Source of the DNA: Styela clava
Taxonomy: Eukaryota
Direction: 5' to 3'
Assembly (NCBI RefSeq): GCF_964204865.1
Contig: NC_135256.1
Span: 2,170,001 to 2,234,000 of the forward strand
DNA: 64,000 nt
Positions 1 to 64,000 of the stretch are shown piece by piece. Numbering within the stretch: the first letter of the stretch is position 1; each line of letters starts with the position of its first letter. The notes below the pieces were generated by a model, which saw nothing but the letters and a program-made list of their open reading frames with translations, was not told the origin of the DNA and did not search any database. Both the position numbers and the translations under genes were made by a program.

Positions 1-425
1 AATTCCTATGGTTGAAACAAACATAGACTGTTGTAATAGGTTGAAAAAACATGCTCGGAACAGGCCAACCCAACACGTTTTGGTTGATCCAACATGTTTC
101 CACGAATCGCCAATTCTCAACACGCGATTCATCCATTCTGCCTGCAGCAGCTCCCCCGGTCCCTATTCTTCTTAATCTTCCAGAACATCGTTTAATTCTG
201 ATGTTGATTATTTCAAAATCATTAGTAACAAAACGAGCCCCGAAATTGAAGCGGCCAGCTCAAGTGTGTGCTCCCCAGAAAGTAACCGGTCACTTGAAGA
301 TAATTTGATAAAAAGAAACATGCGCAGAATTTGATGAAATCAATTTTCACTTTTCTCAGGGGAGGGATCCTCGGATGTCTACAAAATGAAAGCTGAATGG
401 CCTCTCATTTCCACCAACATCGGCG
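1..425 (+). repeat. Dispersed repeat, copy 1 (copy 2 at about 50662..51125)
   Basis: aattcctatggttgaaac...gctgaatggcctctcatttccac aligns co-linearly with 50662-51125. Confidence 0.85.
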
Positions 426-2626
426 TCTTAATAAGTTTTAAAAACAAGGAAAAGCACACCTCCAGGACGCGGTAATTGCCTACAGAATGTAAAGACATTT
501 CAAATAGACAATGCGATGCAAACCTACCGAGGTAATAAGGTACCGAGTTCCTTATAGTATATTCAACTATTCTTCCACAGCAGATTATCGTTCAGTACAT
601 GCCGCTAGTACCATAACAGATCAATGCTACCAAAAACAAAACATAAAAACATCCTCCTTGCAGAACGTTTTCAACAACTGTTGGTTTAATTCCGCTTCAC
701 AGCTACTGATCGCTCATCAAGACCTAGTGAATAGGCTCACCAATAGAGCCCGACCCTCACGGCGGGGCAGTGGCTTGCAGGAGCAGTGGTGCGTTATCAA
801 CGAATCAACTTTGGTAATCTCCGCAATGTAGAGGTCGGATAAGATGACTCGTAAATGACAAGCACCAGAAGCCAGAAGAGAAAATGATTCTGCGGATGCT
901 GTTGCGTCGACTGCTATTCGCATATATTTCAATGAAACGAGCCAATGGGCCGCATGTTCAACGCACAATGCCAGTTATTAATGATTCATAGAAGTTTATT
1001 AAGTTACAAATGATATATTTGGCTTATTGATTTGGTATCAAAGTTGAATAAAGGAACAACTCTGTACCGAACTAACCTCAGCGCTCACGATCCCTACTGC
1101 GTAGTAGTAACCTACTGTTAACCTGAGACCGTTATTAAGAGAGGTTTATAGGACTAGTTGGCTTCAAATTTTTATTAATTGGACGAAATTTGACAAAAGG
1201 ACTAAGATATCACTCTCGTATCGCAGAAGCCTTCTATCTATAGTAAGATTCAAGTTTCTCAGTATCTCACCTGTTTTCTCTCATTGCAACTAGAAAATTT
1301 TTACTCACGAATATTATTTTATTGCAAACGAAATATTTACTCATATGAATCCATTTATGTTGTTTTCATAGCATATAATAATGATCGAACAGAAAGATAC
1401 AGCATTGTACAATACCTAACCTTCCTCTCTCTGTACACCTAAGTTTTTCAAAAATCAAAGATTTCGTCATTATTCTTTGCAGGTAAGCAATCAAAATACC
1501 AACAAATACTAGCGGATTGAGGACGGTATATGTTGACGGTTATCAGGGAAGAAATGCATCAGTGCAGCAGACAATGTCGAAGTGGAAGTGAAAAACAAGG
1601 AGAATTAACTGGAGCATGCTTTAATGTTGATAATGTTAACGAAGACGTAAAACAACAATCTTAAGAATTTGTTTGCCCGACTTTGGTAGCTAAGTGCAAA
1701 TTTCAAGCATGATATTATACAATATTAATTTCAAATGTTTGAACCAGAAAATTATCTATAACATATCAGAAAATTAGAAAACGTTACATTGTTTAACTCA
1801 ACGTAAACACAGAATCATACTCCTCACCAAAAAAAATACTTGGAATTAAATCAGAGAAGGAACCAACATTGTAGAAAGAGTCATATAGCCTAATGTTCTT
1901 CAGCCATAAATCCTTCAAGAAATGCTTGCTAGTCCAAACTTACGACAAAATGGATATGCCAGGAAAATGCTTAGAAACCATAGCTAGGATCAAAAACTGA
2001 ACGATAAACCGAAACCGCTATAGCGCATCACTATTCCCTATGTTAGAATTTTAAGACATGAGAATCAAAATTCGTTTCAATACATAATAGCATAATGCCT
2101 TTTTAGTCATCAAATCCTTCAAGAGATACTTGCTAGTCTTATATCACTACATGAATTTGGCAAACTTCTAATCATTCGTCAATTGAAAAAGCTACGAACA
2201 CTAGTCCGCTGTTCTAATGCTGCTGTGTATAAAGATGTCTATTAGTGTCTACTTAAACGCAACTTATTACTGCGTCAGTGGAGCTGGCAAATAGTTTAAG
2301 TAATAACTGAATTTCCTGTTGTTAGGGTTGCAGCTATGACTGGTCGTACACAAGCGACCATCACAAAGTGCGCGACAAATATTCTTATTCAAAAAGCGAC
2401 TTAACAAACCAACGTTGTCAACAAGAGAGAAATATTATTTTGCATTTAACCCAAACTTCTTCCAGGTTCGCCAAAAAGATAAAATGGTCAGTATTTGATG
2501 TAGAAATTAAGACAAATAATCCTTTGGGGAGGTTTATACAGATGTTTCAATATCATAGCGCAAAAACTTTTGCACTTTTGCAAAATGTACGAGTGTGTGG
2601 TAAGCGTCAAAACAGAGATGTTGTGT

Positions 2627-3547
2627 TGGAATTTGACATCATAACTCAACAATAACACGAAGACATTTTAAAATAAGGATAAAAAAAATAGTTCTAATTA
2701 TCTTACACGCCACGAGCAAAGTGGTCAGAGCGAGTATCTTTTTTTCGCTTCCAGGTGCCAAGATAGAATACAAAGATGACTAAGTTATGTCATGTAAACA
2801 GAAAACAGAACAAATCAAAATAATAGAGAATAATTCTGCATTGATTTATTCATGCAATGATTATGCTCAATAGTTAAACGCAGCGACTTAAATGGTCCTT
2901 ATCTTAAATGGTGTTATCTACTTGTGGCCTCACCGTGAGGTATTTTACAACCAATGGTTAGATCAAAAAAGGTTAAAAGCGAGTTGTCCCCTTTCCATTT
3001 GAGCACTAATACGAGTCATCTACCGTAAGTCAAATATCTAAAACCGGTACACAGCATCATACCAGGTAATTAACGACCCGAAAGGCATCGTTGCCATTGT
3101 GCGCGTGAGACAAACGTGTTCGGATGTTAACATTTAAGCTTGAATATATTGAAATAAAATAATACTAAACACTAAATCTCATTCTAATAATGAAATGTTT
3201 ACCTTATCTCATTTGTCACTCTCCTCTCTGCATCTGGAGGAAGTCGTGTTTCTATAATTCTTTTTGCTCCGAATCTGCATCACCAGTAGGCTATCTCTTG
3301 TCAGCTTCAAGCTCCTAGGATGAAAAATATGAGCGGATATGTTGAACTGGAATTTGACATCATAACTCAAAAATAACATCAATACATTTTAAAATAAAAA
3401 GCATAAATTAATCCGCCTAATTACCTGACATGTTACGAGCAAAGTGATCATATCGAATATTCTTTTTCGCCTTCCAGCTCCCAGGATAGAAAACAAGGAC
3501 GATTAAGCTATGTCAGAAAAACAGAACAAATCAAAGTAACAGAAAAT
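2627..3547 (+). repeat. About 200-bp direct repeat pair (2627..2830 and 3348..3547)
   Basis: Both copies run tggaatttgacatcataactcaa...aaacagaacaaatcaaa. Confidence 0.8.
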
Positions 3548-5560
3548 ACAAGTATAGTATAATAGCTTAATTACCCGAACATGTCCCATACAAATGCCAC
3601 ACGAAAGTTGTAGATACGAAACATGAAACAGACTGAAATGGACGTCTGCCGGCACGGTCGCAACCGAAGAGACGGAACACGTGTACCGATGGAATTATGG
3701 GTAATTGTGGTCGCCGGAGTCAACGAGGATGGCTGCTTGATTTCGATCGCATATAATAAATCATTCCACTATCTGATTGGGGGGCATTTTTATCAATCGG
3801 CGTCACTGCGCAAACTGAAACATAGTGAGGGTACTTGATAGCATGTCTGTTTAAAAAATAGGGTCTAAAATCTACGTTCACCGTCAACCCATCATCGTGT
3901 AGGCCAGGAAAGGCTAACCACCAACCACGTTTTTTGCTGACCCGGCAAGCCACAAAATGAATGTCGCAAAAACATACTGACATTTCAGTTATACTGTAAT
4001 AATGCCGGCTTTAATTCAATCCAACAATGAACTACTATACTATGGTAGACTATGTATGTAGCCTTAGCAACAACGCTGCGACGAGGTTATGACATAACAA
4101 TATAATTGGTTCGTTCATTCTCGACACCCGATATAACAAAGGGCATTGTCATTAGATGTTAACCGTCAGAGTACAGGCAGTGGATTAATATAAAAGTTTT
4201 TATTATACCAATTTCACGAATATGGCAACCCGATTCAGTTTTTCTACATTTTTGCAAAAGAGTTGGAGTGTAGATCGCGAAGGTGTATTACTTGTCGCTC
4301 GAACTGGTTTGTTTTTGTAGAGCCTAGCATTCGAAAAACTGCTAACGATCCGATTATGACTGAAGAGCTGGGAAATAAAAATTTATGAGATAACCTGCTG
4401 AGACATTTTAAAAATTCAAATAATATTTTTGATATAGGCTAATTACCTGCAATAACAATTGATATGTTTGGTTGATTTGAACTGATTACAAATGTGAATA
4501 CCTGAATAATTCAGTATATTTAAAGGTTCTAAATGTGAACGGACTATACGCAACATTTACGCCTTCTTATTAATGGTGGTCTGTTTGCATAAGGTTTTAT
4601 TGATTTGCTCGGCTGCAAATTCAACCGAAAACCCTCGCAATAAAACGCACGACTGGCGTGTTTACAGGATTCCAAACTGGTCAATTGATTGTTAAAGAAA
4701 CAACTGGGCAGTGTATCGCGGGCTCAGCTCTGACTTGAAGTAAAGTTATGGGCGACGACTGGAGGGCTAACAGATACTGAGACAATTCAGGTCATTATAA
4801 TTCTGAAAGTTTGAAGTGTTGCCTCAAAATGTTTGCTTACTATTTTGAATAGATTTCTGAATTTTTATGATAAATTAATTCCCTTAACTCGAAATGCGGG
4901 GTTCCCACTTTTAAACAATGATATGAAATAGTGGTTGCTTTCCTTCTACGATATTGGATTTTGATTGAAAACTCGAAATCTTTTTTAATTAAAGTAAACG
5001 ACAGAATTACTATTTCTTGTATTCAATCTTGTGTTTGGAAGACTGTGTCTGTTTTGATATTTGCGTGGCACAATCTGGATGTTTTTTACACATCCACCAA
5101 CCTGCGAATCGCCATTCCAGTAATGATAGAGTACTAATACCCAAAACCTTACCCGTGATCATCACGACTGGTAGGATCTGTCGGTGTTTTAAAAATGAAA
5201 TAAATATTTGCAAATTCGGTTCGTATTTTTTGAGGCGCAGGCGGATTATTTTAAAGGCATGGTTAGGACTTCGAATACTGAGAGATTATCAAACATTTTG
5301 GTCGCCTCTGATGTCGAAATCGCTAAAACCAGTAAAATAGACTCATTTGAAAATTCCTCTAAACACGACTAGACAATTTGGAAATGAAATCTTAATTCAA
5401 AAGGTTGATCGAACAATAACTCTGAAACACCATTTAAGTCAATCATTTTTCGAAACCCAACTCTTTTCTAGTCCAGCAGTACATTGTGTTGTTTGAATTT
5501 AAGTAAATCATTTTTCGAAACCCAACTCTTTTATAGAATTTCGATTTCAATAAATGACCA

Positions 5561-5970
5561 AGCAATACACTGTGTTGTTTGAATTCTTATTTTATAACTA
5601 GCTCAGTAATCTAATACATGGATTGACTCAATTTCCTGTCCCATACATTCCCATCTATAGCTTCGACGCGTTTGAGCGAAACCTGAAACATAAGGAAACG
5701 CGGCGCAGTTTACGTTAAAGTTCTGTATGTATATCGATCAGTAGTTTAGCATACAGTAAGTAATGCAGTAGCATAAAATAATTTAGTTTTTTATACATTT
5801 GTGAGTGTTTGAATATCTACGTCAGGCAGGCTATGATAGATTTGTTAACAGAGGCTTTGGTAATAATGTATATTGTCAAAAGCTTAACCAACAAAATGAG
5901 TGAAGAGAGTTTAAACCAGAACTATGCAAAGTAAAAAAACCAAATATATTTTCAGCATGAGGTGGATATA
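5561..5970 (+). repeat. Local duplicated non-coding block; homologs at 12417..12650 and 14990..15220
   Basis: About 160 bp near-identical to 12417-12575; the remainder aligns more weakly to 14990-15220. Confidence 0.8.
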
Positions 5971-6388
5971 TATGGACGTTTTGACTGATTGTGTTATCGC
6001 GTATTATTTGAGATGCATCCAATCTCACTTTTAATTACGATATGAATCGCCCGAAAGTTTGTAAACTCTGGCAGAGGTCAAGACCTGATATATCTCCGTT
6101 TTAAAAGATTGACGGAGGTGTCATCCCAGATATTTAGCGCTTCAATTTTGTTGTCACTTTCAATAATACTAAAATCAAAAAATTGGTGGCATTTCGTGGG
6201 TGTAAATACTAAAACTATCTCAAATTCTAAGAATTCATAAAAATGCCGTATTATATATATACACTAAGTATACTTCAAAAAATTATACCAAACTTTGGTA
6301 TACTGAATGTGCTACATTTTGTCGCTTCTTAGGAGAATAGCGCTCATTTTGTCAGACATAGGGAACACACATATGTATAATAGGCTTA

Positions 6389-6782
6389 TTACTTATCGAT
6401 CTTAAGATCGGTAAGTATGTTGATAGGTATTTGTCTGTATGTATGTCTGTCTGTGTGTCTGTCTGTTAGATGCACGCGATATCTCACGAAAGCGAGATTG
6501 AATCTGCTCCAGATTTTGCATGTGCATTCATCTTATCTCGAACCAGAAGCCTATTGATTTTGGGCGAATTATGTCGTATAATTAGCGAGTTATCAATCTA
6601 TTATTGATATAGTGATCTAGATTTTTGTAAAGCGAGAGAATTTTGAAACCCGCCGAGTGTGTGTGTGCGATGCGCAGTGCGCAAGTTACAAGAGCGGATG
6701 AATCGAAACTGCAGTTTCTGTTTTGGGGGATCCCCTAACTATCGATCGATAAGTCTTCGGTTTCCAACCGATATTCTCGTTT
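6389..6782 (+). mobile_element. Helentron-associated (HINE/DINE-1-like) non-autonomous element, family 1
   Basis: 5' hairpin tacttatcgatcttaagatcggtaagta, (GTCT)n microsatellite, 3' subTIR atcgataagt, 3' stem-loop cggtttccaaccg; four copies in the window. Confidence 0.75.
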
Positions 6783-6815
6783 GAGTGTTGATGTATACGT
6801 TGTGCTATGTTATTC

Positions 6816-7512
6816 CATTGGTTCTTAACCTTTTACTGGCTGCGTACCACTTTAGTGTTTTTAGTCTCGCTGTATACCAGCGACAATGCCATATGAAGTG
6901 CGCTATGGAAGTATTTTATAATACAGTATGGCTCTACATCCATTTTTAGACCTTCGGCTGCAAGATCGCAAGAGAACTTGGGTCATTTGCCGTCAAAGCT
7001 GTGGGGCTATAATCATCGCTATCGTTCAATTATCGCAAAACTCGAACGAATACACTTTGATCGCAAACGGCTTACCCTAGTCTCCAGATTAATTAGCTTT
7101 AAAACTTAAGATTATGTCGACCAATCAACACATACACAAGGTGACAATAGTAACATTCGTATGATGTACCAAGGTACCATTAGGATATCTCGACCCGTGT
7201 GGGCCACCCCCGCTGAACGCTCTCTTCGTTCCCGCTTTCTCAATGCAGATGCATTGTGTATTTAATCCGTAAAACCCGCCTCGTTTTGTTTTAGGTGGGA
7301 AGTAGCGAGGGCGATCTCTAATGACATGGAATGGTAGTGCTTTATACCCGTTCAGCAAATACATGCAGTATGAAAGATAAAGAGAATGGGCTAGCCTAGC
7401 ACTACATATTTTAGCCCCCTTAAATGTTAATTGTTGTTAATAATTCAATGCTGCTCGCGCACCACTTGAAAGGATGCCGCGTACCACTTGTACTGCAGGT
7501 TGAGAAAACCGA
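6816..7512. mobile_element. Degenerate hAT-type MITE
   Basis: Ends cattggttcttaacc...ggttgagaaaacc with subterminal gcgtaccact repeats. Confidence 0.5.
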
Positions 7513-8616
7513 TCTATTCTCTAAACGTAGCAATATGTGTCGCAATATTTTTGCATGTAGGACTAGGGGTATCAATCGTCCCGGAATGGCCGGGACGTCC
7601 TGGAATTGACATCTGGTGTAATAAGACATAATAATAACAATTGCAATTACGTCTTTAAATATTACAATTACTCCGTGCAAAAAATACCAAATTACAATTA
7701 AATTTAAAATTACAATAGAGCAATGCTCAAATTTATGGACACGTTACATAGAGAGAAGCGGTCCTTGCTCTTGACGTTGGGCTACCCTAAAAAAACCGAG
7801 TTTCGCGTAGCAAGAATTTACAAAATAAAACCAGACAGCTATTGTTCCCATGGATTTAGCCTATTTTATAAAAGCTATTTCTGAACAAATTTTTGATTAC
7901 TACTATTAATTAAACTACAACTCCTAAGAGGGCAATATGATGATTCACTTTTTTGATTCAAAATTAAATTCCGAAACACAACTGAAAACTGACGAATAGC
8001 ATTCGAAATCGCAAAATGAGGTATTGTTTACAACCACGACTGAAAATCCTAACGGATGCGAAACAGATTGTTACGTCACTTTTTCGCATTTTGTTGATTG
8101 GCTAAAGTTACGAAATGAAAAAGTAAGGCGATTCTCGGAAAACGCCCCTTGGAAAAATATTTCGCCCTTTTTCGTGTTATTGCGGGCCAAATGAAAGGAC
8201 GCCGTAGATTGGTGACCCCTGGTGTAATCGAAAGTGTAATTGAGCCAAAATTTTAGCAAATTACAATTACATTACAGTTACATGAAAAACTGTAATTAAT
8301 TACATCAATTACAAATTACAATTGATCCAACTCTGAGGCTATGTAAACTTGTTGGCTTTGTTTGAAACTGCAAAGGGATGTAATTCTTCACGCGAACATC
8401 TGTATGGGTCATTTAAATAGAAGTGAGTGTCTTCCTAGTGAGATAACAATCAAATAAGTTGAACAATTGCTAAATGGATGATAAAATTACTGTACAATGT
8501 ACATATTTTTGTCACCTTAATTTGAGAGGATCATTCAACTTGGTACAACAATTGAAAAAACGCAGGTAGTTTTAAAACGGTTCTGTAGATAAGTGGAGGT
8601 GAACATAGGATTAGAT

Positions 8617-9343
8617 CTGTGGTCCCCAGACGGTGAGACCCGGCCCACAAGGAAGGCGTAGGCCATTTTTGAGCGGGCGTGAATTTAATTAAAAATAAAA
8701 ATATTTGTTAAATTTGATCTTGCCCGCCTTATTTTGGATATTAACATTTCTTATTTTGTCATTTAAATCTATTTACGTTCCGATCATGCATTTTCAACTT
8801 GTTGGACACGTAGTGGACATAACGATCGTTTCAATATTATGTTGATCTTGTTGTTGTTGTTTTTTGACACTTTTTGGACATCTAGTGGAAAATCTAAAAA
8901 AACGCTTCTCTCTTTCATTACTGGACCGATTGCTTCGAAATTTTTACTGGTTAAAGATGAAATTTTTCTCCAGAGGGCTATTACTTTTATTTATGAGATT
9001 TTTTTTGTTTGCTATGACGTCACCGAACATTCTGCGGACGCATAGCCGACACTCCTCTTCTTTTTGATCACGTGTCATCGAACGTTGATGGTTCGTAACG
9101 AAGTCCTTACGGTACTTTGCTACGATTTTTTCCTTACGCTGATCGACGGTACGGTAAACCGTACTGTACTGCGAACAGACGTGTCTAAATATTTGGGCGT
9201 AGCTCTCTTGTTGTATAAATCATACTTTCGCCTCACTATTTGATATTTGTAGCTTATTGCTAGGCTAGTTGTTTTTGAGGTGGGGCGCTAGACTTGATAA
9301 ATTCTAAAAAGGGGGCGCGGCTTAAAAAGCTTGAGAGCCACAG
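8617..9343. mobile_element. hAT MITE containing a nested HINE family 2 copy
   Basis: Ends CTGTGG...CCACAG; flanks gattagat/gactagat match 7 of 8. Confidence 0.65.
8801..9212 (+). mobile_element. Helentron/HINE-like element, family 2
   Basis: ttggacacgt...acgtgtct subTIRs and 3' gggcgtagctc hairpin; homologs at 35409..35835 (-), 39891..40090 and from 58780. Confidence 0.6.
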
Positions 9344-9604
9344 GACTAGATTGATTAGTTTGTACTTATGCCTCAAACATTCAACATTTTACAAGTTTTT
9401 TGGTTATGATAAAATTATTTAGAGGCTTGAATGTGTGAAAGTAACGCTGCACGGCCATCACTCTTTTCGACTCTAAGCGCACAATGTTGCTTTTGATATG
9501 TCTTTCGTATTTCACAGGCATTTGTTGCATCAATTTTTCAATTTTATACATTAAGGTGTCCCGGAATGCACAAAGTTGGCAACCCTATGTACGACTCATC
9601 AATA

Positions 9605-9797
9605 TCAAATGTACATTTGAACCACGTACATTTGAACCTATGTGTATATCCGCAGGTTCAATCTATATGCGGGTTTTAAAACCCATGAGTTAGGGTTAGT
9701 TAGTTTAGTGGGTTCAAATATCCGTAGAACAAAAAAATTTCCATAGATGCAAAAGTATGCAGGTGCAATTGTCGTGGGTTCAAATGTGATGGAACCA
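9605..9797 (+). repeat. Short interspersed element with internal TTAGGG; inverted copy at 60236..60422
   Basis: Reverse complement aligns over about 180 bp with 60236-60422. Confidence 0.75.
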
Positions 9798-10987
9798 TAA
9801 TTTGTAAATGTTAGAATTAAAGCGTAAAGTTAGTTCGACTAGTCCCCAATTGTTTTCGATCAAGCCTCATTCCTTTTACCTTGAAGTTGGGCATTCCAAG
9901 TTTTATTTACATACTGTTCAGTTGTCAGCTGCCCTATTTTCCAATACAAAATTATTCATACTTTGGTTACAAAAATAAGGAACAGAAGCAGAACATTCAT
10001 CAAGTTATATGCCAAATAATGACTGTAGACAATATTAGGTACAGGTGACTAAATGAACGGATGCAAACTATTTTTTTATCAGATCGAGATAGCAACAATT
10101 GTAGAACTGTATGAATATTGACAAAGACCACAAGACATTCCCATGCTGTCAACTCCATATTTGAGTTTAAGTTTCCTAATAAAGAAACGTGCACAATATT
10201 CATTGTAGTGCGTTGGTATTTTAACAAATACTACTAACAAATACACTGTCCATGCATCTGAGCCAGAGATATCTATTCGAAAAAGCTCTTGTCAGCAAAG
10301 ATTCAGCTGGAATGAATAGTACAGTAGGTGTGTTGAAGATTTTATCTCGACAGAATCTTATCTAGACTGAATATTACCTGGTTATCAGCTATTGAATGTA
10401 ACACTCATGGCAACACGTAGAATATTATATCCATTACCTCAAACTGCGAAACTCCATACCAACAGCGGAAATTATTCCAGCTGAGAGCAGTGTCAGCTGT
10501 AGCAACGTTCATTCACTAAGTTTTAAGTAGTGTTTATTGCCCAAGAATTTTTTACTGTGTAAATTGTTTTACAAGGATTCAGCAATAATTCCAAAACTAT
10601 ATCAACTAGAAAAATTTGTTTTGCACACATCCTTCTTTGTCGATACCTCACTGAACCTATGAACTATTTGCAACCCCAATTTATTATCTCTCGAACCTCA
10701 TTTGGGGTCGCGCAAGTCCTTCCCTAAAACAAGACACTCTGCCAATGCGCTGTACCTGTGCCTCAAGTATTGTGATATATTTTAGCATTGAACAGAAGAA
10801 GCTACTTAAGTATATAATGTATTTAGGGGTGCCGTCTGTATCATTTCATTCTCTCCTGTTCACTAGATTTACTCGTTTCCTGCTAATACAGCGAGTAGCC
10901 ATCGTCTGAAGACATGCCGAAATGGTATTTCAACCACTTGCAGCTTCCACAGGCCACAGCGCGTTGACAGAATGACATGGCCTAATA

Positions 10988-12285
10988 CAGGGGCGTGTAT
11001 GGTGGCCCATCGTTGTCACGTGTAAAATTTAAAAAAAAAGGAAAAAATAAAATGAAAAAGCGAAAAGAAAAAAATAGTTGTGAAAAAACATAAAAATAAT
11101 TGAAAAAAAAAAAATAAAAAGGTTGACAACGATGGTCCGCCTCGTGGCCCATCGTTGTCACGCGTTTTTATTTTTAGAAAATTTGATGCTGCTCGGGACC
11201 AACGTTGTCAGGCTTGATCCTACACGCACAAATGTGTTTCCTGGGTTTCTAACTCACTACTGATTTTCATGAGCAATATCCAATAAATTCAAAACGAAAA
11301 TGTTCTATAAATTCTCCATGCTACAAATTCAACCACAAGCAATATATTTATAATAATGATAAGAGAATATAGAATTGAATACGAAAATTTGTTTTTACGT
11401 GTAGAAGGTAATTGAATTGGAAAATGCTGCTTAACTGCTCAGTTGCCTGGACACTCGTGCGATGACCGTAAGGTACCGTCTGACCGTACCGTTACCCATG
11501 CAATCACTCATGAAAGAATGGGAGATACGGATAGTCTCGTAGAATATAGACTACTGAAACACTCTCTGCGCCTGCCCCATACCGTACGCGAGTGTTCAGA
11601 CCACTTAGTAGTTAAGCAGCATTCTCCAATTAAATTACCTTCTACACGTAAAAACAAATTTTCCGAATTTTCGTATTCAATTCTATATTCTCTTATCATT
11701 ATTATAAATATATTACTTCTTGTTGAACTTGTAGCATAGAGAATTTATAGAACATTTTCATATTGAATATTGCTCAAGAAAATCAGTAGTGAGTTGAAAA
11801 CCCAGGGAACACATTCGTGCGCGTAGGATTATACCTGACAGCGTTGGTCCCAAGCAGAAGCAAATTTTTTAAAAATTAAAACGCGTTGTCAACCTTTTTA
11901 TTTTCTTTTTATTCAATTTTATTTATTTATTTTTTTCGTTTTCATTTTTAATTTTTTTTTTTAATTTTTTTTTTATTATTTTTATGTTTTTTCACAACTA
12001 TTTTTTTATTTTCGGTTTTTTATTTTATTTTTCATTTTTATTTTCAATTTTACGCGTGACAACGATGGGCCACCATAGGCGTGCAACGTTTATTACACAG
12101 GAGGGCCAGCTACAAGTAACTAGGTGAAGCCGCGGGCCGCATCTTCATTTAATATAGCCTTTCTAGTAGTCGTAGGTAGAAAAAATTGTTTCTTTTCGTT
12201 ATTGATCTTACACCATTGTTAGGGTCCTTGCAGAAATGGTGAGTTTAGACGCATAAATTTCTAAAGAAACTTGCTATTCAAATTC
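10988..12285 (+). mobile_element. hAT MITE (same family as 39366..39815) split by the foldback element
   Basis: CAGGGGCGTG|CAAC TIR is restored when the insertion is removed; 12084-12285 aligns with 39377-39575. Confidence 0.7.
10998..12077. mobile_element. Non-autonomous foldback element, IS3EU-like (TATGG termini, 6-bp TSD GGCGTG)
   Basis: About 440-bp inverted arms around a spacer of about 170 bp; GGCGTG at 10992-10997 and 12078-12083. Confidence 0.8.
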
Positions 12286-12954
12286 AAGGTCGACGAGTTG
12301 TACAAAAGATTTCTAAATTACTTCAAGTTTCGTGTTTGAATTCATTGGCATTAAATTTTCACAGAAAAATTTGATCATTGGTTTTGACGCGTAAAAATTA
12401 CTCAAAGGCTATTGCTGCAATACATTGTGTTGTAGGAATTCCCATTTTATGACTAGCTCAGTAATCCAATACACGGATTGACTCAATTTCCTGTCCCATA
12501 TATTCCCATCTAAAGCTTCGACGCGTTTGAGCGCAACCTGAAACAAAAGGAAACGCGGCGCAGTTTACGTTCAATCTATGTGTGTATTAGCGGCTAATTA
12601 TTTCAAGCATACAGCAATTTATTTAGTTTACTATATATTTGCGAGTGAGAACACGAAACGAGTAAATTATCTAGAGTAAAATTTTAAATCTGTTTTCCGC
12701 ATTAGATGGAGTTGTACGTTTGCATATTATTCATGAAATGACTCTTTTTGAACCTTGAAACAGGTTGCCACGTTTTTTTAATCATAATTTTAACTGAATT
12801 TATATATTCTAGCCAATATATATATACATATCAATATCGAACGATTCGGCATCCCTGAGTGTTTGCGATTTAAATCCGTTTGCCATATTTATTCTAACCA
12901 AGGCGGCAATGCAGTGTTGATGAAAATATTAAATTATCATACACCAAGTCTAAT

Positions 12955-13439
12955 TAGGGTTACCATATTTTTGTGACATCAAAGCGGGACGCCTCCAAAG
13001 ACGAAAGTCTAACTAATTTAGCGAGTTTACAGTAGGAACTTACATTTAACCACCCCGGCTGTCTTCATTGGCCATATTGTCGTCGAGAGTTCATGAGCTG
13101 TCTGTCTAATTATCGGTTTTAGTTTGAAAATAGAAAAAAAATTTACGTTAAGGTTAAGCACCCCTTTTGGCGTACGGGGCTTGTACGCAACAAATTGTAA
13201 AAACAATCGACTAACAATGTTAGCGTAAAACAACGAAACATAAAAATACACGCATTCACCTTCAGTAAGTAGGCTACACAGCAACAACGGTATCGAGAAT
13301 ATGCCAATTGGTAATGTTCGTGTACTATGTTGACTGGCTGAACGCCAAAGCGGGACATTTAGTTGACCGGGCGGGAAGCCGGGACAAGACGTTGGAATGC
13401 GGGACTGTCCCGTCTAAAGCGGGACGTATGGTAAGCCTA
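12955..13439. mobile_element. hAT (Blackjack-like) MITE
   Basis: TIRs TAGGGTTACCATA / TATGGTAAGCCTA, subterminal gcgggac repeats, flanks agtctaat/agtataat (7 of 8). Confidence 0.8.
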
Positions 13440-13825
13440 AGTATAATATTAAAAAGTTGATGTTTACGTTGTCTGAGTTTTCGGCGGTATTTACATACTA
13501 CAGTTGCCATCTTCTTCATCAACTTGACTTCGATTCCAATTTATGTTTTCAATATTTTCGTATTTTATGCTTTTGCAATTTACCGATACCAATTTATCAA
13601 GTTTCTATTTCCTCCCCAAAGATATTATTATAATAAAATTTGCTTCGACGCCCTTCAAGATTCATTTTATAATTAAAGTCCTGTCTATAATGATAAACAA
13701 GAGAGTGATGCTTGATTGTATGTTTATGAAAGTATGTTTTATTCAAAAAAAGTTGAAAATACGTGGATGGAACGTAAATATCCAAAATATAGAAATGTAA
13801 ATATCGAAAAAGGCGGACAAGATTA

Positions 13826-14125
13826 AATACTAAAATATCGGTTGGAAACCGAAGACTTATCGATCGAATGTTAGGGATCCACCCAAACAGTGGTCTTACT
13901 CTATAGTGACAACCGTGTGTCCCATCACTAATCAATTATTAACTCGCTGATTATACGACATAATCCATTCAAAATCAATAGGCTTGTGATCTAGGCGCTA
14001 TGATAAATGTACATGCAAAATTTGGAGAAGATTCACCCTCGCTTTCGTGAGATATCGCGTGCATCAGACAAACAAACAGACAAATGCCTATCAACATTCT
14101 TATCGAGCTTAAGATCGATAAGTAA
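13826..14125 (-). mobile_element. HINE family 1 copy
   Basis: Reverse complement of 6389..6782 with both terminal structures. Confidence 0.75.
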
Positions 14126-15654
14126 TAACTAATATTTTTAATTTGCTTCACACCCCCTCAAAAAAGTATCTACGCCCTTCTTGTCAGGCCCGCCCCACCA
14201 TTTGGGAACCACTTTAGAGTAAAAATCTTTATTTATTTTTTGTGTATTTGCATATTATTCAAGAGATAGTTTTGAACCGGGATGAGTTTCGACGTGTTTT
14301 TGTTACTCACAATCTCACCTGAATTTATTTATACTAAGCGAGAGGTGATATATTCAATATCGCCCGATTAATATTGGTATCCCAAAGTGTTAGCGCTTTG
14401 AATCGATTTGCTTTATTTAATATAACCATGCCAAAACATAGAGCTGTGAATACGATTATCATGCTATCCATTGTATATACTTTGATGTTAATTACATATT
14501 ATGGGAATGTCATTATTTTTGAAATATCAACGCGTTTTCATTGGTATCAGATCGGCATCGGCAGAAAAGTGATGTTGATACGTCTCTAATTAAGAGTTCC
14601 ATCTAACTTTTAAAACCTAATTAATTATGATTTATTCCTATATGAACAACACTCACCTCGGCATCGACACGACTTTTTTCGAGATATTGTAACAAGCGCG
14701 TAATTTTAATATAAATCCACGGGGCGAATCCTATTTTACGGCAATTGTTATGCAGTCACTATATATATGATGCTGTAATACCCAATATCGGCAGCGGAAG
14801 TTATGCGGCTAAAGTCATATCGTATTTTAGTAATTTTACGGTTTATATCGTATTTGGTTTTATTTATTTAATTGAAGCCTGATGTTCAAGGTTCAAAAAA
14901 AATTGTAAAACAAAACAGAGGTTTAAAATATGAGTCTAGTCTAGTTTAAGGTGTTGTTAACGTACGTACGGATTGATAGAAAAAAATATTTCAAGCATAC
15001 ATTGATTTAGGTATTTAGTTTTATTTATATATTCGTGAGTGCAAAGTGTTTTAATATTCAAGTCTGGCGGGGCTGAGATAGATTTGTCATTGAAGGCTCT
15101 GGTGAGAATGTATGTGGCCAGAAGCTCAACCTACAAATTGGGCAAAAAGAGTTTAAATCGAAATTATTTGAAGATTCTGAAGTAAAAATCTTACTTTATT
15201 GTCAGCATTAGATGTAGATACACTGGCGTTACTGCTGGTTACTGATACTGATTTTTCATTCGTAATTCTGACTCAGAGTTAAAAGTATAATTTATACTTT
15301 AGTTTACCAGCAGATCAGTTTGCTTTGATCGTTTTTATTGCTTCATTCATACTTACCGTCTCATACTTTTGATAGGTATTGGGTCATCGTATGATTTTTT
15401 TAATTAAATCTTGTCTGATGTATCAGTCTGGCATGCTGGAATCCCAGATAGACTTGATAAGTTGGGAAAAGTTACGGTACCAACTGTTTTCATCCCCGAG
15501 AAGTGCTAAATTACTGTGCTATAATCCTGGAAACTTTACCAATCATTACCCTTTAACTGCAAACACTAGGCCAATGCTTCACTAAAAGCCTAAGTTATGC
15601 TTCTTGGTGCGGAAGTAGGAATTACGACATGGTAAATTTTTTTGCGCCTTCCCG

Positions 15655-15755
15655 AAGTGTGTGCACTAAAATGGCGCACAACCTAAACCCTAACCTGGAA
15701 TACATAATATGTTCAGGTTGTGCGCCATCTTGGTGCACATGATTCTGGAGCTCCT
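15655..15755. repeat. Short palindromic element (gtgcactaaaatggcgcacaacct...aggttgtgcgccatcttggtgcac); relative at about 22970..23070
   Basis: Inverted arms around aaccctaacc; second copy inside an NLR intron. Confidence 0.55.
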
Positions 15756-16851
15756 TTTTTGATCTTAAAATAAATCTGTGAGTTCGGTCAGGATTGTTCG
15801 AATGGGTGTCTAGGACATCGTTGTTTATAAAATACATAAAAAATCTACACATAAATACCAGAGACAAGCCGCTTTCCTAAGATTCAAGACATAGCGAAAC
15901 GATGACATAATTCAGCAGCACTCAAGAGTAGAGAAGCAGCTGTGGGAAAACTATAGTCGAGTAATATAACTGTTTACTATAATGTTGTGGAACATGACAC
16001 CAATAGCGGAAATTATTCGGGTCAATGAATCAGTTGCTTTGGCGTTCATTCATAAAATGGTTTATCGTTCAGTGAAATCTATTGCTCTAAATATTTTTAA
16101 TCGTTCTGTGCAAGGTTATTTATGGTATATGATTAAATGGCCGCCTTGAAATGGAATTACCATTCACACCACCAATGTTGGAACTGAATGTTATCACAAG
16201 TAATTGCTTTACGTTTGTTTTTATTGTATCTTCAGAGCATGGTAACGCCATATGCATAGCTAGTTAATTGAATTCGGGTATAGGAGATTGGAATTACTCG
16301 CATATACCAGAACTAAATTGAAAACTCGTTTCCCAATATATTTTCAATTGCAACACTTCAAGGGTCATTGTGACGGCACATTTGTCAAAGTCGATCTGTA
16401 ACCGGAATAGCCTGGTTTGAATTGGAATGTGATGTCACAATATTATCACAAGCACCTGACTAATTCTTTGTTTCGAACCACCCCCAATAAAATTGAACAT
16501 TTTAGGGTTTGAAAACAGATTATTCAAATTAATATTTTAGTTCTTGAATTCTTGTCATTTTTCGTTGGTTTAAGCTTCAACTGATGAAAGTAATATACTT
16601 TGGGTTTTGCTGATCGATTATGACTATAATGTTGTAAAAATATTTTTCAGAAATATTTGAAATTCTATATCGATGCTGTTCTATATTAACGCTCATAAAG
16701 AATGTTTTGTTGAAAGAAACCAAAGGTAGATTTAACGAATTTATGATGACACGAATCTCATGAGATATTTGATAAAACAAAGGAGTACAAACTCCAACAC
16801 TTGCAGTATGTATTCTGTCCTAACTAATGTTATTCATTCTTTGTGATTCAG

Positions 16852-17003
16852 TTGTCCAATGCTGAAAACTTCTCTGTCGTGAAATCTGTTGTAACTTCCA
16901 CTTTGTCATTCTCAGTTATTTTAATAAACATAAAACTCTACCTGAAGTAAATCCTCTGAAACACATGAAGTCAGGAAGTGTCGAAGTTTCATTGCAATTG
17001 ACG
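16852..17003 (+). other. Probable non-coding 5' exon of the NLR gene (5' boundary uncertain)
   Basis: Strong donor ACG|GTGAGT at 17004; the next acceptor ttatag| at 17486 lies 8 nt before the ATG at 17495. Confidence 0.45.
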
Positions 17004-17494
17004 GTGAGTAATACATTCTGAAATTGTTTACTCACTGAACATTATTTTGTGAAATATTCTTGAAAACTGTAGGATAGAAATTCAATATTTATCCCGAGTA
17101 GAGAAATCCAAAAGAGAGCTTTATCATACAGCAAACCACGGCCTCTGTAGTCACAGTCCATGTCGGTTATGGGAACAGATAAGGTCCACGTCGGGTATAA
17201 ATATCAATAATATGAGAGGCCGATAACACATCATAATCACGTGGTAGAATATGATCCAGTCGCCTTATCGACTTTCTTCAGAATAAATATTAAATTTATA
17301 TCCTTATTATATTCTTGTCCCTACCGGTGTTGTGCTGATTTCCATTTGTTAGAAAAGATTTCTTCCCAATACCCCTCTTATCACAGTTTTATGGATATAG
17401 TCTTTCAATATTCTCAGTGTAACATTTCTTTCATTATTTCTTTTTATTATGATATATCTGGCAACCCCAAATCTGATGTATTATAGGTTTAAAA

Positions 17495-17705
17495 ATGGAA
17501 CAGGAGATCGAACCAGCTGTGTCGGTGTCAGAGACAAACATAACCGATTCCGTTGTGCAAGACTTGAGCGTGAATGCCGCTGCAGAAGTCTTCGTGACAG
17601 CAGAACGTTCAGATATCGCACATGTAGACGAAGCATCTGTGATAGCAGAACAAGCGACTGTAACAGCTAGAGATGCCGTCATTTCTGCGGAACAATGCAA
17701 CATCG
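17495..17705 (+). CDS. NLR first coding exon: MEQEIEPAVSVSETNITDSVVQDLSV...ISAEQCNI (repeat module 1)
   Basis: AAAAATGG start context, donor G|GTAGGA at 17706, similarity to the downstream repeat exons. Confidence 0.8.
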
Positions 17706-20700
17706 GTAGGAGAATTTTTTCGGGAACTTATTCGGTCCAACTTATAAGGAAATACAAATAATAAATTCTACTTGCATCAGTTAATTGCAAAATTCAGGAC
17801 TTTGGATGTGGATTCGGGATCATGGTCCTGAGCCATTTAATAAAATCTGTTATTTTTATTTCCAGAAACCAGCATTACCGGGGCCGCTGTTCAAGATATG
17901 AGCATTGAAACTGCGAAAGATGTTTCGGTGATCTCTGAACATACAGAAATAGCGTCGCAGAAGGCAACTGTCCAAACAGTAGAGGCAACTCTCTCTGCAG
18001 CAAAAGCTCATATCTCGGCAGAGACTTTGCAACAAACCAACATAACTGGTATGATTTTAGAAGATTTCTATTTTTACGAAAAGGGGTCTTAAACCAGTAA
18101 TTCGCCACCTTTTTTGATATATTCCTTATCTTGTCTATTACTTCCTCCCTATTCCTGGAGATATTCATATTTTTGAAGGAAATTTAGCTGATGTAACTTT
18201 CCCTTTGTATGGTTTGATTGGTTGAAAAACTTTGGATAACTATATATTGCAATGATCCTAGAAAACTAAATGATATTAGTAAAATCGCACCAGATAATTT
18301 AAATAAAAAGTAACATTTCTGTTTTCTTCTATGTGAAAAACTCCTCCTTGGTTGGGAAATGCTGATGTAATCTACTTGTTTCTAGAAACCAGCATCACCG
18401 GGGCTGCTGTTCAAGATATGAGCATAGAAAGTGCGAAAGATGTTTCGGTGATCTCTGAACATACAGAAATAGCGTCGCAAAAGGCAACTGTCCAAACAGT
18501 AGAGGCAGCTCTCTCAGTAGCAGAAGCTCATATCTCAGCAGAGACTTTGCAACAAACCAACATAACTGGTATGATTGTTTGAAAATTGCTACTCAATTTA
18601 CAGAAAAGGGTTCCAGACCAGTGATATGCCATCTTTTCGATTTATTTTTTCTCTTGCCCATACCTTCCTCCCTATTCATGGAAACTCTGTTTACCACACT
18701 CGATAAATTTTCAACGGATATTTAGCTCATGCAACTTGCATTTTGAATTTTGCACGATTTGAATATTTGAAAAATTGTGAATAAATATGTATTGCAATAG
18801 TCATATAAATTAAACAATATCAGTAAAATTGCACTAAATTTCATTTTTTTTCTGAAAAATAACACCTCGGTTGGGAAACACTGGTCTATTGAGTGACTCA
18901 GAACTTTTTTTACTTCTGGAAAATCACTCAAAGTTATCTTATCCCGTACAAGTTTTCTTGTTACTTATCGATTTCAATCGGTAAGTGTGTTTATAGGTAT
19001 TTGTCTGTCTCGATATCTCACGAAAGCGAGGTTGACCCTGCTTCAAATTTTGCATGTGCATTCATCATATCTCGGACCGGAAGCCTACTGATATTGGATA
19101 AATTTTGTCGAATAATTACAGAGTTTTATTTAATTAGTGATGGAACACGTGGTGTCGCTATTGAGTCAAAGCGAATGATACACGCCACTAGATCGATAAG
19201 TCGGCGCACTCCGATTGTTATCTCGTTTGAATATGAATTAGTCAAAAAATAAAATTTTATTCGTCGTGTTTCTTGTGTTTTAATTATAAAATGTAGTAGT
19301 CATAAATTATAGCAACAATCAGCGCTGTGGATTCGTAGTCATGATATGATTGGAATAAACGTTTCTACCGTGCTCTAGTTATTAATCAGTAGTTTATTTC
19401 TCCAACATGCTTGAATACGCAATAGCATAAAAAAAAATCGAATAAGGTCAGATTGCAAAAACTGATTGTAACTTTTATTCGAGAAATCTTTTTTTTTTCA
19501 TTTCCAGAAACCAGTATTACCGGGGCCGCTGTTCAAGATATGGGCATAGAAAGTGCGAAAGATGTTTCAGTGATCTCTGAACATACAAAAATAGTGTCGC
19601 AGAAGGCAACTGTCCAAACAGTAGAGGCAACTCTCTCTGCAGCAGAAGCTCATATCTCTGCAGAGACTTTGCAACAAACCAACATAACTGGTATGATTGT
19701 TTGAAAATTTCTACTCATTACAGAACAGGGTTCCAGACCAGTGGTATACCATCTTTTTGATTTATTCTTTCTCTTGCCCATAACTTCCTCCCTATTCATG
19801 AAAACTCTGTTTACCACATTCGATAAATTTTTAAAGGGTATTTAGCTCATGCAACTTGCATTTTGAATTTTGCACGATTTGAATATTTGAAAAATTGTGA
19901 ATAAATATGTATTGCAATAGTCATATAAATTAAACAATATTAGTAGTAAAGTTGCGCTAAATTTTTTTTTTTGTCTGGAAAAAACTCCTCGGTTGGGAAA
20001 CACTGGTATAAACTATCGTACCTTCATAATTAAACTATATTTATTAAGTGACTCAGAACTTCTTCCATTTCTGGAAAATTACCCAAAACACTTCGAATTT
20101 TGCACGAATTGATAGTTGAAAATTTGTGAATAAATATGGAATGTAATAATCGTATCAATTAAACAATAATAGTAACTGTTTATCACATTCGATAAATTTT
20201 TAAAGAATATTTAGCTAATGCAACTTGCACTTTGGATTTTGCACGATTTGAATATTTGAAAAATTCTGAATAAATATGTATTGCAATAATCATATAAATT
20301 AAACAATATTAGTAAAATTGCATTAAATTTCTGTTGTTGTTTTTTTATCTGGAAAAAACTCCTCGGTTGGGAAACACTGGTCTAAACTATCGTACCTTCA
20401 TAATTAAACTATATTTATTAAGAGACTCAGAACTTTTTCCATTTCTGGAAAATAACCCAAAGTAATCATACTACGTAGAAGTTTTCTTGTATAATTTTTA
20501 ATTGGGCGGAAAATAAATTTTTAATCGTTATATTTCTTTGGTATTATATATAAATGTATTATCAATAAAGTATAGAAACGATCGGGGCTGTGGATTCGGT
20601 GTCTTGGTTTGGTTGGAATAAACGTTTCTACTGAGTTAAGTTAGTAATTTATTTCTCCAGCATGCTTGAATACGAAGGCATTCATGTGTCTTCGACGTAA

Positions 20701-23700
20701 AAAAAAATTCGCGATGAATCATAATATGTTTAATCGAAACATGATAAACCATGTTTGCAAGTTATTTTTTCTTATAATAACGGCTAAATAAGCCGTATGA
20801 GCCGTATTCACAGCTGTCTGGAAATGGTTTGTCAAATGTAGTTGACAACATAACAGCTAACCTTTCCGGCCTCATTATTTGAAAAAGATCTCATATGGGT
20901 TATTTGTGGAATAACTAAAGATATGAGTTCAATGTAGATATTGATTAAATATAAAACTTACTTTTCTAGAAACCAGCATAATCGATGCTGTTGTTGGAGA
21001 AATGAAGACAGAAAACATTTATGCCGAAAAAATATTTGTGCAATACGTTGTATCCGGTATGTTGGATTCATTTATCTTGTATAATTTATTCTACTAATTT
21101 CAGATAGGATTCCGTTATCATTGGTTTAAGTAATAAAACACACCGATGGGGGGATTGGTGTTAAAAAATAAGTATAATTATGTACAAGTTCAAATCAGAA
21201 ATGGTGAGGTTCCAATTTCAGAGAGTGTATTAATTAATATTGAATGTTGGTTCATATTTTTGTAGGAAAAGCTGAGACATCAGCCGACTCCTTAGCACCA
21301 TCCACATCGGGATGGATTGGTCAGGCACAGCAGACCCCAGTTCCGTCAATGGCAGCAGCAGATGATGCCGGGCAGGCAGTCACTCTTCGGGAAGAAATGA
21401 AGATTTCAGGTGATTTTGACTCCTAATTATTTGTTATTATTTCTGTTTCAGTTATATCAATTTCTTATCAGTCCGTCAGGGTAGAAAGATTGCGAACCAA
21501 TGATTCGGAGCATGGATAAAGTTTGCTTCAAAGTGAAACAAGTTTGCGAGTCCCAATGTGCTCTCTTTTCAATTTGGCCAGATCAGTTACCACGATACTA
21601 TCACAGATATTCATCCAGTCGTAGACGTGCCGTTCCAGCTGTTTATTATGCTTAGGCTATGTGAAAATTATTACTCAGTTTCATTGAGTGCATAACAGAT
21701 AATAGTTGCCTCATTATCAACAGTTCCTTCAAATTCTACCATAATGCAAGATTAAATAAAATTTTGTCATTTTTCATCTAGGTTCAGGAAAATCATTGAA
21801 CTTCTTCCAAAAACGTGAGTCTGGTTTTAGTTTTATATTTACATTGTGTGGAATAAAAACTGCCGATGCAGGTCTTTGATCAAATCTCAATTGTGGATCG
21901 CGGACTCTGCCCACATGTGGTGTTCGGATAGAGATAGACCGATAACAATACTTTTGACGACTTAGGGCCCATGAACCTATACACAGACTAACTCAAAGTA
22001 GCAATAGGTACCGGTACTAACATCCAATATCGAATTACAATAATTCTTGGCAATCCATCTATTTTATGTCTGTTACAAAAGTAGTTCGCAATATGTAACT
22101 CAGCATTTATTTCATGCATGAACAGAAGACTGCTTTTTGACCCAAATTTCAAAACACAGGATGCAAAAAGTAAAGCAGTGAAAGCCTACAGGCCGTCGCA
22201 AAATATGCTCGGCCTCTCCGTACGGTAGGCGGCGGTGATACTGCTGAGTGATCAGATAACGGTTTTGTTTAACGACGATTGTGCGTGAACGCACGTGACC
22301 GCGGATCAAGTGTTTACCAGATCTTTCGTGAATCGCACGTAACGAGATTTCGCTGTTGCATTTTGAGAGACAAGTTTACGTGTTCGTAAACCCGGCATTT
22401 TAATAAGTTTGACGAATGGGGCTCCAGAATGCACTTCCAAAAAGACGCATACTATCGCTGTATCTGCATTAGATGTTTTCATTCCTGGTGTGTTGCAAAC
22501 AGAACGTCAGTACGATTTTCTGAAATACTCAGAAAACTAATAAATACACAAATTTCAATGAGGATGAGGCAGGATCGTATCTTTTGGCTTACACTAGCCT
22601 ACATACTAGCACCTCAACACCTGACAGTTAAACAAATACAGACTGATACATTATGATGACAAATAACTTATAAAATTGCACATATAAACTTACCTGACGC
22701 TGTGTCATCAAGAGTCGTGAAGCATCAACCTGAACTATGAATCACAACAACCCGAATGAATAATTAGAAATATTACAATCACCAATTTCAGAAATATCAA
22801 TGACACACTGTTAATCATTAGTACAAGTAAATACTTGGTACAAACAAATATAAATACATATTATTAACACCAAGCACATAAGTCGCCCAATTATTTATAA
22901 AACCCAAAACAACACTAATTGGCCGATGTCAAAACTGAGGTCACATATAGATAAATTTAAGGCGCTTCGTAAGTAAGTGTAAGAAGATGACGCGCAGCCT
23001 GAACCCCTGCCTGTACACGCACTATGTTCAGGTTGTGCGCCATCTTGGTGCACATACTTCGGGAGCACCAAAGGTAATCATTACAAAAATTGATAAATTG
23101 TTTTTTGTAGTTCTTAGCTAAGTGTGATTTGAGGAAGAAAAGCAAAAATAAAATTAAAGCTCACTGATAAACGCCACTATTTAAGTTAATTTCGCACTTA
23201 AAGCATATACCCAGCGCCATATACAAAATCTTTGTTTGCATGGAGTTAACGACAAGCTGTTTATCATTTGCTTGTTCATCTGCTATACTCCGCAAAATTG
23301 CAGAATTCGAAAATCCAGGCCGGCGATGCAGAATGTTTTTGAAGCAGCCTGATTAATTCCAAGTTAGGCACACTCACTCTTCTAAAATACCGTTCATATA
23401 GAAGATGAAAATTCAAACTATTATTTGCCACCCCATGTGCATTCATTCATTACTGTCCGCCTGGTGTACATACTCCTTGCTTATTCTCTAGCGACAGTCA
23501 ACAAGGGATTAATTTCTCTAGGTGGCAAACAACGAAAATGTCAAATCAAAATTAGACAGTTATATCTTCGTTGAGTTGGCATCGAATTTTCTATTTTTTG
23601 ATAGAGGTATGCTAGATATTTCTGATCGTGAAATACATAGCTGATTTCGTGAAATACATAGCTGAAACTTTGTTTTGTACATTAAAATTTTGTGTCGTTA

Positions 23701-26700
23701 ATTAAAGATAGCAGAATGCAAATGCTGTATTTGAATAAAACACAATTTACGAAAACTAATTCGTTAAATCGGAAAGAAATTGGACATAAACTTTCATTCG
23801 GATTTTACCAATAAATAACAAATAAAAACAAATGATTTCACAAACATTGATATTAACATTGATATTATTGCCAGCTAACTTTAGCTTTCACATGTTTATG
23901 TTCTTTGCCATGTTTATTCTAATCGCATAGGAAATCAAAGAAATATAAATCAGAATGCCGGATATCTGGCATATACGTACAATTCGATGGCATGTCATAT
24001 TGCCAAAAATTGAAACTCTAAGAAAAATTCTGAGTTTTATTATACACAACATTCCGTTTATGAGAATTTGCACTATCTTTACTACCTTACTTCACTTCCT
24101 TGCTTGGAAGGTTTGCCTAAATGCAAATATTGAACATATGGAGAGAACATTAAGCAATATTTGTTGTATTCTCAACTATTTCCATTTACAACTATTTGCA
24201 GGAAAACATTTGGCCAAATTTAAAAAAGTAGTCAATAGCGATGCGTATAGGAAATCAGAGGATTCAGTTACTGGATTGTACAAGGATCAAAGGCTGGTTG
24301 AACCTGAGTTTAAAGCAAATCCACGCATAAGAGAATTGTCGCATTTCTTTGGAGGTGAAATGTCGCCAAAGATACAAGAATATCGTAAAGATGCCGAATT
24401 TAGTGTTTTGCTGGATAACATTAGCGAAGGGAAGTTTGTTACCATGAACCAATTGATCCAAAGTTTCCATTCAAAGAAAAATCGGTTAATTGCAATTGTC
24501 GGACAGGCCGGAAGTGGAAAAACGACATTTACAAAACGTTTAGTCCACATTTCGTGCGAATATTCATCAGGTTTAAAAAGATTGTTCAAGAATAGTTTTG
24601 ACGTTATTTACTTTGTCAACATTCGCGATCTCCTCGAATCGGATTCAATTACTGCGATGGAATTACTTTTTGGAGGTATCACTGATTTGAGTGAGGAAAG
24701 TCAAAAATACGGATATGAATGGATCATTGAAAATCAGGAAAAAGTCATTTTTTTCTTTGATGGATTAGATCAGGCGAATTGGTCTCTTGGCGGACATCAT
24801 CGCAAAATAAATCACAAGGAAAAGGCCATTACACCGACGGTTATGTACAACGTTTTCACTGGTCATCTTTTCCCAAACGTTCAAAAAGTCATCTCTTCTC
24901 GCGAGCATTGCATAGCTTCTCTCACTGGTGATCTTCGCCCCCAGCTAATCTACGCTTTGGTAGGTTTGGGCCCGGATGACGTCAAGCGGTTATTCATCAC
25001 ACTCCTTGGGGATATCGGACAACCGCAATGGGATCAGATGTGTTCAACCTCTCCTGCAATTATCCCTTTGTCGTCAGTCCCAGTATTTTTAATATACAAC
25101 GCCATCGTCCAGAAGTTCAACCCGAAAAATTCACCAGATACCATGACAGGAGTTATGTTGGAGATCCTTGATATTCTTCTGCAATCTCAGCATGTCAGAG
25201 ATAAGCAGGTTCTGCACAAGTTGAAAGAAATGGCATTCCGAGCAATGAGCGAAGGTCGGGTCGTTTTTACAAAAGACGAATTACTGAAGTTTGGAATAGA
25301 TCCGGATTCGATTCAAGACCTGGTTATCAAAGTTCCAGGCCGCACAAGGGCAAGTCATTGCTTGCTTGAAGGAACCCAACAAATATATTTTTCGCATCAA
25401 GTAATTGAAGAAAACCTTGCCGCCATGTTCGTGTCAGAAATGGGAGTTGGAGATTTTGAAGAATTCGTGAGAGAGTTCATTCATCAAGATCATTGGTCGG
25501 TTGTTCGCAAATTCTTGTGCGGAATTCTTCTCAACCCAGCTTTGGGAATAGATTGGCCTACACAAATGCTTCAAAGTAAGATATTGTTGCATTTAACCAT
25601 TAGTACAAAACTAGATTTAGTCTCGTATATATTAAAATCCCAGTTTGAAGTAATTAGGACTGGTTCGATTTGTGTCCCTTCCATGTCAGATATTGACAAC
25701 TGTCACGTTACGCTCATTTCAGCTAAGATGGCTAAACTTTCGACGCGCGCTATGTTTTTCAATAATACGTTTGACACGTTGGCATATTTGTGTGGCATTG
25801 TCAGAAAAAGATTATATATTGGTTGCAAAGTTGCGGAATAGAAATAGTCTGAAGTGAGTTTGTAATTGAGCAATATAACAAACATACCTGATTGATAGGA
25901 CTGTCGATGTAAAATAAATGTTTATTTGATCTTAGAAACTTCAGGGTATCATTACTACTGCGTTGGATTTTAAGTTTGAACGAGACAAAATCCAGCTTTG
26001 TACTACTACAACACGAGTTACAACAAAAAAATAGTAATGAAAAATTAAATTAATAGAAGTCGCTATTTGTAATTACTTTTTGTTTTGTAAAATTCAAAAG
26101 CAAAATTGTGTTGTGCAAAATATCATATTCGATTTAATGCATTATCACTTAAAAAAACTTTTTTACAGTGCATACCTATTTATCTGTATCAAACTAATAT
26201 TCATTTATTTTCAATAAATCGAATTGAAAACTTATTTTTCGTATGGAGTCATTCAAGGGTCGACAAGACATTTTCAAAGCCTGTTTTATAGTTAAAGATA
26301 AAAAAGCAAAAGAAGAAATACTGAGACGTAGCATGAATGAACAACTGAAGAAAAGAAACGATTCAACCGCTTTGATGGAATTGTTCGGAGCTTTATACGA
26401 GTCGAATGACGCTGAATTGATTCGATCCCACGTTCGTGTGATCAATTTCAAATACGCAACAATCAACCCCAGTGGAATGCTGGCAATATCGTCAGTTATG
26501 CGTCGAAGTGGAAATCTAAATCTTCTGCGTTTCTCTGAATGCGATCTCACGACGGAGCTATTTGATATCATGATTTCGAATCTGAAGGATTCCCAGCTCA
26601 AGGTTCGTTTATTTCAATGTTGCTAAAATTTATCAACACTGCGTTATTTTCCATTGTTACAATTAATAATGGCAGTCATCAGATTAACGGGAACACTACC

Positions 26701-29700
26701 TCGTTTGTCTTACTTTTGTTGACGCTTTTCATTTGTTCCATTTATTTTTAGTTGTGAAGGGTTGCATAGAATCATAGAATATATTTAGCTGGTCTCGAAC
26801 CGTCGTCACCACTTGTTCAGTTTAATAATTCAGGTCTTTATTTTATTCGAACATTTAATTTTCATAGACAGCTTCTTTTATTCACACATTTCATCAATTA
26901 ATATTGCAATCGATACAATACTCCTAGGCCAAGACAACTCATCTATGGATGGCGCACAATAAAATATACGTGACTGATGTAAATAAGATCGATTCGTTTT
27001 GAATCCATCACATAGCACCGCTGCATTTTTTATCAACTCGATAAAATTATTTCAGTTTGTGATTCGCAGAACTGCGATGTTTGTTGGTGTTGGATTCTGG
27101 GTTTTATTTTTAATTTCCTGCTGTCTACGACCTTCGAATTATGGAAATAATTGTAACTGCAAAACCTTTCGAGATAGAAAATATGAAATCGATTGTCAAC
27201 CCGTAGTGAGGAGTCATTTTAAGAATTTTGTTTAGTAGCACTGAATTGAATATTGTCATTATGTATACATAGATCAAGAAGTTTGTCCTGAACAACAGAT
27301 TCAATGCTGAATTATTTGCATCTGTTACAAAATTCACGGAATCTTACGTTGATGAAATGGTGTTGGAGAGTTGCATGGGAAAGGATGAAGTTGGAATCAT
27401 GAGTAGAAGCGTTATTTCTAAGAAAGTGAGTTGAAGTTACTAGTTAGGATACTCTGTCTAAAAGCATTTCAGACTTGAAACAAGTTTGACTTGTTGGCAA
27501 AAACTACCAGTATAAAGGGGGAGGGAGATGAAATCAATAACCTTTGCCCAACTTGAAAAAAAATTCACGATTCTATTTTACTTGTCATGATTGTAGAGCT
27601 TGCCATATCCCAATGCTAATTTTTTAGCTTATTGACAAAACGAAATGACATAATATTTAAACTAATAACTCATTTGCACGGTGTTTTATCATTTACTGTA
27701 GGCCTCCCGCTTGGCGTATTAACGCCCGATTAAAGTAAAGATGAAGATATGAGAAGCAGATAAGACTTTGGTGTTTGCAAACCTTTGCATATGCAATCCG
27801 CAAACCTCATCAATATATAATAGGCAATGCATACATAACAGTGGTAAAACAACAGAATGTAGATACAGTCTGAGGAGATAGACCAAATTAATCTGATTGC
27901 GAACTTTTTGTAATGTTCTACCCGCATTTATGTTCCGAATAAAGTGAGGAGTATTATATGGAATCAGACTTTCCGATCCAGCATTGACTACGCAATTTAT
28001 CACACAAGAAAGAGGTGAATAGCAAGGGGTTCGAAGCTGAGATATTTAACCTGCTCCGCAAACATACTAAATGCACAACCACTAGCTTTTAAATCGGTAT
28101 ATTTGCTGATGTTGCGCTGAGGTCCCCATACAGTAAAATATTTGAAAAATTTTCATTTTATTTTTATAATTAAATAAACAAATTGTCTGATTCAAGTGTT
28201 TCAATTTTTTTAAATGATGAAAAAACTTGATCTATCTTCATCTAGGTGTTTATCAACAAGCTAACTCTGAACAATATCAAGATGTCAAAACAACTCAGCA
28301 TTGAAACTGGAATCGTTTTTTCCAAGTATAATGTTGAATGTCTGAGTTTGTGGAATATTGACTTCATGAGAGAGATTCATCTTCGTAATTTCTTGAAACA
28401 TTTTGGGAATGGTAAAGTAAGTGAATAACTTTGTAAAAATATAAAACGAGAACAAAAGTTGTGTTTAAGTTGATTGGGTTGAGTTAAATTGTAAGAATTA
28501 GTTTTGTTTATAATATGTATATAAATTATGTTGTAAGTAACTATTCATATTATAAAGTAAGTAAATACCTTTGTAAAAATTGTTTCTATAAAACGAGAAC
28601 GAAAGTTTTGATTAATTTGTGGATCTATTATTTCAACCCATAGCAAGGAGTCATTTAAGAAATTCTGTTTAGCAGCACTGAATTGAATATTTCCGTTATG
28701 TTTACATAGGTCAAGAAGTTTGTCCTGAGCGATAGATTCAATGCTGAATTATTTGCTTCTGTTACAAAATTCACAGAATCTTACGTTGATGAAATCGTGT
28801 TGAGAGAGTGCATGGGAAAGGATGAAGTTGGAATCATTAGTAGAAGCGTTATTTCTAAGAAAGTGAGTTGAAGTTACTAGATACGTTGGCTAAAAGCATT
28901 TCAGACTTGAAACAAATTTGACTTGTTGGCAAATCCTACCAGTTCTTTCTTGAATAGAGATGAATAACATCAATAATGTTCACCAGGCATAAAAAAAAAT
29001 AGATTGATTCTATTATGCTTGGAATTTGCGTGCTTCGATTTTGCATAGAATTGAAGTGCTTCAGAACAGAGCCGTTAAAATTCTCTATGGTTTTTCCGCT
29101 CTTTTAAACCTCAATATGATATATAATAAAACCAACATTCTAAAGCTTGAAGATATTTACTAATTAGAAGTTTGTAAGCTCATGCACAGATATCAAAATC
29201 ATTGCCTGCCCACAGCATTTGATGACTATTTTACCAGACAAATTAACATCCATATATACAACACACCATCAACACTCTCTTTTTATTTACCACGTTTGTC
29301 ACGATCCAAAACTCAAAATTGCCTCAGATATAAGGAAGTAAAAGGTGGAATGAGATACCAAGTGAGTTAAAAAGCATGCCTCGCCATCTATTCAAATATA
29401 AGTTAAAAAAAACATTTAATATCCCAATATATATTGTAGAATGGAATACTTGTGATCAACCAAAATGCCCTTATCAATTTTGATAAGTTTCATGGTTTAA
29501 CCGTAAAAATCCTAATTTCTACATTTGAATTAATACTGTAATATGCAATGCTGCAATGACACACTACTGCACTACGGTACTCCAGAACTTCAATGATTAT
29601 CAAATGACGGTTTTCCAATAAATGTATTTCTAGAATACTCGAATTTTGCCTTATTTAGGTACCTGGTGTTTTGCTTGTTCATTCCTGTCATTCAGTGTTT

Positions 29701-32700
29701 TTTTTACTGTTTTTTCAATTTTTATAATTATGTTTAGGTTGGTTTATAGTATTTATATAAATTATGTTGCAAGTCACTATTCATATGGTAAAGTAAGTAA
29801 ATAACTTTGTAAAAATTGTTTGTATAAAACGAGAACGAAAGTTTTGATTAATTTGTGCATCTATTATTTCAACCCTTGACGAGGAGTCATTTGAAAAATT
29901 CTGTTTAGTAGCACTGAATTGAATATTGCCGTTATGTTTACATAGGTCATTACAGTAAATACTGAATAAACTTAATCTATCTTTATCCAGGTGTTTATCA
30001 ACAGGATAACTTTGTCATATTCCAATATGTCAGAACAACTCTGCATTGAAACTGGGATCATTTGTTCCAAGTATAATGTTGAATGTCTGAGTCTGCAGCA
30101 TGTTAACTTGAGAGAGATTCATCTTCGTAAATTCTTGAAACATGTTGGCAGTGGTAAAGTAAGTGAATAACTTTGTAAAAATGTAAAATGCGAACAAAAC
30201 TTGTCATTGTGTTGATATTATTTGAGTTAAAGAATTACCGTAGGTTTGTTTATAATAGGTTTATACATTAGGTTTCAATCACTATTCGCATTGTGAAGTA
30301 AGTGAATAACTTAGTAAAAATTGTTTCTATAAAACGAGAACAAAAGTTTTGATTATTTTGTGAATCGATTAGAAAAAAAAAAATTCGGTTTATTATTAAT
30401 GGCATAACACATAGGTTGCAAGTCCCTATTTACATTATGTAGTGAAGAGCATTATTTTAAAATGGAAATTTAGAAAGAACAAAATGGTTTTGCTCGCGGC
30501 ACACTTAGGATATAAAAAAATTCGACACACCTGTAAAACATAAAGTTAGCTTTAAACAAATTTATTCTGTAAATGGTAATGTGAAGTGTGCACTTGTTTT
30601 GAAAAACTTCGTCGGTTCCATTTCGCTTTTATAAATTTCAGTCAAGCAGAAAATCCATGTTCACAGATCCATGGATATTCAAATGTCTAGAATATTTTGA
30701 TAGCTTTTGCAACGATGGTTGAATGGAATTTGTAAGCAGATGGGGGTGTCATAGATGTCGTACTTGTGTTTTCTGTCCTACTTAACCAATTTAGACATCC
30801 AGACAGTGGCGTATCTAGGGTATGGCAGCGATGGCTCGTGTTATAGGCGCCGTTTGGACTTAGGGGCAGAAACGCGATCGTTTTAATCTTGTAATGTTTC
30901 AATAAAACTTGAAAATAACTGAAGCTCAAATTTTTTTGATGTTTAGCATTTTCATGAGCGATCATCCTTTTGGGTGCTTTTCACTGACTAAATCCAGCTT
31001 CCTGTTGCAAAGAAGATTGTTGATCTGATTGACAATAGAGCAGACAGTAAATGCAATAAGTGGCTTTTTTAGAAGGCGAATTCATCAGCCAAGAACATGT
31101 TACTTCTTCGCCATTTGCTAATTTTTCCTTGAACTAGTTACCACTGCTCATTGCACGATTATCTCGGGGCAAAAAAGGTCCATGACTGTTCTGAAAATAT
31201 TTTGAACCAAGCTTGGTGATTTCTGCTCTCATTCCATTTGACAAAATAGATCTTTCCTGTAGTTTCACCGAATTTGTATAAGTCCGAATCGCGTTTTAAA
31301 ATAAGGTCCGGCACATCAGATCCAGCGTTCTTGTTCACGTTAATAAATCCTTTTGTAATTGGGTAATCTCAAGGACTTTTGACACCTTTTATATAAACAT
31401 TTTTTCCTTCCCGTTCAAACGTGCTAGAATTACCAATCAAGTAAGGGTTTTTATGCCCCTTTTTGCGAGATGCTGCCAAATCGTGACAATAATTCTCTCA
31501 ACCTTGTGTAGACAGATATGTTTTCCTTTCTTGAGATCATTATTAACTCAACTATTTCCCCCGTTCTACGCAACGTTGGGAAAAGCTAAAGGATGCCATC
31601 CAGTTGTTTTCAAGAGCCGAGGCCGAAACTCGTTTGAATTCTAGAACAGAAGCAGTATATTGAGGGTTGAACGCAGTAAAACTAATAGAGTCGTAAATAG
31701 TACTCCTGTCTGCTTGAGAACATGGTTGAAAAAAGGCCGAGGCGGAATAAAAGAATGGCTGGTGATGCAGGTTTATCGGCGACTGAAAAAAAAATAGAGC
31801 GCGTCATGAAAACAGTTCTCGAAAGAAATGATTGACCGTTTTTCTCGGTTATTCGACATCAATGTCAAGTTTGGATTTTTGTTCGATGTCTAAAGACTTT
31901 GTTGTAGCCGTGACTGTGTACACTTACAGTGGCTGTGTGATAACTTAGCTTCTGTTTACAGTGACGACCTTGACGGCAAGCAATTATATGGATACATTAT
32001 TGATCGTAAAATGTTGATTTCAAGTAGTACCAGCGTCAGGTTTTTGCGACCTGAAGATCTTCTTACCACCATAGTTGAATATGGGGATGAAAGCGTATTT
32101 CCCAATCTCCGGATAGCTTTGCAAATTTTGCTGACAGTGGCAGTATCCATAGAAAGTTGCGAGCGATCGTTTAGTAAACTAAAATTAATTCTGTCATACC
32201 TTCGATCCTCAATGAGCCATGAAAGGTTGTGTGATCTAGTATAGAGAGGTGAAAAAAAAATCAAGTTTTGATGAAATCACTGACGAATTTACGTCAAGAA
32301 AGGCACGAAAAGTACCATTCTATTAAATAATTGAATTACTTATTTTGTATATTGCGTGGTCGAGAGCAATCAATTTCATATAAAGAAAAAAGCGAAGTGG
32401 GGGACGCATTTTTATACACATTATAACATAACAATACAATTAAAACGTGACGATCACCTTCACTATCGACAAGGCAAATGCAAAAATATTATCAACCTTA
32501 CACCGGATACTCAAGTCTCACCCGTTGTATGCATGCATATGTGCAACACAAATAGCTTATTTTCTGAAATTCCAAAAAGCTCCGCGGCACATCTGAGAAT
32601 TTCGAGTGGCTAAAGGGTAAAATTAAATATATCCGACATCGCAGTTTACAAATCTCTCGCTCAAATCCCATTTTTATTGGCGTAAGCTTCCCTTCTCACC

Positions 32701-33936
32701 CGGGTGTAATAACTTGGTAAGCAATGCCGAACCAGAAAGATTTTGGTCCTTCCTAAATGTAGTAATACCTTGCATAACAGTATCTGCTTGCACAGAGCCT
32801 TGTTATGATTAGGAGGTTGTAACACGCCATATAAAAATATTTGAGTAATGCAATGTTATAAAAGATTGGTTTATTCTTACAAAAATAACAAAAAGGTCAA
32901 CTGGCATTTCATGGTTAATTGAACTCACTACATAGGAATGATGAAACTGACAGCTTATTCCGCTATGATATCAATAGTTTTAATTTATGAACCAGGCACC
33001 GAACAAGTTGCCGGGCAAGCAACCCCCAGGCCTAGTATGTAAAAAAGCTATCAATTTCAGGTTTGTATACAGTCTGTGAAACTTCTCACTCTCTGGATGA
33101 CGTTACATTTAAGGGGTTTGAACCCGATACCAATAAAGTTAATACTAAGCAGTTAACCACAACTACACCATTGCGCTCACCGAACCCAATGATTATGCAG
33201 GGCATTCCCCTACTTCTAAGCTTGAGTATGGTACATGGGTATTTCTCATGACTATTATATTCGTCAATGTTATTATTCATTTAGTTACGGAAACTCGATG
33301 TGGGCTTCAATGAAAATCTTGGTGCTGAGGGATATGCAGTCACAGGTATTATTGTGTCACAATGTGAAGTAGAGATTGTTGGAATGCAAGGCTGCAATCT
33401 GACAGCGAAGGAAATGATAGCATTCAAGGAGAATGTTCGGGATGCAAAGGTACGAATATCTAAAAAAAACATTGATTATTCAAAGATTAGTGTAATGGAC
33501 CAAGCTAGGACTATATGTAATTGATTGTATTGGATCTGAAGTGACTGTGCCAATATGTAATTTATATCGAGTGACAAAAATCAAACTGCATTGAGCTATT
33601 ATTGAAGTAAACGCCCCATATCAACAGAAGCATTGCCTCATAGTAGCAATCATTTCTTCTGTTCTTCCTCATTCAAATTTGCAAATCATGATTTTTTTGT
33701 CTGATTAACAAGTTTCATAATTTTTTCAGATCAAATATTGGGATCTGAGGGGCAACAAACTCGACAAACTTGGAGATGAAGGATTATCTACAATCAGTGG
33801 AATTGTTCGTCAATGCCAAGTGCATACATCGGTGTTGACGAGATGCCACTTCGACGATGATCAGTTGGAAAGATTCAAAGCATTGATTGCTGATACCGGC
33901 GTTCAGTTAGAATACCAATACCTTTTTCGAATATAA
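17495..33936 (+). CDS. Spliced NLR-type (NACHT-LRR) receptor with N-terminal beta-rich repeats; proposed join(17495..17705,17866..18048,18386..18568,19508..19690,20970..21056,21266..21409,21782..21814,24202..25575,26292..26602,27273..27425,28246..28416,28710..28862,29991..30158,33285..33449,33730..33936), about 1241 aa
   Basis: Every proposed internal junction is GT..AG with a pyrimidine-rich acceptor. Phases chain without stops (phase 1 through the NACHT exon, phase 0 for the LRR exons). NACHT and LRR motifs are present. The 3' end is uncertain. Confidence 0.82.
17866..18048 (+). CDS. NLR repeat exon, 183 nt, phase 1-1 (ETSITGAAVQDMSIETAKDV...QQTNIT)
   Basis: tttccag| acceptor, G|GTATGA donor, open frame. 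Confidence 0.88.
18386..18568 (+). CDS. NLR repeat exon copy 2, 183 nt, phase 1-1
   Basis: ttctag| acceptor, G|GTATGA donor; 10 nt differences from copy 1. Confidence 0.88.
18961..19227 (+). mobile_element. HINE family 1 copy inserted in an NLR intron
   Basis: Same termini as 6389..6782; absent from the paralogous intron copy at about 20489. Confidence 0.8.
19508..19690 (+). CDS. NLR repeat exon copy 3, 183 nt, phase 1-1
   Basis: tttccag| acceptor, G|GTATGA donor, open frame. Confidence 0.88.
20970..21056 (+). CDS. NLR short repeat exon, 87 nt (ETSIIDAVVGEMKTENIYAEKIFVQYVVS)
   Basis: cttttctag|AAACCAGC is the same exon start as the repeat exons; donor G|GTATGT; phase 1-1. Confidence 0.8.
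21266..21409 (+). CDS. NLR low-complexity linker exon, 144 nt
   Basis: ttttgtag| acceptor, G|GTGATT donor, phase 1-1, lies within ORF 21244..21426. Confidence 0.75.
21782..21814 (+). CDS. NLR 33-nt mini-exon (GSGKSLNFFQK)
   Basis: ttttcatctag| acceptor and C|GTGAGT donor, phase 1-1. Confidence 0.65.
24202..25575 (+). CDS. NACHT (STAND NTPase) domain exon with HD1/winged-helix region
   Basis: Walker A IVGQAGSGKT, Walker B VIFFFDGLDQ, sensor-1-like VISSRE, WHD motif FSHQVIEENLAA; tttgcag| acceptor and A|GTAAG donor inside ORF 23955..25841. Confidence 0.95.
26292..26602 (+). CDS. NLR HD2/first LRR exon (...ELFGALYESND...LNLLRFSECDLT...)
   Basis: ttttatag| acceptor, AAG|GTTCGT donor; LYE helical motif and LxxLxFxxCxL. 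Confidence 0.88.
27273..27425 (+). CDS. LRR exon A1, 153 nt, phase 0-0 (IKKFVLNNRF...VDEMVLESCMG...)
   Basis: acatag| acceptor, AAA|GTGAGT donor; duplicated at 28710. Confidence 0.85.
28246..28416 (+). CDS. LRR exon B1, 171 nt (VFINKLTLNNIKM...VECLSLWNIDF...)
   Basis: tcatctag| acceptor, AAA|GTAAGT donor, LxxLxL patterns. Confidence 0.87.
28710..28862 (+). CDS. LRR exon A2, 153 nt
   Basis: Near-identical paralog of A1 with intact splice sites and frame. Confidence 0.85.
29035..29430 (+). mobile_element. Decayed 3' end of a CR1/L2-clade LINE ORF2
   Basis: Translates to VLQNRAVKIL...NILKLEDIY*LEVCKLMHR...LPTAFDDYF...HIYNT...WN, typical of post-RT C-termini. Confidence 0.65.
29991..30158 (+). 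CDS. LRR exon B2, 168 nt
   Basis: ttatccag| acceptor, AAA|GTAAGT donor; paralog of B1. Confidence 0.85.
30804..32330. mobile_element. Decayed hAT (Tip100/ZMYM1-like) element in an NLR intron
   Basis: CAGTGGCGTATCTAGGG end; TTF-type zinc finger remnant on - (about 30930-31140); hAT dimerisation domain FPNLRIALQILLTVAVSIESCERSFSKLKLI on + (32011-32244). Confidence 0.8.
33285..33449 (+). CDS. LRR exon (LRKLDVGFNENLGAEG...VGMQGCNLT), ribonuclease-inhibitor-like
   Basis: Canonical LxxLxVxxNxxLGxxG; catttag| acceptor, AAG|GTACGA donor. Confidence 0.9.
33730..33936 (+). CDS. Last LRR exon (IKYWDLRGNKLDKLGDEGL...); stop TAA at 33934-33936 if not spliced further
   Basis: ttttttcag| acceptor, LxLxGNxLGDEG motif. 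A short alternative terminal exon after the acceptor at 34294 is possible. Confidence 0.8.
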   Translation: MKYWDLRGNKLDKLGDEGLSTISGIVRQCQVHTSVLTRCHFDDDQLERFKALIADTGVQLEYQYLFRI

Positions 33937-34403
33937 ATATCCGGAAATATTAACATCCAAACAATTTTCTGAATTATCACGAAACTACTCCAACATGATT
34001 TTATTAGGAAACTCAAATTTTCTTCAGAATAATGATTGGAAACAAAGTGCTTTTTCACCTACTTCAAACTACAATGCCATAACTTGAATGCACATATGTT
34101 GTAAGCTTGTAATTAATCTTCTAGTGCGATTTCCTTCAACTATATTCAATTCATTACTGTTCGGAATATTCTTTTGTATTTATAATTATAAGATAATGAA
34201 ATACGAAAAGGCTGAAACCGACAATAATTCATAATTTTTTTTAAAACACTTTGATCTGGACTGCAGGTTTAAACTCTCATGCCTTCTACTTCAGATTTCA
34301 GCTGTGAAATAATTTACAAAAGCTTAGACTTCAGCATTGACAAACCTTATTTTATTGTAATTCACAATTTCGATCTCAACTCCTGACTACAAGAAGCTCG
34401 AAA

Positions 34404-34600
34404 AATAAACTCTGCACCAATACTCAACAAACGCTAATAAGCAGCCCCTAATAAATTTGTAAAATGCATTCGTTTTCGCTCATACCCTTTCGAGGCTCCT
34501 GCTGTTTCACATTTGGATTTTCAAATGAATTCTCATTTAATTTGAACAGATACAGATTTTAACTACATTTCTAATGTTCCACTTGAATCCCTTTAATAAA
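34404..34600 (+). promoter_or_regulatory. Candidate polyadenylation signals of the NLR gene
   Basis: AATAAA at 34404, 34450 and 34595, downstream of the stop; common by chance in AT-rich DNA. Confidence 0.3.
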
Positions 34601-35408
34601 CAGGACCCTAGACAAGCTTCCCGTTTAGATACGAGAACACTCATATGTAACGCAGCTTCCGCAAATTTCCACTTTCTGGTAATCTTTTGACAATGCTTAT
34701 GCTTTTTCATTGTTTGTTTGCATCTTAGCTAAGCCTTTAGCAGATGTTACATTTTGTTTGCATTTGACGTTTGCCAGAATGTGAGAATTATTTTCAATCT
34801 ATTATAAAACACAATTCACATATTTTTATTAGTTGCATTGTACATAGTAGCGTTGAAATTGTGCCGGCCTTCCTATCACTTTATTGAACGGAAATATTTT
34901 GTTATTCACATTGCTGATGAAAAACTATGATTGGTTATATCTGTAATAAATTGTTTGAATTCGCTTTGAGCTAGTTTTTTTTTTCTGTGTATCTGTTTTT
35001 TGCTTAGAATTATATTAACTAGATATAAGGAATAGTAATTAAATTTGTGTTCTGTATCTTCATATGCGTGTTTCTGCAACGCACGATTGGCTGGCTGAAT
35101 GTAATTCAGAAGTGTTTGAAATTATGCTATTTTGTACAAATTTTTTTTTGTGTGTTTTCTTAGAAGTGTTTGAATCAGGTATTAAAGAACAAAGTATTCA
35201 AATTGGTTTGTGTTTAGATAGCCAAATGAGGTTTTGCAGATTTAGGAAACCCCTCGCAATCAAATGTTCAACAAAATAAGCACCTTGGGCGTTGTTCGTT
35301 TCCACCTTGGAGCCTATCTTTACAAAATCTCTCGCTGCCACGAACGTTTGATCGTGAATAATATTACTACGATACCTTGGAAACAATTTTCTAAATCAAT
35401 AATATGGG

Positions 35409-35835
35409 AACAAGAGAGCTACGCCCAAATATATGGACAATTCTGACTCGCAAATGTAGCAACACAAGCGATCCGAGTCACCACTATATTATAACACCAG
35501 GCACCGGTACCGCGTCGTTCACTCTACAAACAAATCTTACGAAGCAAGAATTACGTTCGCTTCTCAGCTGATATGGCTTGGCGGAATTGCCACAAGGTGC
35601 GGCTATTTTTTATCCTGATCACCTCTTCTCACTCATAAAACGAATTTTTGAAAGTTCACAGAAATTTTTGAAATAAATGAAAGTAACAGCCTTCTGGCAA
35701 AAAAAAATCAATCTTTAAACACTAAAATTTTCAAAGCAATTAGTCCAGTAATCAGAGAGAAAGGCGACTTTTTGAAACGTGTCAAAGAACAACATATTAT
35801 TGAAACGATCGTTATGTCCACTGACGTGTCCAATA
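35409..35835 (-). mobile_element. HINE family 2 copy
   Basis: aacaagagagctacgcccaaatatatggaca...acgtgtccaataa is the reverse complement of the 8801..9212 ends. Confidence 0.65.
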
Positions 35836-36689
35836 AAAGCGAGGCCTGCCCAACCTTTGTAGCGAATTTATTGTAAACTGCTAACGTTTTTACTAAACTA
35901 AATACTAGCCAAGTTCTGACTCAAGTTAGAGTTTGCACAAAACGAGTTTAGTCACATAAAATCAATCAAGTCAATAATTACCATCGAATATTAGAATAGC
36001 AGTATACTATTCGAATTTTATAATGTGCTCTAATGTCGCAAGAGTTTTAACAAATTATTAGTGAGTCGTCTTTTTTATAATTAGAAACATCAATGCAAGT
36101 CCCTCTTGAAGTAAAGTTTTTAAAATTTTCGAACGGTTATGTTTTTTTAATATGTAGAAATGCCATTTTAACTGGCATTCTGTGACGACATTTCCGCAGT
36201 GTTTTAGCATACAAAGAACACGTTGAACTTGTTGTAGATGTAGTTTAATGTTATAGATATACACGGAGAACAAACGATGAAGACAACATTAGAACATAGA
36301 GAGACGAGACGACATAGAGACTTGACTTCCAAATACAAGACCTTTTTCAATACCTCCCCCTAAATATCGAATTGAAACCTTATATATATATATACCTATG
36401 CGCGTATGGTGATATCGATTCCATTAGGATTAGGGTTATCGATTCGGGTTGGAATACTAATTAGCATCTGGTGTCATCGATTCAATTATATTTTTGGTTG
36501 TCATCTGTTTGTCTAATTGCAACGGGCCCTATATCGATCCAATTCATGAATTTGGCGAAATTCGAAATTAGCAATTTCCAGTCTTTTCAATGTATTTTAC
36601 CTGAAATAACGAATTTATCCCTAAAGTGTCATGAATAGAGACATATTTATTCGGATGTCGATGGCCGGAACGATCTCACCAAAATTACG

Positions 36690-37850
36690 TGTAATATGAA
36701 AAAGCAAATTGATCCCGGAAAGAAGCCATAATATTGTGAGACATGTGGGAACAGCTTCGCGATGGCGTATAATTTGGGAGAGCACAAACAAACTGGATAC
36801 TGGGGAGAGACCTGAAAATGTGCAAAGAGCTCTTTGAGAGCATGTAGTTTAAAAAGGCTTATAATGATTTAAGAGAAAGGAAAGCCAAATTATTGTGGGA
36901 CATGTGAGATGAGCTTTTTCGAAGCGTGTAATATAATAAGACACACACTAATTCATAAAAAAGGGAAAGTCATATTGATGAGAAACATGTGGGAAGAGCT
37001 TTATGAGAGCGATTCATTTAAAAACGCATAAACAAATCCATACTGGCGTGGTGCTTTTCTAGAGCGCGTAATATGAAAGGATAAACACATGCTCACACTG
37101 AAGGAAAGCCCTATTTTCGTTAAGCATGTCAAAAATGATTCGCTATGGCGTGTAATTTGTGAGGGCATAAACAAAATAATTATGGGAAAAAAACAAATTC
37201 GTGTGAAACATGTTGGAAGAGATTGTCCATAACGTGCAATTTGAGAAGTCAATGTGCAAACTCATACTGGAAAAGAGACATTCTTGTTAAATTTGTATAA
37301 AAAGCTGCGTGACAGCATGTAACATTAACAAGAATATACAAACTTGAACTGGGAATGACCGTATTCTTGTTGAACATGTGGGATGAGCTTTTTTACAGCA
37401 TGAAATACAAAAAAGCGAACACATACTCATACTGCAAAAAAGCATTTTTGTGAAGCTCGTAGGTAGAGCTTTTTGAGAGCATTTATTTTTTAAATGTGGG
37501 AAGAGTAACAATTTTTAATTTGGAAAGGGCATATACAATTCATTCCGAACAGAGCCCTTATTATGATGAAACATGAAGCAAGAGATTCGAGATAGCATGA
37601 ATTTGAAAACACAAACTGGAGAGAGGCCTTATTTTCGTGAAGCATGTGAGAATAGATTCGCTATGGTGTGTAATATGGTAGAGCATAAACAAAGTTATAC
37701 TGGGAAGAGACCATATTCTTGTGAAAGATAAAGCAACAACTTCGAGATAGCATGTATTTGAAAATAAAAACACAAACTCATACTGGAGAAAGGCCTTATT
37801 TTCGTGAAGCATGTGAGAATAGATACGCTATGACGTCTAATATGGTAGAG
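36690..37850 (+). pseudogene. Decayed tandem C2H2 zinc-finger array
   Basis: Units of about 84 bp with HTGEKPY/CETCGKSF-like remnants (catactggagaaaggccttat, tgtgagacatgtgggaacagcttc); many stops and frameshifts. Confidence 0.8.
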
Positions 37851-38687
37851 CAAGGGCGTGCAACTGTTTAGCACAATGGGCCAAAAACTACAAGTATAGT
37901 CATACCGGGGGCCAGGCCATCGAACAAATCATCATTTGCTTATCCTGTCTTTTAAAAAAACTTCGATGTTTTCCGATAGATCGTCTATTCGCAAGACAGA
38001 CTATTTGCTCCACTAATATTTTCTTCTCTGAGGGTATATTTTAGAATAATATCTCCATACAATTTTCGATGAATTTACCATCTCTGTATGGCTTTCCTTT
38101 TTCGGCAATTGCTTCAGCTATCTTAAAGCTCAGTTTTGTAACTAACTTAGTGTCCTTCTTGTAACCATGAAATACCTCCCGTTGTTTGCTCAAAGACTTT
38201 TTCAATAGTTAGCTATCAAAGTGTTTTGAACAATAGTCATGACTGCTATAGGGCTTTGGCAAATCAGGCAAACTACATCTTGATTGTGTTGCACAATGAA
38301 GTACTTTACACGTCAATCATTGTTGAACTTTCATCTTTAATAATCAACTTTCCTTTTCTTACTGGTAGACATTTGAACTTTGTTAAACTTTTTCGTATAA
38401 TAACCTGCAACCATAAAGTGAGATCACGTACAACTGCCAGAACAAGGCAGTTTTTATTCAATGCACATAATGCTACAACAATGGAAGGTCGCCACAGAAC
38501 TGTGGACGGAATTGAATCTTAGTGTGAGGTAGTCTTATAGACTTATACTGTAGTCAAAAATGCCCATGATGCCGTTACAATTCCGAAAAAGTTTTTGAAT
38601 TATTAGGTTATGAAGTCTGTAGCGGGCCACGTAAATAGGTACCGCGGGCCGTGCTGTGGCCCGCGGGTCGTATGTTGCACGCCTCTG
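37851..38687 (-). mobile_element. Internally deleted hAT-Charlie/Buster element with N-terminal transposase remnant
   Basis: TIRs CAAGGGCGTGCAAC / GTTGCACGCCTCTG, nnnTAGAn flanks; - strand MSTSKKRKVD...VCLICQ...SFKIAEAIAEKGKPYRDGKFIENC. Confidence 0.8.
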
Positions 38688-39365
38688 GTCTAGACTCTAA
38701 GAGGTCGGTAACGTACAGCGCTCCAGGCCAGTTTGAAATAACCTTTTTCGGAAGTAACCTATGAAGTTGGAATTCGTGCTATCTATGTTCAGGGTTGGAA
38801 TAAATTAAAAATTTGGAAAAAAATCAAAGTATTTTCTCAAAATGAGATGCATACAACCGGTACAAGTTTGTGATGAGTGTGAAACAAGCAGGACACGGAG
38901 ACAATTAATTAATAGACATATAGTTTCATTAATATTTGCCCGGCTTACATATTCTGTAGAAGAACGCAAAAAAAAAAACCGATTCGCTGACGTGTTTATC
39001 TAATTCTAAACTGGTCATATGACTGCTACCAATATTAGCTGAGCAATAAAATATAGTTTTCAATGCGATTGGAATGTTTCACTTCGACAGCAGGCACGAT
39101 TACAATTGCCTGATCAGCTACAAACTACTATTAGTTGAATAGTGAGTACATCTCAGCACGGTAGTTTAACCTATGTATTTTTTTCCAATTGAGTACGTAT
39201 AAAGCTATTTAATGGACACAACAACTATAACTGGGTTACAAATATCAATCTGTATGTTACCGGTAATTCAGGATACACACTACAATAATTTCACTCGGCC
39301 ATACTTTCTCTACAATCAAAGTTTCTTCACTTTTAGACATTAAGGTTTCCCGGAATGGTTTAACA

Positions 39366-39815
39366 CAGGAGTGTGCAACCTTTTTTATTGGCGGGCCAAA
39401 TACAAGTAACTGGGTGAAGCCGCGGGCCGCACCTTTATTTAATTTAGGCTTTCTGGTAGTTGCAAGCACAAAAATTGCCTATATTTGCTATTGATCTTAC
39501 GGCATTATTAAGGGGTTTTGCAGAAATAGTAGATTTAAAACGCATAAACTTCTGAAGAAATTGCTATTTAAATTTTTTGTCACACCGACTTCAACAAATG
39601 CAGTGAGAAACACGTTTTTGTAATATAAATCGTGTATTTTGCAACATAATTTTGCTAGCTTGATTTGCTAATATGACTGGTATGGGATTTGCGACGAAAA
39701 AGAATAAATACTCGTTTTGCGGGTACACCATTCGAAATTGTTATTTCTCCGCGGGCCGCACAACTTTTTTTTGCGGGCCGCATTTGGCCCGCGGGCCGCA
39801 GTTTGCACACCCCTG
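39366..39815. mobile_element. hAT MITE
   Basis: TIRs CAGGAGTGTGCAA / TTGCACACCCCTG, gcgggccgc subterminal repeats; TSD degenerate. Confidence 0.75.
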
Positions 39816-40252
39816 GTAACATAAAGTCGGCAAGTCCACATGGACGATACATTCGCTACGAAACTAATGTTTTATTCCATGATTGCAGGTTATTAGACAC
39901 GTAAGTGGACCGACCCTTGGATCGTTTTGGTATTTTTGTTGTTGTGCTTGTTGTTATTTTTATTCATAATTACAATATCGCCTTTCTTCTCGAATACTGC
40001 ACCAGTTTCGAAAATTTCAGTGGTTAAAGATTGATTATTTTGCCAGAAGGGTATTACTTTTATTCATTTCCAAATTTTCTATGAGATCTGATATTTTATT
40101 CAAAATTTCGCTGTACTAACTTTCACGCATGGGAACACTGTTTTAAAACTTATTTCAAGCGTGATGGCTGATTTTAAAAATTCTTGCTACTTAAAACTTT
40201 TTGAGGGTACTGGTAACGTCAAAGCTAAGGACTGCTTTGCTATGGTCTACTT

Positions 40253-40723
40253 CAGGGGACGGGAAGCTTTTTGGTCAAGGGAGCCCTAAAATATACTCAT
40301 TTTCAGTTGCATTTCCGTGCCAACCATATAAGATTTATTCTCCTAATCAGGCCTGAAATGCTTACTCAAAAGTCAACACATATAATACCAATATACTTTC
40401 TAATTTGACTCCTGATGCTGCATGTTGTCGCTGTGGGCCTTCAACGGTTGCTCACATGCAGCTTGTGATGTCACAAAATATGTTCCTGAATCCCCTTGTT
40501 CTGTCACAATGCCTGTCTGGTAATTCTCTTACATAACTTAGGCATACGCTGGGCGCGCGTTCTCAAACGTATTGGGAATTTTCTGCCAAAATAGGCTATA
40601 AAAGAATTTGAAATCGCGTAACAATAGTAAGCTTAGTCTTAGAATAATAGTTTTTTCTGAGAGCCATATGCCGCCAACAAAAGAGCCATATATGGCTCGC
40701 GAGCCATAGGTTCCCGACCCCTG
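40253..40723. mobile_element. hAT MITE with perfect 8-bp TSD GTCTACTT
   Basis: TIRs CAGGGGACGGGAA / TTCCCGACCCCTG; TSD at 40245-40252 and 40724-40731. Confidence 0.9.
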
Positions 40724-41155
40724 GTCTACTTTTACATATATTTAAGCATTGCTCACTTGTTTTTTATATTAATATTCCGAAGCCCTCGTTCTACTATTTT
40801 ACATTAGACATTGCTTGATCACACAACTGTTCAAAAAATCCTATACCTACTAATCGTGCAACTTGGAATAGTTACAAAAAATTCTGGTACTACAGTGGGT
40901 GGATATATTAGGAGAATGAAAATTCAGGACTCTACTGTATCATCAAAAAGTCATTTCATGCTGTGGTCAAATTTGCTGTCGATGTTTTCAAAAATAAGTC
41001 GATTTCATGGAAACAGTGAAGGCCAAAAGTTCTCAAAACATTTACGTGCCAACGACCCTTTGAATGACCGAGTACAGTGTTTTCCCGAAAAATGAGACCT
41101 AGCCTGAATTTAAAAAATGATTTTAATATAAGCCCTCCCATTAAAATAAGACATA

Positions 41156-41418
41156 CCGTATTTTCTCGTTTTATAGCCCGGGCTCATATTTTTTTCAACC
41201 AACTCACTAACCGGGCCCTTATTCAAGAACGGGCGCTTGTTATTATCGATCGTTACAATAATTAATTAACACAATATATATATATATATTGTTATTTCCA
41301 GTTCTCAGGTATGTTTTAAACGAGAATAACAAAGATTTTGACTTTTTCTACGCACCGCAGGTACAAATCCGCAAAAGAAGAAAAGTTTTACGTCCGCCCT
41401 GATTTCGGAGAAACACGG
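41156..41418. mobile_element. Tc1/mariner-type MITE (TA flanks)
   Basis: TA|CCGTATTTTCTC...GAGAAACACGG|TA. Confidence 0.55.
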
Positions 41419-41592
41419 TATAGTCATTATAATTTTAAACGAAATATTTTTCTGGCATTGGAAAACAATGTAAATCTATTGAACAATTTATAGTGAATTT
41501 ATTTTAAATTAATGTCATCAGCACGAACCTCTTGGGAAGGCCTTTGGTAGTTTCCATCAGAAAACTGATACAACGTTCTCTACTCTCTAGGG

Positions 41593-43116
41593 CAGTGGTT
41601 CTCAACCTTTTTCAGTAAAAATTTCAGGTAAAATTTCAAAACAAATTTCGCGGACCGGCGGACCTTCAAAATTACCCAAAAATGTCATGAACACAAAACA
41701 TAATCAAAAGATTGCAATTACGACAAAAGTAGACGGTGCAAAATAATACAATCCAATTTAATAAGACGTAGTTGTTGTACCAAGTTAGGGTTAGGGAATA
41801 ATTTTATTCCAATTTTCCATATTTTAGTCTTATTACAAGTTCGACGACCAGTCAAGTGACTCCCGTAGTATTTGTATACCTGAAAATTATGGCCCAACCC
41901 AAACCTGGTACACATACTACTTTCTGGTGTCCGCCGTCTTGGCTCCCATACTTTGGAAGTTCCGATATTTTTTGTATTAAATAGGTTAAAGAAAAATGGA
42001 GGTAAAAACATGCCAAGCGCCTCTTATTCGCAATAAATCCTTTGAAACGCCACAAATGTCGTTGAAGGCCCATACACACCCTCTCAAGCCTTAGTTCACT
42101 GCGTCCGCAAAAGTGGTTGGCGCAGGAAGACGCAACCGATAGACATTACGTGAACGACCCTGCCGCAAAATCACCTTGCGAAAATTGAAATACGACCGAA
42201 TAAATGAATTTGTATAATTTTTAAAAACTTTATCACTTTAACCTTAAGAACAAAGTATGCTAAGCATAAACTAACCGAATAGTTTTAGCCGTAATAATGC
42301 CTTTATTTTATGAGAAAAAGATCAATAAATGAACTCGAAATCACTATTATGGGGTGATAAAAGATTAGTTTTGACATCATTGCATCAGAGGGGTCATACA
42401 ATTAGCATAGCCTGTCTCATCTTTTAAATCAGGTTGCCTTCGATGTAAGTACATTCTTCATTATCGTACGTACCGCACCTTGTTTTGCCGAAGGCTGCCC
42501 TTGATGAAATAGGTTTCATGATTTTTCTTACTTAAAACGTCTTTCTGGTATTTCGGATATATATTCCTGTTAAAATCGTATGGCTTTGACATAGATACAA
42601 ACTTGGCGGTATATGTACGCAATAGAAGTGAAATACAAAGCAAGAATTTTTACTTACATTTTTGAAAATATAATTTCGGCAGCTTATTATGCGGCTGATA
42701 GAACGCAACGTTCTGACGTAGTTTCAAGAAGATGCAAGTGGTATTTTGAAAAAAATAAAAATAAAGGGAAAAAATGATTTAAAACAAGCCATTGTTTCAA
42801 AACGGGATATTTTTTAGAATTGATAAAAACAAAACCATAACTGTGTGCTTTCAAACTCCTCCGTTATGACGTTAGCCGCCATTATGGGGTCATAGACTTT
42901 ACGAATATCCGGCCGTTCAGGATTTAAATGGCCAGATGTCTTCTCACTAAGTTCGGTTGTTAGACGAATACCGGTGCTACAAATACATAAGAGTTAAGAG
43001 TTAAATATCATAAAACTAACGGACACGCCGTCAATACTTTGTATTTTACAATTTGCTTATAATATATATAATAATATTGGCAAAATATTTGGCGGACCGG
43101 CGGTTGACAACCACTG
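41593..43116. mobile_element. Non-autonomous hAT-Charlie element with perfect 8-bp TSD CTCTAGGG
   Basis: TIRs CAGTGGTTCTCAACC / GGTTGACAACCACTG; TSD at 41585-41592 and 43117-43124. Confidence 0.9.
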
Positions 43117-43203
43117 CTCTAGGGAGTCATGGGCCCCAATTACAAAATCGAATACAGAAAATTAACGCATTTCATTCGCGCGATTCAATTCGAAATGTCT
43201 GAA

Positions 43204-43770
43204 GCAGAGGTCAGCAACTCTGTGCCTTCAAACTCCAAGTCGCCAGTAAGGACCACATGAGTCGCAGGTAGGTATGTTCTGAATTTATTCTAAACAACGG
43301 CGGCGTATATTAATTCTATTCTGTTTAAAACAGTTCCAATTATGACATCACACACACACACACACTGGGCAAGCTTGAGCCATGTGTAGCCCCCTTTAGT
43401 CCTTCCATGAACAAGTGCATCAAACATTGCTTAGCAATGTTCGCCCTGATGCTGATGAAGCTTGAAATTGTAACATTGCAAAATGACTACGGTCACGAAG
43501 CCTATCGGGGTGTGCCAATCTTTTGAGACCTAGTTGACACAGAAAGCTACAGTGGTATATGGACAGCAGCTTTGGAGGTCGCAAGCTTGTTTGGTTCAAT
43601 CTGTCTTTGTGAATCAGTCTAATCTGATACGAACTTCATCAGAAAACAAACACAGGACGACGAACATCTGCAAGACTCATTCTGAGTTACACATCAGAGT
43701 GCAGCACACTGGTGGAAAGGACATGCAATGCCAGCCTCGCTACAGACGAGGAACTAGCCATTTTTAATCC
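43204..43770 (+). mobile_element. hAT (GTF2IRD2/EPM2AIP1-like) transposase C-terminal remnant
   Basis: LEIVTLQND...VASLFGSICLCES...DEHLQDS fragments; CAGAGGTCAGCAAC-like end. Confidence 0.55.
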
Positions 43771-46575
43771 CGGTTAAAAATAGAGGTATTTATGATTAGT
43801 TGAAAATGTAACATTTGACAGTAGTACTAGGCTACTACTATCCTACTACTAAGTGCATTTTATTTTAGGCTTGTGCAAGGTGTTTGTTGAAAATACATGT
43901 ATATTGTGATTTCCTATGCCAGAGATGGGCAACCCCTGGAACGCGTGCCAAATTTGAAATATAAGTGTTTTTCATGGTAATTTATAATTCCTGATAATTT
44001 CAGGTAAAATCATCAAAACTATCAGTGTCTCCTTACGGCTGAATGACATTAATAGTATTAATAATTAAAGCTTGATAGAGAAAATCGGCTTTCGGAAGTG
44101 TGCATACAACTGGCAGTTCTGGCTTAATGACCCACTACATTTAACGCACGTAAAGAGGTTGATTAATCTGGCCAATCGCAAACACACTCGACTGTTTGCT
44201 AAAACATAACAATTTGCTAACAAAGTACCAGTGCTGGTGCATGAGATTTTAATGCCTCAAATTCATGAATATTATTAATACATCTTTGGTCTGTAAAAGT
44301 ATACTGCTCATACCCTATAACTCGAATTTATTGTTCGAACCCCCAGCACGGAAGTTAATATTATTCTTCATGCCAATATGGCTGAAACAAGAAGAAAAAA
44401 ATCAAATGGGTGACGTGATGAAAACTTTCTCTCAGTTCAAATAATTTTCAATTTTTGGTAATTTCAACTAGTAGTTATTATTGTAGTGCGTTATCTCAGT
44501 TTTTAGCTGCAACGGCCCCCATGAAATGAGTTATGTTTGAACAGATTGTCATTTATTTGAGTATTTCTCACACCAAATTCATTGAAATGTTTTATAACCA
44601 ACGCAATTGGTCTCATTACATTAATCCATCACAGTTATAAATGTACAATTTGACAAAACCCATATTTTGTTAGTTTATAGACTCCACGATTCAGGGCGGC
44701 AACTAAGGACAATTGTACGGGGAAAGTGGTCAAGACATTTTGTGATGCCTATCCACATCATGTGACGAATGTAAAAAGTAAGACTCTACGTGAGTAAGTC
44801 GGTTAGTAACAGGACTAACGGAGTTCAGAAATGTGACAAAATGTAACATTCGTCATATAGTTCTCATATAAGTCCGCACACATTTTGTAAATAAATTTCT
44901 ATACGCCCAAAATACATCATATGTATTCTTATCAAAGCGTTCGATAAACGGACTGACAATATACGCCATTAGCATGATTTTTTACAATACAAGACGTTTT
45001 CATGTTTACATTGAGTTTTATTATATTTGTTCGAGTCGCGGGAATAGGAAGACTCACGCAATAAATCGATAAAATGACGTGATCAACGCATTCGACTACC
45101 TATTGGATTGTTCTTAACACCACTGAGCAGTTTATAATACAACGGCGATGCTGGATTAGTTAGATATGTTCAGCTTATACCTCGTGGTTTGCCATTTATT
45201 ACGAATGTCAGATCAGCTTTTGAGTGTTCAACGTGGAGGCTGTTTGTTCAGTTTTTTGTTTGTTAATTCATCTGATCGAAATGTTTCGTCACAAGTTGGA
45301 TTATTAAAATAAAAGAACTTGTTTAAAGCCATGCGCATTTACAGATAAGGTGAATAGACTCATCTTCTGGCGCAAAGTTTCGAGCGCCCCTTGGAATGCC
45401 AAAGGCTACCGAAACTATATAGAATGAAGGTTGTGCGTTATGCGTCAGAAAATTCTCTGTGTGAAGAAGCAATAAAACCAAACACAACAGAAATTTAACG
45501 AATTTCAAAATCGGAAATTTGCCGCAATTACGCGTTCGTTAGAAGATCCGACTTTTTTGGTGTATAATCTAATGTACTTTTCTGTCGCATAGTATTTAAT
45601 CGATGACAACGACGAGTATTTAAAATGTCTTTCTATTTTAATTTAATTGTGCTCATGGTAACTAGCGGTTGCCATTTACTTGTCGACTTACGACAAGATA
45701 AAAGCATTAGTTTTTTATAATGCCACAGCAATCTGCAAACATAATAATGAGAGGATATATTGCGCGATTATATTCAGCTTTGATAGATATTTTTTGCGAT
45801 CTTGCGAATTTGTTATCGCCGTTAGAAAAAATCCTACTATCTGCTATAAATTTCCAGAATGTACAACTTGATTTAGTACTCATTAAAAATATATTTGAAG
45901 TATAAAAGTAAATCAAAAATACATATTCATCGCTTTGTTTGCTTCACTATTAATTTAGTTGTGATGATTTTAATCTGCAGTTTTCCGTCGGAAATCCGCA
46001 AGTGAGTTGTGAAATCCAATCGTTTGATCAGGCGACGCGTCACCTGTTACCAAATTTTCGAATAGTAAATTGCTGATCTGATAGTTGAGTTTTCGGATAT
46101 ATGCCCAGTCCTACTCCTCAACCAGTAATTATTGTCTCGAATTTTGTTATGTGAATAAATTTGTCTTTTATATGTTTTATGTAAATTCCAACTTAAATTG
46201 TAACTTGGCTGATAGTTAAGTTTCGCAAAACGTTTGCAGTCCGCAGTGAATTTCTGGCTTGTTGCGGACTCATCCAAACGCTCCGCGGACTCATTGGAGA
46301 CCGCGGACTCGGGTTGGGAAACACTGCAATAGATCAATAAGAGACTGTTTTCATTATGAAACAAATAAGATTAAATGTTCGAAAAAGGCGCGTTTAAAAA
46401 AAATGTAATTCACTAGATCTAAAACATTTTTTTTTCATGGACTCTGGGTTAGAACGCTTCCCGAACTGAATAGTCATATACGCGTCCTGGGCTTAGTAAA
46501 AAGAGTAAGATTTAGCTGTCAACAATCTAATTGCTCATTTACAAAGAGCGTTGTATTCAGAAATTCGACGTGCTT

Positions 46576-47037
46576 GTCTCATGAAATGTCATTTCACAAA
46601 CATGCACTTTCAGTTGGATAAGATTATTTCAAGAAAATGTCGTCTCATGAAATGTAAGTTCACAGAAATGCACTTTCAGCTGGATAAGATTATTTCAAGG
46701 CAATGTCGTCTCATGAAATGTAAGTTCACAAAAATGCACTTTCAGCTGGATCAGAATATTTCAAAGCAATGTTGTCTCATGAAATGTCAGTTCACTGAAA
46801 TGCACTTTCAGCTGGATCAGATAATTTCAAAGCAGTGCCGTCTCATGAAATGTCAGTTCACTGAAATGCACTTTCAGCTGGATCAGATAATTTCAAAGCA
46901 GTGCCGTCTCAGGAAATGCCAGTTCACTGAAATGAACTTTCAGCTGGATCAGATTACTTTGAAACAACGCCATCACACAAAATGTCAGTTCACAGAAATG
47001 TACTTTCAGTTGGATCAGATAATTTCAAAGCAGTGCA
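46576..47037 (+). repeat. Minisatellite, 7 x 66 bp, derived from a BTB-domain motif
   Basis: Unit starts recur every 66 nt (46581, 46647, 46713...); one frame reads SHEMSVHRN[AV]LSAGSDYFKAML. Confidence 0.9.
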
Positions 47038-48014
47038 TGCCTATTGCTGGAAACACGATGACGGTGAAGATATAACATCACTATCCTTTTATCACTACAA
47101 CTCACGTTGATCTCCCACATGACAATTCGAAGCGAAAGGGAAGAGCATACACACTAACCGCTAAAAACTATTGACAAAATCGAAGGACAGTTGAGGTCTG
47201 GAAAGACGTCGAAGAGGGCTTATGGCAATCTTCAGGCGAAAACAAGCATTTCACCCGATCAAGCTCGAATGCCTGTTGATAAACCAAGATACAGAAAACA
47301 GTGCGAAAACGTTCAACGATGTTAGTGACTGCCAGAAGATCCACTTGGAGATGGGCCTTCAGTAAATACATTTGGGGATATATTACCGATATGGACAGGT
47401 AAATGAAGGCAGGCTTCAGTGTGAAAAGCAAGCCATGGAGAATAGGGTCAAGCGGGAAGTAGACTGAACATTTATTCGATGTACGATTCTAATAATAACC
47501 ATGCTCTCCTAGTTACTGACAGCAATGGAACAAAATTTAGGAAATACCTTGTATGTCAATAGAATTACTTCGAGTATTTTAGGTGTCTTCATGCAGCGTA
47601 ATTAAATATATTCACTATCAAGCGTTAAATTCATGTATGTAAAGGTTTGTGTCGCACATTGTTATACGCCGTCAAATATAGAACCTATAGAAAGTTAGGC
47701 CAAATGAACATGATTGCAAAAGTATTGATTACTTTTAGTCAAAACTAGGTTGTCCGAGCACCCGAGGAATGTAAACTCGACCTATCAGATGGCCGGATTT
47801 CGCATGTGCAAAGGAGCTTTTAGAAGAGTGTCATTTTGAAAGAGATTTTTTGATTGCTTTGGGCACTAACAATTTCACCCGAATGTGCCACGAATAAACG
47901 TTCGACTTTGACACTTGCACATAATTCTGTACCAAAATTTAAATGTATATCATCAATTAATTGATGCTCATATTTATTCATTTCATTCCGTTGTAGATAT
48001 CATCCACAGCAAGT

Positions 48015-49441
48015 CGGGAGATTCCCAAACTTTTTGTACCATCGCCCCCCTACACTAGTTTATACAACTTCATCGCCCCCGGCACTGCAAAATAAAATTG
48101 AAAATCTGAAACGAATATATTATAACCAAATAAGAAGACAAATCATAGTTTATAGTGTTTTTTAATGAGATGGATGAGCTTGGTGTTCTTCGGCGAGTTT
48201 TTTATTACATCTAAAATTACCCCGTTTACTGATGGAAAGGCAATTTAGTTGTTTTGATAGCAATAGTTTCACGACTGAAAACCCCCTTTTCATCATATCA
48301 GAGGTCGGATATGGAAGAATCCAGGTTTCTACCTCCTCAAAAACCGCCGTGTACTCTTGCCTTATAGCATTTAACTCCCTAAATCCACCCCGTTTCACAT
48401 TAAAATAATGAAAACAAAATTAAATTTTCAAAACTTATAATAATGATTTAGGTACATGTCATTCATCCCTACGGCCTGACGACCTTCACCAAAATACATG
48501 ATATATACAGGGTCTTCGGTAAAATTCATCCCCCTCATCCTACCACGTCCTCCAGTCCGATCACCAGAGAAGAATATAGAATATAATAAAATTCAGTCTA
48601 AACGTGTCTCACGATAAATTCTGTTACGTAAAGAGAAATGTAATTTACTCCTCGAGCGTAGATAATAAATAAAATTAATTTATAGTTAAAACGTTCGGAT
48701 GTTTCCCCTGGGAAAGACTTCCTTCTTTACTTGGCCAATCAGCAAGATGCAAAAATAAATGTAACAATGCCACCTTTCGCATCCGCTCAGACACATCCTC
48801 ACTTAAACAGACTTTCAGGCGTGGTCGTGAACATTACCTCATTTTCGCGATTTTGAATTATATTCGTTAGTTTTTAGTTGTTTTTCGGAAATTTAAATAA
48901 AATAAGTCAATGAACACTTTGTCCTCCTAGGAGTTTAAGTTTAATTACAGTAATCAAAAATTAGTGTAGAAATAGCTGTGAAAGACTGGGCTAAAATTCT
49001 TTACTACCGGTACAACAGATTGTTGAATGGTATGAATTAGAATGATAATTTGAAACAAATACTTCATTTTATAGGCAACAACTCGCAAAACCACTCTTAA
49101 AATAAACACCGAAAATTTCAGAATGGGAAAAATTTGCGGGGTCAAAGGTCGGCGAAAGATCCATTTAGTGAAGCGTCCCGGGCCAGATTACTACAGATTT
49201 CCCGACCACTAGGATACGCAAACTACCGTACCTTACTGCGAAGACGAGTCCAGCAATCCTTTCGCGTCTGATATTCGCCCACGTGATTCAAACCTACGAA
49301 AGCACGCAGAGTACAGTAATCAAGTGCACGATGCGCCGACTAAAAACAGTTTTCGTGAAATCGCCCCCTTCGACTTTTTTGCCCCCCTCTGTATCGTTTT
49401 CGCCCACCGGGGGGCGATATCGCCCACTTTGGGAATCACTG
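48015..49441 (-). mobile_element. hAT-Buster/Charlie (SCAND3/ZBED-like) deleted element
   Basis: Ends gattcccaaa...tttgggaatcactg followed by ttctagaa; ORF 48162..48398 PYPTSDMMKRGFS...HQAHPSH is the typical C-terminus. Confidence 0.8.
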
Positions 49442-50661
49442 TTCTAGAAGACCTTCCTACTCGTATAAAAACAAACACGGCATTATAAAACCACTACACC
49501 ACCATCATTGGATCTGCCAAACCGGATCAGGACCTGGTTAAACACAGGATTTATCACAGAAAATCGGGATAATTCTAAAAGTAAGGATTTTCAATAGCAA
49601 TGCAAAATACTTTGCTAGTGAAACGCTGTGGCACAACTCACAAGTATTGTGCAAGCATGTGTATCTCTGAATCTGAAATCAGCCCTCCAGGCTTACAAAA
49701 ACGTCCATTATTTTTTTCATTCAATGTTTACGAAGCTATTGTAGTTCGGAAGTACAGAAGCTTTTGCATTTTACTGATAATATATGATCTAACGCTTTAA
49801 TCACAAGGCCACTGATATAGCTGAAGATGAGAATCCATTTTTATTCAGGTCCTGAATAAGGTCCCTTTCAATCTACCTGAAGTAATTATACTTTGAGGTA
49901 AAATTTTTGTTTTAGACTCTCAATCACCAGAGACAAAAAAAATGGCCCCCTCAAAATCAGGACGAATATTTGGATCGAGAAAACGAAATTATTCGCTGGG
50001 AAATACGGTAATACAAGCTTTTAAAAATAATTTACTTGTGAGTTTCAAATTGATGCTATTTATCTTTTATCTATTTACTTTAAATATTAGTCTTTTAGCT
50101 TCGAATAGGACCCCAGACAAGCATCCACTGATAACTTTAAAGATGTGTAAGGAGGTATTATTTTTGAAAAATAAAACAGAATTTGCTCTTTACTGCTTGG
50201 ATCCACAATTTTCTTTATTCTGGTTGAGATGATGAGCAAGGGATCAGAACCCGAGATGTATAACTTGCGATGTGGTTTCGACTCGGTTGATTTTAGCACT
50301 TGTATCGCTAGGCTTGACCATCACTTTCATGTTCATATCCTTTTCCAAAATAAACCAATACATTTATGATTGTATACATTCAGTATTTGCTTTCGTTAAA
50401 TTATGTATATTATGCACAAATCATAAATTTAATCATAGATTTAAAACTAGTTTACAACTAATGAATCAAAATGTCAGTACTTGGATAAAAGAGTCTGCTA
50501 GAAAGCCAGTATTTTATCAAACTCAGACACCAAAATTCTAACAAAAGTATAGATTCAATTTTAATGTAAAATCTGTATTCATTATTCACTGAACTTTACA
50601 GCAACTCTATGCCCTCAGGTCTAACTGTACTTCTAACGATTTGAGCATTGTTCTCTCGGCA

Positions 50662-51125
50662 AATTCCTATGGTTGAAACGAACATAGACTGTTGTAATAG
50701 GTCGGGAAAACATGCACGGAACAGGCCAACACGTCTTCGTTGATCCAACATGGTTCAACGAATAGCGATGTTCGCTTGTTAATAACACGCGATTCATTCA
50801 TTCTGCCTGCAACAGATGCCCAGGTCCCTATTCTTTTTTATCTTCCAATACAGCGTTTAATAATGAAGGTAATCATATCAAAATCCTTAGTAACAAATCA
50901 GTCCAAAGTTGAAACGGCCAGCTAGAGGGTGTGCTCCCCAGAAAGTAACCGGTCACTTGATGACATCACTAACTTTAAAAAAAATCCAGACCATGATAGA
51001 AGATGAATTTGATAAAAAAAAAACGCGCAGAATCTAATAAATTCAATTTAACTTTTTTCAGGGGAGGGATCCTTGTAGATCTTCAAATTGGAAGCTGAAT
51101 GGCCTCTCATTTCCACGAGATCGGC
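50662..51125 (+). repeat. Dispersed repeat, copy 2 of 1..425
   Basis: Co-linear alignment with the start of the window. Confidence 0.85.
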
Positions 51126-51251
51126 TTCGAATATGCTTATGAACTAACCCCTAAAAAATCATTAGAATCTATAAAAACTGACATGCTCGCTAGTTAACAA
51201 AAATTCTAACAAACAATAAACTCAAGAGAAAAGAACAGGGTTCAGTTTTAA

Positions 51252-51545
51252 CTCTCTTCGCCACGAATCCTACCTAAAATAAATTTTTAACGCCTTTGTT
51301 ACTGTCGTATTCCGTTTGCGACCAAACGTGCCAGACAGAGTCGTATGTAACAACAATAACTTGATTTACAATAGAACTTCGAGGAAAAGGATGCCAAAAA
51401 AGAAAATGGAAAACAATGTATAATTTAGAGCTCTTGCTGGAGTTAGCAACTGCCATCTGAAAAATGGCACAAAGTTGTCGTGTGCCACGTTTCACCTGCG
51501 ACAATAGGAGTCGGAAAAAGGGGAAATGAATCGATTCTCGAAGAG
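51252..51545. mobile_element. Possible piggyBac-type MITE
   Basis: TTAA|CTCTCTTCG...CGAAGAG|TTAA; TIR short and imperfect. Confidence 0.4.
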
Positions 51546-52222
51546 TTAAAGATGTGACTGACGCTGAGTAAAAACTCCTAAATACATTTAAAAAAATGTA
51601 CCAGGGTGGAAAAGGCACCAATCGCATGGTACCTGATTTGGTGCCGACTGACTAGAAGGTGCCGATGGTGCTAGAAGATGGCATAGCCATAGAACAGAGT
51701 GCATAACCTGCGGCTATACACGTTGAGGCCGTGTTAACGTGTTTATAAATGATAATTGTACTTTCACTCTTCGCATGAATGGCAAGGACATTTCGATTAT
51801 ATTGTTACGTCATTGAAAGCATCGGTAACTCATTGTGGCGTGATACTTCTCTTCCATGGCTACACGAGTTCGTCTTGGGGTCTAACGTTCTTCTGGTAGG
51901 CGTAGAATAACAATTTTTGCACGTGTCAATCCTAACCCCGACCTGACTATGCCATCCAAAATTTACGTCACTACAACGTCACAGTGACGTAATATAGCCC
52001 TTCAAACTATATCTTACCTAACGTTCTTCTAGTAGGCGTAGAATAACAATTTTTGCACGTGTCAATCCTAACCCCGACCTGACTATGCCATCCAAAAATT
52101 ACGTCACTACGATGTCACAGTTGATATGTCCCAAAAGATTCACATCACCCTAAAATACAGTGTGACTCAGTTTACTGTAAACTGCTTTATTGTGCTAATA
52201 TTGTGTACAGTGTTTTAATTAA

Positions 52223-54960
52223 CCTGATTCAGACGATCAATCTTGCCCAATTTGTATACCCATTTTTATTTAAGTCTAAAGACCCCAAAATTTATCAAAT
52301 ATATCGATTATTATATATCATTGCAAAGGTCTTTTCAAGATCTATACGCTACATGTCACTGGAGGACCGTAAACGCGAAGCCATTCCGATGACGTCGCTT
52401 CAAACGCGGAAAATTGAAGAGAAAAATTTACATGCCTGGTATTCAGTCAACTGTGAACAGCGTATTCTCGCATCTTACTTGTTTATGTCTTTACAGTTCG
52501 CTGCGCTTTGTTACTACGATTCTGTCAACACAAGACTGGTGTGTTTTGAGCGAGTAATACGCCTGTCGTGAACGAAATTGTCATTCGGCTCAGTTGAGTC
52601 TGAGCGATCGATTAGACCTAACGCTGCCTTATCGTCTGTGATAATATCACTCCCTTATATTTCGTGTATAAAAACATTGCTATTTTGCTGGCATAACATA
52701 TATTTTATTTACAAATACGATAACGGACAAACAAAATAACAAAAACTGTACATGAAATTATAAAGGTTACAAATACGATAACTGAAAAACAAATACTTTA
52801 CATAAAATTATAAAGGTTTGCTCTGTGAAGGTATCACATGGAAGAGAAAGGGCGTGATTATCGCCAAAATTCTTTTTTTGTGTGCCATTGCGTAAAGCCA
52901 CATAAAGATGTACGCCACATTCTCGACAAATTACGCGCGATCTCGTAACATATTTAGGGCCACCCCTTCTCTGCTTATGGGATTCTTTCACAGAGCAAAC
53001 CTTGCAGATTCGCAAGGCATTTTGGAAAGACGGCAAATGAAGCCCTACATTTTGGAGTCTTAGTTCAAGTTGTTCACTAGAGCGACGTGGTGGCACGCCA
53101 CAGTCCTGAAATCACCCAACAATTTCGTGACCAAATCTTTTCGCCATTCTAATGGCACGAATTTTTTCCTTTCATTTTCAGGCAAAATAGCCTTCGCCAC
53201 CACGATACTGTTATGTAACGCTACTTCGATTAGGTAAAAAAAAATACGTCTGTACCATGTTTTGGAACGTCTTCCAATGTTATAGTACTTTCGCATAGCG
53301 TCATTGAAATCCACCCCGCCCATATAATTATTATAATCATGTAGAAGAGGTGGACATGGCATGTCTTGCGATGGCATGCCACGCCCACCCCTTCTTTTCA
53401 CAGTTCTGAGTTCCATTGGAACATCTGGCTCGTAATCAGGCTTGTGAATTGTTGATAAAAAATATACCGGCCTGTTGTCAAGCCACGATTGACAGAGAAG
53501 CTCGTGGGCCATTGTCCATTCACTGTCACCTCTTGTATGAGTTCTTTTAGTAAGTACAACTTCGCTTGGAAAGTTTTTTCTTCCCAAGCGCATTGTACCA
53601 CATGCATAAACATTGTTTTCGTATAACTTTCTAAAAAGTTCTGTTGACGTATAAAAGTAATCTACATATAGGAACGGATCAATTAGATCGTATACCACCC
53701 TAGATGCTAATCCCACTTCTTGAACTCGTGGATCCTTGCCAGTATAAATTTGGAAACATACCCTGTTTTCGATTCTGCCAAAACCCAGACTTTTATTCTA
53801 AATCTAACACGTTTTGAGGGTATAAATTGCCGAAAGCTTATTCTACCTTTGAATGGTATCATTGATTCATCAATTGCTATATATTTGTCTGGGGTATAAA
53901 CTGAAAGTAACGTGGGTTCCACAAGTTCAAGAAGTGGACGAATCTTATAGAGTCTATCTCTTAGTGGGTCCTGCGGCGATGGGGATTTGGATTCATCACA
54001 GAAGTGAAGGTATTTCCATAAAAGTTTGAAGCGATCTCTTGGTATTATTTTGTTTGGTGTGGGCCAGTCGAAAATCCAGTTCTTCTTCTGCCAGTACATG
54101 GTCAATTGTGGCATTCTTATTAGGCCCATGATAATAATTAGGCCAAGGAATGCTTTCTCCAGAAGCTGCAATCTTCCGCTCGGCATTGAGATTTGTCATC
54201 TCGACAATTAGGGCGATTACATTTGCGGTAATAAATTGTGAAAAGACATCCAAACTTGTAGTGTGAGGGGGAAATCGTTTTTGTACCCCTATTCTCTCGG
54301 AAAATGGACGCATCACACGGGGAGTTACCACCTTCTGCCAGTTTAGTTGTGGACCTGATGGGGTTGTGGTTCTTGTTCTTCCTCGCTGTCGACCTGCCAC
54401 TGCTCTTCTTCGACGGCTTCTCTGCGAACCACGAACATTGCGGGCTGGCGCATTCGAAGGGCCGGGTACGTCTGAATCTGAGCTCTCCTCATATTCGCTC
54501 TCAGGTTGTGCCTCTAATACATCGACTTCGTCCCCTGAACTTCCCATTTCACCAATGACTTCATCGTCATCCTCTATTTCGTCTAAGCGTCTCAAAGCTT
54601 CAATAGAATCGAAAAATCGTCTAGTCGTCATCGTTGCAAGTAATGTAATACTTTGTTATAAGTTTCTCATCATTTTATCTTGACTCGTAAACAATGCTCT
54701 GCTTTTTACGAGATGAGCACCCGCTGTTTTACTAAAGCTAAATGTGTCGTCAATCAATAGTGTCTTGCTGAGTGTAATGTCTTCGCTTCATCACTTTCTG
54801 ATGTCATATGTAGGCCATTGTTTATTTTGAGGTCATAGAGAATTAGTTTCCATGTTCGTGCAACAATAGAACGAACATGAATCATGTAAGGACATTCACG
54901 GCATAGAGCCACATTTCCGTCAGTCGCGCTAGATAGTGCCTTTTGCCGTATATATGTCAT
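52223..54960 (-). mobile_element. piggyBac element with frameshifted PGBD4-like transposase (ATG 54631 to about 52830)
   Basis: IDESMIPFKGR, YVDYFYTS, YNNYMGGVD, C-terminal CKVC...CREC; TTAA|CCTG end at 52219-52226; other TIR not found. Confidence 0.9.
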
Positions 54961-55040
54961 GAAACGGAAGAACAGACACTATAGTAACCCATCTCAGACA
55001 TCACAACAGATAATCCTGACTGTAGTTTTGAATTGGAACA

Positions 55041-55872
55041 ATGGCTACTGAACAATTTGAATCACCATCCAGGTCCAGCGGAAAGTTTGACCCAGAGATG
55101 CACACCACGAATGTGCATGACGCATTCTGTGACTTTGTCAACCAGTTTCATTACGAATATGAGGCTATTGCGAGGGATCCCCCTCAAGGCACGGATGACA
55201 CAAATGCATGGGTCCAGATCAACAAAAGAAAAATATTTCTTGGCCGATTTGCATCTCGCAACTTTCAAAAAGACTTTGAAGACACTGTCGCAGAGACTGA
55301 TCGTTCACTTCTCACATTCACAAACCTCATTGCAAGAATGAAGGCCAGATATGAGCCCACTCGCAACTATACCTTGACCAATCATGAGTTTCATCGCTTA
55401 AATCAAGATCAGGACGAGAGCTTCAATAACTTTGTCCATCGTTTGCAGCATGAAGCTCGATCTTGCAAATTCAGCTGCAGCAATGAAGGCTGCGACATCC
55501 CAGATATCATGGTACGCGACCAAATTATAGTTGGAACGAGACATGATGACATTAGAAGGAATGCTCTAAAAAATCAGTGGGGGCTTAAGGACCTGATAAA
55601 AAATGGGCGCAAGATAGAGGCTGCATCCCACACAGCACAACGCCTCCTGAAAAACTCGACAACTGAGGAAGACTTCACCAGCATATCCAGGATGAGACCA
55701 GGGAAATACTCTCGTAAAACAAAGAAATCCAAAGCTGATTCACGGCCAAAATATCCTCTTCCCCAGTGCACCACGTGTTCTTCGAACTTCGACATGTCAG
55801 GGTGGAAAAACATGTCAGGCACGCCATTCAAACTGCTTCGCTTGTGGTAGAAAAGGCCACTTCAAAGGGTAA
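55041..55872 (+). pseudogene. Gypsy gag (frameshifted near the CCHC knuckle)
   Basis: FHRLNQDQDESFNNFVHRL...CKF...MVRDQIIVG; CFACGRKGHF knuckle is in a shifted frame. Confidence 0.85.
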
Positions 55873-55911
55873 AAAATATGTAGAGGGAAACCAGCAGCAA
55901 GAGCACACAGG

Positions 55912-56775
55912 GTGAAGCCAAGAACTAGATCCTCAGAGCCACATTCGGAAACTGACAGCTCCTCCGAGAATGATACAGAGGAAGAAAGCAGTTCACCCAG
56001 CTCCAAAGAAGGAGTGCGCAGAATGAGACGCATACATAGAGTCCAATGTAAGAAGGGAGTATCAAAGAACAGCCGTTCGAAGAAGCCTGCCTTCACTCCA
56101 GCCAATCCGCACGAAACAGGATCTACTATTCGCAACATAACAAAACCTCGATACAGAGTGGAGATAATTGTAGCCGAGAGACGCATCAAAGGTTTCGCGA
56201 ACACGCGAGCAGACATCAATGTGATGTCAGAGACTTCTGCATCCAAACCAATCAGATGTGCTGGATATTATGAAGGTAGTATCATGTTCAAAAACGCAGC
56301 GACCACAGCTCGATTTTACATAGTCCCAGGTGATTCAGAAACACTACTCAGTGGCCAGCTTTGTGAAGAACTTGGAATCATCAAATTCAACAACTGCACA
56401 AAGGAATGTTCAGGCAAATTACGAGCTGTAAGAAAGCTCCATTCATCTGAATCAGACATTTTTGCAAAATACCCAGAGGTCTTCATGGGTGTGGGAACAC
56501 TGATCGATCATGAAGTGCATTTCTATATGAACAATAAAATACCTCCTGTTGCTCAGGCAGCGCGTCCAATTCCATTTCATCTCCGGGAGAGATTCCAACA
56601 GGCTATTGTACAAATGGAAGAACAAGGAATCATCGAAGAGCACAGCGGTCCAGCACCTTGGGTCTCAAACCCGGTGCTCACACCAAAAGACAATGGTAAT
56701 ATCAGAGTAACCATAGATCTTAGAGCTGTAAACAAAGCAATCAAAGCGAAAGCAATCAAGCAAGCACAGCCCTGA
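55912..56775 (+). pseudogene. Gypsy pol fragment: degenerate protease and start of RT
   Basis: FANTRADINV (decayed D[TS]GA), TLLSGQLCEELGII, PVAQAARPIPF, APWVSNPVLTPK, IRVTIDLRAVNKAI, then truncated. Confidence 0.9.
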
Positions 56776-57189
56776 ACATATTACCAGTGACGTAATATAG
56801 GCCTTCAAACTATACGAACCGACATCCGAGACGAGCACCCGAAATCGAACAGCTGTTTCTCTCGTTTTCTCGTCGCAACGATCTCTATATGAGAGAGCTC
56901 GCTGACGTCAGTCAGTTCTTTATCGTCGTCGCCGATGCCATTTCGGGTGATCGTACATATATTTGGCAAGCTCTATGACGTGGATTGTGATGTCGTAGTA
57001 ACGTAATTTTTGGATGGCATAGTCAGGTGGGGGTTAGGATTGATACGTGCAAAATTGTTAGTCTACGCCCACTAGAAGTACGTTAGGTAAGAAACTACAC
57101 GAGACCCAACGACTTGTATCTCAACTTTTGTAAAGTCTAGCAATAGTCGCATCAAAGCTTCTTACAAGGGGGCGTATAATCTTGATGTT

Positions 57190-57490
57190 GCTGGGATGCC
57201 CAATTCCGCCGGGGAACTCATGAAGCAATGTATCGTGGACGCTGTTATCTGCGTTCATCTTGGCAAGGAAACAGAATATTTATCGATTGCTCTCTAACGA
57301 TCTACAGTCCAACGTCGATAGTATGACATTGCCCTGCAGTTGATGCTCTCTATGCAAGTAGTTAAAAAGCATTCAAGTTTTTTTTGCGCTGGCTGTCGAT
57401 GAGTCACCGGACATTGGCGACTCGGCACATCTCCTAGTCTTCGCTCGTCGTCTGTCGGGGCGGTTTGAATTACGCGAGGATACTCTTCTG
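57190..57490 (+). mobile_element. hAT-Charlie transposase fragment
   Basis: GELMKQCI...RSTVQRR...FALAVDESPDIGDSAHLLVFAR. Confidence 0.75.
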
Positions 57491-58779
57491 ATTAAAACAT
57501 ATTCGTTGCAGTTACAATGCCTGCATTCGTTCCGGATTTAAGAGATCTGGTACTTGGAGTCAAGTCGTGTGTTCTAACCAAAGACAAGGAAGCATGAGCC
57601 TCGTCTCTAGATGTGTCGTTACGTCATGACTTAATTCATCGTTTGTTGTCCGTGTATATCTACATTATTAAACAACTTCAAAAACGTTCAACACTGTCTT
57701 CATTGCTATACATAAACAAAGAAGAATTCTATGAATGATAGCGAACCGAACAAAACATTTTTACAACAACAACTATTCAACCGAAAAGCAAGAAAACGTG
57801 TCATACCACTATCAGGACAATTATTATCGCATGATGTATCATAGATTGGGAATAAACATTACCACACAGAAAAAAAACATTCAAAAACTTGACTACATAC
57901 GATCAACGAGAAGTGAGCTATTTGTTAACTATTTAGAATTTAGAAGAACCTGTTGTAAACGATGAGAAAGACCACGCTCGCAATTTCACAAATTTGCCGC
58001 TTGTTTTAGTGGAGTGTTTCCGAACCAAAAAAAATATTGTGAACAGCGATTGTTCAAACAATATTAATATATCGACCAACAATCATATATTTGAAATAGA
58101 AATGGCCGTTCTCATGGTTGACGGAAATATGAACCCTGTTTTACAGAAAAACATGCTTACACCCTATCGTAGTTGATTCAACATGTCACAACAAATAGCG
58201 AGGTTTGCCGATAAACTGCACACAATTCATCCTATCTGCCTGAAACAGCTCCCCTGGTCCCTTCTTGATCTTCCACTTGGACGACTATCAACAACTAATA
58301 CGACAGCGTTTTATTGCAAGGTTGATCATATGAAAATCATTAGTGATAATTGTTTAGAAAGCTGGGTTTACACGTATTGCGATGGTCGTTATGGGATTGA
58401 TTGCCCAGACAGCTTCGTAGCATAGAAAATGGGTGTTGCCACAATTGACAGTATTTATCGTGTGGTTTTGGGATGAAAATTTTATTCGAAGGTACAAAAA
58501 AAGAAGAAAGTTGTTTTTACAACTGATTTCGAGGATTCAAAAAGATGATGTTGGTAATATTTGGTAAGCACCAAATCGACTACAGATCAATACGTTTCCG
58601 ACGGGGTAAGAGGGATGAAATCGTCGCGACAATCATCGAAATTTATTGTATCATCACAACAGTTTTCTGCAATCACAACAATAACAAAAAACAGAAACTC
58701 CACAGAGAAATTACAAGTATCAATGATACCAAAAAGAAAACGGGAAACAATCAACCAGAGGTTTTTGGCCTCTTCGCTT

Positions 58780-59035
58780 TTATTGGACACGTAGTAGACA
58801 TAACGATCGTTTCAATATTATGTTGTTGTTCTTGTTCTTTGACACGTTTTTAAAAAGTCGCTTTTCTCTTTGATTACTGGACTAATTGCTTTGAAATTTT
58901 CAGTGGTTGAAGATGAAATTTTTCTCCAGAAGGCTATTACTTTTATTTATTTCAAATATTTCTGTTAGCTCTGTAAGATTTGTTTTTGTTTGCTATGACG
59001 TCACTAAACGTTCTGCGGATATCGGACGCCATTTT
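58780..59035 (+). mobile_element. HINE family 2 5' part (a matching 3' end lies at about 60146..60180)
   Basis: Aligns with 8801-9045. Confidence 0.65.
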
Positions 59036-62000
59036 GTGTCCAACGGACCATCTTGCAATTTCAATTCACGCTGTCACAAGACAGGAGTTCTGGTACCGTA
59101 ACACAGCGCGGTGACACTGAACTAACTCGTAGCTGACAAAAGCTTGAAAATCCGTACAAATATGAGAAATAAAAAGATGAAATTTGGCAGGTGGGTAGAG
59201 TTGTGTTTTGTTTAACCATATTTGAAAGTTTAGCGTTTCTACATTCGAAGGAGGGGGAATAGGGGGTGTGCGTTTCCGATACGTCGATAATATCTTTGTC
59301 AACCAATTTGCGGCCACCGTGTTTTCGTCTGTTTGATTGCTGTGATGTGGTGCTTTGTTTATAATTTAACGAGTTTTGTTCGAAATAACCGTGTTCTTGA
59401 AATATATGACGGTCACAAATGCAATTAGAAGCCCAATGTTTTCACGCTGTCACAAGACCAACAATTGTCAACCAATTTGCGACCACCGTGTTTCGTCTGT
59501 TTGATTGCTGTATGGCTGCGTATGCGATTGTCTCGACGCAGCAGAAACGATGATCAAGGCTTGAAATCCGTGGTCGCACACCGGTCGTTCGGTCGGAAAT
59601 ACGTCTTTCGAGTCGAGTGCCGTACTTTGGGGATTTGTATAGCTTTAACCCTTTGTCGTAGAAAGTTAATACGAGGTTTAGCGTGTAGAATAAATGCCGC
59701 CAATGCACCCACGGTGAAAAAATTAACGGGTTAGATATATTGGTTTTTGTTTTATAGCGGTTTGAATGAAATTGTTCGCAGACTGGCTACACCACCCTAG
59801 GCCTGGTGAGTTGTCCGTGTAGTCGAATTGTCCATCAGCCCTAAACGGCTATGACAGTCACTGTACCAAAAATTGTACCCCGATTCGGCTGGTGTTAAGT
59901 TGACGCATGTTATTTAGTAACGTTTTTATGTGAAATGTTTGACTGTGGTTCGGTACCTGATCCGATAATACGGCACATAATTGACTCATATCACGAGATA
60001 TTTCAACTGATGTTTCAATTGTCACAGGACCTAAAATATCTATGACAGTCCCTGTACCGTCACGGTACCCCGATACAGGTACTGGTAAGTCACCGCCGGT
60101 ATGTTAGTCGTTGGTCACCGCATATGATTTTTGGGGAATTGTTCTGCGTGTCCATATATTTGAGCATTGCTCCCTTGTTTGTAAGAGATTTAGGGAGAAT
60201 CCCAACTGAGTTAATGAAAAGGGTAGGATTTTTAAGGTTCTATTACATTTAAATCACGTACATCTGAACCCACGACAATTGCACCTGCATACTAATGCAC
60301 CTATGGGAATTTTCTTTGTTTTGCGGATATTTGAACCCACACTAACCCTAACCCATGGATTTTAGCACCCGCATATAGATTGAACCCGCGGATATACACA
60401 TGGGTTCAAATGTACGGTCACCGATTTTTAATGCTGTCTTCAATAGTTCAGGTGAGGCGGATTAACTTTTACTGGCGCATGGGACACAGCAGAAGGTAAC
60501 ATATAACTATATGTGAACGGGATTGCTGTACACATACAGCAATAGCGTTATCAGCAATTGGCACAAGTTTAGAAAATAGCAATGTAACGCTAATATCATC
60601 GCCAGAATATTAGTAATCTCGTTATATTTTACCATGCTGAAAACAGGTTGTTTTGAACACAAGGATGTCAACAAGGTAAAATGTCTTTACTTTGTAGTGA
60701 AATTTCAAGTTGCTACGCGGATAACTTTTTGAGTCTTAAGTGGTAAAGGAAAGAATACATACATGGCATTCAATATAATCAACGTCAACAACATTTGCAA
60801 GAATAAAGTTTCAAGCAAGAAAAATGGTTCATCCGCGTAGCTTGAGCAACAATTGATTTGAAGACCGTATTTTCTATTGAATGACTTGCTGAAGAATGTG
60901 TCGTTTTCAGTGGGCTATTTTCTGCTTTGCTTATGACGATGCGACAAATAACATTAACGAAGTATGTCCATTGAAATTTGAAGAATTATCTCGGTATATC
61001 TTGTTCATGGCTTTAGGAAACGTTCGCAAGATATCAATGTACGATTACAATTTTAACAGAGCGGCATCTGAAAGATGGATTCACTCAAATGACACGTCAT
61101 CTTACTGAAGTAAATCTTTACAATAATTGTAAACAATGAAAACTTGCTTGAGAGAAAGCAGATCAACATGAGTAGTAGTACGACTAGTTTCTACAAAATT
61201 ACTGATAGTATTATGTAATCGATTTTTTTTAAAAACGAGCAAGGTTTGTTACAGAAAGTCTGTGCCGACAAACGAACATTGAACTCCTACACATGCAACA
61301 GAGGGAAGATATTTCAAATAATTTTTATGAAAACCTTACCTAGTAATGAACAACTACTCGCAATCCCCTGGCGAGACAAGAGACCCATTTCAAAGCTATC
61401 AACGATACGATTTTTTAGAAAAGTAATTGCGAGAAACATCTGAAATCATCCAGAAACCGTCATGCATTAAACTGCACTACAACTTTATGGATGATAACGA
61501 TTTAGCAGATCAATCTACTCTAGTTATTACAACGTGAAATGACGGAATAAAATCTTTCTGGCTAATTGCAAAGCCGTTTGAGATTAGGATACCTTTCAAA
61601 TCAAAATTGAGCGAGTTTTACACAAATAAAAAATAATAAACAGTTTCTGAAGAAAGTTCATTCAAGTGAAAAATACGAAAGGTCAAACACAAAAGCCAAT
61701 GGTTTCTGAATGTATCGCCGTATAGATGTTTGATTTGTGAGTTAGTGCTGCTTAAATTAACATGTATTTTCCTTTAAATAAAGTAATAAATTTTTTTATC
61801 AATTCAAGTAGAATACTTTATTATGCAATATTAAAGCTTATAAATATAAATACGGAATAAAAATTTGCTAAGCTCAGGCCTCCGGCCTTTCGCCCAGTTA
61901 TTTCATTCATAGTTTTGAGTTTGTCCCTGATTATGCCCAAGAAATTATGGTAAGTCTTATATATATATAATAAATTGATATAAATAATATAATAATAACA

Positions 62001-62089
62001 GACAGGTCAATCGATAAATGGTTCTTCACAATAAAATTTTGTAGGAAATTTATTCGATGTTTTATTCATCTACGCTTTTTCTTTTAGAG

Positions 62090-63436
62090 CTCGGTATGTA
62101 AAAAAGAACGGTGTAGAATGTAGATGAAATAAAAGCATTTCTTGGGCTGGTTGTAGTGACATCATTCGTCTTCCCAATGTTCGTCTGTATTGACAAAAAA
62201 AGAATTGGGTATTTGATATACGGAGTTCCAACAAAATTATGCCTGGAGACCGATTTATCGACATATACAAATATATTCACTTCTGCGACGAGACATTGGC
62301 GCCGAGGTCTGCTGATGCAAACAAAGACAAACTGCACAAAATTCGTGGTCTTCTATATCTTTGATCTTGGCCCTATTTTAAAACAGTTATCCCAGGAAAA
62401 GATCTATTAATTGATGAAACATTGATACTTTTTAAAGGAAGAATTGGTTTCCGTCAATTTAAAGAATCGGAAAAGGGCAAGATTAGGCATCAAAGTCTGG
62501 GTACTAGCTAAATCTGACACGGGCTACGTGTCCAGAGTAAAGATCCATTGCGGAAAATAACAGGCAGCTGATTCATAAGCTGGACTGTCGTCTCGAGTGG
62601 TAAAAAGATTTGATCAGTCCTTTTGAGGGGCTGCATCACCGTCTATACGTAGACAACTTTTATACAAGCCTGAACTTCGAGTATTTACTCTCGAAAGGCG
62701 TTTATACCTGTGGCACATTCAGGAGCACTCGGGTGGGGTTCCCGAAGGAACTTATTGCGACGGGCGTGAGTTCCTCGAGGTACCACCGATTGGCGTATGA
62801 CCAACCAATTGCTCGCCCAATCGTGGGTGCTGCCGTCAATTTCTTCTCCGCCAGTCAGAATATGATGCAACTGATGACGGCAAAAAGACAGTGAGGAAAA
62901 GAGGCGGGCGGGGAAAAAAAGGGCACTGTCGAAGTGCCATGCCCGTCTCTACTACGAGGTTACAACACTCATATAGGAGGAGGTAATTTGTCTGGCCAGA
63001 TGCGCAAATATTACAATTTGACTAGACGTCACGAGTATGGTGCCGCAGAATATTTTCGTATCTGTTAGAAGTGGCTGTGCGCAATTGCAGGGTGGTGTCG
63101 AGAAATCTATCCGGAAGTCAGTCGTCGGGTTCGGAATTCCTAGTAGAATTGGTCACTGCCCTGATAGGCAGCCACAGAGCATCTCGACGACTCTCAGGTT
63201 CATCAACCTCATCTCCGAAAAGACTCCAAAATACGGGGGCACATTTTTCCGTTTTCACTGGGCAGATAAAATTGTGTGTAGTCCGTTTCAAAAATGTCCG
63301 CGTTGCCAACGAAAAATCCACCATTCCGCGGAGCACAATAAAGTGTGATAAATGTGATGTTCTTCTCAGTGTACGCGAAGGAAGGAACTACCGGTACTTT
63401 CGCGACTGGCATCACAAGGTGGAATATTGCCGATAA
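62090..63436 (+). pseudogene. Second, more decayed piggyBac transposase
   Basis: EIKAFLGL, IDETLILFKGRIGFRQF, HRLYVDNFYTS, C-terminal KCDKCDV; many stops and frameshifts. Confidence 0.85.
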
Positions 63437-63463
63437 AATTTTCGTATTGTATATTTCGGGTTA

Positions 63464-63930
63464 TTACTTATCGATTTTAATCGGTAAGTATGTAGATAGG
63501 TATTTGTCTGTATGTCTGTCTGTCTGTTAGATGCACGCGATATCTCACGAAGGCGTGGTTAAATCTGCTCCAAATTTTGCATGTGCATTCATCGTATCTC
63601 GGACCAGTAGCCCATAGATTTTGGATGAATTATGTTGTATAATTAGCGAGTTAACAATTAATTAGTGATGAAGAGATCTGGATTTTTACAAAGCGAGAGA
63701 TTTTCGAGACGCGCTGAATGTGTGTGTGCGTGTCCGATGCGCAAGTTTTCACGCTAGTGAGTCAGAGCGAAGGATACACACCGCTAGATCGTATCTCGTG
63801 ATTAATCTTTAAGTTTTGTCCATATCTCTCTTGTAACTTTGACGTCGTCGCGATGCGCAAGTTTCCTTCGGGAAATTTTCCACGCTATTGAGTCAAAGCA
63901 AAGGATACACGCCGCGAGATCGCATCTCGT
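63464..63930 (+). mobile_element. HINE family 1 copy with internal tandem duplication
   Basis: ttacttatcgattttaatcggtaagta start, GTCT repeats, duplicated gatgcgcaagttt...gtatctcgt block. Confidence 0.7.
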
Positions 63931-64000
63931 TACTTATATTTACTCTTTAAAGTTTATGCAATGTCCATATTCCTCTCAGGTTCGGGGTTGCAGAATTCCT

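Follow-up and report, generated by a model that had tools for sequence, protein, structure and literature searches.

An NLR is defined by its N-terminal signalling domain as much as by its NACHT. A locus of Styela clava raises the question of what occupies the effector position of such a receptor when the exons found there encode repeats. The locus lies in a window of 64,000 nucleotides (contig NC_135256.1, positions 2,170,001 to 2,234,000; all coordinates below are those of the window) and holds a NACHT-LRR (NLR-type) gene headed by a module array on the + strand (17495-21056). The original prediction read this array as a beta-solenoid or amyloid-like effector region. Our analysis describes it as a new NLR N-terminal repeat domain, for which a beta-solenoid is a possible fold.

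Exon structure and domain content of the locus

The gene is composed of the following features:

Exon 1, 17495..17705, + strand: start codon, 13-aa leader and 57-aa module of the first-exon type (70 aa); phase-1 end; donor G/gtagga
Exon 2, 17866..18048, + strand: A-type module, 61 aa; symmetric phase-1 exon of 183 nt; best match of the own-genome search
Exon 3, 18386..18568, + strand: A-type module, 61 aa; part of NCBI model P0033
Exon 4, 19508..19690, + strand: A-type module, 61 aa; part of NCBI model P0033
Exon 5, 20970..21056, + strand: short C-type module, 29 aa; a homolog of the 33-aa modules that other NLR subfamilies of S. clava carry; in P0033
Exon 6, 21266..21409, + strand: 48-aa linker rich in S/A/G/Q/P; in P0033; compared with paralogs P0002 and P0036
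Exon 7, 21782..21814, + strand: 11-aa mini-exon ending in FFQK and the first base of an Arg codon; conserved donor GTGAGT
Exon 8, 24202..25575, + strand: pre-NACHT segment, NACHT with Walker A, winged helix and start of HD2
Downstream HD2/LRR exons, 27273..33933, + strand: up to the stop codon of the NCBI model; located by tblastn of P0001 on the window

All eight numbered exons have AG/GT splice sites and phase 1, and the first five, each canonical, code for 70 + 3x61 + 29 = 282 aa. Exon 1 was recovered by the module profile (E 3.9e-22), and its type forms the opening exon at all 11 paralogous loci. Exons 3 and 4, each with its intron, are recent tandem duplicates, the intron copies (18598-18825 and 19718-19945) being 95% identical. 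The linker exon 6 is of a type that occurs in two to three copies in some paralogs; the paralog at 0.75 Mb has two copies that match it at 85-87% DNA identity. Exon 7 differs from its aligned paralog by a 6-nt in-frame indel with the donor kept, which points to coding constraint. Exon 8, and the NACHT-LRR part as a whole, show 100% identity to NCBI model P0001.

The NACHT domain is well supported (Pfam PF05729, 71.9 bits against a cutoff of 26.7, E 7.5e-20) and contains the Walker A motif GQAGSGKT. It is followed in the expected order by NOD2_WH (21.1, cutoff 23.1), NLRC4_HD2 (24.2, cutoff 33.1) and LRR_6 (20.5, cutoff 23.4), all of which score below threshold. As predicted, Pfam detected no CARD, PYD, Death, DED, BIR or TIR domain, whether in the exons, in the NACHT-LRR part or among paralogs; this search, run at E values up to 1-10, covered the exons, P0032, P0033, P0035, P0038 and the full-length paralogs. 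No Pfam domain was found in the modules, and the RHIM tetrad (I/V)Q(I/V)G is absent from the translations of exons 1-5, as had also been noted. The reading as an animal NLR with a non-death-fold repeat array, matching no known domain, at its N-terminal effector position is borne out. The gene resembles animal NLRs (NOD1/2, NLRC3/5-like) in its NACHT with Walker A, in its NOD2-type winged helix, NLRC4-type HD2 and ribonuclease-inhibitor-type LRR exons, which match the corresponding Pfam models below threshold here, and in having an N-terminal region at the effector position. It differs from them in that this region is an array of one-exon modules, of highly variable number between paralogs, plus a disordered linker.

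Membership of the pentapeptide-repeat families (PF00805/PF13599) was considered and rejected. The Pentapeptide_4 match of 29.5 bits stays below the cutoff of 38 and contains no individually significant stretch; it carries no weight, because an unrelated minisatellite ORF in the window (46551-47075) scores equally well (28.9 bits).

NCBI annotates two genes at this locus, P0033 (XP_077970321.1) and P0001. P0033 comprises exons 3-7, spliced, and then runs into a stop after read-through of the exon 7 donor; P0001 starts inside the intron between exons 7 and 8. The predicted join of these two exons (FFQKR/KHLAKFKK) reproduces the sequence of the paralog proteins P0002 and P0036, and modules are joined to the NACHT in the NCBI paralog models P0003, P0004, P0007, P0035 and P0036. 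From exon phase and these models we infer that exon 7 (to 21814) is probably spliced to exon 8 (from 24202) at this locus. A search of the protein collection for transcript-derived fragments found none. Alternatively, repeat exons and NACHT-LRR might here no longer form one gene, leaving either a separate module-only protein of 220 aa (LOC120337407) and a truncated NLR, or one part in decay. The NCBI division fits this view, as do the like division of the 2.40 Mb paralog into P0032 and P0004, in-frame stops in several paralog NACHTs, and an orphan N-terminal remnant lacking a NACHT at C8:2.29 Mb. However, every exon is open at this locus, the exon 7 donor and exon 8 acceptor are canonical and conserved, their join yields paralog protein sequence, and the joined models P0002, P0003, P0007, P0035 and P0036 lack the intron read-throughs that make up the N-terminus of P0001 and the C-terminus of P0033. 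We consider a split locus unlikely. Automatic gene models are frequently fragmented by repeated exons, and the practical warning is that automatic annotation cuts such module-NACHT genes in two.

A module family restricted to S. clava

In pairwise comparison, exons 2-4 show 92-93% protein identity and 93.5-95.1% DNA identity, while the module part of exon 1 is 46% identical to exon 2. Kinship of exon 5 with the long modules extends over the first 16 residues only (hhalign probability 44%, E 2e-4). Of the five related modules that had been proposed, exons 1-4 are indeed related far beyond chance, whereas exon 5 in fact belongs to another type of module, the 33-aa one. Across the family, modules are 33, 61 or 68 aa long and carry the signature ET[NS]IT...TNI[TD]. 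Their composition agrees with the earlier description: they are proline-free and rich in A/T/S/E/I/V/Q. In addition, glycine is almost absent, V/I/L/M make up ~23% of residues, and mean hydropathy (0.49) lies above the Uversky boundary (0.45). Each 61-aa module contains one G and one N, and these modules occur in arrays of three or more.

With a pN/pS of 0.31 over 21 modules, the modules are under purifying selection. This value, together with hydrophobic positions that are invariant across module types of only 41-55% mutual identity, argues for structural constraint. The 7- and 5-residue periodicities reported earlier did not withstand statistical analysis: visible by eye, they are not significant at lags 5 and 7 over the whole module (family-wise P 0.55-0.98; lag-7 autocorrelation r 0.14, family-wise P 0.98), and hand-picked segments gave P 0.02-0.36. 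Module types do differ by indels of exactly 7 aa, which independently support a 7-residue unit, although the periodicity itself is not above chance.

A six-frame profile search of the S. clava genome returned 103 exon matches to the 61-aa and 68-aa modules, down to E 7e-31, and all but two of these fall in 11 loci. At 10 of the 11, the modules lie directly upstream, on the same strand, of a closely related NACHT exon (77-89% identity). An additional divergent module is located 6 kb upstream of a NACHT with 62% identity, and a single orphan half-module is the exception to placement at NLR loci. Among paralogs, array size ranges between a single module and at least 36; the window contains no extra module copies. 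Likewise, 33-aa modules form arrays totalling at least 150 exons upstream of NACHTs of other subfamilies on C1, C5 and C13. A profile search of 1.84 billion representative proteins retrieved S. clava proteins only. The module family is real and restricted to S. clava, and nearly all its members stand in tandem arrays of exons immediately upstream of a NACHT exon. In this chordate lineage, no fewer than three NLR subfamilies, with hundreds of exons, have their effector position filled by a species-restricted repeat without a known match.

Fold of the array

Structure prediction gave different pictures for the two module types. For the A-type array (P0032, seven modules, alignment of eight sequences), AlphaFold2 returned long low-confidence helices and coil with a pLDDT of 36.7; the helices span ~53 residues per module at pLDDT 30-55 and are separated by ..QQTNITETSITG.. 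junctions. An ESMFold2 trimer had a fold pLDDT <50 and no interface, and counts for neither side of the oligomerization question. In contrast, a single-sequence AlphaFold2 model of 33-aa C-type arrays (paralog P0025) is an all-beta solenoid with pLDDT 50-68, though it concerns the other module type, was built without an alignment, and near-perfect repeats of this kind may be over-regularised. Its structural matches are beta-solenoids only (Z 17.1 to 9.3). Among beta-solenoid repeat proteins, a class that includes curli CsgA, SufD-type and autotransporter beta-helices and pentapeptide-repeat proteins, the model superposes on 9h78_B (Z 17.1), 1vh4_A (Z 16.5), 6bea_A (Z 14.1) and 8c50_A (CsgA, Z 13.9). 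Synthetic pentapeptide solenoids were matched weakly in sequence (E 0.002). The S. clava modules nevertheless lack sequence membership in these families, and the 61-aa type present at our locus is not modelled as beta. Beta-helix families are among the language-model (Atlas feature) neighbours of two 61-aa modules, with scores at chance level. A further lead towards beta structure is the lack of a helical hydrophobic periodicity at 3.5-3.6 residues. The earlier beta-solenoid reading gains weak and indirect support from the model of the related 33-aa arrays, while that of the locus' own 61-aa type speaks against it; we put forward a beta-solenoid fold as possible, and tentatively so.

Two other folds have to be weighed against it. 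The array could be intrinsically disordered, an acidic spacer or tail that is rich in S/T/A/E/Q, varies freely in length and may tune autoinhibition, solubility or condensates. Such a tail would fit the low AlphaFold2 confidence over seven modules, the ESMFold2 fold pLDDT below 50, the lack of significant internal periodicity, a copy number ranging from 1 to >36 between paralogs, and the failure to find homologs outside S. clava. Disorder is, however, disfavoured by modules that contain no proline and hardly any glycine, have ~23% V/I/L/M and exceed the Uversky boundary, by their low pN/pS and invariant hydrophobic positions, and by the ordered beta structure modelled for the related 33-aa arrays; we rate it as somewhat unlikely. 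Alternatively, each module may form one long alpha-helix; the resulting rod, helical or resembling a coiled coil, would bundle upon NACHT oligomerisation, similar to the CC domain of plant NLRs. This would account for the helix per module in the AlphaFold2 model, and the exact 7-residue indels fit a helical heptad as well as anything; moreover, helix formers (A/E/Q/K/L/M) constitute ~44% of residues. Yet the pLDDT of these helices is low, helix-disfavouring T/S/I/V account for ~46% of residues, the 'd' positions are polar for the most part, and hydrophobic power at 3.5-3.6 residues is 0.4-1.1, about 1 where ~9 is expected at random. Helical rods are, in our estimation, quite unlikely; the heptad a/d pattern of a coiled coil was not found, with 3.5-residue power below chance and a lag-7 P of 0.98.

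Assembly of the array and comparison with known systems

We lean slightly towards an overall explanation in which the species-restricted array serves as the effector-position region of a NACHT-LRR receptor and acts as a rod and platform; the splice of exon 7 to exon 8, the fold and the function are the conjectural parts of this scheme. Arrays expand and contract as units of one exon plus its intron are duplicated in tandem, to between 1 and at least 36 modules per gene; all module exons are in phase 1, so any number of modules keeps the frame. The product would be an elongated, non-globular repeat rod, for which a beta-rich, solenoid-like form is likelier than a coiled coil. Oligomerising NACHT domains may gather several such rods, and the clustered rods could provide a platform for homotypic assembly or recruitment in place of a death fold. 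A bolder version holds that ETNIT-module arrays are beta-solenoid rods that polymerise or template one another once clustered by the NACHT, where free module-only products of alternative termination or exon skipping could join in. A chordate NLR clade would then possess a solenoid or prion-like platform for signalling, with an origin separate from that of death-fold filaments, of RHIM and of the amyloid motifs known in fungi and bacteria; we regard this as very unlikely. If the array turned out to be a beta-solenoid that assembles itself, animals would be shown to have arrived, as fungi and bacteria did, at polymer signalling without death folds downstream of their NOD receptors. Should it prove disordered or helical, the family would still be a clean example of how an immune receptor family can rapidly invent a domain by duplicating exons.

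The original prediction went further and invoked an amyloid that recruits a partner bearing the same motif. In systems of the fungal and bacterial type, a cross-beta fold is passed by templating from the N-terminal motif to a second protein, an effector with the same motif. The HET-s motif consists of two 21-aa repeats (PMC4518210), and amyloid signalling motifs are common to an NLR and a distinct effector, in many cases the product of a neighbouring gene (10.1101/2020.01.06.895854). The S. clava array shares with HET-s/HRAM, PP, sigma, BASS and RHIM motifs a non-globular character, a location N-terminal to the NOD domain and possibly a beta-solenoid character; a logic of proximity-induced assembly is plausible. 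Its freedom from proline also speaks for this reading. The module-only proteins in NCBI could, in principle, be partners. These models end by intron read-through, however, and look like fragments of NLR genes, and the non-NLR carriers that had been envisaged did not materialize: neither the 1.84 billion representative proteins nor the six-frame genome profile search yielded the module in a kinase, caspase, pore-forming or other non-NLR protein. Furthermore, known amyloid motifs are short and G/N/Q-rich, whereas the S. clava modules measure 33-68 aa, come in long arrays and lack both a G/N/Q-rich core and the RHIM tetrad. Amyloid recruitment of a same-motif partner is not upheld by these data, and we judge it most improbable.

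Fungal NLRs of the HET-E/NWD type likewise carry near-identical tandem repeats (WD40, ANK or TPR), whose copy number shifts by unequal recombination. Those repeats have known folds and constitute the C-terminal sensor domain, whereas the S. clava repeats are N-terminal and encoded by one exon each.

Exon structure and annotation of the module array

The array of related N-terminal modules described in the original prediction is real and larger than claimed, and translations of exons 1-5 show the noted modules. In the AT-rich, eukaryotic DNA of the window, five short open segments lie on the plus strand at 17495-21056 with canonical splice signals on both sides, upstream of the linker, mini-exon and NACHT exons:

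Exons of the window locus
Exon 1, 17495-17705, plus strand: ATG, 13-aa leader and 57-aa module
Exon 2, 17866-18048, plus strand: 183 nt, 61 aa
Exon 3, 18386-18568, plus strand: 183 nt, 61 aa
Exon 4, 19508-19690, plus strand: 183 nt, 61 aa
Exon 5, 20970-21056, plus strand: 29 aa
Exon 6 (linker exon), 21266-21409, plus strand: 48 aa
Exon 7 (mini-exon), 21782-21814, plus strand: 11 aa
Exon 8, start at 24202, plus strand: large; NACHT domain (PF05729, E 7.5e-20)

Every intron interrupts a codon after its first base, the remaining two bases lying in the next exon; the array is therefore in frame with any number of modules. Identity among exons 2-4 is 92-93% for protein and 93.5-95.1% for DNA; exons 3 and 4, each with its intron, form a recent tandem duplicate whose intron copies are 95% identical. 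The linker exon (window 21266-21409) is tandemly duplicated in paralogs too, with three copies in the database protein P0002 and two in P0036, so that duplication of whole exons extends beyond the modules.

Exons of the window were searched singly, and the spliced proteins analysed are database entries. Two of these come from the window locus. P0001 ('protein NLRC5-like [Styela clava]', 921 aa) is 100% identical to the window NACHT exon, its model taking its first ATG from within the intron preceding exon 8 and ending at 33933, while P0033 (XP_077970321.1, LOC120337407, 220 aa) corresponds exactly to spliced exons 3-7, with a C-terminus that reads through past the exon-7 donor until a stop. 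NCBI thus divides the locus into two. In the NCBI models of five paralogs (P0003, P0004, P0007, P0035 and P0036), modules, linker and NACHT form a single protein. Moreover, the predicted exon 7-exon 8 junction (..FFQKR|KHLAKFKK..) is the junction sequence of P0002 and P0036, and the exon-7 donor is kept in one paralog, from which exon 7 differs by a 6-nt in-frame indel. When transcript-derived fragments were sought in the protein collection with P0033 and the module-only protein P0034, only NCBI/UniRef models were returned. The module-only NCBI proteins P0032, P0033, P0034 and P0038 are fragments or end in intron read-through; they look as if derived from NLR genes, not like independent partners. 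An earlier NCBI model of LOC120337407 (P0039), presumably derived from an older assembly, flanks two modules with another N-terminus and another tail; given this difference from the current model, annotation of the module arrays is unstable. The NCBI model of a further paralog, P0005, fuses the same NACHT family to an N-terminal duplicated segment unrelated to the modules, which may be transposase-derived, judging from precomputed PF27073 and PF27046 assignments.

The module family across the Styela clava genome

A genome search with one module as query found 83 exon copies, and a 14-sequence profile gave 103 matches. Nearly all of the latter (101) cluster at 11 loci: contig C8 carries nine of these, C2 and C3 one each. 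Every locus opens with an exon-1-type module. At 10 of the 11, the modules lie on the same strand as, and upstream of, a NACHT exon 77-89% identical to that of the window. The eleventh (L014, G000:C8:2286000-2295999, at C8:2.29 Mb) consists of exon 1 plus half a module and a single divergent module (78% identity); linker and NACHT exons are absent downstream, and this locus is probably a truncated remnant. Outside the 11 loci, C14 has a divergent module, with a 62%-identical NACHT 6 kb downstream of it. On C16, an orphan half-module (L017:9776-9973, minus strand; G000:C16:18422832) adjoins a plus-strand LRR/transmembrane gene, with no NACHT and no other module exon within 10 kb.

Array size differs widely between loci:

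Array size by locus
C2 and C3 loci: one module each
Window locus: three modules
C8:2.36 Mb: about 16 modules, composed of a repeated three-exon unit
G000:C8:997606-1111621, plus strand: at least 36 nearly identical 68-aa exons over about 115 kb

The largest of these lies upstream of a NACHT at C8:1143202 that carries an in-frame TGA; possible readings are a giant N-terminal array, runaway growth within a pseudogene, and a fault in the assembly.

The 68-aa and 61-aa module types differ by an exact 7-aa insertion, and in a further variant 7 aa are duplicated internally. Exon 5 represents a third, shorter type, which aligns with the 33-aa N-terminal modules of other S. clava NLR subfamilies. These 33-aa modules are phase-1 exons as well, and the 33-aa ETNITDSQIQEV.. 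module occurs in at least 150 exons, in arrays upstream of the NACHT exons of other NLR subfamilies (C1, C5 and C13):

Arrays of 33-aa modules (unit spacing about 1-3 kb)
G000:C5:107302-289000
C1:24.46 Mb
C1:31.36-31.77 Mb
C13:4.01 Mb

Between long and short module types, similarity is limited to the exon design and residues 1-16 (hhalign probability 44%, E 2e-4).

Constraint, known domains and fold of the modules

Among 21 non-identical 61-aa modules pN/pS was 0.31, and hydrophobic positions are invariant between module types with a mere 41-55% identity. Pfam searches of the modules and of full-length paralogs gave nothing significant beyond NACHT-related domains. The proposal that the array replaces a death fold in this NLR is supported. 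Searching 1.84 billion representative proteins with the profile brought up six proteins of S. clava, all from these NLR loci, plus a bacterial repeat protein judged spurious. Literature searches brought up no description of the module domain, and PMC8662601 contains none. The array is most safely described as a lineage-specific N-terminal repeat domain of one NLR clade, built exon by exon and growing via tandem duplication.

Evidence on the fold of the modules is conflicting and weak throughout. The predicted beta-solenoid is a possible fold with indirect support only. In an AlphaFold2 model of P0025 run as a single sequence, the ten 33-aa modules (residues 155-456) form continuous beta structure in the shape of a beta-solenoid, with pLDDT of 50-68 in the module array and 20-30 in the NACHT part. 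A Foldseek-independent structure search with this array matched beta-solenoids only: SufD/SufB-type helices (Z 17.1-15.4), an autotransporter (Z 14.1), curli CsgA (Z 13.9) and a beta-helical antifreeze protein (Z 12.0). Foldseek itself found no match to the P0025 model in the PDB at E ≤ 0.001. In contrast, the AlphaFold2 model of P0032 (seven modules, 8-sequence alignment) consists of long low-confidence helices and coil, with a mean pLDDT of 36.7. For the window array, a beta-solenoid-like rod is the tentative leading reading, disorder comes close behind, and a helical rod is unlikely. Hydrophobicity spectra lack a helical 3.5-3.6 signal. An 11-residue amphipathic periodicity of the synuclein or apolipoprotein-like kind was rejected, there being no power at 3.67. 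Neither the 5- and 7-residue periodicities originally noted nor a coil length of 15-17 residues inside the modules is significant, the former when the whole module is considered.

Phmmer found weak matches to synthetic pentapeptide solenoids (E 0.002), and the modules reached 29.5 bits on Pfam Pentapeptide_4 (cutoff 38). An unrelated control ORF in the window (46551-47075, plus strand), consisting of a 66-bp minisatellite unit repeated seven times (89% matches) and open for 174 aa, scored 28.9 bits, likewise below threshold; the Pentapeptide_4 match was discounted because of this equal score, and membership of the pentapeptide-repeat family rejected. ESM Atlas neighbours of P0038 were at chance level only (0.76), those of P0034 reached at most 0.83 and serve as leads only, and for two 61-aa modules the Atlas feature neighbours included several beta-helix families, with scores at chance level.

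Proposed amyloid signalling, a possible mode of action and other elements

The array had also been proposed to act as an amyloid that recruits a partner with the same motif. Amyloid-signalling motif families are defined in PMC4518210 and 10.1101/2020.01.06.895854; unlike those families, the S. clava module is not a short motif and has no G/N/Q core, and no motif-carrying partner was found for it. By these tests the modules fall outside these families, and the proposal is unsupported. An ESMFold2 homotrimer of P0033 residues 1-139 gave an ipSAE of 0.00 with a fold pLDDT below 50, a result that carries no weight on self-association in either direction. If the array behaves like all other NLR N-terminal domains, oligomerisation of the NACHT would cluster it and thereby render it active; the clustered array might then provide a surface for homotypic assembly or recruitment.

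Mobile elements are also present in the window. The minus strand at 53060-54631 carries a transposase of the piggyBac type (PF13843, E 7.5e-35 and 1.9e-24), split between overlapping ORFs in different frames and therefore probably broken. The plus strand at 55041-56775 has a retrotransposon gag ORF (PF03732) and, behind it, another long ORF whose sequence is protease/RT-like.
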